A stretch of 64,000 nucleotides of DNA from Phoronis australis (Eukaryota > Animalia > Phoronida), in the NCBI GenBank assembly GCA_002633005.1, contig NMRA01000642.1:1-64000 (forward strand). The letters are read 5' to 3'. This document shows, piece after piece, positions 1 through 64,000 of this stretch. Both the position numbers and the translations under genes were made by a program. Under the pieces are notes generated by a model. That model had not been told where the DNA came from and did not search any database. It saw only the letters and a list, made by a program, of their open reading frames with translations. The stretch's first letter is position 1, and each line of letters opens with the position of its first letter.

Positions 1-277
1 AAAATTATCACCTAAAAAGGCGCTTACTTTCTCCAGTGGTCCTTTCTGCTTCTAAACATATCTTCGATGAAGCATACCTACGGGAACTCAGGTGACTTTG
101 GGTGAATTCCATCTCCACATTGTGGTTACTGTTAACTTAAACCGCGCGCGCGATAATCACAAAGTAGTTCAACTGGTCAGGTGAGTATGAGGCAAAGCTA
201 GGCTAGCGCGAGACTGAGTGGTGAAGCGCGAGACCTGGCGCGTGACACTTGCAAAATAGCACGAGAACATATCAAGT
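1..277. repeat. Dispersed repeat, direct copy of ~20235-20487 (internal part of the Kolobok-like element)
   Basis: Long shared blocks, e.g. ccagtggtcctttctgcttctaaacatatcttcgatgaagcata and ttaacttaaaccgcgcgcgcgataa.cacaaagtagttcaactggtcaggtgagtatgaggcaaag. Confidence 0.85.
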
Positions 278-1166
278 GAATTTGTAAGATTTGTGTTCCT
301 TGGACTCATTGTTCGTGATTTCACGTAACTTTCTCAAAATGGCGCCCTGTGAGAGAAACTTGAGCGAACCGCGAGGTTTTCATGGATAGGTTCAAGTTAT
401 TTGTAGACTAAATTGTATCCAGAGTCAGGGTATGTGTTAACTAATTATAGCTCCATGTGCGCATATGCATGTTTCATTTGATTTTATTTGCTGTATTTTG
501 AATTGAGTAACTTTTTATGGGGATAAACTATCGCCCCTGTATGCCTGCGGCATTCAGGCCTAGAACGGGTTGAGTCAGTTCCAATTTCAGTCCGTTCACA
601 GCTTCGCACAACATAACAAGTTCACATTTTCTTCGTCCATTCACAGTTATTCCACGATCCATCTACCATCTTTTAAGTTGTGTTAACGTTTTAAGCATAA
701 AATTCACCATAAGAACTCCAGTAAAATTTAGCGTGTGTAGCAAAGACTCGGGACCGAACAAGAGCAATATGGCGGGTTTTGATCCTTTTCCGGTGACGTC
801 ACATTGACTAACGAGAAACTCGCAAGTGAGCTATTGACGGACTTCAATTACTACATAATGGTTCATTAACTCAAAAGCAAAAGAATACATTCCAGTCAGT
901 CCCTCCCAGTGAGCTGTTAAAATTCAGGAATTTATTTCATTTTTTGACATCGGCTGGGATTGAAATTTTGCCACTTTGTCAACGGCAGCCATTGCTAGCT
1001 TTGTTGCGAAAACATCTTTGCGACACTTGAATCACCTGTTTAATTGTTACTTCCGTACACAACAGTTCGATATAAAAATAAACGACTAAATTGTAGCATT
1101 GGTAAACATGGTAAATATGGTAAACAGTTTAACAGTTAACGCCACCACTCACGAGTCACGACTCAG

Positions 1167-1327
1167 CAGGCCTTTCAAAAATAGGGTGTCCAAAATGGGG
1201 TTCCCAACAATATTCCAGGGTGTCCATGATTCGGACGCATAACCCCCTCACCCCCAGCAATCCCCCAAACACACAGAATTTTTTTACAAAAAATGGACGC
1301 CCAGGACGTACGCTGCACAAAGGCCTG
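1167..1327. mobile_element. Short MITE (CAGGCCTT...AAGGCCTG), with a related inverted copy at ~2856-2992
   Basis: 8-bp terminal inverted repeats. The flanks cgactcag/ggactaag resemble a degenerate 8-bp TSD (hAT-like). About 130 bp match the reverse complement of 2856-2992. Confidence 0.55.
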
Positions 1328-2855
1328 GGACTAAGTCTCCAGCGGTAGCTGGCCAGCTCCAGCTGGGACAACAAAACTCAAAACAGTCAACGATGAATGA
1401 ACATTATCATAATGCATGCAGAAGGGGAATGCGGAACTTTCATGCTCTTGTTGTGAAAACACTAAATATGTCAGTAGTGAATCACCGACAAGTTTGAAAG
1501 ATAACAATTTTACCCAGGTTATCATGCTTCAGCTGTATTCGTTCACAAATCCAGTCTTCTGTTGCTGTCAGCGCCATTTTTTCAAAAGTCGTTGCGTACA
1601 CTGACATCTACAGGGCAATTTTGTTTTTTTGTTTCGCATTGCTGTCGCTGAAGGCGCTAGTGTATTTTACATTTTCAAACCTGTGTTCATGTGCAAGTCA
1701 AGTGGTTGTTCGTAAACCAAGGATAGAAATATAAATCGTAAAACCGGTGATAGGTTAAAGCACAGACACAGTTGGTCAAAATACTTATTCAAATCCTTGT
1801 AAGTATATCAGGCGAATACTCGTGGCTTTTTAACACCACTACTTAAAAATAGTTGAAGTGTTCCGTGTGATGTGGTGACCGCAGTGCAGACACTGAGACA
1901 GCACTGAGCTCAGATATATACTCGGGAACCCAATGGTCGTCCGCCTAAGCATAAAACCGACTTGCTGTTGTACTCACCGAATTATTCCACTTCAAAGTTA
2001 TGATCTGAATAGGATTCGATTTAACTCTCACAGATATACCGCATTCATCGATTCGGAAGTTTTCTTTAATTTGTGCCGAGTTATTTCAAATGTGCACTGC
2101 AATCGGCAGCCATTTTATTGTGACACCTAAGGTCGTCATATGCTGCCCCCTTTTGTAAAAACTGAGAAACATGCAGAAAAAGGCCAACGAAGTAATGAAA
2201 ATTGCAACAGCCTGTTTTTATTGACATAAACTCGATTTGAAGCTTTGATGTTGAGCTCTGCACTGTGGTTTCCAATAAAAGCCAATTGGACAACATTTCA
2301 ATGCAGTTTAATGGTGAATGCGTGAGGCAAAANNNNNNNNNNNNNNNNNNNNNNNNNNNNNNNNNNNNNNNNNNNNNNNNNNNNNNNNNNNNNNNNNNNN
2401 NNNNNNNNNNNNNNNNNNNNNNNNNNNNNNNNNNNNNNNNNNNNNNNNNNNNNNNNNNNNNNNNNNNNNNNNNNNNNNNNNNNNNNNNNNNNNNNNNNNN
2501 NNNNNNNNNNNNNNNNNNNNNNNNNNNNNNNNNNNNNNNNNNNNNNNNNNNNNNNNNNNNNNNNNNNNNNNNNNNNNNNNNNNNNNNNNNNNNNNNNNNN
2601 NNNNNNNNNNNNNNNNNNNNNNNNNNNNNNNNNNNNNNNNNNNNNNNNNNNNNNNNNNNNNNNNNNNNNNNNNNNNNNNNNNNNNNNNNNNNNNNNNNNN
2701 NNNNNNNNNNNNNNNNNNNNAAGTATATACAATGTTGCTATGCTCACACTTGGTTGATAGCATTGTAAAAGTCTTGGTCTACACCAATGTTTTATTAAAA
2801 ATGCTCACTACAGAAGGCTGTTTTGTAAACTTAGATGTAAAAACCTTGGTCTATG

Positions 2856-2992
2856 CATTTTTTGTAAAAAAAATCTGTGTGTTTGGGGGGATTGCTGGGG
2901 ATGGGGGGTTACGCGTCGGAATTATGGACGCCCTGGAATATTGGGAACCTCATTTTGGACACCCTATTTTCGAAATCCTGGATGAAGGCCTG
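2856..2992. repeat. Inverted partial copy of the 1167-1327 element
   Basis: ttttggacaccctatttt and tgtgtgtttgggggg.ttgctgggg are reverse complements of blocks in 1176-1295; the copy ends in AAGGCCTG. Confidence 0.6.
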
Positions 2993-4085
2993 GATAAAGG
3001 CCTGGCTAATTTAGTGTTTGCTGGCAGAAAGTGTTGTGAAACAACTCGATTTCCATCCCATGACCAAGTGTTAGGGGAATCTTTATTTACATTTACATTA
3101 CTCAAATAATGATTGTCAATGTACAACTTCTGTCCTGACGGTGCTGTAGCCCGGCATAGCGGAACCTGACCCAATTCGCGGCCCCCGATGAGTAAGTAGA
3201 TTTACAGTTTTCGTGGCTAATTCACCAACATAATCACCGTGCTCATTACTTTGGCTCACTAGTGTAGTATTTTTTTGACTGGAAGTTTAGTTTCCACTGA
3301 ACTTTAGCTGGTTTATGTTCGTGATGTCACTGGCCGGGATAACGGCAGAGTCAAACCGGCCGGCCGCGATGGGCCTGATCGGGCTCCTAGCCACTGGCCA
3401 GGATAACAAGCGTTTTGTGTTTAGAACTCAAAGATCACAAATCTAAACAATCTAGTAGGTTCTCCTGTCTGTATCTCACGGAAAGTACTTCGAAATTATC
3501 TCAGAACAGACCCCCAAACTCCTGCTATGGACCTTATTTGCCTGCCGAACTTTGTAGGCTACTGTGTGTCAAAATAACAATAAATCCGTAAGAGCGAAAT
3601 AAAACAACATGGTTTTATAAGGACTCGGTGTATTTTCAAGTGTTTTACATCGAAGTTAGAGGATTTATTGGTGTTAAACGATGACTTCACGCAATAAGCT
3701 GACACTAGTAACCCATGTTGTGAACTGCTGAACAGACTTCGTGTGAAACCGATGACGTCATTGGATAATTTCATCACCTCCGTCTGCCGCCCGGTGTCAG
3801 GTAACGCAACCGTATGTGTCGATATGGAGTAGAACTACACGATCTAAATTGATATAAATTAGGTTGTTTTTTGGGTGGCATGCTCCTTTAAATCGCCCGC
3901 CACAACTCCTAAGCGGTGTCACGTGATGTCTTTCAACATATATTCTCTAGAGATTCGGAGCTCTTTTGCATTGAAGATAAGTTTGACCTTTACATCCGCT
4001 GTATTTTTTATCCAGAGCATGACAGTTTTATTGTAAAATTTGTATCTATTTACTTTAATTCACATATTTTCAATTACTGATTGAC

Positions 4086-6249
4086 TCATGTATTCGAGAT
4101 TCCAGTTTGTATCTTTTGAATGTCAGATGCTGTTTCAGAGTCAAGGTTTACACCTTCTAATTGTATACTATCCTGCATTCGTTTTTCCAGGCGAACAATG
4201 CGTTGTTTAAGTGTTTTGTTTTGGAGAGTCCTAGACTTTAGCCAATTCATCAGCTGAGTTGAATCAAGGTAAACTAGAGGCGTGCTAGAAGAAGGACTTT
4301 CGAAGTTGTCCATGTTACGTCGCTTTCGGGAAAGGATTGCCCTCGGTGTGTTCCGAAACTGTGAACAGCTGGAACACCGGCTTTCACCTTTAACTAGCAT
4401 GGCACAGTTCACAGACCTTACTGTTGACATATACGTCTCCCCATAATTAGTGTTCTCTAAGAAGCCATTTTTGCTTTTCGATATGCAACTTTGAAACTGT
4501 TCATCAGAATTACCACAGCAAACGCTAAACTCAGAAATCAAACTTATCACCTTATGAACATTTTCTTGAGTTAAGAAAGGGGGATCTATACATTTGAAGA
4601 TATCGTGACTGCGAGATTTCCCTAGAGTGAACTTTTATAGAAATTTCTGCCCTAATAAAATTGACAACGAATTTACACATAGATAATTTAGCCACATCTA
4701 CTAATAAAACCAGCTGCAGCAGACTGTCTTCATTCTTGGTGATGACCCATCCTTTAGGAAGCTCTCCGTGTGTATCTGTAAAAACTGTTGTAAGAAATCT
4801 TTGGTGTCCAGTCCTGATATCTACATTTCTCAAATGGACATTTTGCTGATACATAATTTACGTTTTCTACTGTCAGTGACAATAATGATTATAGTAAACA
4901 CATTGACCTACCTGAGAACACTGTGCCCTTTGTATTTTCCAAATCAGAGGTGACCACAGTGTTGTTGTCACCACCACGACTTTTCCCGCTGCAACTGGAC
5001 TCAGTCAAAGGAATGTCGAGATATCCATAACCATCACTTTCACTGGAGGCTACAAAAATATTTAAGTGACGTCTGAATGGAAAAAGTTATTGTTACACAA
5101 CACAGCTGACAATTTTACTACTGCTTTTAGTACGTTTTAAAAACTGGTGTCCCGTCCTATTCACAAACACTGTAAATGCATGGTAATAACTGCGCTGTCA
5201 AGGTAACAATAAAACTAAGATTGTGAAGCAGATTCCATAATAAGTGAAACCTGGCTAAGAAGTAGTTGAATCAATCACATTTTTCTAGTGTCCTTAATCA
5301 CTACAAAGAATGTACGAAAAGACACTAGGGATATGTAGACGATTCAGCTTCAAGGTCATGATCAATAAAATGTGCATTTAACAAAGGCCTACTACCAACA
5401 GAAACCATCTACAAGATGGGTTCAACAAGTATTCCCCTTTACTTGAAAACTCTGGTTCTGTGGTGTCCAAGCCAGAGCTGACCACAGTATCATCAAGGGC
5501 AGAGTGATCTTGAGTAAAAGTGGATTCATTCAAAAGAACACTGAGAGGTACATCATCGTCGTCATCATCACTTTCACTTGAACCTACAAAATAGTTGACA
5601 AACACCGAAATTGATAACACGTTTTATGTTACACAATTCATGAAACCTTGATTGTCAAAGCATACAAACAGAGTTGAATGGGGGCAGTAATGTTATATCC
5701 ATTGGGAGGTGACCTGCCTGGGGTCCCCTAAATTGGCCCACGACTCAAAACTGGCATCCAGCATAGAGCAGGAGTAAGGCTTAATTTTACTCAAGAGCAG
5801 ATCTCGGAATGCATTTTGCTTTAACCTGGAAATGCAGTGGCATCAACATTTTCAGTGCTGGAGCCGCCCAGGTCATCATTCGTATTACTTGGCTGGATGT
5901 TTCTGGAAGCTACAAGGAAAGAGACACACTGCATTGTTGCTAAAAATACTTGTTAATACTTAATAATTGTACGTCAAGGTGTGAATTTTTATAGTTAGGT
6001 TCTCACTTACAGCAAACACAATGCTCATTAAAAATGTAACGAAAAAGTAAATTTATTATTTTATCCACTCTGCTCTGCTTGGTCAGCCTACTTATGTGCC
6101 TGAATGGAATTTTTTTCATCACAGGTAGCTCAAAAATTGACTTACGAAGGTCTTATTCTGTGTTCAAATAGTACCTCTAAGTTCGTCTTGCTTCCTCCGG
6201 CTGTTTTTTTGACATATACCAATCCGCTTTAAGCACGTGGAACCCTCAT
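4086..6249 (-). pseudogene. Degenerate spliced gene resembling the N-terminal region of invertebrate P-element/THAP9-like transposases
   Basis: Frameshifted ORFs 4552-4854 and 4086-4550 contain CCGN...TVRSVNCAMLV...RCSSCSQFR, a coiled coil and GVNLD, a pattern recalled from that family. Upstream minus-strand acceptor-bounded exon-like blocks lie at about 4912-5048, 5430-5583, 5826-5910 and 6146-6249. No catalytic core is visible. Confidence 0.45.
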
Positions 6250-8212
6250 CTAAAACAGGAAATGAACAGTAAAATTCCAACACTGAGCAAGATGTCAGGT
6301 CAGTCATTACAAGTAACACCAAGTGAGGGTTTCACCACATACTATCACTCTCTTATTCAGCTCATCAAACTAAAGGTGCCACGCGTAAGATGTAAAAGTT
6401 TTAGAGGAAAAATCAAGTTTTTCATCTTCATCGGGACATTTTTATCACTTTTTACACTTGAAAATCAGGAAATGTATGAATTCTAAAACTCTAAGTAGTG
6501 CACAGTCTCTTACAGGCCATTACAGTCTCTCCCAATAACCCAAATCCAACAGAAATCAGAACATTCGCTGAGAAAATATTTATGTACAAAATGGCTAAAA
6601 TTCCCATTTTGGACCAATTTAGGGACACTAAAGTAATTTTCAAAACTTTGACATTCACAACATTCCAATTTTAATGAATATAAAAACACCAAGAACCTTA
6701 TCAGTACTTAATAATACTAAATCAGTTTTTAAAAAAATTAAAAATTCTTGAAGCCAACATTCCAGGTTTGAGAAATTTTGTGCAAAATATGCTTGAAATT
6801 CATAGTTTTAGCCAAAGCTTTAACATATTTTGAATTTTGCAAAGATTTGTCAGTTTCCAAATCAAAATGAAGGGGATAACCACCTTGACTAAACAATCAG
6901 TACATAGCAAGGGTAGCTATTTGTCATAATAAAAAGAATACATATGATACTGATATCCCAATTTGGTGACTTATTGCACAAAAAACAGAAAATATGCCAA
7001 GTGCGAGATCTACTATGGCAAAGCAAGGAAATCTGCCATTTGTAACATGTCCTTTTAAGAATTATTTGAGGAATTAATTTATAAAAATACTACAATATGA
7101 AGTACAAATATGACAAGAGCTGTAAATGAACAGGAATTTCTGTACTTGAACAGCTTTGTGCATTATAAACACCCGGAAACATGCTATGAATGGTCAGCCA
7201 GTATTGCTAAATATGATTCATGGACTAGGGGTGGTGCACCACAGGGGTCTGGGGGGGCTTAAGAGACCCATCTCCACTTTTTCAGTGCGGCTGCGCTGCC
7301 CATGTAGTGTCAGTGTGCAAGACTCAAAAGTCCAGTCCAGTCCAGTCTGTTGTATGACTGGAGTGGCATGTATTGGCATTGGATTTGGAATGCGGCGCGA
7401 AACTAATGTACTGATTCATGCCTGGGCATTCTTGTATTGGAAGTACAAAGTAGCAAAATGGCGGCCCATGATTTATATAAGCTTTTATAAAAATCGTTAG
7501 GATCTTATTGGAGTTTAGAGCAATTATCGAACAAAAGAGAACTGACCCCACTATAAAAAAGCCAGAATGGAGTTAATCATTCATGTAAGATATTGGCTAC
7601 ATGGGTAAGCTTCTCAACTCCTTGTTGGGCTATAGAATCGAACAAGTTGGGAGCAATAGGAAAATGCTGTAATGTTACTTTATTACCCTTTGATTGATAA
7701 AATAATTACAAAATCTTTGGAGCCAGTTACCTGTACATAAGAGGTTGGATTATGTGTCAACTGACTAAAAAGCTGTGACCTTTGCCTTAAGAAAACATGT
7801 CTGTCAACTGATGAGTTTAACTTGTTGCCATGCTAGCTTCTGAATTTCTATCAGCCTTGAGTTTTTGGCAAAGCTAGACCCCAGAGTCATGTGACTGTAA
7901 TACCACCGGACAATCGTCTACTTTTAGTACCAGCACCAGGTTTGAAGTGATGCACCCAGCAAGTGAATTGAAACATTTAGGAATGTTTATATTGTAATAG
8001 CCAACAAGTTAAGCATTTTGTTGAATATTCACATCAAAGTCTCTTCCAGAAACCTCTTTGAATAGCTGGGTGATGATCGATGTAGCCCATCTTAACAATT
8101 GTAATTTGTAGCAGTTGAAGATCTTGTGGTACGGCTAAGTATTACACCAAATGTACTATAAAACTAGACTGGTGTCTTACAAATTATTATCTTACATTTC
8201 AGTTTGTAAGTG

Positions 8213-11200
8213 ATGTCTGATGGTGAACAGACAATCAAAGTCAAGCGTTACTATGTCCATGGCTGTGTTGTTCCATTTGAAGAAGACTCCACACATGAGT
8301 TCAAAGGCCACCGAAACCTTTCAGCAGAAGATGTCCCACCTTGGTGCTACCACTCTGGATCGGAAAAAATGACCAGAAAGGCAGTGTCAAGGTAGAATTG
8401 TGGCTTTACTGAATATAGAGTAGCCACTTCTCAGAATACTATCCAATGCCCTCTTGGATTCGGTGATATTTACCCACAGTGCTGTTCATCGATGAGGGTA
8501 CTTGGCCTGTACACTGCTGTTCGTATGTTCACTATATTGTACACTAAAATTAGATATTCTGATATGAATTAAAGTTTTACTGTTGCGCAATAATGTACAA
8601 TGCAGACACCAAATAATTTAGCATGTTGAATGAGGCACTATAAAATGTTCGTCTCTTGTCCAACTTGAGTCAGAAGTTTGTTAGTGACCCTAGATTTTGA
8701 AAAAGTAGGTTAATTCTAGAATGCATTTGTCTACTTCGACACATAAAGAGGAATGATTGTGGGATGTGGGAATATTGTTGTGTATGGTCAATGGGAATTA
8801 AAGTCATTAGGTACTATGTGCTGAATTCTGTTATGAATCATTACTAGTCAAATGCTTAGAGATGATAAAATCTTTAAGGGCTGTTCCAGTAAAATCCGTG
8901 TGGGAGGGGGGGGACGGCAGTAGAAATAAAAATTCATGGGTGGTGGTCTTCAGAAAAAAACTCAAATTATGGGTGGTCGTTCCTGTAAGAAGTGATGCAT
9001 TAAAAATGGGTGGTATTTTGTGACCTGTTAATGTTGATCCCAATAAAAAAGAGCCCATATTGCCAGTGAACAGAGTGCATTATGTTCACTAAGCCATTAA
9101 TCAAGTCATGGGCAACTTGATTTGAGCCAACTGTTTGTCTGCAGTCCTATTGAATTGAAAAGTTATGCAACACTAAACTGGTGTTAACACATACAAGAAA
9201 ATTGATGGTTTTTAAATAAAAAGTATGAGGAGTAAGATAAACAAGTTCCATTATTCACTTGACATAGAAGTATAAAAGAGTTCGTGGAGACAGTTTGAGA
9301 TTCATAGATCCTTATAATTGAAAAAATGCTCATTGAAATTACAGACACATGGTGAACAGAGACACCTGGTGGCTGCCAAAAGTATTGCTCACAGGCTACT
9401 TTAGTTTTTGACAATATTGGACAAGACAACTAGTTCTTGTCTGTCAATCATCTAAGTTCTTAACAGGTCCTCCTGGAGACAATTTGTTTGCAAGTGTTGG
9501 ATTTTATATTTTAACCTATTAAAAATAATTAAAAAATTATGGGTCATGGGTTGGAAAAATAAATGAAAAATATGGGTGGTGGGTACAAAATAAAAGTGCC
9601 TTCCCCCCCTCTCATACAGATTTTGCTGGAACAGCCCTAATTAAAACACTTTAAAACATTATTCATTTTGGGTTCAAGCCGATCCATAGTAGTGAGTTAA
9701 CTAGATGGAACTACTAGGTTAGATACTGTTGCATATGAGTTATTTATTAAACCAACACAATTGCTATCTCATTCAGCTTGTACGTCATTTGTGCTTTATA
9801 TATCACAGTGGATGGGATGGATCTCGAAACATGTTCTTGAAGTGTTTTATAATTATTATTATCATTGATAAAGAGATCATGTTTATCGTCTCTATATGTC
9901 TTTATTCAGGAAACCATGTTCTGGTGTTAAAATAGAAGGCACATCTCTTCCAAAGCGATATCACCACTTTTGTTTGACTTTATATTCATTTTGTTAACAT
10001 GCAATCAATCTGGAATTTTCAGGCAACCATACTACTTAATACTTTGTTGACGACTGAAATTAACATGTCGTAATTTGCCACTTAATGGGCTTCATTTGAA
10101 GCAATAAAGATCTTGATGTTACATTGATGTTCTAAATTGAGAAGCGCTACAGTATTCCTAGCTTGTTATGTGTTAGCTCAGTGAGTAATTAGGAAACCTA
10201 ATTATCTGTTTTCATAATTTCAGGGCAATAAATGCATTTTTGAATACAGGTAAAGGTGGTACCGTCTACCTGGGCATTGTTGATAATGGTACAGTTCTTG
10301 GTCTCAACCTGACTGTGTATCAGGTAAGAAGGGGTCATGCTGCAAGGAGTCGTTTGTGTTTGTGCGTGTGTGTTCACTATAATGGAGAATATAATATTTT
10401 TATTTTGTCAAGTTGCTTAAAGGGAGGTTGATGAGGTCAAAAAAGCGTAGACTTGGTCCTGGTCTGTAGTCTTTTGAAAATCAGGTCAATTTTTGGGTAT
10501 TTTTTAGTTTCTCATCTTTTCAGAAAAGAAAAATTTAGTAACTCACCGCTTGAAAAATCTTGCCATTTCAAGCTTTACTAACCCTTGCTTTTGGGCTTCT
10601 GTACACCTTTTGGAAAACAAAACGCTAGACCTTGAGCTGAAATTGATGCGTGCTGTTTTTTTAGTCTATAGTCACATTTCTCAATATGAGTTGGGGTATA
10701 AAGCAGAATGAAGCACGTGTGCTTTTTTGAGCCAACTAGAGAGTATGCCGAACATTTTAATGGTTTAGTTTTCCGTGGGCAGGGAAATTCTGCGTGCTTG
10801 TAACTCTGATTTCATTCTAGTGCATGGCCAGTCGACACGGGTCATAAATTGATGAACCATTGAGCAGAAGAATGCTGCTTGTTGCACTGATTTTCAACTG
10901 GGCTTGTACTTTGACATAGTTCATTCACCGCTTTTCAAAGTTGTTTGACGTCCCCATTAATTGAATGTTTTGTGACGTGGTATTTCAGCTTTGATTTGTG
11001 ATGCGATTGCATGTCGTGTGGTTCATTGAGAGTGTTTCATTGACGCATTTGCAGAAGGACCATATAGCTGCTTCACTGGAGGACCTCCTGGCCAGGTACC
11101 GACCTGTAGTTGACCGTCATCGTTGCAAAGTCAAGTTTGTGCCAGTTATAGAAAGTGGTGTGCCAGATGAGATTCTTCACAGACAAGCGCTGGTCGACAG

Positions 11201-14200
11201 CTGGTGAGTAGTATTGTTAGTTTAAATGTTGTAATGTAATCTAGGACTCTAGAAAAGTGGCACAGTTTGGCTAACTTGGGAATATCATATCTCAGAAATG
11301 GCTGATTGGATTCATGTGAAACTTTCAAATACTAGGCATTAGGCTTTGTTGTCCTCGGAAACGATTTTTGGAGTTGTTTTTATGCTGTTTCACTTTTACA
11401 CAAGAAGCTACTGGTGTGTGTGTCCAAAATGACTGAGATTCAACTACATCAAAAATCCGATTTTTATGAAAAATTCAAAAGTTAGTACGTAAAGCGAAGA
11501 CATGGTCAAGAGACCCAAGTGGTTTTAGTTTGGCATAAAGTCAAAACTGAAATTTTGAAGTTTCCACTTTCTTAAAATGTCTGAGAGTTTTTTACGTGGT
11601 TTTGTAGATATTTGGCTAAACGCAGACTTGTAGATAACATCCTATGCAGTGGCGGATCACGGTAGGATATCACAAGGGGGGCCCAATATTTTGTCCGGCT
11701 GCAAGCATTTGCGCAAACCACGATTGTAGATGTGCATAGCACCAAATGTGGGGAGGTCGGGAGGGGGCAAAACCCCCCCCCCCGCCCAGGAAATTTTTCT
11801 GTTTTTTCCTCTAAAAATCAAGCATTTTCCTTGATTCCTGAAGTGTTATCCAAGAAAAAAAGGCAAAAGAAAACATGGAGAACGTGTCCAACAGGAAAAA
11901 CTGCAAGTACCACAGACTCGAACTCATGACCTAGCGGATAAAGCATGCGTGCTTTACCACTACACCACCACGATTTAACTCCTATTCTGATACTAAGAGG
12001 CCTACATGTACTTGTTTATGGTCCACAGCGTTTGCGCATGAAACCTACTTCTTTTTGTAATGCTTATTACACGTTTTATATTTTGTGCAATCAGTTCTTA
12101 ACAAATTTGTAATATTTAAAATAGTCTTCAAATTCCCAAAAGACCAAATCCATTTTTCGTGTTGGCAATAATGATGGGATTGCTTTGAAAATCGTCTTAA
12201 GTTAAGGTTTGACAGAGAGAGAATTATGAGTTTCTGAGTGATTCACTAAGGCTTCAATTAAAATTCTTATCATACCAGCAGCTTCTGTGTTTTCATCGTG
12301 AATTTCCTTCATTGCACAGTGGAGCAGACGACGGAAACGGAGTCGTAGTGCGCAGCGCCACTGCCGGTCCCCTGGGATATCGGGGGAGAGCCTATACTTA
12401 GCCATACTTTGGTTACGAATGTGCCGTGTTCTGAATTTGACACTTGAAATTGGATCTGAGCCCCCCCCCCCCAAACACTAAAGTGCACACATTTAAATCT
12501 TGTTTCATCCATATAATTTTAATTACCAGGTTTAATTAATAAAGTCAACATTTCCCTAAGCTCTTGATGTTTGATTTTTTTTTGCGGCAGCCAAGTGGGG
12601 GGGGGTGGCAGACCCCCTGGGCCCCCCCCTTCTAAATCCGCCTATGCTACGTAACCTTAAATTGTTAATATTGCTCTACAACTAACAGTTTGTCGTTGCC
12701 TTGAGAAGAATTAGTGTAATGCAAAAGACCTTGATGTGTTTGCTTGCACCTATGTTATGATGTATGGGATCTGTTTACTTTTTTGCTACAAACATACAGA
12801 CAGCATTAACCCCTGGTGGTTACATGCAACAATGTTATTGCATACAACTGCAATTTCGAAGTAAACTAACACCAAACTTTGGCATAGTTGTGATGTGTGA
12901 AAGTGCAGTTTCCCTTCTTTACAACGTGAATTCACATGCAGCTAAATTATGTTTAAATCTCTCGCCCTGCCTTGTCCAGTTGCTAATTGGAGTTCTACTC
13001 ATTTACATACCCCGAGATAAAGAGTTTGTAGAGTTTGCACAATAATATCAATTTGGATACAAGGGTGTCGTGCACGGCAGAAGTAGTAATTCTGAATCGA
13101 ATTTTGAAGGAGTTTTGCATAAGTCTGTTTGGTATATTTTTAAAACTGCTGTATCTTTGCAACACTCAGAAGTTATCCAGTTGATAAACGTTATGCTACT
13201 AATGTTTTATTTTCAGTGCAAGCTCTGATCCTGAACTACGGAAGAGACCCCATAGTCTAAGGACTCACAGGTACTGTTGGTGTGATAAAGATGCAGTCGC
13301 CCAGTACAACTTTGTAAGTCAACCCTTCAAGCATTCTTCATTTGTGCAGTTAGTTGTGAATGTACCTAGTGCACCTATTTTGTGTCAATTGTTTTGTGTT
13401 GATAAACTTCAAGTGTCGTTCAAGAGGCACACCTTACTATGCCTCAAAGTGAAGTGTACATAGACCTTGTATAAAACACTGTCAGACCAATAAATGAATA
13501 TTCTTTTGAGAAAAATGAAGCTTTTTGAGTGCAGATGCGTAATCTTGAGGCTCTGTCTATAGGATTCCATTTTTCATATTAAGTTGTCGTTTTTCACATC
13601 CTCACAATTATGCTGACATGACCAGCAATTTCATGTCTGTCATGAATGCAGTGAATCTGACGTTTTCAAAAATTTCAGCTCTGGAGAGCGTTTTCAAAAG
13701 TTAGCGTGTTTGGTTATAAATTTCAGTGGATACATATGGACAGTAATCGTGAAGCACCAACAATACGTTTTCAAACGAAAACATAATCGTGTGGATAGGG
13801 CATACGTATACACACATGAACTGTTTGGGTTTTCATGTATTATGAGAAATCGTTGACAGGATGATGAGGTTATGACAGACGTGTACTTTGTAGGGAATTA
13901 TGTACAACAACTACGTCATCGAGATTACTGTGAAACCATGGGATGCAACTGACCAGAGGAATACATTCGTTCCACGTTCAGTCTTACAGTTACATCCATT
14001 TCATGAGGATGAAGAAGGAAACGTGTATTTCAGGAGACAAGCAAGTGTAGTGTCTGTATGTAAGCAATCTTCTTTTGCAGCTATGGAACAAGACTTCTTT
14101 CTCAATGTTCATTTCCGCTAACTGCAGTTTTAATTTTCAAAAGAAACTGGACAGAATTCTGTTAGACAATGCCAAACTTGGACAAATGTCTTGTTAGAAA

Positions 14201-16142
14201 TATTTGGGAATTTGGTAAAACATTTGTCACAGTACAATGGCATTTTGTGGAACATTTGTCAGAGTTTAATACAACATTGTTGCGCCAAACCACTTAAAGT
14301 TTATTATTTTGTAAAAGGACTTGTATAACACGTTGTGGCAATTTAGATAGAGTGTGTGGAGTCACACCTGTCAAGATCTTGTCAAGAATTTGACAGAATT
14401 GAATGCATTCTTCCCAAAAAGAAATGGAAATTTTGTTCATGGACTCTTTCTTAAATTCCGGCGCCGTCTAGTTAAAGTATTAATATGTGCTTAGAGCTTT
14501 TTGCCATAAAAACATGTATGTCAAAATTGCTGACTTAAAGGTGTGTTTGCACGCTCCTAACTGTACTGACATTAAGTGGCTAATGCTTCTTTAACCTAAT
14601 CCAAAGTGCAGTTGTATCCATTGACAACTAATAAAAGTGCACAAAAAATTCTGCTAATAGGTGACCTTTGCACTAATGACTTACATGGCGGGCTCACACA
14701 GCCCGCATCATGCAGTGTTATTCCCCAGGACCACGTTACTTTTATTAATTGTTTATTTTAATGCAATACTTACAATGAGGATAGCCCCATCAGTTCGCGC
14801 TGCTTTCCATGGGGGCTGTCAGTAAAAACATACAAAGACAGTAAGACAAACTAACAGAATTACAAAATGAAAGACAGTATTTAAATAATACAATATTACT
14901 GGACACGGTTCAGTGATTTGCGGCTGATCATTTTGGCCTCAAAACTTGTCCATTTGGCAATTTTCAACCTATTTCATATTCACATCATCACTATATGTTG
15001 TGTTTCTAACTTATTTGGCCAAGCAATCACAGAGATAAGGAAATCAATTAGCCTGGAAGTTCCAGTTTAGGTCACTTTTTATGAAAAATATCGCTGGACT
15101 TTGTAAGCCTTGACTGTCGGTTATTTCGTGAGAGCATGCCCAGTGCCCAAGGTAATGTGTCAGCTAGTACCAACTTGTTCACTATGATTATTTTTAATCC
15201 GAGTAAGGGCCCAGTCTTAACCAAACTTGCTCTCAGAATGTCCAAGCCTGTCTTAACATAAAGCCTGGTTGGAGGTGAATGCAATTTTGGCCGAAAAGTT
15301 GCTGCGAACACATCATTGTACAGGGAGGTGTTACTTGTCTTGTACAACAATTTGTTGGTCCCCACTCATTTCTTGTCCCGTTTTTGAGACAGCACTGAGA
15401 ACTAAATTGGTGTGACAGGGGTTTTAGGATCAAGTTGTGCCCTGTTTTATAACTAAGCAGGTTTGTTTTATGGCAGAAGGTGTATCCTTAAACAGGTATT
15501 ATCCACTCATTTCAGTACTCCAAGCGGGAGATATATACCTTAACCAAGCAGGAGGTTGATCAGCATTACTTACCTAAGATTGCACGGTAAGTCATACCTG
15601 TCTGGTTTCTACTAAAACAGTACTACAGTAATAAATGCATGCACAAAGGTAAATTACATCTTTAGCCTTTTCCATTAATTTGAAAATGTGCTAAGTGTTG
15701 TGCAGCACACATGGCTCAAAACATTGCAGTGTTTGGCTCGTGGTGGACTTCCAGTTTTCCACCGTGACACAGTTATTGTTGGGTCATTATTGTGAATGCA
15801 CTCTTTCAAACCTGTGTTCTTGTATTCTATGCTTTTATAATAGTATATTTCAAAGTCAAGTGCTTTGCACACATGCGTGTCTGGCTGAAGGGTCTCCTTA
15901 AAGTTGTGAAAATGCCTAAAAGTGGAATGTTTTACTCATTCATATTCTTCTTGTTGCCAAATTTGTTTGAGTAAGCTTATTTTCAGATGACTTAATAGAA
16001 ATGTGTTTTATGAAACTCAAACCAGTAAATCTGACGCTAATTGTGGTGTATATTAGCACTACTGCTGTAATCAGGCTCACGGATGTTTCTGATATTTTAC
16101 AGGTTACGAGCCATTCTGCGCAGGCTCCAAATGCCACACTGA
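8213..16142 (+). CDS. Stand-alone Schlafen-like (AlbA_2/SLFN domain) protein, 7 coding exons, 265 aa
   Basis: Exons 8213-8391, 10224-10323, 11055-11203, 13217-13313, 13894-14055, 15516-15586 and 16103-16142 all have GT-AG boundaries with matching phases (798 nt). The translation carries the Schlafen/AlbA_2 motifs FEEDSTHEFKG (E-x4-E-F-K), AINAFLNTGKGGTVYLGIVDNG.VLG, YVIEITV and GNVYFRRQASV. An AG acceptor at 8201-8202 implies an upstream non-coding exon (possible donor GTAAGT near 3192, unverified). Confidence 0.85.
8878..9637. mobile_element. PIF/Harbinger-type MITE in the intron after the first coding exon of the Schlafen-like gene
   Basis: ~35-bp TIRs GGGCTGTTCCAGTAAAATCCGTGTGGGAGGGGGG / CCCCCCCTCTCATACAGATTTTGCTGGAACAGCCC, with a TAA duplication on both sides. 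Confidence 0.8.
11647..12646 (+). mobile_element. ~1-kb non-autonomous DNA element (CAGTGGCGGATC...AATCCGCCTATG) carrying an internal tRNA-like segment
   Basis: Imperfect TIRs; a highly similar inverted copy lies at ~16325-17699. No clean TSD seen. Confidence 0.7.
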
Positions 16143-16324
16143 CACATAGGTGGAGCTCATTTGTTGATGTTTTTGTTTCTGGTGTTTACTCATTTCCATG
16201 TTATTTTCTTAAGACTGGTATTTTTAAAAAAATAAACCTGATCAGTTTAAAGGGCTTGCAGTTTGTTTTACTACAGACTAGTTAAACGGGCTTTGTCGGT
16301 TTTACAGCTTTGTTCAGAGCTATN

Positions 16325-17458
16325 GGATTTGCCCCCCCCCCCCCCCTTGGCTGCTGCAAAAATCTAAAACAGCAAGAGCATAGGGAAATGTTGAGTTTAT
16401 TAATTAACCCCGGTAATTAAAATTATACCGACGAAACAAGATTTAAATGTGTGCAGTTTTGGTGTCTGGGGGGGCTGAGATCCAATTTCAAGTGTCAAAT
16501 TCAGAACACGGCGCATTCGTAACGCTAAGTAAAGGCTCTCCCGCAATATCCCAGTCGACCGGCAGTGGCGCTGCGCACTACGACTCCGTTTCCGTCGTCT
16601 GCTCCAAGAATGAAGGAAATTTTATTTAATTTTTTATACAAAATGGAACCTGAGTGACGATGAAAAAACAGAAGCTGCTGGTATGATGTGAATTTTAATC
16701 GAAACCTTAGTGAATCACTCGGAAACTCATAATTCTCTCTACGTCAAATCTTAACTTAAGACGATTTCCAAAGCAATCCCGTCATTATTGCCAACACGAA
16801 AAGCGGATTTGGTATTTTGAGCATTTGAAAACTATTTTAAATACAACTAATTTGTTAAGAACCGATTGCACTAAGTATAAAACGTGTAATAAGCATTACA
16901 AAAAGAAGTAGGTTTCGCGCGCAAACGCTGTGGACCATAAACGAGTAAGTCTAGTATCAGATTAGGAGTTAAATCGTGGTGGTGTAGTGGTAAAGCACGC
17001 GCGCGCTATCCGCCAGGTCGTGAGTTCGAGTCTCTTTTATTTACGGTTTTTCCTGTTTGACACGTTCTNNNNNNNNNNNNNNNNNNNNNNNNNNNNNNNN
17101 NNNNNNNNNNNNNNNNNNNNNNNNNNNNNNNNNNNNNNNNNNNNNNNNNNNNNNNNNNNNNNNNNNNNNNNNNNNNNNNNNNNNNNNNNNNNNNNNNNNN
17201 NNNNNNNNNNNNNNNNNNNNNNNNNNNNNNNNNNNNNNNNNNNNNNNNNNNNNNNNNNNNNNNNNNNNNNNNNNNNNNNNNNNNNNNNNNNNNNNNNNNN
17301 NNNNNNNNNNNNNNNNNNNNNNNNNNNNNNNNNNNNNNNNNNNNNNNNNNNNNNNNNNNNNNNNNNNNNNNNNNNNNNNNNNNNNNNNNNNNNNNNNNNN
17401 NNNNNNNNNNNNNNNNNNNNNNNNNNNNNNNNNNNNNNNNNNNNNNNNNNNNNNNNNN

Positions 17459-17507
<49 letters not shown>

Positions 17508-17699
17508 TATTTTTGCCTTTTTTTTTCTTGGATAAAACTTCAGGAATCAAGGAAAATGCTTGATTTTTAGAGGAAAAACAAAAATTTTCCTGACATCCCG
17601 CCATTCGGAGCTGAGCGCATCTACAATAGTGGTTTGCACAGATACTTACAGCCGGACAAAATGTTGGGCCCCCCTTGTGATATCCTAGATCCGCCACTG
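16325..17699 (-). mobile_element. Inverted second copy of the 11647-12646 element (contains N-gap 17069-17458 and a (TG)n tract)
   Basis: Reverse-complement match over most of its length; ends GATCCGCCACTG at 17699. A tRNA-like A box TGGTGTAGTGG (~16980) and B box GTTCGAGTC (~17024) lie inside. Confidence 0.75.
17462..17501. repeat. (TG)n microsatellite
   Basis: About 20 TG units next to an assembly gap. Confidence 0.95.
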
Positions 17700-18173
17700 T
17701 TATTTGTCTTTTTGGCAATTCTCACCCATTTTCAATGCCAGACGTTCGATGAAACCAAAATCGGTGACATTCGGTCAGTTAAATGGGCTAAAATATTATC
17801 CAGTGGGATTTAGTTAAAACTACGAGTAGAACTTTAAACTGCGCTTATCTCGGAAAATCCCTTTAAAGATACTCTTGACTTTGTTTGCCACCAGCTAAGA
17901 ACACAGAATTACAATAGTTACATTTCTCTTTTAGGTTAATAAATTTTTCCTTGGTCCCAGTAGAACTTTCTCTTCGATTGTAGGCTTCGTGCCTCGACAG
18001 CCCTGCCACCTTGTGATTCCACACGGATGAACCATTTTTCAGAACCGTGGTACGCTCCTGACTATCGACAAGAAGTTTTCGGTCCTTTCTGAGGGATCGT
18101 TGCATATCTGTTGAAAAGTCTGACAACTGAAGCCACTGATGACTTTCTCAACACCTCTACGATCTTCTTATAA

Positions 18174-20716
18174 GGTAGGTGTATACACTGATCAAATCTC
18201 CAGGTTCCTAACTAAAATGAGTAAAAAGGGAGTTTTAACTAGTTAGATATCACTCTGAAAGTGACAAAAATCGAAAAAAAAAGTTTTTTTTGTAGTTCGT
18301 TTTTTTAAAAAATCGTATTTTTTAATTTTCAAAAAATCCAATTTTACCTCGATTTTTTTTTCAAAATGCACAGGGATCATCATCAACTGTTTCCTTACGC
18401 AATATTCTACTTATCCATACCAAATACATGTACTAAATCATTATGATGTTGTTTTTGTGGCATTTTTTGTGTGTGAGTTGGGGCAAGCACACCACTTTTT
18501 GTCATTTGGTCACTTTCAGTCTAATAACTAAAAATCTGGTCCATTTATCAAAAAACCCTGGCACGCGATTTTACTTCAGTCCTAGAGGATTTCAANNNNN
18601 NNNNNNNNNNNNNNNNNNNNNNNNNNNNNNNNNNNNNNNNNNNNNNNNNNNNNNNNNNNNNNNNNNNNNNNNNNNNNNNNNNNNNNNNNNNNNNNNNNNN
18701 NNNNNNNNNNNNNNNNNNNNNNNNNNNNNNNNNNNNNNNNNNNNTGCCATTTGAGATCAAATTTCGTTCAGAATGCGCGGTCATTATGTTCCAATTTTTG
18801 TTGAAGTACTAGAAATAAAGCTGATACTTACTTCATGTTGAGAAAATGTGACATACCTGTTTGTTTACAGCGTAATTTTAATCTTTTTTTCGAAATTGTG
18901 ACGCACGAAAGACGACCAAAACAAGTATGGCTGTCACGTGGGCGGAGCTTAGCGTTGATCTATTGTCTGCTGTACTGGTGTGCCGACCACACATTAAAAC
19001 CATGTGTTGATTGTTTATACGATTCATCTGAACTCTCCACTCAGTATAGTAAAAGACACTCTATATGACACAGACCTATTTGTTAGTATTCCAATATTAT
19101 CATGAACCAATATATGTGTTATATCAAATCGCCGCGTTACTGTCTATTGGCGACGAGGGTAAAGAACAAGTTTCATAGTAATGGTTCAACATTTTTACGT
19201 GCCTGTACCGAATGGACTTTGGGGTAAGAAAATATCTCTTTCTGAGCGAATAGGTTGGCTTGGGTGAGATTCTCAAGTTACTAAAGTTTCTTATATTGCT
19301 TTCCTCTAGAATCGTATAATATCATGAATTTTAATTCAGGGTTACGTTTGAATCTAAGCACTAGAAAATTTTTGTTATGTTGAACACTGGGTCATTTCTC
19401 ATTGGGTTACGTCCAGTGGAAAGTAAAAAATCCTCTGGGTTTGACAGCCTAGTTTCTCCACGGCGAGTTCCCAGCTCAGAAGCACGGTTTATCTGCGAAG
19501 ACTCTACTCGGACGGCATTTAGTTGTCAATGTGTCGCGCGCGCGGCTTGTCTTCACAGTGCGTGCATGCACTCTCACCGAATCGTGCAACACCACCCACA
19601 TCGATGCTCAGCGTCCTCTCGCAAGACACCTTACCTCATATTACCGACTTCTCTTATACATGCACAATTTCTGCTCTGACTCCTCAAGCTGAGTGCAGTG
19701 ATGGCTTCGGTAGGACTTGGCGTACTTTGCAGATACGCAAACAGGCTCAGGCTCGGAACAGGAGCTACATGTAGTTCACCATTTCACTACGAACTTTCAC
19801 ATGGTCAAAAATAGAATTATTTTATTCTTGGTCTTGCTACAACACCAATATCAGCTGGTACAGCACTCTCGGTTGCCCGGTTACGCAATGCTTGTTGACA
19901 GGGTTAGATAGTCCTTTTGCGAGTTTATAACAATAACGCGAGATTACGTGAGACTTAACTGTTACGTCACGGGAAGTGGGGCAAAAGCTTGTCGTTTGGC
20001 TAATTTGCCCAATACGTTAGCAGAGTGTATTATGTTATTTTCTTCCACTTTTTGGCCGTTTAGTTCGAAAAATGCCAAACAAGCATTACTGTCATGGCAA
20101 ATGAAATTCAGATTCGCACTACAATACGTTCTATCGCGTTTTGTACTAATTTCGTTTCGTGTATTTTAAACGGACGATAGGCAAAATCCGTTCACTGATT
20201 AAGTTTTCAACTCGTCAAAAATAATTCTACATCTAAAATTATCACCTAACTTTATCCAGTGGTCCTTTCTGCTTCTAAACATATCTTCGATGAAGCATAG
20301 CTAAGGGAATTCAGGTGAAGAAGAATTCCAACTCCACATTGTGGTTACAATTAACTTAAACCGCGCGCGCGATAACCACAAAGTAGTTCAACTGGTCAGG
20401 TGAGTATGAGGCAAAGGCTAGCGCGAGACTGAGTGAAGCGCGAGACCTGCCGCGTGACACTTGCAAAAAACACGAGAACATATCAAGAGCTAGTGTCCTT
20501 GTATACAAGCTCCGCCGCAGTTGTCAATCACTGAGCTGGTGAGCACTCAAGCCATACGACTTACTGAGGCTTGGTCAAATATAGCTATAAATAAACTTTG
20601 GATTTTCAGAATGATTTTATTTTTCTTGAGTATATTGTGCATCAAGAATTAAAGATTAGGATGACATAAAAATGTAAAAAACAGTCAAAATTATTTTTTT
20701 TGTGTATCCACCTACC
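18174..20716. mobile_element. Kolobok-like non-autonomous DNA transposon (~2.5 kb)
   Basis: 15-bp TIRs GGTAGGTGTATACAC / GTGTATCCACCTACC (1 mismatch), flanked by ATAA on the left and TTAA on the right. A TTAA target with purine-purine TIR starts is the Kolobok signature. Part of the interior is repeated at 1-277. Confidence 0.65.
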
Positions 20717-21351
20717 TTAAAAGAATTGTTGTTTGGTGAATAAGATCCCCAAAAGCTGAAAAAAATAGTTAGATTTTACGTCATTTTATTAACGTATTGG
20801 TTCAGTGTAGTGCAAATTTTTATCCACGTGAACGTGATTATTTGAGTGACTTTGTCAAGTTTCCTCATGTATTCCAAGTTCACGCATACGCGATCTTGAG
20901 ATTAAGCAAGATGAGTTCACGCACAGCAGAATGACTTGCTACTTGGATGGCGAGAGAGCTATACAATGTACAACAAAAATAAGGGGATTTTTCTTACTTG
21001 GGGGCTGAGAAAGGGACACAAAGATGCAAGACTTCATACTTGAATAGCGATCGAGAGAGCGGCGCAAACATACATGTACGGGCCTGCAAGCTGAAAGCGG
21101 CGAGAAACTGGGTACGGTGTTCGCGAGGTGCAACTGTAAAATTCGGAAATCCATTCACTTTGAAAGCGCACCCGAAAAAAGATGGACTCGTAAGTTTGGA
21201 GCTCCGGTGAAATATTCACTTTCACTCCAGACTCAGCTCATCACGTGGTCTAAATTAGTAAATGTAAAGGAAGCCCCCTTTCTGACTCAAAAAGGGTTCA
21301 GTGACCAGTGTACAATTGTGAGAGATGCCACTGTAACAACACTTACTAGAC

Positions 21352-21507
21352 CAGTGGCGGATTGAGAGGGGGGCCAAGGTGGCCATGCCCCCTAAACATT
21401 TCCCATAGTCCATTTGGCAGTTCGGGAGGTGCCAATGTCTGTCGGGCAAAATCTTGGGTAATATTCTGGCCTGGCCCCCCTAACTCAAAATCCTGGATCC
21501 GCCCCTG
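21352..21507. mobile_element. ~155-bp GC-rich MITE (CAGTGGCGGAT...GGATCCGCCCCTG), related copies at ~56336-56491, ~63501-63640 and a fragment at ~57498-57564
   Basis: Shared core gggggccaagg...aaaatc.tgg.taata.tctg...tggccccctaactcaaaatcctggatccg.ccctg. Confidence 0.7.
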
Positions 21508-23334
21508 ATTAAATTGCAGCTATTTTCGATGTTTCAACAACGACAAAAAATGGCCGCATCTCGTTTGACCTTTTACCAGAAGACATGGGTGCTTAACCAT
21601 CCATCATCGGTCTCAACATTATGGATGTGCACTGGAAGGTAAAAAGGTCAATGTATGAATGATGCATTTCTGTTTTTTCTCTTGCGGAAAGACAAAAGCC
21701 TAGCCTTACAAATAACACTGTGTACGGAGCATAGTATAACAAATTAAGAAATTCTACGTTCTCGTGTTGGTACACATAATTGCCTTTTCCGCAGACAAGC
21801 TTACACTTACATGTACGTGCATATTTCATCCAGTAATCACCGTGTAATTAGAAGAGACTGATATTAAAGAGTCTCGGGAGATCTCAGTTTTTATCGAAAA
21901 TATATACAAAGCAGGCCATGATCAAGATCAAATCTCCATTTTTAGCACGGTCTTCGAATTCTTATCGAGATAGCTTACACGTGCATGCATGCACGCCTTT
22001 TTAATTTGAGAACAGCCATATACTACATTAAATAGTGACAGGAGAACCAAGGTTTTCCACCTCCAAAATTAGTTTGAAGCACTGCTTTCAATTTTTACTA
22101 TGAAGACTAAATGGCGCCATTTAGCGCTGTTTTAGGTCGAGGGTGATTTTCGTGTGTGTAGCACCTCATCCTATTTAGTTGGTTAATACGAAAATCGGAT
22201 GAGCCTTTTTGCTCTCATACAATCGATCTCATCAAATTCGTTATCGGGACAGGGATCTACTTCTATTACCATCAAGAACATTGATACCAGTAGCCACTGA
22301 AGAAAAAACTTCACAGATAATTGGGTGTGCGTAACCCTAAAATCGAGGACTTCAAAAGGTGCGCAGGGTTCCGATGATGTTAGTAAAAATTTGAGAGGCC
22401 AGTCTCAATTTCACGAAGTCTATCCCAGGTTCAGTATTCATACCATTAGTTAGGCCTCGATAAAAATAAAAAAGCCAGACTTTAATGAATTTAATGTCAC
22501 TTAAAGATTTCAAAATACTATTTTACTGTAACCTATTACCTGGGCATCAGCCGAGATACAGGGTATAAAATCAAAAGTTTATAGTTAATCTGAAAGTCTC
22601 TGCAACCAAACAAGCCCCCAATATTAACGTACTGATGGCAAAAATTCGTTTTCGCCCCACACTCCCTATTTTAATTGAAATCTGCACTTTGTTGCGGGGT
22701 TAATTAAGAGTGCAATGATAATATCGGCCTGCTTACCTAGTTTGGCGCCGCCCTAGTTCTCAGACGTGTATGGCTAGCCTCTTGCGCGCAGCCGGCTTCG
22801 TGCAAGCAGAAAATACCGTAAGGTTCCCGATTGTAATCAATTTTTTTATTTGCAGTCACGTGAGTCGACTGTAGCCTGATAGGTGTCATAACAGAACTGC
22901 GCACATTCTTAGGTGCACACACCAGGGCAGTGAGGTTATAATTGTGTTGCCCTTGCCCAACGGACACCAGCAATGAATTGAACGTGGGAAAATTATTGTA
23001 AGGGGGGCACCGTTATGTAATATTTTTGGGGGGGCTTGGCAAGATACATTACGTCATTTTGATGATCAATTCCGAGGCATCGGGGCCGTCTAGCAACCAG
23101 TAGACAATGTGTTTAGAGCATTTTACACAATAACCAACAGTTGAATATCATTGGGAGGGGAAACGACAGTGGACAGGCAGGAGTGATTGAGATTCATCAT
23201 GTACAGCTGTACAGTAACGTATAAGTGGCGGTCGGACTCTACGGACACTTCTCTATGTCCACGCCTGCGTAATGACCCTCACGTTGTTCCCTTTTAAATC
23301 TTACATGTGTATCCATGCAGTTTAGGCTATATCA

Positions 23335-26300
23335 ATGGAATTGCTTGTTTTACAGACACTTAAAGTGCCCCGGATATCAGAGACCGATACGACGGTCATT
23401 GGAAGCTTCTACGATGTAGTTGTCGTCGGTTCTGGCTACGGAAGCTCCATTGCTGCCTCACGTGCAGCGCGTGCGGGAAGATCTGTCTGTGTCTTGGAAC
23501 GAGGGAAAGAGTGGTTGCCGGGAAACTTTCCAGAGACTTTTTTGGATGCTTCCAGTGAAATGCAAATGAAAGTTGACGGGCACACGGTCTCTGGCAATGA
23601 CCTAGGTTAGTGCTGGTATTAACACTTTCGGTACTCAGAGCCCTGTGAGGCCATCAACGGGACAATGCATGTCATCCTAACAGGCAGCCAGTGACTAAGA
23701 GTCGTTTAGTGCTGGTTTAAGTCCGCCTTCTGCTATAAAACTCTTGTAAACTTTTTCGTTGCTCATATTACAGGTCCAGATCTCCGACTGTTTCGCATGT
23801 AGCCCCCCCCCCCAGTTGAATACTATTGCCTACGCAAGTGGTTTCAAATAATCACCTATTGTGATTCTTCTCAAGCTAAAATTAACTTCATTCTGACCAA
23901 GGAGCGAATTGGGACCAATTTTACCTCAACAAGGAAATATTCCAGGATTTTGAGGGTACATAATAAGAACAAAAACGACTGAATACCATTTTATAAAGGA
24001 CATTAATTTGCCAAAATTCAAAGTCTTTCCCGAAACCGAAAGTAGACGTCACACGAATTCAGCGCCATGTTATCCTGTGTATTGTTATTGCAAAATCGCT
24101 GGATTTAATAAAAAATAAGTTTCTTCAGTTGAATTGGGGGCTTTTAAATGTTTTTATTCATTGTCAGAACAAAATTATTCGCATATTGCACTCTTTAAGG
24201 CATTGCCGGTAATGTCTACCAGGTGTAGTATATGTAATTCTGACAGTTGAACGCAGTTACTCCACATGCGAAACATGCTACAATCTACCGTTTTTCATTC
24301 TATTCTGTCCAAAAGCAAATATATTGTAAGAAACAAAATGCTGAACTTGGTGATAGGGGTTTAAATCCATTGCATATACCTTTTTAACAATCGTTTCTTT
24401 CAAATATTTTATCAGTTGGTACATTATGTTTGCCATGCATTCATACAGAAAATGTGCAAGACTGTTCCTCCACGTCTTGTCAACAGAAAGAAGCCACCCG
24501 AAATCCCAAATTAGACTATTTAAAGGCGAATGCCACCCGATTTAATTAGTCTTTTTTGCTGTCTTAATCGGTCTATTTCCACATCGCCTCGCGTACGGTC
24601 GACCTTACCTTGCCAAGAGATGTCGCGGTAACCTGTGAGGAAGGTGAGAAACGACGCTAGCGACGTCAGTGGTTCATATGCATAGTGAATGCCGCTATGT
24701 TGCTGTGTATCGTTCCCGCTTGTCCGAACTAAGCAGCTGCGAGGAAAGCGAGTATATCGGTTTTCTTTACTTCCTCGAGAGTCCGAAATGCTTAGGAAGT
24801 GGCTCATGGTAGTGAAGAATGAAATGTACGCTGTAAATAGCAAGTATGACATCTCCGTGTCTGTGGCCTGCAGACAACGTCGACAGTGCCTCACGAATGC
24901 CGGCTTACCAAATAACTCCATACGTTCCGTTGTCTGAGCTTGTTCACGGCGCCTATTTAGTATTTCTTCATCATTGTATTCCCGTTTGAATTGATAGCAT
25001 GAAAGACTTAACGATCCAACTGCGACGTCGGGATTGATGAGCCGCTCTAGCTCGTCCTAAGTCGGGGTTGCGAGTTGCCATGTTGGCGTTTATTACTGAC
25101 CGTTCTGTTTCAAAATGAATTATTCTCACTCTAACCAATACTTATATAAAAGTGAAACAAAGTCTGTCTCATTAGATGTAATTTGAAATGCTTTTGGAGT
25201 GTTCGTNNNNNNNNNNNNNNNNNNNNNNNNNNNNNNNNNNNNNNNNNNNNNNNNNNNNNNNNNNNNNNNNNNNNNNNNNNNNNNNNNNNNNNNNNNNNNN
25301 NNNNNNNNNNNNNNNNNNNNNNNNNNNNNNNNNNNNNNNNNNNNNNNNNNNNNNNNNNNNNNNNNNNNNNNNNNNNNNNNNNNNNNNNNNNNNNNNNNNN
25401 NNNNNNNNNNNNNNNNNNNNNNNNNNNNNNNNNNNNNNNNNNNNNNNNNNNNNNNNNNNNNNNNNNNNNNNNNNNNNNNNNNNNNNNNNNNNNNNNNNNN
25501 NNNNNNNNNNNNNNNNNNNNNNNNNNNNNNNNNNNNNNNNNNNNNNNNNNNNNNNNNNNNNNNNNNNNNNNNNNNNNNNNNNNNNNNNNNNNNNNNNNNN
25601 NNNNNNNNNNNNNNNNNNNNNNNNNNNNNNNNNNNNNNNNNNNNNNNNNNNNNNNNNNNNNNNNNNNNNNNNNNNNNNNNNNNNNNNNNNNNNNNNNNNN
25701 NNNNNNNNNNNNNNNNNNNNNNNNNNNNNNNNNNNNNNNNNNNNNNNNNNNNNNNNNNNNNNNNNNNNNNNNNNNNNNNNNNNNNNNNNNNNNNNNNNNN
25801 NNNNNNNNNNNNNNNNNNNNNNNNNNNNNNNNNNNNNNNNNNNNNNNNNNNNNNNNNNNNNNNNNNNNNNNNNGTTGTGAGCGAGGACGTGACTGTTTTA
25901 AAGGGGTGTGGTCTTGGAGGAACGTCACTCATTAATGCCAGCGTCTGCATTGAAGCTGACGAGAGGGTCTTTCTAGACGAGGAATGGCCGCAAGATTTTA
26001 GGGACGATTTTGATGGGTTTAAAGCTGACATGGAGAGAGCAAAGACGATGTTACATCCCAACGTTTACCCGAAAGAAACTGCAAAATCAAGACAGCTGGG
26101 CAAAGTCGCACAATTCATCAAACGAAACGATGTTAAAGATATCGAAGATCTCGGAGATTACTTGGTGAACGCGAAGAAGAAATCGCTTTCTGACTTGCAC
26201 TACAAAACACCCATTGCAGTGACTACGGACTCCAGTAGTCGAGTGTCAAACCACGTGGGTGTGCCCCAACCGGCCTGTAATGGCTGCGGTAACTGCGTGA

Positions 26301-29300
26301 CCGGGTGCAACACTGGAGCGAAGAACACACTTGACAGGAACTATCTACCTGACGCTAAGTATCACGGAGCAAGGATCTTCACTCAGGTACGGAAACGACA
26401 AACCACGCTTTAGAAATATGTAAATAGGCGGAATCGGGGTACACCAGGGTCATTCCACTTACAGAAACGGTCACTTAGTTACTACCACATATTTTACACC
26501 CACTGGTTTTTTTAAATGGCTTTGACTACCATACGCTACTTCAAATCGTACAAAGTGGTCCAATGGGCAAAATAATGGGAACTCGAATTTGACTTGGTGG
26601 GGCCTTTGAAGCAAGGGGGATTCAATAACGCTTCCGAAACACGAGCAAGCACAAAACGTCTGTTGTGATGAAAGACTTAAAGCCCGAACGCGTACATGCA
26701 CATGAACTCTGTTCCTGATTAAGATGTTAAGACAAGGGACCTTTAGTGTCACAGAGTGAAAATTAATTATTCAATAATTTCTTTTCCTTGTCACCAAAAT
26801 ATTTTGGTGTGTCTAAATTGGCATTTTTTGACTTGTTTCAAGTATATCAATGCCAATGTTCCAACCTTCACTAGGTTAAAGTGGTCCATGTTCAAGAGGT
26901 TCCTGAGGACGGAACCTGGCAAGTGACATACAGGCGTTGTCATGGCGACGAAGTATGCAAAGACGAGCAAATCGTTAGGGCTGATATCGTCATCTTGGGT
27001 GCGGGGTCGTTAGGCTCCACAGAAATTCTAGCGAGGTAAATGCCTGACATGGTTAAACGATGAATATCGTAGAACAGTCGGATTGTCATCATTTAAATTT
27101 TTAAAATATTCCGCAAGCTTTGTCGCTTTAATCTAGCACATAATCTTATACTTGTAAACCGTTTGAAGCGCTTATCCTGCACAGTGATAGGCCTACTTGC
27201 ATATTAGCTACGGCATGGTGTTCAACGTTTTCAGGTCGAAGGAGCTGGGTTTGAACATATCCGACACAATCGGGATGGGCTTCAGTGGAAACGGAGATCA
27301 GGTGGGCTTCAGTTACGCCAACGATGAAAAGACGAAGAGCTTGGCCGTTTCGTCTGATTACGAAGAGGGCAAGGCCGACCCCCCTGGTAAGCTTCATTCT
27401 CTTAATTAGTAAATGCATAACGTTAACATTTATCAATTTATAACAATGACGTCAACTGTGATATCAGTGCATGAATGACGTTTGTCTCTCTTTTGTATTG
27501 GACTAGGTGACATTTGAATTAACCTCGATACAGTCGCTATTTCCACAATGCTTATTTTTGTAGAGCTCTATTGAACGTACACATGAAGTTTACAATGCGT
27601 ATTTCCGGTGCTATCTAGCGGAAAGTATTAAACGAATGCACTACACGTACAGTCTTCCCGATCTTAGAACTAAATCTAAAGTTACACGAGAGTTGATAAA
27701 ATTATCAAGTGTCAACACAGAAAGCCCAATGAAGTACTGAAGAACTGTGAGTCCATGAAAACTCTAAGTATAATCTTAAGTGCTGTTTCAAAGGACTTAT
27801 CAAAACAGAAACACTTAAACACAAATAATAATACATCCGATGAGTGAGAGTCCCATACATGTACATGTACCAAATCATTCAGCCAAACAGGTGAAATTAT
27901 TGCTCTCCCTGGTCTGGTACGAGTTACTGACGTGTCTTCGTTGGTAGGAGATACTGGCGGAGTTCCAATGGTTTCATCCACTATCGTTTCGGTTGTAAGT
28001 TCGCAGTCGTCACTAAAATCTGTATTCGTGAACTGTTGGGAACGCGAAAGCATATCCTCGAAGACATAGACTTTCTTACAATGTGAACTGTTGCGGTTAT
28101 TCGACTTGTTGGCAGATGTACGTCAAACTGATGTCATGCAACTTTTGATGTTTTATACCTCATATGGTTTCGGATCGTAAATAAAAACAGTCATGGGTTT
28201 GTTTAGCTGACGCTGTTTGACGAGCACAGTGCTTCCAGGTTGAATCGTAGGGTTTTTGCTGTACATCGAAAGTATACATTTGATTTATGACAGTGTGTTT
28301 TGTGTCACATTATGTATACTTTGAAATGATGCGCGTTTAATTTTTAGGCAAATCGCTGTAGACTTTTCATTGACGTTGTAACGAACGGCTTTGAAAATAA
28401 AACAATTTACAATGACCTGAGCTCTCTACACAGGCCCCTGCATTACCAGTATCCTGGATTTACGCGACTTGAAAGACAAAATCACTCCTTACCATGATCA
28501 GCTGATAATACAGGACACTACGGTAGCCACAGCGGTGATCGACAGCTTCAAGGCCTTGCTGTTCTTAGGGTCGTCTCTGTACTCACACGACACTGACCCT
28601 AGTGACGACTTCCAGCAGTTTGTGGACAAGATTTCAGTAAGTTGATCTCAGAAGTTTTATAAACACCGTGGCCGTAGTGTACAGACATCAAAATGCACTG
28701 CATGATGTTGACGCAGTGACAACTGAGTTTTCTGGAAACTGTAATGACGTATGACTTTTTCGAGAGTAAACGGAACGGTGCACTCATTCGCAATTGCCTG
28801 TATATAAAACACAAAATTCATAGCAACAATCCGCTGTGAGCTTGTTTGTCGTCTTCAGGAGTTTCTATGGACAGTTGCAGATGACGTTGTCAAACACATT
28901 TGACAATCTGCACTTGCCAAAGGATAGGTGATATATTTCAAAGCAGGGCCCGAGCACTACATTAAACACCTAGACAACGGACAATGTTGTCAGGGCTCCG
29001 TTGGCCGGTTGCATGGAACAGTCCAAAAAAGGGACACAACAAAGTTGTCTACCGCGTGTTTGTGCGTCTCATTTTCAATTTTTGGCATTGATAGAAATCA
29101 ACTCCACGTGTACGTTGATTTTTGAATATTGTTGACAATAAGTAGGGATCTTTTCATGCGACGTCTCTAACTTAAAGATTGCAGAAAGTCCCTAATAATT
29201 TTGAATGGATCAAGCCTAAGTCTTGAATTATACAGGTAGTATAAGAAAATGTCACTTGTCAAAGAAGAGCTCAAAATAACGGTATCAAGCGACTGAAAAC

Positions 29301-32300
29301 TATATAACATCTGTAAGTATCGAACGAAACAAATATGCAAAAGATTTAGGGCACTTAGTTGAGTCCCTACTTGGAACTGTTTCATGCAACCGGACACAAA
29401 GTTATAAACCACTGGGCAATTCTTTAACTCCAGGGTGACGCAGCCATGAAGACCCTCGGTCTACTCGCCATGAGCCATGATCACGTGGACGTAAAAGGGG
29501 AGAAGAACAGCGGCCAAATAAAACTGGACAAAGATGGCGTTAGGATCGAGTGGCCGGACTCCGGGAGGAGTCCAAACTATAGAAGGATTGACGAAGTAAA
29601 TGTATTCTAAATTAAAAACATGTGCACACCCAAGAAATTAAACGTTTATGCATGCGAATTTGGAGGATAGAAAACATTGGGCCGTTCTTTTTTCCATGTA
29701 TTTTATATGCTCCTGCATCATGTATTGCCAGTAATGTCCAGCACTGCTAACCATTAAAACGCAGGTTTACAGGCTCGCCGCAAAGGCTTTGGGCGGTACC
29801 TTCGTTGAGAACCCACTATGGTCAGATCGTTTAAAGCCGATATACAGCGGTCGTGGTACAGTTACTGTTCATCCACTAGGAGGATGCAACATGGCGGAAT
29901 CTGGGAAGACGGGAGTCGTCAACCACAAATGCCAGGTATTTTTGGGTGAGTCTCGACCTTTTGTTTACGATTCCCGGGTTTACCAACAATTGCCCCAGAC
30001 TCTCAAGAATTAAGAACTATTGGTGAAATCTAAATTTCTGCAATGTCTTAAGTATAAAATACTGTATTACCTAACTGGTTCCTTGTGACTGTACATATGT
30101 GTACACATGCTAATTGTCTTTCATGTTTTTCCCTATTTAACTCGTGCCCTGCCGGTTCTAAAGGACACGTGGCAAATACAGGCATATCTTGTAAATGTAA
30201 CAGGGCCGTCCCGGATAACACGGCGACGGAACTCTCTTTTGTCCCCGAGATAAGAAAGCGCGTGACTTAGTTTTGGATATCAGCCACATTTTCGTGTCTC
30301 TCATTGAAATCAGGTAGGCGAAAAATTTCACATCACACATCCACGGGTATTTATTCTGTTTATCAATCTTTTTCAAGTCGGAGTTGGAGGCCACACCAAA
30401 GCTACATGTATGATATTCTTCGTTGGCATTGGAAGAACAAAACGAGTAATGCAACCAAGAAAAATAGTTAAGAGTCAGACAACAATAAATAATATGTGAA
30501 ACTCCAGTGGCACGAAAACGACGCAGCAAATATGCCTGGCGAATTTTTACGGCATTATGTGTACAACGAATTTCGAGTGTCGCTGTGTAATCCGAGACAG
30601 CCCTATTGATGTTGGTTTTTAAACTATCTCTGAAATAAAACGTCATATGTTTATAGGTAATACTGGGAATGTATTAAGAGGGCTCTACGTCGTTGATGGC
30701 GCAGTCATGCCTCGATCAGTAGGGATAAATCCCTTGCTGAGCATATGTGGAGTGGCTGAACGATGCATGCGACTCATGGCCAACGATTACAACTGGATCA
30801 TTAACTACGATTTTGTAGGAAATCCGGGTAGGGTTTATGACAGGTAATGTCAAACCTACAATGTGCCAATAGGTCGGTAAACTGAAATACAAACGACTTA
30901 AACGATTCATTTCTCAAGCGGGTTACTACAGATTGGCCTAGTCGGATATGTGTCCGTTTTCTTTACTCAAGTCCGTGTGTTCGAGTCCCACTGAGGCCCA
31001 GTGGACACCACCATTAAGCCAACTGTGTAGCTCCTTAGCTCGATTGTATCCATGTATCAATAAATCAAAAATATGGCTCTAGGTGATCAGGGCAATGGGT
31101 TCACCCGAGCGGCCTGCAAACGTCTGTTACAACTTGCATCAGCCCCTGTGCAGTTATTCTTTGTAAAAGGTTATGGTTTGTACACGTCTTGCTCTTGATT
31201 GTCGCACTTCCGGTTTATCACTCAAGTTTGACATTACTCAACTGTTTATCCTAGCTACCATTGACTGGTCAACGGCCAAGACACCCGGATTTAGAATTGA
31301 AGAGACCATGAAAGGAAGTTTCCAAATGACCAACAGGAGCAAGACCTCTGACCTTGAGGTCAACCTGACTTTGTCACACAAAGATTTGGTGTACTTTGTT
31401 GATAAAGACCCGAATCACCAGGCCCTGGTAGATGGCGTTGTGAAATGTCCTTCATTGTCTAAGCAGCCCTTGACTGCGAAAGGTACATGTATGTGAAAAT
31501 TACCCTATGCATTACAAATTGTCACTTATGTGGTGTCACTGTTGTTCTTTTACAAAAATCTTGTTCAACATTCTTCAAAAATTTATCCGCCGATAACCAA
31601 GTCAAATCTAACTATCAAACGTCAAAGTATATTACTAAAAACCAACCGCTTAAAGGTGCTGGTCTCACGTACAATGTACAGGTTAAAGAAATACGAGAAT
31701 CCCAAGTAAAAAAGTAAAATAAAAAAGTACTTTAAGCGTTGTCAATCGTTCTAAGCCAGATATATAATGTGCTTACCTCTTCACATTAATTGACTTACCC
31801 TAGGTATGGTACAAATGTTTGTAAGCGACACAGGTCCACATAGCAAGATTGGTCAACATTACATGAAATATCGACTGCAGCTGCTGCCGCCTGGCAATAA
31901 AAACCAGTACTTCTTTTATGGGGAGAAGGATATTCGGAAGGATCGTAATTTCGAAGTTGGATACGCAGACACAACTACCCTAGTATGCTGCATATACAAA
32001 GGAGCCAGTGAGAACGGTAGAGTATTGGAATTCGGGGATGCTGTCGTTATGCTAATGGAGCGTGGTGCGGTTGTCGGGCTCGAATACTCCGTTACATCAC
32101 AGATAACTTTGTGGCATGTAAATAACATAACGTAAAAACACACTTATCTTTTGCGTGCACCAAAACTCGGGTCCTCAGCAACACGGTGTTTGGTGTGCTT
32201 ACGACAAAGCAACCTGTCTTGATGATTTAAACATCATTGTGTAACTTGCTTAGGCAGTCATTGGAACCATATCGGAAGATAAAACCCGGAATCAGTTAAA

Positions 32301-35300
32301 GACTCACACTCCGTATGTCACAGATTGGATATTGCTGTACTTAGTGGTTGGTCTTACCCAACAGTTGCCGTGCAAATGACTAATCGCCAGGATTTTGAGT
32401 CACGCTTAACTGACCATTCAGAACTTATCATTCTTGACACACCTTCGTTTCCAAGCCACCATTTTGCCCTTCAAACAACACGTTGCCGGGTAAAACGTAA
32501 TGTTTGTTAGTCGACATTACGCAAGGAGACGGATCTTGCGATAGGTCAATTAGCTAAAAGCGTAGGTCACGCTTTCGCGTTTGGCAGACTCGGAAAGGAT
32601 TTTTCAAATTGTACTCGTTTTTAATCTGTTTATGGCCAAACTGGAAATGGTATCATTATAAAGGTTTGAAAGCGAAAATCAAAAGGCCTCAAATGAGCGC
32701 ATAGATTATCCAATGCGACGAGAAAACTTGGAAAACAAATCTCTTCACCTAAGGCACAATTTATGAATCAGGTGACACGTGGACATCACCTCTGAGACTT
32801 CCCCGGGTATTTACTAGCCGGCAGCAGTTCCACGTTACATTTGAAAAACGAGCTCAGTTCCGTTAAGGAAATATCTCGACTAATTGTGTATGCCATATTT
32901 TTCAATTTTTCTAAGTAGAACTTACAATGCTGTTTGCTGGTACATTTTTAAGACTTGGAACAAATTAAATGGTTTTAAAATTACTGTTTTCTGTAGTGTT
33001 TAACCGGAAGTTAAAGAAGACTTATTTTGCACAGGGTTGACATTTTAATTAAAGTTATTGTGTTTTGTGCCATTCCTTTCAAGCTGGGAAATTACATATA
33101 CCCACTTTCAATTTCCCATTTTTACTCTATTTCTTAATCAGTAAGTCGTAAGAAGCGTCCTGAAATTATTATGTTTTGGGCGTGATTTGCGCATTCTAAG
33201 ACCTCATTTCATCATAGATTATAGACAACAGATATGCAACTCCGACATTTTCTTGCGTAGTATTCTAGAGGAGGCGCTACTCTCCTAAATTACCAATTTC
33301 AGTTTCCGGTTAGTGTATTGTGACGGGAAATTCTCGCATCCATTTTACAGCCCAATGCATATAAAAAGAGATTTCGGCATTGAAACGCTGTTCAAAGTCT
33401 TTCCAATAGTAGAACTATTGGTATCGCGAGTAGCTTACTTTTGGAAACCCAACCACACAACGGCCGACCGTGATTACCAGACGACATGCTTGCCGGAACT
33501 AAAACTTGCTAATTTTGCCAGGTGACGTCACGGCTGATGCGTAACGTCACATATTTCGTCCATTGAAAATATACGGAGTTGGCGGTCCATGTACCATAGT
33601 CTATGATTTGTTGTAAGAATAGCCATGCATGAAATAAGACTGGCTGCAACAATTTTATGAATTAGTGTACTACAGCACAAATATCTCTTGCGAATTTATG
33701 GATTTTAGGACAATACAGTTGAGGTTGTTTAAGCTTCATGTGTGTACAAGTAGGTACATACATGTACGCCCGTGTGTGTGCGCGTACACCTGATATGAAA
33801 GACCCTGGTTCACGCTACGCATCTCTCTTCTTATTCCCCTGTGTAGATGCTGTCAAGATCGGACAAGGTTTGATAAAGATGCCCCTCGCGTCATTGCTCA
33901 ACTCGCTCACAACTCTAAAAATCACAAACGTGGAAGGTGGATTTGCAGATCAAGCTCGCCTTAAAGCTCAGTTCTTCAAACTCTTCTTGGGAGAGATTTA
34001 CAACATTTACAGTCCTTTTGCCAGCAGTCAGATGTGAGTCCGAATGATTAACAAAGGTGTGGACTTAAGTGTCCTTTTGAGGTCACTTAAGTCAAGACCA
34101 ACTGCTTTATGTCCCTGAATTTTCTTATATGTGAATATCATAAGAAAATGAAATACTTTCTTATTATGGTGGAAAGCTTTCTTTCTTACGTTTTTAAGCC
34201 ACTATTTGATATGAGTATATTATATTAGTATATGGACTACAAACCAGTCGAATAAGGCTCTTTTGTAAGCGTTACAGCTCCCCTTTCTGACAACATTTGA
34301 AGAGTGTGTCTTTCTGACAATAGTTGAAAATCTTCTCCGTAAAATTTCGCAACAGCACGAATTATGTGCTATAAAAACGAAACGTATACGAATCTGTTCT
34401 ATACCGGATTTTTTGGTCGATTGCGTGGAATAAGGGTTTCGCGTTCCGTAATAAATCATTGAATTGGGTTTGATATCATGAGAGCTACAACAATCTATTA
34501 AATCTTTGCCCGTCTTCTTCAGGGCCCTACCTAACAACAGAGTGAAGAGACCGTTAAATCTTCCTGACCACGCCCTGCCTGTTGTCTATCAGGTACTTAC
34601 GGAAGACGACACTGTCAACAACCTGATACGATATCAAGGTGGGACATCAGTTGAAAATTGAACTGCTTTTGATGTTGGGTACTATCCGGTCGAATGTAAG
34701 GGAAAAAATTGCTTACACTGTTTTGTAAAAGACGCATGCTTAGTAGAGTTAAATTTGTCGTGCGGTCCTCATGAGTTGTGTGGCACATGATTTTTGAAGA
34801 ACTCCCGCGACTCAGAAAAAGCTGCTGATGCACTGCGACAGTGACCCCCTCTAACGAGAACCCTTTTCATTATTGAGCAATTACCATCAATATCAGTTGA
34901 ACCCAATATACATATCAACATAGGCTGTGTTATTTTCTTCACCAGGTGGCAGCAAAGGGCCGGTTTTGCTACTCCATGGTCACGGGACATATTCGATCTT
35001 GTTTACCCTGGATACGGTATCTGAAAACATGGCGGAGTTTCTGGTGAAAAGGAAATACGACGTCTGGTGTCTGGACTGGAGATGTAAGTCTTGATTTGAT
35101 CTCCAAACTTCAATGTAAATGCTAACACTTCGGGAAACTAGGTCGCATGCTCGTCGCATACAGAACTGTAGATGGGCGTATCCATTGTTTATTTTGTTTT
35201 TCTTTCTTGAACTGAAGATAATGGCGAGCATGTATCGGTAACCAGCTGGTGTGCACCCGAGGTACGATATCCATGCGACCTGTATTGTTATGTCCAACAA

Positions 35301-38300
35301 AGACGCCACGAAGGATAACAATGACAGTCCTCTTAACCGATAACCATGCGACGTGCTTACGCCCATGGTGTACATCCTGCATGTAAAACAATGACTTGCG
35401 ACCTACATACGAGGTCAATTGGCAAAATAACACAGAAGTGTGTACATTGGTGTAGAAGACTCCGATAACCATGCGACGTGCCTACGCCCGTGGTGTGGAT
35501 CCTGCAAGTAAAACAATGCCTTGCTACCTACTGTACATACGAGGTCAATTGGCAAAATAACATAGATGTGGGTACATTGGTGTAGAAAACTTTGTTATTT
35601 CAAGAGTCATGTGGAAGATGTTCATTTTTCCATTTCAAAGGTCTCCGTGATTGTTCGTGGCTGCCTTTTAGAGCATTTGGGTTATTGAGAGTCTCCAGCT
35701 TAACATGCAAAATAGGGTCGATAATTAACTCTGCATTAGCTCGTCGTTTACATATGCGTCCAAAGGCACTCTGCAAAGCCTGGTTCCACCGAGACTGTTA
35801 TGACTTGCCAACCATGGAAAAGAAATGCATGCGAGAAATACAGCAGGAAAAGTATGTGGGCCAATTGAATCTTAATTTCCCTCTTCATTTACTTATAGGT
35901 GCTCCTTATCGACCAGAAGCTCGCAAACCTTTTACTCTGGACGACGTGGCCAAGTACGATATCCCATCCGCTGTTGATCGCGTGCTGAAGGAAACTAATC
36001 ACAAAGATCTTGAGGTAAATCAGGCACAGTGTACCAACAGAGATCTTACTGTGTCTGCTTTAACAATTTTTGTAACTGTATTGACAAATTTAGCAGAATT
36101 TTCCACTTCGCTGCTGCAATATTTTTTTGTGCATAACTGATAAATATACCATAAGGCGAAGTCAGAAATGGAGGATGTTTTTTAACCGTATTCCGTTATT
36201 TCTACTCTAGACGTTATATCTTATTCATAAAAAAACACGCCACGCTTGACAATTTTCTTCCCCTGATTGGGTACGTTTTGGAGTTTGCCAGACAGGGGTA
36301 CGGGGCAAGGGTAAACAGTTGTCAAGTCCCATTGTGTACTGCAGCAAACCCAGGACGACGGTAAATTCTTTCCAAGATTTGGTGTAATTCCTGAAGGTGA
36401 TGATCGACATTTGACCTCCCTTTGAACCCGAGTCGGCTTGAGAAATGAATTCAGCTCAGTCATGAACCTTTGGAATTATGAACCTTCTGATTTTAGGTCG
36501 TTTGGACTTTTTTGATTTTTGAACCTGCGGACATATGAACCTCCAGGACTATCGAGTGGTATCTTACGAGGACAAAGAGTGAAACACATCCTGGACTCCC
36601 TTCTCTTAAGAGTGTGTTCTTTGAAATCGTCGAGTGAATTAGACCAAGTCGTTGATATCACGTTCGTTTCTATGATTGACTTCTGTTGATACCTGCGTGT
36701 GTCAGACTGAGTTGTTTTAGATGTTTGGGTTCATTGCCTGTCCGAGTGTCTTGATCATTTAGATCCTATGTCACTGTCTGGGAGCGCCAGCCTTCTGGAT
36801 GTCACGACTTGGCGGCTTTCTCGACGGCAAGATTCGTTGTGTGGCTAATTTACAAGGAAGCATTACGCCATACCCCAGTCCTCTGAACAAGGTAGGATTG
36901 CAATGTAAAGACTTAGAGTGCTTGTTAATGTGTTCAAGTGGAGTTGAATTTTATAGCTCTTTTAACGTATTCTAATTTTCCGAAAAAAATTTTAGTCTAA
37001 CCTATCAAAAGGTCGGGATTTCGTGGCGCTGAGAGCAGTCGTACATGTACATGTATATTGCAAACACTGTTCACTGGAAAAGAATGAAACCATTGTAAAA
37101 ATGCCAAAAAAAAAACGCCGCATTACCTTTAGGTGTAGGTTGCGGGTGGGGAGGGGGGGGGAGGGGGGAGCGTGGAGGCACCTCTCGGCCGAAATGTTGG
37201 GAAACAGAGATAGGTTTTCGCTCTCAACATTTATTGCCAAGTAATTAACGATTAACTGAAAAACTTCGACACATCAAGGTTGTTTTAAAATATGACTGCA
37301 AATTGATCAGACTCTCATGACATCAAATGCTTCCTGCGCCTGTGCTTTAGTCACTTTGTCTTCGACGATCCGGTAATCTGTTACTCTAAGTACAAAAATG
37401 AAAGTCAACCTCGTACTACGGGACAACGCGAAAGTAAATCCTTCAACAAGTCCTGGTGAGGGGACGCTCCTATTAGGCGCAAAAGATAGTGTCATATTTG
37501 TTTTAAAAATAATTTTGCCGGATTTTAATGAGTTTTGCAAGCTTTTGCATTGCCTCATTTTTGGTGTCGACACGTGTCAACTTGTAATAGGACACTGAGT
37601 TCATCGTTTTAAGGGATATAAGAATGTCACACAACGAGTTCAGACGAGTGGTATCGCATGTTTTATTTCACCGAAGCTTTCTTTACAAATTTCAGGTAAA
37701 AGTTGGCTTGAAGTTATCGAGCTTTTTTGAAAGTTTTGCACTGGAAGCCATTGACATATACGATGACGACTTGTCTCTCTTGGACAGAATGCTACAGAAA
37801 TTCTCCAAAGGTAAGTTGTCGCTGAAACTACGCTGTATAAGAGTAAGATAAACATGTGGCGTTTTCACTACAACTTTGTAACACTGTACCGCCCGCCAGT
37901 CACGCGATGTAAGCGGCACTCATCGTTCAGCATTCCGACGCTGATTTCTAATGACTGTTGGTGACTGATGGTATGTTGTTTTGGCTTTTATAGTCGGCAA
38001 GCTTACTCGCAATGTACAATGTACATGTACTGGCTGATGCACCGCCGCAGATTGTACGTCTCCTTATTAAGCGCGCTCAACTGATCAACTCAATAGGCCT
38101 ACATTTAACGCAGTACCTCCATGTCCTGGGTTCCTGATAATTGAAATTCATCCCTTTGGCATCAGAATAAAGTATATTCGTTTTTGCGTTAGTGTACAGT
38201 ACATTGTAATTATCCTCTTTTCCCCAATATTTTTTACATTTTCTCATCTTTTTCACATTTTNACTAAAAGTTTCTTTTCGGAAACTCACCCGGGACTCGG

Positions 38301-41300
38301 ATGCCGGGTGGGCTAGCAGCCAAGCACATATTCACATAGTCAATTGTCCTGGGTGGGAGTGTGTCCAACATAAGACTAAGAGGTGTATGGTAGGTGACGA
38401 TCAGAAGTCAAGGGTGACTTTTTCACAGCAGTTTCTCTTAAAAAAACTATGCTATGTCCAATAAAATTCTGTAGGTTATAGCCGACCCCACCCCCAGGAC
38501 TACCAGATTTACGTACCCAATTAACAAGAATGAACATGAATAAGCTATTCAGTAAATATCGTAACATTACAATGGAATAAAAATTGACACCTAGAATGAA
38601 TTTTACTTTTCGAGATCAGAAGCACATTTTAGGTGTCATGAAAAATACACATTGTTAAATAACTTTTAGCCTGTTTCACATATTTTAATTCAGATCTTAA
38701 ATAAGATTTGGGTACAAAGAATATTAGTTTCTACATAAAAACATGAAGATGAAACATCAAGTATATTCTGCCTTACCGAAGTAGGTTTGTCTTGCATTTT
38801 CTTTTGCTAATATTTCTCCGACTATTCTGTTACAGGTAAGAGAAAACGACTGAAACCAGCTGCCTGACCATCTGTTTTACCGTTTGACCAAGTGAAAAGC
38901 AATCCTTCAGCAATAACTTGACAGAATTGAACCTAATTCAAAAATTCTGCTCTTGATATGCCTGATTATGGACAATGTTGTTTCTTTGTTTGTATTTGGT
39001 TGTTCAGTTTGCCATTTTGTTTTTAAATACATCGATAATTTTTATTCTCGAATCTTGTGCATAGCAGATTCTCATTCGGCTAGCTACAAATGAAAACATA
39101 CTTTTCTTGCATGTGGAACTTTTGTTCATAGACAAGTTAACACAAAAGTTACAATTTTTCAAAGGCCTTCTTAAGAAAGCTCTAAATATAATTACACACA
39201 CAAACAAATCAAATGAAGGGAATATTTCCTTTTGATTCCTGCACATTTCTATAGGTCAACAGGAAAATATTTCGTAATCATTTCAGCTTGATAAAGAATA
39301 AGCACAACTGCACTGTATGGGGCTTTAAAACTGAAGAAATTTTGTGGTTTCAATAATTAGTGACATACTTGCCTGTTGATGAAAAAATTATTCCATCGTC
39401 AAAGTGTAACATTAACGGGCTTTCTACTGACAATAAGACAATCGATGCAATCACTGAATGTCATTTCCCCATAATGTGTGCCAAATTGAAAAGATTTTAC
39501 CATTTGTAAAAAGCCTTTCTTCTGAAAGGAAAAGTTAATGCCACTCAGTGAGAAAGAACAGGTATTTATCCCAGATGCTTTTGGTTTTCATTTCACTGGG
39601 ATCTAGTTTCAATGGCCTATAGAAGCGCTTGTAAAAAAGGCCCAGTTTCGGCATGTGGCTTTCGTTCGTGTAACCCCATTCAGCCTCAATAACATCCACA
39701 ATTAGATCCTTGAAGGTACACAGAGCAGCATATCACTGACTTGTTTTTGCCCAAAATCTGACCCTGAACTAGTGTCACTAGGTCTTATTTAGCTTCAGTT
39801 CCTCATGTTTCTTCCAGGAAAGGAAATAAGCTATTGTTCACACATGACTCATTGCCTATGAAAGGGCATCCTCACCAATGAGACTGACTTGTGTAGCTGT
39901 CGGATTTAGTTTCTCTTCATACACAAACAATCCACTGGCACATTGTTTTATGGTAACTTAGTACTGCGATTCACATTTCTCCAGGGCCACTGACTTGTAC
40001 ATTATGCCATGCAGCACTGCTGGTGCGTGTAAATGCCGAGGGAAGAGAAAGGAGTAACAAAGCTTGTCTATGTTGCGGCTTGAAGTGGTCTTAAAATGTC
40101 AATGAACCTGGAACAAATATTGAAATATGAATAATTAAGTACTCCAGGTTGGGTCAAAAATGCTACCCCTGTTTTCCAAAAATATGATATGGTGACTGCT
40201 CTACGATTTCACAAAAAAATTACTATTTTCAAAAAAGCAAGGGTGTACATAATAAGTATTGTATAAAACTGCGTCTTTATCTTTCATACGTAGCCATAAC
40301 AATTCTTTAAATGCATCACATGTCTTCAAAATATGCAAGTTTTTGAGACAACTTCAAACCTTTGTTACCCATTTTCAATTTTTATATTTTTGATATTTTC
40401 AGCAATTTTAAACTCCGAGTTAAAATTCATCGGTCTGTCAAGCCTACTTCTAGTCTAAGGCTGAGGGAACGGTTTCTCAGACTTTTTATTTTTCTCCTAA
40501 TAGAAGATATGAATACTTGGGTCATTTAAAAAATGATGGATAATCTTTCTTTTGTTTAAGAGTAATTACAAATCGTAAGGCACCATCAAAAATGCAATTT
40601 TCACAAAAAATGGAAGTCATTTGAATTTATAAATGACTTGCAAAATTTCAAGGCATGGGTTAAGACTCGGTCACTGAAAATTCAGAAAATGTAGTATATT
40701 TTTATGGGTTTACAATTGATAGCAAAACGGTTTCATGAAATAAACTCGAAGGAGCTTCACGAAGGTTAAGCATTACCTCGCCATGCTCTTTCCCTCAAAA
40801 ATGTATTACCTGTTATTTCCACAGTCAGTTGCACCAAATTTTACAACCTTAACCCCCTATGCCAATCCCCCCCTGAGGACCAGAATAAGGAAATTAACAA
40901 AATGACTTACATTACCTTTCTTTAAAAAATATCTGTTCCTTTTCAAAGGCTTTGTTCGTTGTCTCCAATATAGAAAGTAGGCTTTGACAACAAATCTGCA
41001 CTGGACGGGACGATCTTGCTGGTTAACTGCAGTCAAATGCTTAAAACCAATTTTTGTCCATTCAGGATGGTGCAGAAGTGATGCATATCTCCTCTTTACG
41101 GTACAACTTGAGATATCAAACCTAAAAATCAAAGGTCACGTGAAAACAGACATGATAGATTTCCATTTCAACGTGTAATAGATTTCCGGAAGACCTAGGA
41201 TAGGGAGTAAACTAATAGTCTATGGATATTTGTCACTTACCCTTCGCCATTGGACTTGGATTGTAATCTTAACTCACTAACCAGAGTTGAAAGCATAAAC

Positions 41301-44300
41301 ATTCAGCATTGATTGATGTAACTGTCACTGATAAACCTGTTGTTAGAAATCATTCCAAACAATAATACTGTTTTGATGCACAAAAAGATCCCGAGTGCTA
41401 CGTCAAGTATCGCAAAACACATCACAACAAACAAAAAATTAACCTGACTGGCGACTGCAGCGAAGTCGACATCGGCGAGTACCTCAGTAAACAGGTATCA
41501 GTAGAATAAACATAGAATAATCGTTAAAATAACCACAAACCTTACCTTTGTAGTAGGGTGTGCTTACTTCCTCTCATAGAAGCTTCCTTTTCACGCAATC
41601 TCTGATTTAGTTGGCACAGCTGCAAGCCATTTCACCATGTATTTCAAGGGCTCGCGAAATCGAGGCTCTTCATCTATCACCACTAGTACACGCGCGCCCT
41701 CTGGTTAATGTGGATTTTCCGAATAGCCCCATTGAACTGCTTTTGATGTTGGGTACTATCCGGTCGAATGTAAGGGAACAAATTGCTTACACTGTTTTGT
41801 AAAAGACGCATGCTTAGTTGAGTTAAATTTGTCGTGCGGTCCTCATGAGTTGGGTGGCACATGATTTTTGAAGAACTCCCGCGACTCAGAAAAAGCTGCT
41901 GATGCACCGCGACAGTAACCCCCTCTAACGAGAACCCTTTTCATTATTGAGCAATTACCATCAATATCAGTTGAACCCAATATACATATCAACCTACCCG
42001 CATAGGCTGTGTTATTTTCTTCACCAGGTGGCAGCAAAGGGCCGGTTTTGCTACTCCATGGTCACGGGACATATTCGATCTTGTTTACCCTGGATACGGT
42101 ATCTGAAAACATGGCGGAGTTTCTGGTTAAAAGGAAATACGACGTCTGGTGTCTGGACTGGAGATGTAAGTCTTGATTTGATCTCCAAACTTTAATGTAC
42201 ATTTTGTAAATGCTAACACTTCGGGAAAAAAGGTCGCATGCTCGTCGCATACAGAACTGTAGATGGGCGTATCCATTGTTTATTTTGTTTTTCTTTCTTG
42301 AACTGAAGATAATGGCAAGCATGTATCGGTAACCAGCTGGTGTGCACCCGAGGTACGATATCCATGCGACCTGTATTGTTATGTCCAACAAAGGCGCCAC
42401 GAAGGATAACAATGACAGTCCTCTTAACCGATAACCATGCGATGTGCTTACGCCCATGGTGTACATCCTGCAAGTAAAACAATGACTTGTGACCTACATA
42501 CGAGGTCAATTGGCAAAATAACACAGAAGTGTGTACATTGGTGTAGAAGACTCCGATAACCATGCGACGTGCTTACGCCCGTGGTGTGGATCCTGCAAGT
42601 AAAACAATGCCTTGCTACCTACTGTGCATACGAGGTTAATTGGCAAAATAACAGAGATGTGGGTACATTGGTGTAGAAAACTTTGTTATTTCAAGAGTCA
42701 TGTGGAAGATGTTCATTTTTCCATTTCAAAGGTCTCCGTGATTGTTCGTGGCTGCCTTTTAGAGCATTTGGGTTATTGAGAGTCTCCAGCTTAACATGCA
42801 AAATAGGGTCGATAATTAACTCTGCATTAGCTCGTCGTTTGCATATGCGTCCAAAGGCACTCTGCAAAGCCTGGTTCCACCGTGACTGTTATGACTTGCC
42901 AACCATGGAAAAGAAATGCATCCGAGAAATACAGCAGGAAAAGTATGTGGGCCAATTGAATCTTAATTTCCCTCTTCATTTACTTATAGGTGCTCCTTAT
43001 CGACCAGAAGCTCGCAAACCATTTACTCTGGACGACGTGGCCAAGTACGATATCCCATCCGCTGTTGATCGCGTGCTGAAGGAAACTAATCACAAAGATC
43101 TTGAGGTAAATCAGGCGCAGTGTACCAACAGAGATCTTACTATGTCTGCTTTAACAATTTTTGTAACTGTATTGACAAATTTCGCAGAATTTTCCACTTC
43201 GCTGCTGCAATATTTTTTTGCGCATAACTGATAAGTATACCATAAGGCGAAGTCAGAAATGGAGGATGTTTTTTAACCGTATTCCGTTATTTCTACTCTA
43301 GACGTTATATCTTATTCATAAAAAACACGCCACGCTTGACAATTTTCTTCCCCTGATTGGGTACGTTTTGGAGTTTGCCAGACAGGGGCACGGGGCAAGG
43401 GTAAACAGTTGTCAAGTCCCATTGTGTACTGCAGCAAACCCAGGACGACGGTAAGTTCTTCCCAAGATTTGGTGTAATTCCTGAACGTGATGAACGACAT
43501 TTGACCTCCCTTTGAACCCGAGTCGGCTTGAGAAATGAATGCAGCTCAGTCATGGACCTTAGGAATTATGAACCTTCTGATTTTAGGTCGTTTGGACTTT
43601 TTTGGTTTTTGAACCTGCGGACTTATGAACCTCCAGGACTATCGAGTGGTATCTTACGAGGACTAAGAGTGAAACACATTCTGGACTCCCTTCTCTTAAG
43701 AGTGTGTTCTTTGAAATCGTCGAGTGAATTTGACCAAGTCGTTGATATCACGTTCGTTTCTATGATTGACTTCTGTTGATACCTGCGTGTGTCAGACTGA
43801 GTTGTTTTAGATGTTTGGGTTCATTGTCTGCACGAGTGTCTTGATCATTTAGATCCTATGTCACTGTCTGGGAGCGCCAGCCTTCTGGATGTCACGACTT
43901 GGCGGCTTTCTCGACGGCAAGATTCGTTGTGTGGCTAATTTGCAAGGAAGCATTACGCCATACCCCAGTCCTCTGAACAAGGTAGGATTGTAATGTAAAG
44001 ACTTAGAGTGCTTGTTAATGTGTTCAAGTGGAGTTGAATTTTATAGCTCTTTTAACGTATTCTAATTTTCCGAAAAAAATTTAGTCTAACCTATCAAAAG
44101 GTCGGGATTTTGTGGCGTACATGTACATTGCAAACACTGTTCACTGGAAAAGAATGAAACCATTGTAAAAATGCCAAAAAACGCCGCATTACCTTTAGGT
44201 ATATGTTGCAGGTGGGGGGGGNGAGGCACCTCTCGGCCGAAATGTTGGGAAACAGAGATAGGTTTCCGCTCTCAACATTTATTGCCAAGTAATTACCGAT

Positions 44301-47300
44301 TAACTGAAAAACTTCGACACATCAAGGTTGTTTTAAAATATGACTGCAAATTGAACAGACTCTCATGACATCAAATGCTTCCTGCGCCTGTGCTTTAGCC
44401 ACTTTGTCTTCGACGATTCGGTAATCTGTTACTCTAAGTACAAAAATGAAAGTCAACCTCGTACTACGGGACAACGCGAAAGTAAATCCTTCAACAAGTC
44501 CTGGTGAGGGGACGCTCCTATTAGGCGCAAAAGATAGTGTCATATTTGTTTTAAAAATAATTTTGCCGGATTTTAATGAGTTTTGCAAGCTTTTGCATTG
44601 CCTCATTTTTGGTGTCGACACGTGTCAACTTGTAATAGGACACTGAGTTAATCGTTTTATGGGATATAAGAATGTCACACAACGAGTTCAGACGAGTGGT
44701 ATCGCATGTTTTATTTCACCGAAGCTTTCTTTACAAATTTCAGGTAAAAGTTGGCTTGAAGTTATCGAGCTTTTTTGAAAGTTTTGCACTGGAAGCCATT
44801 GACATATACGATGACGACTTGTCTCTCTTGGACAGAATGCTACAGAAATTCTCCAAAGGTAAGTTATCGCTGAAACTACGCTGTATAAGAGTAAGATAAA
44901 CATGTGGCGTTTTCAATACAACTTTGTAACGCAGTAAGGTTTCAGTCTACCCCAGAACTGTACCGCCCGCTAGTCACTCACGCGAGTTAAGCAGCACTCA
45001 TCGTTCAGCATTCCGACGCTGGTTTCTAATGACTGTTGGTGACTGATGTTATGTTGTTTTGGCTTTTATAGTCGGCAAGCTTACTCGCAATGTACAATGT
45101 ACAGGCTGATGCACCGCCGCAGATTGTACGTCTCCTTATCAAGCGCGCTCAACTGATCAACACAATAGGCCTACATGCAACGCAGTACCACCATGTCCTG
45201 GGTTCCTGATAATTGAAATACATTGGCATCAGGATAAAGTATATTAATTTTTACAATACTGTACAGTTTGTACATTGTATTTATCCTCTTTTCCCCAATA
45301 TTTTTCATATTTTGTCATCTTTTTCACTTTTTTCTTGGTGAATCTCAACGATGGACGTATTTTCTTACCTTTTGCGTTCATCCACAGAATAATAAAAAGA
45401 ACGCTGTTATGTATTTCAGTGGTCGCAGACACGGTTTCAGCAGACGAGAATGAGTGTAAGAACAGTATATGTCATAAACTGACTTTAGCATACGGGTTGT
45501 TATGGGAACATAGCCAGCTCAACAACGACACCCATCGGACACTCCATGAAATGTTCGGCGCAGGTTCTTTGATGTCGTATGCACACATGTCGAAGTACGT
45601 TGATTTAAGCGTCAAGTTATACATTATTTCATGCCATCAAGCACATATCACAATTAGAATTATTTCGAGACACTGCAACAATTTTCCTTCAATGAAAGTA
45701 TCAAATTTTCCGTGCCAAAGGCGATTATATAATAACCAACGACTGAGTTTTGCCTATCGACAAAATACACATTGTAGTTAACGTAGTTGTGCGTGACCAA
45801 GAGAATTGTCGTTGTAAAACATGTTGATATACTGTTCCAAAGTATTCATGAGCCCCCTAATTTGACGAATTAGGTAAAATGGTCCGCTTCAATCGAGATC
45901 AAACGAAACAAAAGTCCACAGGAATTCGGCGCGGATGCACAATTTGTAGGCCTGAACCTACTGTAGTGGCCCTGTTTTTTTCTTAGTCCTCGATTTTATT
46001 CAGTAGAAGGTCTGCGTACCGAGAAATTCGAGCCCCCTATATTTTAGGATGGGTGCGCGCGTGGTATTTAACATTTCTTGATGTTACTGAAAACAAGACT
46101 CACGTCTTTTACATAGATTGTTCGAACAGAGGCGTCTCACGGGATTTAATGATGACGATCTCTACATGCCTGGGTACTCGGAAAAGATCGAAGAGGTGTT
46201 GTCCTCACGTCGCTCTAAGAAGTGGTTGGGCAGACTGGATGTACCGATGATCCTTCTGATGAGTGAACTAAATGGGGTTTATAAATCACCTGACACTTTG
46301 AAGGTACTGAGCAAGACCTAGACTTATTTTAGACATAATTTGTTATAAAATGTCCTTAACGAAGCATGTTGGTCCACCACGGCACACGCTCCCGGGTCAC
46401 GCAAGACGTTTCCCACAAGTACTAACAATGTATACTGAAACTAAAGAATGGATCTGCCGAGTAAACGTGAACCGTCACAAGCCACCGGGGTCACTGAACC
46501 CCATGCTCACTCTGAATTCCAGGCTGTGAACGGTTCAAAGTATTTCGGCTGAGCTGCAAGTTACTTTTTTACGTCTTGAACCCAGTTAGATGGCATGTCT
46601 GTTTTTATTTCTGGTTCGAAATTGCCTCATCTACTGCCTAGAAAAGTCATCACTAAACATCCGATTAGCATAAATAATGACATTGTTTTAAATCTTTGAG
46701 AAGGAACTGGGACATTTTTGACACGAGAAAATGTTTTACACAGTAGCTGCCAGTTTAAAAAACTGGAATACGAAATACTTCATGTCAAAACATTCTGTTG
46801 ATTAAATTTTACATGTACAACATATTTGTGTTATACAAGCATCGGAATGCATATTGGAACTTACTTGAAGCTTGGTTGTTCCATAACTCTAATTTCAAAC
46901 ACCCCCTATGAATGACAACAACACGCCGTTGGTATACCCTTTTTTGGCTTACGCGGATACAGTGTATGTTTGAAATTATTGCTGTGCCGCTTAGCCACAC
47001 TTGAAAGGCTTCCACAGGTTTAGTCATACATCATACCCGGACATACACCGGGCGCTATACCTAGAAAGACATTGCACCTGGACATTTATCAACCCTGAAT
47101 ATGCATTGTAACTAGACTTGAATCGTACTAAGACATGAATCTTATCTCAAATTACCCATCCGCTTCTCTGAAACAAAATAAATCTCTGTGACCTTCGCCA
47201 ACGCTCAAAAGTTTGGAGATTAATTTGAAAACTCCTTTCAAAGCTTTCTAAACAGGTAGGCGTGTCCTACGCTTTTAGCGAATTACACTGCAACTGTGAG

Positions 47301-50300
47301 GAAAAGACCACCCACCAAAAACCATAATACCCAATTAGTGTCATTCATGCACAGTAGGAAACATGAGTTTTTAGTTGATTCCTGCCTTTAGCTCAGAAGA
47401 GTGATGATGCATCAGCAAGTGACAGACAGAAAATTGGTGGAAATCATAAAAACTTGGTTTAGTATCCTTTCAAGGAGTCGGGATACGTCAATATTCCTTC
47501 GTGTCTATTAACCTAGGTCATGCATGATCTCGTGCAAGCCGCACATCCGGAACACAAAGACCAGTTTGAATTCCGTTTGCTAGAAGGATACGGACACTTG
47601 GACCCCCTGATTGGAAAGAACGCCAATAAGGAAATTTACCCAATCATAGTGTCTTTCCTCGATAAATATGCGCACGCAGATATCAAAGTTTACAAGCAGG
47701 CGTTTGCGACTGTAAGCAAGGCGTTAGCAGTTATCGGTGAGTCTTCTTATTGACAATGGTTTACCAACGTTATGGTTAATTTGTTATGCTCCTGGCCTTA
47801 CTCTGTGTACACGTATCTGAAAGTGAGTAAAAGAGTTTAAAACGACTTCCAGATTGGATGTGTAAATCTGGGTCCTATATCATTGTATTGTTTCTGTGTA
47901 TTTGACCTATCGCTAGGATTTTGAGTGGCGACTTAACTGACCAATCAGAACGCAGCATTCTTGACACACCTTTGTTTCCAAGCCGCCATTTTACCCTGCA
48001 AAATCACGTTGCCTTGTATAACTTATTGTTTTTTGTAGATTTTTCACAAAGTGGGAGGAGCTTGCAATAGGTCAATAACCAAAAAAATAACTGCTTCTAA
48101 CTTACAGGCAAAGTCGGGAACGTCATAGCTACCGATGCAACAACAAATGAACTATCCGACCATCCTGACTTCCATGTTCGCGTCGACGATCAAACAAAGA
48201 GTGACATCGACGTTGACAGCTCCGAACTGACGACAGACCAGAAAATTGCTTCAATTTTATTGGACAATGAAATTCCCAATGAGAAAGTGGTGGTTTGGAA
48301 AAAACGCCTGCATTATGCAAACGATGACAAGTAGGTGCATGCATTGTGAGAAAGATCAAAGAGAGTTTTGTGGAATGGTGTTAAAAATTTGTAGTAAACT
48401 CTTGAAACAACGAAATCTAAACTGCATAACCAAACTGGTTTTAAAACGTACCGGTTCCGTGGGTGGATAGTTTTTCCAGGAAGGACTTCTTCTTAAACTT
48501 ACAACGTTGTTTTAGTTGTTTTAAGCATTATGAAAGTAGACCAATCCTAGATTATGTGTGTTGACGCTAAGATCACATGGTACTGTCTGTTGAACATCTA
48601 GCTCCAAAAAAGTTAGCAAATGAACAAAATGAACACACGCGTTTGTAGTCGCATACCGTTGTACAGAAATGGAGGGAATTGTGAGCTGAGTATAAATTGA
48701 TGGGAAGCAAAACCACTTGATAAGTACGCGCTAATGGGCTCAAAACGACAGAACGAGGAATTAGACCTCGACGTGGACGGCTCTTGGTAAACAGGGTGTG
48801 ACTTGCCTACGGTTGCCAGGTTTGGTTCAGAAAAATAACATTACCAAATCTGTACGTTGACGCATGTGTGTATTTTAAATAGGTACACACCTCCGCAGCC
48901 GTCGGCGGCAGAGGAGGTTCATTTTAGAAGGGTAAAGATGGGGAACTCTCGGAAAAGAGACATCTACTCTATAAGTGACATACATATCGGCAAGTACTTT
49001 GGACCAGGATCCCACAGTCAGCTTCTGTCGTTCCTTGAGAAGCTCACAGCTGCTTCATTCGAAGTCCACAGCCTCGTGTTATTGGGCGACATCATAGAAA
49101 TGTGGTACTACTCCATGAATGAGACGCCACTTAGTGGTACGTAAAACAAATATAGGCTCAGAACACTTAACAGATTTTCAGGTAAATAATCTTTTAAACA
49201 GAACGCTTCACAGATTCAAAGCTGGAAGAAGACAAACACGAAATCAAAAGCGCTTGGATTCAGACGAGAATATTTACGAAAGAGAATTGCGTTGTTCAGA
49301 CAGCCCCGGATTGGTGTAAACCCAAGCTTTCTTTATAATGACATAATGCTAAGAACGTTACATGATGGACCGTGCATCACTGAAAAAAGTTGGGTGCACT
49401 GCTCACAAACCATGGACTGCATAGCGCTGGAAAAAATGTGTGTGTGGGGGGAGACTATAGCTTCCCATCCCCCTATGGTGCGCAGCCCATGCATGTACTG
49501 GTTTATATATCTATATTACTAAAGGTCGAATGAAGACTATAAGAGAAAACAAATAAAGATAGTTATGCTTCCCGATTACAAGTTATTGATAATTCAGTCC
49601 CTAAAGCGACGCAGCAACGAGGTTAAAGTGTGACGTACTTTCTGGAATATACATGTACATGTACACGTAGGTCATAGTACAAGTAGATAAGCGTCAAGGG
49701 TTCCTTCAGCAAGAAAATGAAGTTACCAATTCAGAACTTTAATTTTATTAAAATCATTTAAAGCCATTGACTAGGCGTTGCATTTGACATCCTGATCCGA
49801 TGAATTCGGTTAACACTCGACAAAAGGAATTGCGATCCGGGTTTGAACTACGAATTACCTAAAGCACTTACTAATTCTATAAAGAAGAATTTAACCTCTT
49901 ATTTAAACTTAATATGTTTTTGAATGGCGAAACGAATGCAGCGCAGAGTACAATTGTCAAAGCAAGACTCGTCGATACAATCACTGCAACCCAAGGAATT
50001 CCAATCATGGCGTCTTCAACTTATTTAATTCATGCTATAGTGCTGTTTCTAAGCTTGCCATTTCTTGGCGAGTCGCCACTTCATTGGAAAGACAAAAATG
50101 GCCACAGCGTAATTGAAAGCCACGTTGTCGAATCCACCACAAGCACAGCGACTGAGAATGACGAAAAGGTATTAAAATAACGCGAAAATGTCGACCACAA
50201 ACAACAGAACATGTTAACCTGATAGAGAAACGTAGCACGCATGTTGTCGGTCTCGGTTGTGCGTCACACATTACATGTATATCCAATAACAAGCCAACGT

Positions 50301-53300
50301 CTGCAGCGTCATCTCCCGGAATTTCAACGTGGTCTAAACTGCCTGTCCTTAGTCTTATTTACATGTATACTCAAAATGCTGGTTTGTAAATCTTTAATGT
50401 TTTAAATGTCAACACTTCGTTTTTTACTAGTTTCTGTGAGAAGGACTCAACTGTTGCAATGTTGGACTAACTTACAGTGATAGATACCGTCTTGTTAGGA
50501 ATTCGTTATAACTTTAACAGCTGTAAGAAACAGTTTGTCGTGTGTCCATTTGAAATCTTCTGATTTATGAATTTACAAGCAATGTTAGCAAATTAATTGA
50601 TAAGCAATTTACGGTTTTATGTATTGTACATATAAAAACTAACTTGCATTTTTTATTTCCAGTATCACAGCTAGTTGAGAAATTCTTGTCTGGTGAAATA
50701 GAGGACACCTCTGAATTATTTGCCGCTTTTAGAAATTTGGCAGAAAATCACGATGTGATGGTTTATTACATTCTTGGAAATCATGACCACAAATTGACTA
50801 GGGAAGCCTGTCGTGAGCTTCTTGGTGATAAAGTTCAATTCATCCCAGGGATTCTCGTAATGGAAATTGAAGAAGGTAAGACTGCAATCTACTCAAAGAG
50901 AGAAAAACGTTTTGCTTGTGCTATCATGCCATAATGCAATATAGAACTCTAACTACTCAAGACAGTTTTAACATGACTTGGACAGCACAAAACTTCGGCA
51001 TAAGTTTCGACCCTTAAACTTGCGACAAAACATGCATTTCTATTCGAGTATATTCCGTTTCCATTCGGGCCAAATCTCCACTCAATCTCTACTGGTCGTG
51101 CTCCACTACATTAGTTAAAATAGAGACAATGTTGTGTGCAAAGTTATTAGCAAATAAGCACAATAACTTTTTATTAAACTTTGAGAAGATTTCGATAAAA
51201 ACGCTCAGCTACTGCAATAAAAGTTCTACTGAACTGCCAAAAATTATACGAAGCAGTTTGTTTTTCTTTGGTGCAGTCTGGCAGAATTCTTCCAATGTCT
51301 GTCTTTTTATTTGGAAACTACTGTACGTAGGTACAGGTGTAGCTGTCCACTGAATTCCTTGCCTTTCACCACAGGAATATTGCTGAGGACGGAACTAGTT
51401 GAACTTGAATAAGCCTAGCACGTTCTCACCGTACATGTAGTTGTGGGAATTGCTGTGAAATGATAAGAGACTGAATCGGGAAAATGATCTTTTACAATTT
51501 GCAGAAAATGAGATCTACAGAATTCGCTTCGAACACGGTCATGACTGGGACCTTTTCAACTCGTTTGCGCTATGTGACCAGCCAGGTGGACTTCTGCCTG
51601 GTAAGTCTATCATGCCAACTGCATCAGATAGTTTAGCAGGCCTGCAAATGTACGGTCAAATGTGTTGTTGACAGAAAAAAGAAACACTTACCATTTTTTT
51701 CATGGTCACGGTCAGTGTTTCAAATTCTTGCTAATGAGCAAATTGTACTTAGCAATGGACACGAAGTGTCATTTTGCTTAGTATATTACTTATGCGTAAA
51801 TTTTTGTAAGTTTCTTTTGTGCGCGCTACAGGTCGCCCTTTTCGTCTGATCGATACGAAATTCGCGAACACGTATGCTTTAAATTCTGGATGTCTATAAT
51901 TTTATGCGTCTGTTGACCCGCGAAGTCGAGATCTGGTTATGAAAACATCTCCATGAGAACTTTGCTAACTGCTATGTCCGAACAACTCTGAAATATTCAC
52001 CGACAGGTGGAACGAATACATGTATATATCAAAATATATAGAAAAATTGAAAACTAAAGGAATCAATATTAACATGGAACCGAGCATGTGCATGTTCCAT
52101 GAGCATATGGCTGTTCAATAGTTGATCACAGGGCGCTTAATTAAAGTGAAATTCTTTTACTAGGTGACATGTGCTTTGGTTACTACGTGGCACGAGTAGC
52201 GGCAACTGCTAAGTACAGCACTCCAAGCGCCGTCAAGGGGACAGCTCCTCTTCTGGAGAAGTGTGGCCTCGATGTCTTCGGAAGTTTGATTGTGAAGCTG
52301 CTAAGCACCGACTATCTGCAGCATCTACTGACAGAAAAGTTGTTGGAAGGTAAGGTACATGTAGGATGACGAAGGAAAACAGATGTTGGAAGGTAAGATA
52401 GGATAACACTGGAAGAAAAGATGCTGGAATATTACGTACACTAGAATATTACGTTGTGGAAACATATTGGTACAGTAAGTAATGTAAAGTAACGCGGGAA
52501 GGAAAATTATGGGATAGTTAAGTAGAATACTGTACTCTCATTGTAACAATTCGTCGTCTTCCTTACGACGTCATAATAAACGTATACTGTATATAAGTAA
52601 CAATGTACACAATAACGTCACACGGAAAGGAACGGTCTTTGTGTTGAACGAGCTTGAAATAAGTTGGGAAGGAAAGATATCTAAATGTATAACTTGTGGT
52701 TCCTTATTAGTTTGTCGCAAATAAATCCAAGACATGGAAAACCAACATCTACATGTATGCATAGACGGCTTGGACGTCATTGCACATACATGATATCTGC
52801 TTCCAAACAAACAATGACAGGTTCTCATTCTTTCCAAGGACTGTCCAGAACTAAAGCTGTCTTTCAAACAACGTGGTGTACGCTGGAAGCTTGGGAACTC
52901 TAGCTTTGTTACTTTGATTACACACGTTCACATTCTTAAATGTCTTAAAATACGATCGCGTTATTTGTAACTACTAATGTACGTGTAATACCAGTTCGTG
53001 ACAAATATTGTTCTCTTGTGTAGTTCCTATCTCCGAAAAATGCTCTCAGTCTGCAGCACGTGCACCGTTCAAGCGGAAGTGCATGCAAATTGTGCGTCTA
53101 GAGAACACGCGGCTACGCTTTATAATGCTTATTGAAATAGCTAATACACATTTCGAGTACTTTTGAAGAGCAAACACGTTCCTTTTCAGTTCCGTTTGGG
53201 AGAGATATTCATCCAGATCAAAAGTTCTTAATAAATGGCAATGGAGATTACGTAACATTCAAAAACCTACGCAAGTACAAACTAGTCTCTCGAATGGTAG

Positions 53301-55011
53301 CCAAGGTGAGTATATGTGAGGCTTACAAAATCCTTTTCTCAATGGACAGCAGTTTTCAAAATAAACAGTACAGTTTTCGACCGAACTAGACAGACTTGTT
53401 TGTAAGTTAAGTCAAGCTTTTGTCAGTTTAAATTAGCGTTTTTTGCAACTTTTGAAGAAGTTTAATGTGACGTCACGTTACTGCTCCCAGAAGCTAGCTA
53501 TTCTTTTATGTGACGAACATGCGCAGTAAGTTGCCGTAATTTCGTGAACCTGGATGGAGATGTACCGGGAAATATATTGATACACCGCGACTTCGTACCC
53601 CGAAACTTTATCGTATTTCGAAACTGTCTAATTTGCTTTGAAAACTTCAACACTATGATCAGTCGTAATTTCTAGGGGTTGACACACGCATCACTGTGGT
53701 CATGACTTGAACCGATATTCACTTAATTTGACCTTTTCTATGTTAAAATGAATCAACAGAATTGTTTAAAATCTTGTTTCGTTTTAGTACGAGCCACGCC
53801 CAGTTACGTGCGCTGACACTTGTTGTCCTTACTTAACAATTTCAGCAGAATTTAAAAGCAGCAAAATATTTTTGTCAGCACCTCCTATAAACAATCAGCA
53901 CACCACATTTAGGGCTAAATGGAACGGCTGCCCTTTGAAGGCATACCCACATTTTGTCAAGTTGCACAATGTTCGATTGAATATCTGAAGCCTTTTAACA
54001 CGGTCAAGAACTGGCAGGATTGAATTGAAAACGCACCGGTTCTCATTTGATGTCAAATTAAGTCCTTTCAGAGTCGTATCAGTGATTCAGTGACAACATT
54101 ATGGCGTTCTTTATCTCAAATAAACCCTATACGTTGTTCTCTGTGTAAAACTGAGATGCCTTTCGGACGAAGAAGCTTAATTCACAACAGGTTTTGCAGT
54201 GGTAAGGTGTATGAATTTATTTAAAGGGCTAAACAGCACCTATGCTTGTATTTCAGTTTGGTGAAGATCGCGTGTTTGACATGCTCAAGCACGCCATTGG
54301 GGACTATTCCGACTTCCTGGAAACATGCGCAGAAGATGTTGTTGTCATGGGGCACATTGAAACCATGGCGCTGAAAGAAATGCCTGGTCGCCATGGCAAA
54401 CTCATATATGCCAACGGAGGGGCGTGGCACGACGGTGCTGATAAGGTAAATGTGTGATAAGCATGTCGGTCACTTGTCAATCATTTGTCAATCTTTTGCC
54501 CAAACCACATCTAATTATTAACTAAAGCGTGTCAAATTTTGTAAGGATATACCTCCGAAATTATATGCCTGTGTTTTTCGAATTTGAGGTCTTCGTGTTA
54601 GCGATGGAGTTCACATCGACCTTGATCACGTACATTTTATCCTATCATTAGATGCATGTAGGCACCATACTGAATGCTGACATGTATCGAAAACTATGGA
54701 CAACTCTTCTCGACTTTGAAACTGCTTCAGATGACGAAAATCTTGCTTGATCGCTTAAAAGACAACATCCGTGGTTAGAATTTCCAAACTTAGCCGCGAA
54801 GTTAATGAGGATGATCTGTTCCGTTGATTTCAGTAATTCAGGTCTGAGGTCATGTGCACAACTCTTTACTGTTTTCCAAATCTAAAACCGTTTTGTAACT
54901 TTCCAGACGTCTTACATAAAGATCACACCGCCCCACCACGGGAAAAACAGTGAACACGGAAGGGTCGAGTTAAACTACGCGTCTCAACTCAGACAGACGT
55001 TTATTTCATAA
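23335..55011 (+). CDS. Multidomain enzyme: cholesterol-oxidase-like GMC oxidoreductase + alpha/beta hydrolase + calcineurin-like (LpxH-type) metallophosphoesterase, ~27 exons, ~1,680 aa
   Basis: Phase-consistent GT-AG exons: 23335-23605, (gap)25874-26386, 26875-27035, 27235-27386, 28434-28636, 29434-29595, 29765-29945, 30657-30827, 31255-31482, 31804-32016, 33847-34033, 34523-34638, 34946-35083, 35899-36014, 36763-36891, 37696-37810 (these four recur at 42028-42165, 42990-43105, 43853-43981, 44744-44858), 45420-45594, 46117-46303, 47517-47736, 48108-48330, 48883-49136, 50663-50875, 51505-51600, 52164-52349, 53190-53305, 54257-54445, 54907-55011 (TAA). The start is uncertain (alternative micro-exon 23199-23213 spliced to 23356), and the start of exon 2 lies in an N-gap. 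Confidence 0.8.
24689..24875 (+). pseudogene. Degenerate THAP zinc-finger remnant (transposon-derived) in intron 1 of the large gene
   Basis: M.LCCCV...RFSLLP....LRKWL..V, then HLRVCGL in a shifted frame, follows the THAP C-P-W-RVC pattern. Not intact. Confidence 0.4.
25207..25873. other. Assembly gap hiding the 5' end of a GMC exon (other gaps: 2333-2720, 17069-17458, 18596-18744; single Ns at 16324, 38262, 44222, 57565)
   Basis: Runs of N in the sequence. Confidence 1.
27860..28262 (-). mobile_element. Decayed Ty3/Gypsy pol C-terminal (post-integrase-core) fragment
   Basis: Minus-strand translation IQPGSTVLVKQRQLNKPMT...YDPKPYEV*...NRNSSHCKKV...RTRPGRAIISPVWLNDLV, with two in-frame stops. 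Confidence 0.6.
30925..31175 (+). mobile_element. Probable tRNA-derived SINE
   Basis: A box TGGCCTAGTCGG (30934) and B box GTTCGAGTCC (30979) at tRNA-like spacing, followed by a non-tRNA body. The 3' end is approximate. Confidence 0.45.
32375..32550. mobile_element. ~175-bp MITE, second copy at 47901-48076
   Basis: Both copies share ggattttgagt...ttaactgacca.tcagaac...cattcttgacacacctt.gtttccaagcc.ccatttt and end CTTGCRATAGGTCAAT. Confidence 0.65.
34657..38261 (+). repeat. First copy of a ~3.6-kb near-identical direct duplication (second copy 41731-45331) containing four coding exons
   Basis: Colinear with 41731-45331 with scattered SNPs and indels; ends exactly at the single N at 38262. 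Confidence 0.95.
35337..35591. repeat. Two-unit ~125-bp tandem repeat in an intron (also in the duplicate at ~42428-42682)
   Basis: The unit ccgataaccatgcgacgtgc...ggtcaattggcaaaataaca...tacattggtgtagaa starts at 35337 and again at 35462. Confidence 0.85.
38263..41730. mobile_element. Insertion sequence between the duplicated copies, probably a DNA-transposon remnant
   Basis: Absent from the corresponding site in copy 1 (34657). Contains a THAP-tail-like stretch GKRKRLKPAA*PSVL at 38835-38880 behind an AG acceptor. Its left end is cut by the contig join. Confidence 0.45.
41731..45331 (+). repeat. Second copy of the ~3.6-kb duplication; continues into the rest of the large gene
   Basis: Same four exons with only three differences, all synonymous (GTG/GTT, CCT/CCA, TTA/TTG). 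Confidence 0.95.
47901..48076. mobile_element. ~175-bp MITE (copy of 32375-32550)
   Basis: TIR-like ends TTGACCTATCGCTAG / CTTGCAATAGGTCAA. Confidence 0.7.
48883..55011 (+). other. Calcineurin-like metallophosphoesterase module (LpxH / UDP-2,3-diacylglucosamine hydrolase-like motif pattern)
   Basis: The ordered metal-binding motifs ISDIHIG, VLLGDIIE, ILGNHDH, FEHGHDWD, VVMGHIE and YANGGAW are spread over exons 48883-54445. Confidence 0.82.
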
Positions 55012-55487
55012 GTTTGCACACGTACATGTACGTGCGTGATTTTCTTTTCATCACAAATGTGCCCATTTTATTATACATACTCAGATTGAGAGCTTCGGTT
55101 TCAATAGACAGTTTTCAGTTTGTCAATGGCGTAATGTTCGTGTATGGAATACACATGAAGTTATAAGATATGATTGTATGGAAAAGGTGCGTTATGATAC
55201 ATGTTTTTAATGTTACACGTATCTTTGATTACCTGTCAGGAATTGAATCGCAATGTCTCAGTCATACATGTGTCTTTCCACCCCTCCGACGATCTTTAAC
55301 CCCACTCAGCTCTTTTGTTCCTTTCACATTTGCTAACAGTGAGTTCTGTCCTTACATTACTGCCTCTGGGCATGCGTGAAGGCTCTTCTCTTTCTTTTAA
55401 ACGTTTTAATTGTCTTCTGAAGAATTACTTTCGTTGTGAACCACCAGTGTAACAAACCTTATATAAGCATGTCGGGTGCAAGATCAG

Positions 55488-55736
55488 GTGCCCGTTCCAT
55501 GGAAACTGACTTAACTAAGACAAATCTTAAGTTTCAACCAATTTTAACGTATTAAAATTTAAATCTTCTCGAGTCCGTTTCAAGAAAGAGATTTTAAGTT
55601 TGGCTTACGTTTTTCATTGAGTTATAAATTTAGTTTTGACTAACTAAGCGGATGTGGAAATTTTAAAGTTTGGAAGTTGAGATCAACCGTAGACTTTAGT
55701 CAAAATGAACTCAAGCCAGTTTCTTGGAACGGGCCC
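55488..55736. mobile_element. Harbinger-like MITE (~250 bp)
   Basis: TIRs GTGCCCGTTCCATGGAAACTG / CAGTTTCTTGGAACGGGCCC, flanked by CAG and CTG. Confidence 0.6.
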
Positions 55737-55998
55737 CTGGTTTCTCTTGAAATGTTTAAAGAATAATGTGCAAGTAGCTTCGATACACTAAACACCGGAT
55801 TGGATGTACATGTACTAAACTTTGTTATAAACAAGTTTCTGTTTGCTTATACTCGCGCACACCTGCTGGTAGTTTGTGGAAAGTTAGCTGGCAGGCTGCT
55901 CCGTTGTCTTCTGGCTGCGTACAGTGTAGATGAAGATATGGCCACAGGATCATGGCCTCATCAAGTTCTGTGAAACATCGTGGAGGGCTAGGCCTCTG

Positions 55999-56824
55999 GG
56001 GGTAGTTTCATGAAACGTTTTCTGTCTTAACGTAGACCGAAATTGCACTGTTATAAGACCAAACTGTTTCGTGGAGTTTCTTAAGACCAATGTTAAGATT
56101 GAAATAGGTCTTAAGCTCAGGCAAGCTGGCCTGCTACGGAGCTGAACAATGGCTTTTGGTTTAAATGAGATGACCAGGCTTTAGGACTTCTATCATTGTT
56201 CACTATTGAGGAATAAATACCGTTGATATTTTTCATAATCTTTTATCCCTAAGTATGGCTAATTAAAGATCTTCAGCTCTGGATTCGAGAACTGTCAATG
56301 GGTGTACATGAAGAGACAATTTTATCCCAAATGTATAGCAGCGGATGTAAGGGAGGGCCAAGGGGGTAATGGCCCCCTAAAATTCTCCCATATTCCATTT
56401 GGCACTTCAGGGTTGCAATCGAATGACGGGCAAAATCCTGGCTAATACTCTGCCCTGGCCCCCCTAACTCAAAATCCTGGATCCGGCCCTGAGTGTATAA
56501 ATCTCCATTTAGAGTTTCAAAACCAAGAATATTCTTGAGACCGCATGTAACACACCACTTCGTTTTTCTAGTTTTGTGAATTCACGGCAGGTCGCAAAAA
56601 CGTAGTTTGTACTCTCACCTATGTCAAAGCCTACTTTTAACTAAGACAATAATCAAAATTACTGTCTAAGTTAAGACCGAAGACCAAAATCCGACTTCGT
56701 TTTCATGAAGCGGTATATTCCGAATTCTCGTCTTGGGCAGAAATTAAGAAGGATTTTGACATTTTGGTTTTAACCTAGAGTTTCTTGATCTTATTTCTCA
56801 ACTAAGTTTTCATGAAACGAGTCC
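55999..56824. mobile_element. Harbinger-like MITE (~825 bp) with a nested GC-rich mini-element; target of the LINE insertion in the second copy
   Basis: Ends GGGGTAGTTTCATGAAAC / TTTCATGAAACGAGTCC, flanked by CTG on both sides. Confidence 0.6.
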
Positions 56825-57888
56825 CTGTGTATAACACGTCTTGGTTATTTAGAAAAGTGTGTGGCCTTCAGTCGTTTGTGGAAATAAATAAATTCGACAC
56901 AATACATCTTCTTGTCTTGTTTATCTACACTAGGACTGCATGAAGTGGGCAATTCTCTTTCAAAATTGTAGTCGCACCGCCTATGCGGTCTTCCAACTTT
57001 GCCCGTGTGTTATGGCTTTGGTTACTTTACCTCCTTTATACAGTAGTTATCTAATGTCTATAATTGGGTATGTTAATAATCAATTAGTAACCGTCAACAA
57101 TATTGACATAAAATGGACATTAATCAGCCTGCGAGTTGTTAAAGGGACTGTCTCGCAATTTTTTCAACTTGTAAGAGTTACATATATAAATTATTCCAGA
57201 AATAAATCATCTTGCATTGAACTGAAATAGAGTTTTGTGAACAAACACATCGTTTTTGGGTTTTGGATTGTCTTCGTTGCGTTATTAAAATTTCAAGGTG
57301 TGCCTAACTCGCAATATATTCAAACCTCTACACTTTAGTAAAAGAAAGTGGAAAACGGTTTACCCATCCACCATTTTAATAAATCACTAACATGACATTG
57401 AACTTTTGAAAACATTGGCCACAAGACAACATGCGAGATTAGATGTGAAAACGAGGAACAACCTCTCTTGCCATTCAACCACTCCCCGTGTCACTCACAA
57501 GGGGCGGATCCAGGATTTTGACTTGGGGGGGGGGGCAAGGCACAGGAATAACCAGAATTTCGCCNAGAATTCGAGAACATAGCCTGCAAAAATATCAGCC
57601 CTAAAGCCTAACCATGGAAGCGAACACATTTATTCAAGGCATGAAATCTGCACTCCAGGACTCGGATATAAAGGGACTGTTCATAGAAATGTTTGAACAT
57701 ACTCTCAATGAGGCCTGTCTTCACCTAACCGAGGGGTTCAAAGATATGCTACAGAAACAACAGGACGAAACTGACAGTCTGAATAGAAAGGTGAGCGAAC
57801 TGGAGGAGCGTTTAGATGACAGCGAGCAATATCCCAAACGAAACTGCCTGATAATACACGGTGTAGAGGAAAATAAGGGGGAGAACAC

Positions 57889-58147
57889 TGTTGTGAATGT
57901 TGGTTTGTGTGGTCTCGTCTTTCGTGTTGTCATGTGTGTTCGTGTTCGTCCGAGGGTTTCCGTCAGTGGCCGGATGTTGTAAGTTCTAGTTTTGTCACGT
58001 GACTGGGGAATCGAGAGCTCTCTCTTCGTGTGGCTCTGCTGCACGCAGGACGTCTGCGCTGGTCGTCATCTCAAGCGTGTATTCAAGCTTTCATACATGT
58101 ATGAGTAGAGGTAAGCTGCACGAGATCCTGTGTATCAAGTCACAACA
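57889..58147 (+). mobile_element. Single LTR (259 bp) of a probable Ty3/Gypsy retrotransposon
   Basis: Begins TGTTGTGA and ends TCACAACA (perfect 8-bp terminal inverted repeat). It is followed after 2 nt by TGG (PBS start). The whole insert is flanked by a 4-bp duplication ACAC (57885-57888 and 58230-58233). Confidence 0.85.
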
Positions 58148-58149
58148 TT

Positions 58150-58229
58150 TGGCGTAGTTGGCAGGATACGAACCTGCGCGGGGAAACCCCAATGGATTTC
58201 CAATCCATTGCCTTAACCGCTCGGCCACA
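58150..58229 (-). pseudogene. Reverse-transcribed copy of mature tRNA-Ser (apparent anticodon GGA, probably from IGA) with 3' CCA, lacking the first ~5 nt
   Basis: The minus strand reads TGTGGCCGAGCGGTTAAGGCAATGGATTGGAAATCCATTGGGGTTTCCCCGCGCAGGTTCGTATCCTGCCAACTACGCCA. This shows a D-arm, anticodon stem ATGGA/TCCAT, the long variable arm GGGGTTTCCCC typical of Ser, a T-arm and a CCA end. Confidence 0.9.
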
Positions 58230-59384
58230 ACACTGATGAGCTAGTCTTAAACATAGCCAAGAAGTTGGAAGTTGACCGCACCCACAGGCTGGGTGCTTTT
58301 AACAGAGATGCCAGGGGTAAACCTAGGCCTATCATCGCTAAGTTTACTAGTTATCGTAAGCGAACAGAATTTCTGAAGAAAAGATCGACACTTGCGGTTA
58401 AACAGATGGATCAAGGGCGTGCCTCGGTGCGAAAAATATATATCAACGAAAATCTCACAAAGAGGAAAGCTGCTATTTTTGCAGAGTGTCGCAGATTAGT
58501 GAAACAGGGACACATCAAGTCGGCATACGTGAGAGATGGGAAGATCTTCATCAAGAAGATGAATGATTTTCATCAAGAAATGATGCGAATGGAACAAGTA
58601 AACGAGTTTGTGGAAGGACTTTGGAAGAGTCGGCGCCAGACGCCCACGCCTGAACGGGTGTTGAACTGTGAGTAAAAGGACGGCATATAGTTACTTAATA
58701 TACATGTAGCTAGTTGTGCGGAACTGAGTTAATATTTTAAGCGGCGTTTAAATGTTTTGCATTAAATGCTTTTGCGTAGACTGATATCAGTGTTATCTCG
58801 TGATATGATACTAGTACTTTTACATGTATTTCATGTTAATCTGGTGTTTCAGTTTCTCTTTTCAGCTATCTGCGTATTTAATTGCTTTTTTAAGTTTTAG
58901 TTCCTATTTGAATCTTTTCCTAGGCTAGTTATCTCTTGTAATTACGAGCTTTAAACTTTTTTTTTCTTTGTGCCAATGCTGAACATCTGGTAGTAACTAA
59001 ATCATGGTTGTAACCAATGGCTTGTGCTCTAATGCAGTGTTTTCATTCGGAGCGCTTCAATTGTTCTTCCTTTGAATTTCCATTCCATGGGGTATACCTT
59101 TATAACTACAGTAACTAGTCAAATACCCAGGGCTTTAGCATGCATAGGATGACTGTCGATGCGGGCTGCCTTCTCAGATTCAGGGCTCCTGCTGTCTGCG
59201 GTATATGTTGTGGGTGCTGCTACAGCTCACTCATTTAGTGATTGGTTTCCTTCTTTGTCTTGATAGCTGTTTGTCCATTGTGTGTCTTCTCTTATACAAG
59301 TTTTTATGTTCAAGGCTGTGCAAATATTCACTGGTAGCATGTGCAGAAAATTTAATTAATCCAATTGAATACGTTAAATGTTTA

Positions 59385-62300
59385 ATGTCACTGAGAGCAG
59401 TACTTGAATTTAGTCGTAGTCCACGAATTAAATTTCAACAAGAAAGGAAATTAAAATACTTTTTTTAAACTGTCAGGGACTTGGAGATTCCGAGAAAAGA
59501 CTTGATGTTCTAAAGTACCTTAAAGATAAGTCACACAATATTTATTGTCTTCAAGATACACATTTTGTGAAGGCTTTGGAGGATCAAGTCCAATTACAGT
59601 GGGGATTTTCCTGCTATTTCAGTTCATTCAAGAGCAATGCAAGAGGAGTTGCAATAATGCTGAGTAATAATTTTGAACATCAAATACACGCTTGGAGAAG
59701 CGACAAAAGTGGGAATTATATATTACTTGATATAACAATGGAGGGAGAGAGAACTACGCTTGTAAACTTGTATGGACCAAACGAGGATAAACCTGACTTT
59801 TTTCGAACCTTTTTAATGAAATTGAAGAGTTGGGTAATGAAAAAATTATTACATGTGGGGATTTCAATCTTGCTTTAGACCAGTATAAAGACACGCGATA
59901 CTATAAGCAACGCAATAATACAAATGCCAGTGAGAAATTAAAAGAACAAATGCAAATGTGGGACCTCGTAGATCCATTTCGGGAATTCCACCAGAATTTA
60001 AACCGTTATACATGGAGACGCAAAAACCCTATAAAGCAGGCGAGACTGGACTTTTTCTTACTTTCAAAAAATTTACTTCACTGTGTGTGTAAAATTAACA
60101 TAATAAACAATTACAGATCCGATCATTCAGGTGTCCTACTGAGTGTTAAATTAAAAGCAATTTTAAGAAGGAAAGGCCTTTGGAAATTTAACAATTCTTT
60201 GTTGGATGACTTGGAATATACTAAAAAGATTAAAGAAAAAATTACTGGGGTAAAACGTCAGTATGCTGTTCCAGTTTACAATTATCAAATGATCGATACA
60301 ATTTCTAACAGTGAAGTTCAATTCGTAATTAATGACCAGTTGTTCTTAGACGTTCTGTTTATGGAAATCCGCAACTACACCACTATAGACTACTCAATAA
60401 GAAAGAAGAAAAAACACATCAATTATGAACGTGTTTTAGAAGAAGCCATTAACAGGCTGGAAAGCAAAGACAACATGACTGAAGGTGATCTAACAACTTT
60501 AGAAGAAAAAAGACCAATTTACAAGAATTAAGAAGAAACACTTTGAAGGGCTATGTTGTCCGATCAAGAGCAAACTGGATTGAAAGTGGAGAACGCCCGA
60601 CCAAATATTTTTGCAACTTAGAATCAAGGAATTTTTTTAGTAAACTTATATATGCTATAGAAACAGAAGAAGGATAAACTATTACGGATCAAAAGGAAAT
60701 TTTATGCGAGAAATTTATAAAAATTATATTCTTCGAGGTCTGAGAGCGAAGAAATGTTGAATAATGTACTTAGACATTGTCGGTTCCCGGTACTTTCGGA
60801 GTTGGAGGGAATCCAACTAGAAAATGAAATTAATATTGATGAATTATTTGAGGTATTAAACAATACAAAAAATGAGAAAAGTCCAGGCTCTGATGGCTTT
60901 ACGATGGAATTTTTGAAGTTCTTTTAGGAAGACATAAAACATTTTGTATTGCGGCACATTAAATGTAGTTTTGAAAAGGGACAAATGTCCACAACTCAAC
61001 GGACTGGGATTATTACATGTATTCCAAAACCAGACAAGCCGAAACAGTTTCTGAAAAACTGGCGACCAATAACTTTACTGAATAGTGTATACAAACTGGC
61101 TTCGGGATGCGTTGCAAACAGAATTAAAAAAGTCCTAGATAAACTGATTTCAAATACCCCAACTGGATTTATTAAAGGAAGATTCATGGCTGAGAACACA
61201 AGACTAATTTATGATATTATGAGGTATACAGACAAATACAACATTCCAGGACTACTTGTGTTGGTAGATTTTGAGAAGGCTTTTGATAGTGTTTCCTGGG
61301 ACTTTATATTCAAAGTCCTGAATAATTTCAATTTCAAAGCCAATATCATTCGATATATAAGAACTTTTTATAATAAACCAATTGCCCGTGTCATACAAAA
61401 TGGATTTCTGTCAGACAACTTCATACTAGAACGCGGATGTCGACAAGGTGATCTTCTCTCTGTGTACTGAAATTTTGTCCATATTGATTAAACATGATCC
61501 TGACGTGAAAGGTATTAAAATCGGCGACGAAGACTTCGTTATAACACAATACGCAGATGACAATTTTCACGTTAGACGGAACTCCAAGATCCCTGGCAGC
61601 ACTTATGAATAACCTAGAGTTCTATGCAGGGATGTCGGGGCTGAAGATAAACTATTCTAAGATATAATTAGTGTGGATTGGAAGTAGAAAATTCTCTCAA
61701 GAAGTGTTTCACCGCACGCGTTGAAAACTAAAATGGGGTGACGTTGATTTTAAGCTTCTGGGTATTAATTTCAACGTGAACTTGGATACCATGTCCAAAG
61801 ATAACTTCGATGCAAAAATAATGGAAATGAAGAGTCTGGTTAATATATGGTCTCGTAGAAAGCTGACTATCTTTGGGAAGGTCACAGTATTAAAAACACT
61901 TGTGCTTCCAAAAATTTTACATCTGCTAATGCTGCTACCAAGTCCCAATGATACTACTTTTAGAGATATTGAAACTTTGTTTTTTTAATTCATTTGGGAC
62001 GGAAAACCTGATAAAATAAAAAGAGGAGTACTCATTAAATCCATAGAAGAGGGTGGATTGATGATGGTTGATGTCAAAAAATTTAATATGTCTTTAAAAA
62101 TTTCATAGATTAGAAGATTCTTTTTAACAACATCCCCATGGACTTATTTGTTGCAAAAAGATATCGGGCTTACTAAAGATGGAATGTTGAACTATGGAGA
62201 CTATAGATTAACTAGATCGGATAATTGTAACTCTTTTTGGGCAGAATGCTTCCAGTATTGGAGCCTTTTAATTCACAAACAAACTATTTCAGGTCACGAA

Positions 62301-63206
62301 GATGCGGTGTCAATTAATGTGTGGGCCAACAGTTGTATAACGGTGGAATACAGCCCTTGTATTTATGAGTCATTCGTTGAAAAAGCTATAATATTTGTGA
62401 ACGATTTTTTAGACTGGAATGATAACTTCTACATCTTTGAAAGTTTCCAGACGATTCATCAGATTAATGTCAGCTTTCTCAAATATTATTCAATTGTCAG
62501 TGCAATAAAAAATATCTGAAAACGTTTTCCAAAAACTTAATACTAAAAAAGTTATGTGGACCACTTGTACCTTTTTCCCTAAAAAATATTATTTTGACGA
62601 AAAAGGGGTGTCGGGATTCTTACCGTATTCTGTGCAAAAATGACATAATACCATCGGCTCAAAAGAAATTCGAAGTATTGGGATTTTCCCTATCACAGAT
62701 GTGGAACTTCTATTACAAACTTCCACATGAATGTACGAATAACACAAACTTAATTTTCTTTCAGTTCCGCTTACTGCATAGAATTTTTCCTATTAACTAC
62801 TTTTTAAATAAGATTAGATACGTGGACTCAAATGCTTGTACTTTTTGTAAATGCTTTCACGAAACTCTAGAACACTTATTCTTTGAATGTGAATATGTTA
62901 CATGTAATTCTTTCTGGCACGGGGTACGTCTCTAGTTAACGACTGCAATACAAGTAAATTTTGAAATAGACAAAACCACCATAATATTTGGTCTTCAAAA
63001 TGAAAAGAATAGAATTTTGAATTGGTTTCTTTTACAAACTGAAATTTTCATTTTTAAAAGAAATTTGCTAACGTCAAACCTAATTTAAGATGTCTTAAAC
63101 TTTTTTGAATGAGTGCTTTAATGTAGAAGTTAGTGCTTCGTTAAACACACGGAAATTTAATGATACAAGACAATGGGAAGACTGGAAATGTGTTTTTGAA
63201 ACATGA
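59385..63206 (+). pseudogene. LINE ORF2 (APE endonuclease - reverse transcriptase - C-terminal Cys/His zinc motif) with frameshifts and stops
   Basis: Endonuclease motifs NCQGL, CLQDTH, NLYGPN, CGDFN, ARLDFFL and SDH. RT motifs KSPGSDG, NWRPITLLN, DFEKAFDSV, RGCRQGD and QYADD (61547-61561). C-terminal CTFCKCFHETLEHLFFEC. Confidence 0.92.
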
Positions 63207-63392
63207 GGGGACCCAGAGAGTTGACCAGATGCCAGAACAGAAACTTAAGTAGTACTTTTTAACTTCGAAGTAACGATGAAATGCTTTCTCGTTAATTTTA
63301 TGCACAGCTCTGTACGTTGTTGTGTTGTGTTGTGCTGTGTGTATATTTGTATATGTATTTGTCTTTTGTAATAAATGTATTAATTGTGAAAA

Positions 63393-64000
63393 AAATACCG
63401 TTGATATTTTTCATAATCTTTTATTCCTAAATATGGCAAATTAAAGATCTTCTGCTCTGAATTTGAGAACTGTCAATGGGTTTACATGTATCAAAATTGT
63501 ATAGCAGCGGATTTAAGGGAGGGCCCTAAAATTCTCCCATATTTCATTTGGAACTTCAGGGTTGCAATCGCTTGACGGGCAAAATCCTGGCTAATACTCT
63601 GCCTTGGCCCCCTTAACTCAAAATCCTGGATCCGGCCCTGAGTTTATAAATCTCCAATAAGAGTTTCAAGACCAAGAATATTCTTGAGACTGCATGTCAC
63701 ACACCACTTCGTTTATTTAGTTTTGTGAATTCACGGCAGATCGCAAAAATGTAGTTTGTACTCTCACCTATGTCAAAGCATACTTTTAACTAAGACAATA
63801 ATCAAAATTACTGTCTAAGTTAAGACCGAAGACCAATATCCGACTTCGTGTTCATGAAGCGGTATATTCCGAATTCTCGTCTTGGGCAGAAATTAAGAAA
63901 GATTTTGACATTTTGGTTTTAATGTAGAATTTCTTGATCTTATTTCTCAACTAAGTTTTCATGAAACGAGTCCCTGTGTATAACACGTCTTGGTTATTTA
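63393..64000 (+). repeat. Near-identical direct copy of 56215-56851, starting at the LINE poly-A tail
   Basis: aaataccgttgatatttttcataatcttttat... through ...ataacacgtcttggttattta is colinear in both places. Confidence 0.95.

Follow-up and report, generated by a model that had tools for sequence, protein, structure and literature searches.

How did a copy of nearly a whole primer tRNA come to lie beside an LTR-like segment within the coding region of a LINE, and by which route was it joined to the chromosome? The locus that raises this question lies in Phoronis australis contig NMRA01000642.1, of which positions 1-64,000 of the forward strand form the window, namely the whole 64-kb stretch of DNA analysed here. 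An insert of 341 bp (57889-58229) is located in ORF1 of the LINE, and a 345-bp block consisting of this insert and one ACAC copy splits the ORF (Table 1). The first-pass annotation had described the locus as ACAC, a 259-bp segment, TT, an 80-nt complement of tRNA-Ser and ACAC again, and all coordinates of this layout are borne out. We lean towards the interpretation that an LTR retrotransposon produced the insert as a plus-strand strong-stop DNA that was extended too far and was then likely inserted once into ORF1 by integrase.

Table 1. Positions, within the window, of the parts of the insert, of the diagnostic bases in its tRNA copy and of the surrounding LINE.
Feature	Position	Strand	Basis or remark
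LINE ORF1 5' half (coiled coil and start of conserved domain)	57614..57888	+	homologue comparison
Left target copy in the 4-bp reading, ACAC	57885..57888	+	inside 7-bp repeat 57884-57890
LTR-like segment, 259 bp, TG...CA	57889..58147	+	ends and PBS position
Perfect 8-bp terminal inverted repeat of the LTR-like segment	57889-57896 / 58140-58147	+	
TT spacer, 2 nt, from LTR end to PBS	58148..58149	+	
PBS-length part, complement of tRNA-Ser nt 76-59	58150..58167	+	starts at the CCA complement
Over-copied part, tRNA complement from nt 58 to nt 6, with CA at its end	58168..58229	+	extendable to nt 4 (58231)
T at tRNA position 58 (tRNA-Ser(AGA) has A, as m1A58)	58168	-	invariant box B A
G at tRNA position 34 (A to inosine, read as G)	58201	-	anticodon GGA
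T at tRNA position 32 (Ser-AGA of human, fly and S. pombe has C, as m3C32)	58203	-	
A at tRNA position 26 (G, m2,2G26)	58209	-	CpG decay gives the same change
Right target copy in the 4-bp reading, ACAC	58230..58233	+	first two bases are tRNA nt 5 and 4 as well
LINE ORF1 3' half	58234..58675	+	homologue comparison
LINE ORF2, frameshifted (endonuclease, RT, zf-RVT)	59432..63058	+	Pfam; alignment to L001

The two halves of ORF1 occupy adjacent columns of the full-length homologue P0001, with no gap, no overlap and no loss of target sequence. Since 345 bp is a multiple of three and the halves abut in P0001, the earlier claim that removal of the block restores ORF1 in frame holds. Comparison with P0001-P0003 shows that about 8-10 residues of ORF1 are missing just past the insertion site, at 58250-58275. 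No Pfam family is above the cut-off for either ORF1 half. ORF2 gives matches to endonuclease, RT and zf-RVT, only RVT_1 and zf-RVT being above the curated Pfam cut-off. Compared with the intact ORF2 of L001, it is spread over five frame segments, which makes the host LINE dead irrespective of the insert. The RT of this LINE, used as query in a metagenome scan, has identified nine loci among 91 candidate stretches, with identities of 41-64% and none from this species. None of these nine loci matches the LTR part, the tRNA part or the ORF1 halves in blastn comparisons, and none contains a tRNA. Two direct repeat copies (89.8%, 647 bp) flank the LINE at 56205-56851 and 63383-64000, and partial copies of this repeat are present at 21357-21508 and, inverted, at 57500-57574.

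The 259-bp segment has the TG...CA ends and the short inverted repeat of an LTR retrotransposon, the repeat being perfect over 8 bp. An 8-mer with an inverted partner 150-600 bp upstream occurs at 85 of 8169 window positions (1%), and the partner in the insert begins exactly at the junction that is set independently by ORF1. A PBS with TGG a few nucleotides from the LTR end is present as well, separated from it by a 2-nt spacer, and the same LTR-PBS spacing appears in the PBS lists of Fig. S2 of PMC10886601. Ten motifs tested on the plus strand of the 259 bp reveal no canonical AATAAA-type poly(A) signal or TATA box, variants of these being possible. From its ends and the position of the PBS only, we infer that the segment is an LTR, and the element behind it is provisionally labelled as gypsy-type. 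A solo LTR is rejected because the PBS and 62 further nucleotides of tRNA complement separate the LTR end from the right duplication. In agreement with the earlier description of an insert without gag/pol or a second LTR, neither a second LTR nor a full-length parent element is present within the 64-kb window, and no polypurine tract is found. A self-search of these 64 kb detects no second copy of the insert, other matches having E values of 0.23 or worse.

Several other features are present in the window. A degraded frame at ~27700-28400 (-), which has no Pfam match and no similarity to the 259-bp segment, is presumably similar to the C-terminal tail of gypsy-type integrases. An open frame of 182 aa at 4086-4634 (-) has a cysteine pattern that we take to be reminiscent of DNA-transposon-associated proteins. 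A GMC oxidoreductase or cholesterol-oxidase-like exon is located at 25877-26410 (+) (Pfam E 5.7e-12), and its 54 relatives, with identities of 41-50%, are found in echinoderms, lancelets, corals and bacteria, a spread that loosely indicates a marine invertebrate host. A direct duplication of ~3.6 kb with 94.8% identity occupies 34657-38261 and 41731-45332, and both copies contain a tandem repeat of 125-130 bp. Inverted repeats are seen at 29002-29045 / 29353-29396 (44 bp) and at 11647-12608 and 16333-17699, the latter pair sharing 75-83% identity and spanning an assembly gap.

The tRNA-Ser complement begins with TGG at 58150 and runs to 58229 (80 nt), as proposed, but the match goes on to nt 4 (58231) and thereby takes in the first two bases of the right duplication as proposed. 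Therefore, 80-82 of the 85 nt of the tRNA are copied, and the copy stops 3-5 nt before the tRNA 5' end. ARAGORN finds this tRNA as the sole one in the 64-kb window and assigns it the anticodon GGA, tRNA-Ser(GGA). The Rfam tRNA model gives 47.5 bits (E 1.5e-08) with a match that spans the whole model. Rfam matches to snoR35 and Hammerhead_1 are set aside since their scores are under the gathering threshold.

The tRNA copy is altered at all four sites of tRNA-Ser(AGA) that are misread by RT, namely m2,2G26, m3C32, I34 and m1A58. These sites are taken from mim-tRNAseq, in which the Ser-AGA rows show misreading at G26, C32, A34 and A58 (PMC8062790); the list is based on 8/8 rows of one set and, in another, on the first 30 rows of 56, from two yeasts as well as fly and human. 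The top misread base is A at position 26 (40-50%) and T at position 32 (43-46%), G (59%) ranks first and T (29%) second at position 58, and inosine is read as G by RT (PMC8062790). Deamination of A34 occurs in all eukaryotes (PMC10275265). Each of the four changes in the insert is thus the first- or second-ranked misread base. By contrast with these sites, the rest of the tRNA is nearly intact: 17 of the 18 stem pairs from 4:69 onward are standard, with G.A at 13:22 as the exception, and among 20 positions that are invariant or semi-invariant A58 alone is lost and the other 19 are kept. Since the stem pairs and invariant positions are almost all intact, random decay is low. Thermodynamic folding of the tRNA copy gives an uninformative z of -0.61, and pairing was assessed position by position instead. 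The probability that four random differences would strike exactly those four of 80 sites is 6e-7; for two differences striking positions 34 and 58, two sites that require no species reference, it is 1.9e-3. A26 could stem from CpG decay and T32 could be gene-encoded, and among the mim-tRNAseq rows listed there is no C32 row for S. cerevisiae Ser-AGA (PMC8062790). Changes at 4/4 misread sites together with intact stems indicate that a mature, modified tRNA was copied, and these marks and the CCA make it nearly certain that RT copied mature tRNA-Ser(IGA). The proposal of the first-pass annotation that RT ran through almost the whole primer tRNA is therefore supported by the CCA and, beyond what that annotation had noted, by changes at all four RT-misread positions.

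The junctions are more ambiguous. The direct repeat flanking the insert is 7 bp (57884-57890 = 58229-58235), or 9/10 with one mismatch, and so the duplication is readable as anything from 0 to 7 bp. Eighteen registers fit the junctions, and TG...CA ends appear in two only, which have 4-bp and 1-bp duplications. Thus, a 4-bp target-site duplication with TG...CA ends, as previously claimed, does exist as one register, but the flanking repeat is actually 7 bp long. The register ending at 58232 is rejected: its end and the left end form an inverted repeat of 7 bp, but the duplication is 1 bp only. A whole tRNA minus one base without any duplication is another possible register, set aside as requiring an extra deletion. 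Compared with the intact 3' acceptor strand, the tRNA match reaches nt 4 and fails at nt 3, and hence the AC with which the proposed right duplication starts can be counted as part of the tRNA pattern too. If integrase is assumed to have made a pure 4-bp duplication blind to the target, the extra matches at the junctions (A before, AC common with tRNA nt 5-4, and TG after) would arise by chance with a probability of ~1.4e-3.

When the copy is run to tRNA nt 1, with nt 1-3 deduced from the 3' strand, six bases at -4 to -9 are identical to the U5 end plus spacer. Position -11 is identical too, and T replaces the A of CA at -3. Of 4246 mock CA ends taken from the window, 9 show the six-base mimicry, the true odds being less extreme because LTRs often begin with TGTTG, as do many of the fungal Helenus LTRs listed in PMC10886601. 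The likeness between CCACAAC and the LTR end TCACAAC, which had been noticed earlier, is therefore real, but it is not at the joint: it lies in register with a copy end at nt 1. The observed joint is the CA 3 nt inward of the canonical end position. TG...CA ends suffice for Ty1 integrase to insert foreign DNA, and 6 bp were trimmed to reach an inner CA in three events (PMC2939329). TRIMs mobilised by gypsy elements in animals have 4-bp duplications (PMC10886601). These observations lead us to judge that, on balance, integrase joined the insert somewhat more probably than another route did. The suggestion that integrase used a cryptic CA as the right end thus describes the likelier route, but the 7-bp junction repeat leaves this route unproven.

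The anatomy of the insert, which starts at the first base of the LTR and ends near the tRNA 5' end, is that of an over-copied plus strand. Minus-strand strong-stop DNA would not extend to the LTR 5' boundary. The retroviral plus strand runs from the polypurine tract over U3-R-U5 into the primer, of which it copies 18 nt, and halts before m1A58 (PMC13191261). In the mechanism that we propose, the plus strand would have been primed at a polypurine tract, giving the left end at TG. RT would then have copied U3-R-U5 and the 2-nt spacer and moved past m1A58 through the attached mature tRNA-Ser(IGA), misreading m1A58, I34, m3C32 and m2,2G26 along the way; this is the step that has strong support. 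The resemblance of the copy end to the U5 end, in register, may have allowed integrase to engage it and to cut at the CA 3 nt inward, the inner CA being chosen because the canonical CA position reads CT. Both ends would have been inserted with a 4-bp stagger, followed by repair. The product is probably a dead, single-copy fossil.

The same over-extended LTR-tRNA cDNA may have been joined without integrase, either by microhomology-assisted repair at a staggered break or by a LINE endonuclease and RT, a route that we regard as rather unlikely. Here the duplication is read as 7 bp, and the homology amounts to 3 nt at the tRNA end and to 2 nt (4/5) at the LTR start; in a sub-variant, integrase acts at the left end only. 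The 7-bp repeat and the 9/10 match are then accounted for without chance, and the tRNA match ends at nt 4, within the repeat. This route leaves the in-register U5 mimicry without a role, however, and the left joint falls at the LTR start, where a TG...CA reading with 4 bp is available. Neither nick site resembles the L1 endonuclease motif, and the target DNA has no deletion, which also argues against such a capture. A precedent is found in Ty1, in which a dead-end intermediate ending in the PBS and two tRNA-templated bases was joined into an insertion (clone MK44, PMC2939329).

An amplified family is an improbable origin. It would have had one founder read-through, and its later spread would have been that of a tRNA-headed SINE on the minus strand, whose body derives from the LTR, or that of a minimal LTR-tRNA unit moved by a helper integrase. 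Viewed on the minus strand, the insert is a tRNA head with a 259-bp body, box A is intact, and the 259 bp contain no TTTT, the first being located in the flank at 57870-57873; therefore, Pol III could read through the body. Size and head are also SINE-like: the SINEBase criteria are <1 kb and a tRNA similarity of at least 60 nt (PMC3531059), and the insert is 341 bp with a tRNA match of >60 nt that covers the whole tRNA model. A simple-repeat tail, as found at the 3' end of SINEs, is absent, however, and the minus strand ends in the inverted repeat and runs straight into ORF1. Loss of the invariant A58 of box B, which bears on Pol III transcription, also speaks against a family. Regeneration of the ends would need a second LTR or a polypurine tract, which the insert does not have, and its stems are undecayed apart from the RT marks. 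That no second copy is present in 64 kb also speaks against a family, this being a weak test. Consequently, the idea of a mobile LTR-tRNA unit bringing A and B boxes finds little support, and the mobility of the insert is doubtful because box B has lost A58, now T, and neither a tail nor a second LTR is present.

A coincidence or artefact, in which a LINE-made retrocopy of a mature tRNA has an unrelated neighbour (a 259-bp segment or a solo LTR) or in which the assembly is chimeric, could draw on the LTR identity coming from ends and PBS position rather than homology and on the eight N runs of the gapped assembly in the window, but it is very improbable given that the CCA has the orientation of a PBS and a distance of exactly 2 nt to the end of the inverted repeat, that a single duplication encloses both the LTR and tRNA parts with none around either part alone, and that taking out 345 bp yields a continuous ORF1.

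If the insert is an over-extended plus-strand strong-stop DNA as favoured above, it bears on the view that the m1A58 stop is essential and that over-copied plus strands are non-integrating dead ends (PMC13191261, PMC8599865). At this locus, a retroelement RT at work in a living germ line appears to have crossed four modifications of the base-pairing face within a single run, and its product reached the chromosome. It is possible, and we propose it only tentatively, that integrase-made inserts of an LTR plus a whole modified primer tRNA are a recurring, overlooked fossil class, arising where the primer 5' end mimics the LTR end. Equally tentative, and tied to the same proposal, are the ideas that such inserts record germ-line tRNA modifications as fixed base changes and that a tRNA head with a terminator-free LTR body may serve as raw material for tRNA-headed SINEs, an origin that was proposed in 1993 and for which we have found no demonstration in the literature. 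Such inserts would be single-molecule records of tRNA modification for species without tRNA-seq, and they can mislead tRNA annotation, as seen from the label tRNA-Ser(GGA) that ARAGORN gives to the insert. A genome-wide tally would probe the strictness of the m1A58 stop for LTR retrotransposons as well as the origin of tRNA-headed SINEs from retroviral-type intermediates.

A search that covered mostly titles and the beginnings of abstracts, with older subscription literature largely outside it, has found no published description of a genomic insert consisting of an LTR and a whole modified primer tRNA. Older papers may describe cloned retroviral DNAs with tRNA sequence. The nearest products found in that search are the HIV-1 P1 products and the Ty1 dead-end cDNAs. 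Ty1 dead-end plus-strand intermediates were reportedly described by Lauermann and Boeke in 1997.

HIV-1 P1 and the insert have in common an LTR copy that continues into the primer tRNA complement, as far as the tRNA 5' end in P1 and nearly as far in the insert. P1, the full tRNA copy, is described for unmodified tRNA in vitro and cannot complete replication or integrate, only short forms continuing according to PMC13191261; over-copied HIV-1 plus-strand DNA fails in strand transfer and integration (PMC8599865). These statements on HIV-1 count against the reading favoured here. The insert, in contrast, has the marks of a modified tRNA at 4/4 sites and sits in a chromosome. Ty1 resembles the insert in that tRNA bases are over-copied at the LTR cDNA end and that integrase accepts non-LTR ends and trims them to an inner CA, but its over-copy is 2 nt, the experiments used overexpressed integrase and PCR fragments, and the duplications are 5 bp (PMC2939329).

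Helenus and TRIMp3 (Kojima 2024, PMC10886601) are likewise short LTR elements with a tRNA-like sequence and have 4-bp duplications in animals. As presented there, these elements have two LTRs, a PBS and a PPT, and their tRNA-like part is inside the LTR and unrelated to the PBS (PMC10886601). The insert, unlike Helenus, has one LTR and no PPT, and its antisense tRNA, which has a CCA, lies outside the LTR and forms a continuation of the PBS. A Helenus solo LTR on the minus strand is rejected as well since the tRNA is terminal, CCA is present and the inverted repeat is inner.

Ohshima and Okada are said to have proposed in 1993 that tRNA-SINEs originate from a retroviral intermediate via minus-strand strong-stop DNA (U5-R). 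In this model, the complement of an LTR end is attached to the CCA of a whole primer tRNA, just as in the insert, whose minus strand has the form of a SINE head and body; the insert differs in containing a whole TG...CA segment and in that no amplification is demonstrated. The closest parallel to the tRNA part itself is provided by mim-tRNAseq, which gives the identical four sites and base changes for tRNA-Ser(AGA) (PMC8062790). Those data come from a group II intron RT acting in vitro on tRNAs of yeast, fly and human (PMC8062790), whereas the insert is a single natural molecule preserved in an invertebrate genome.
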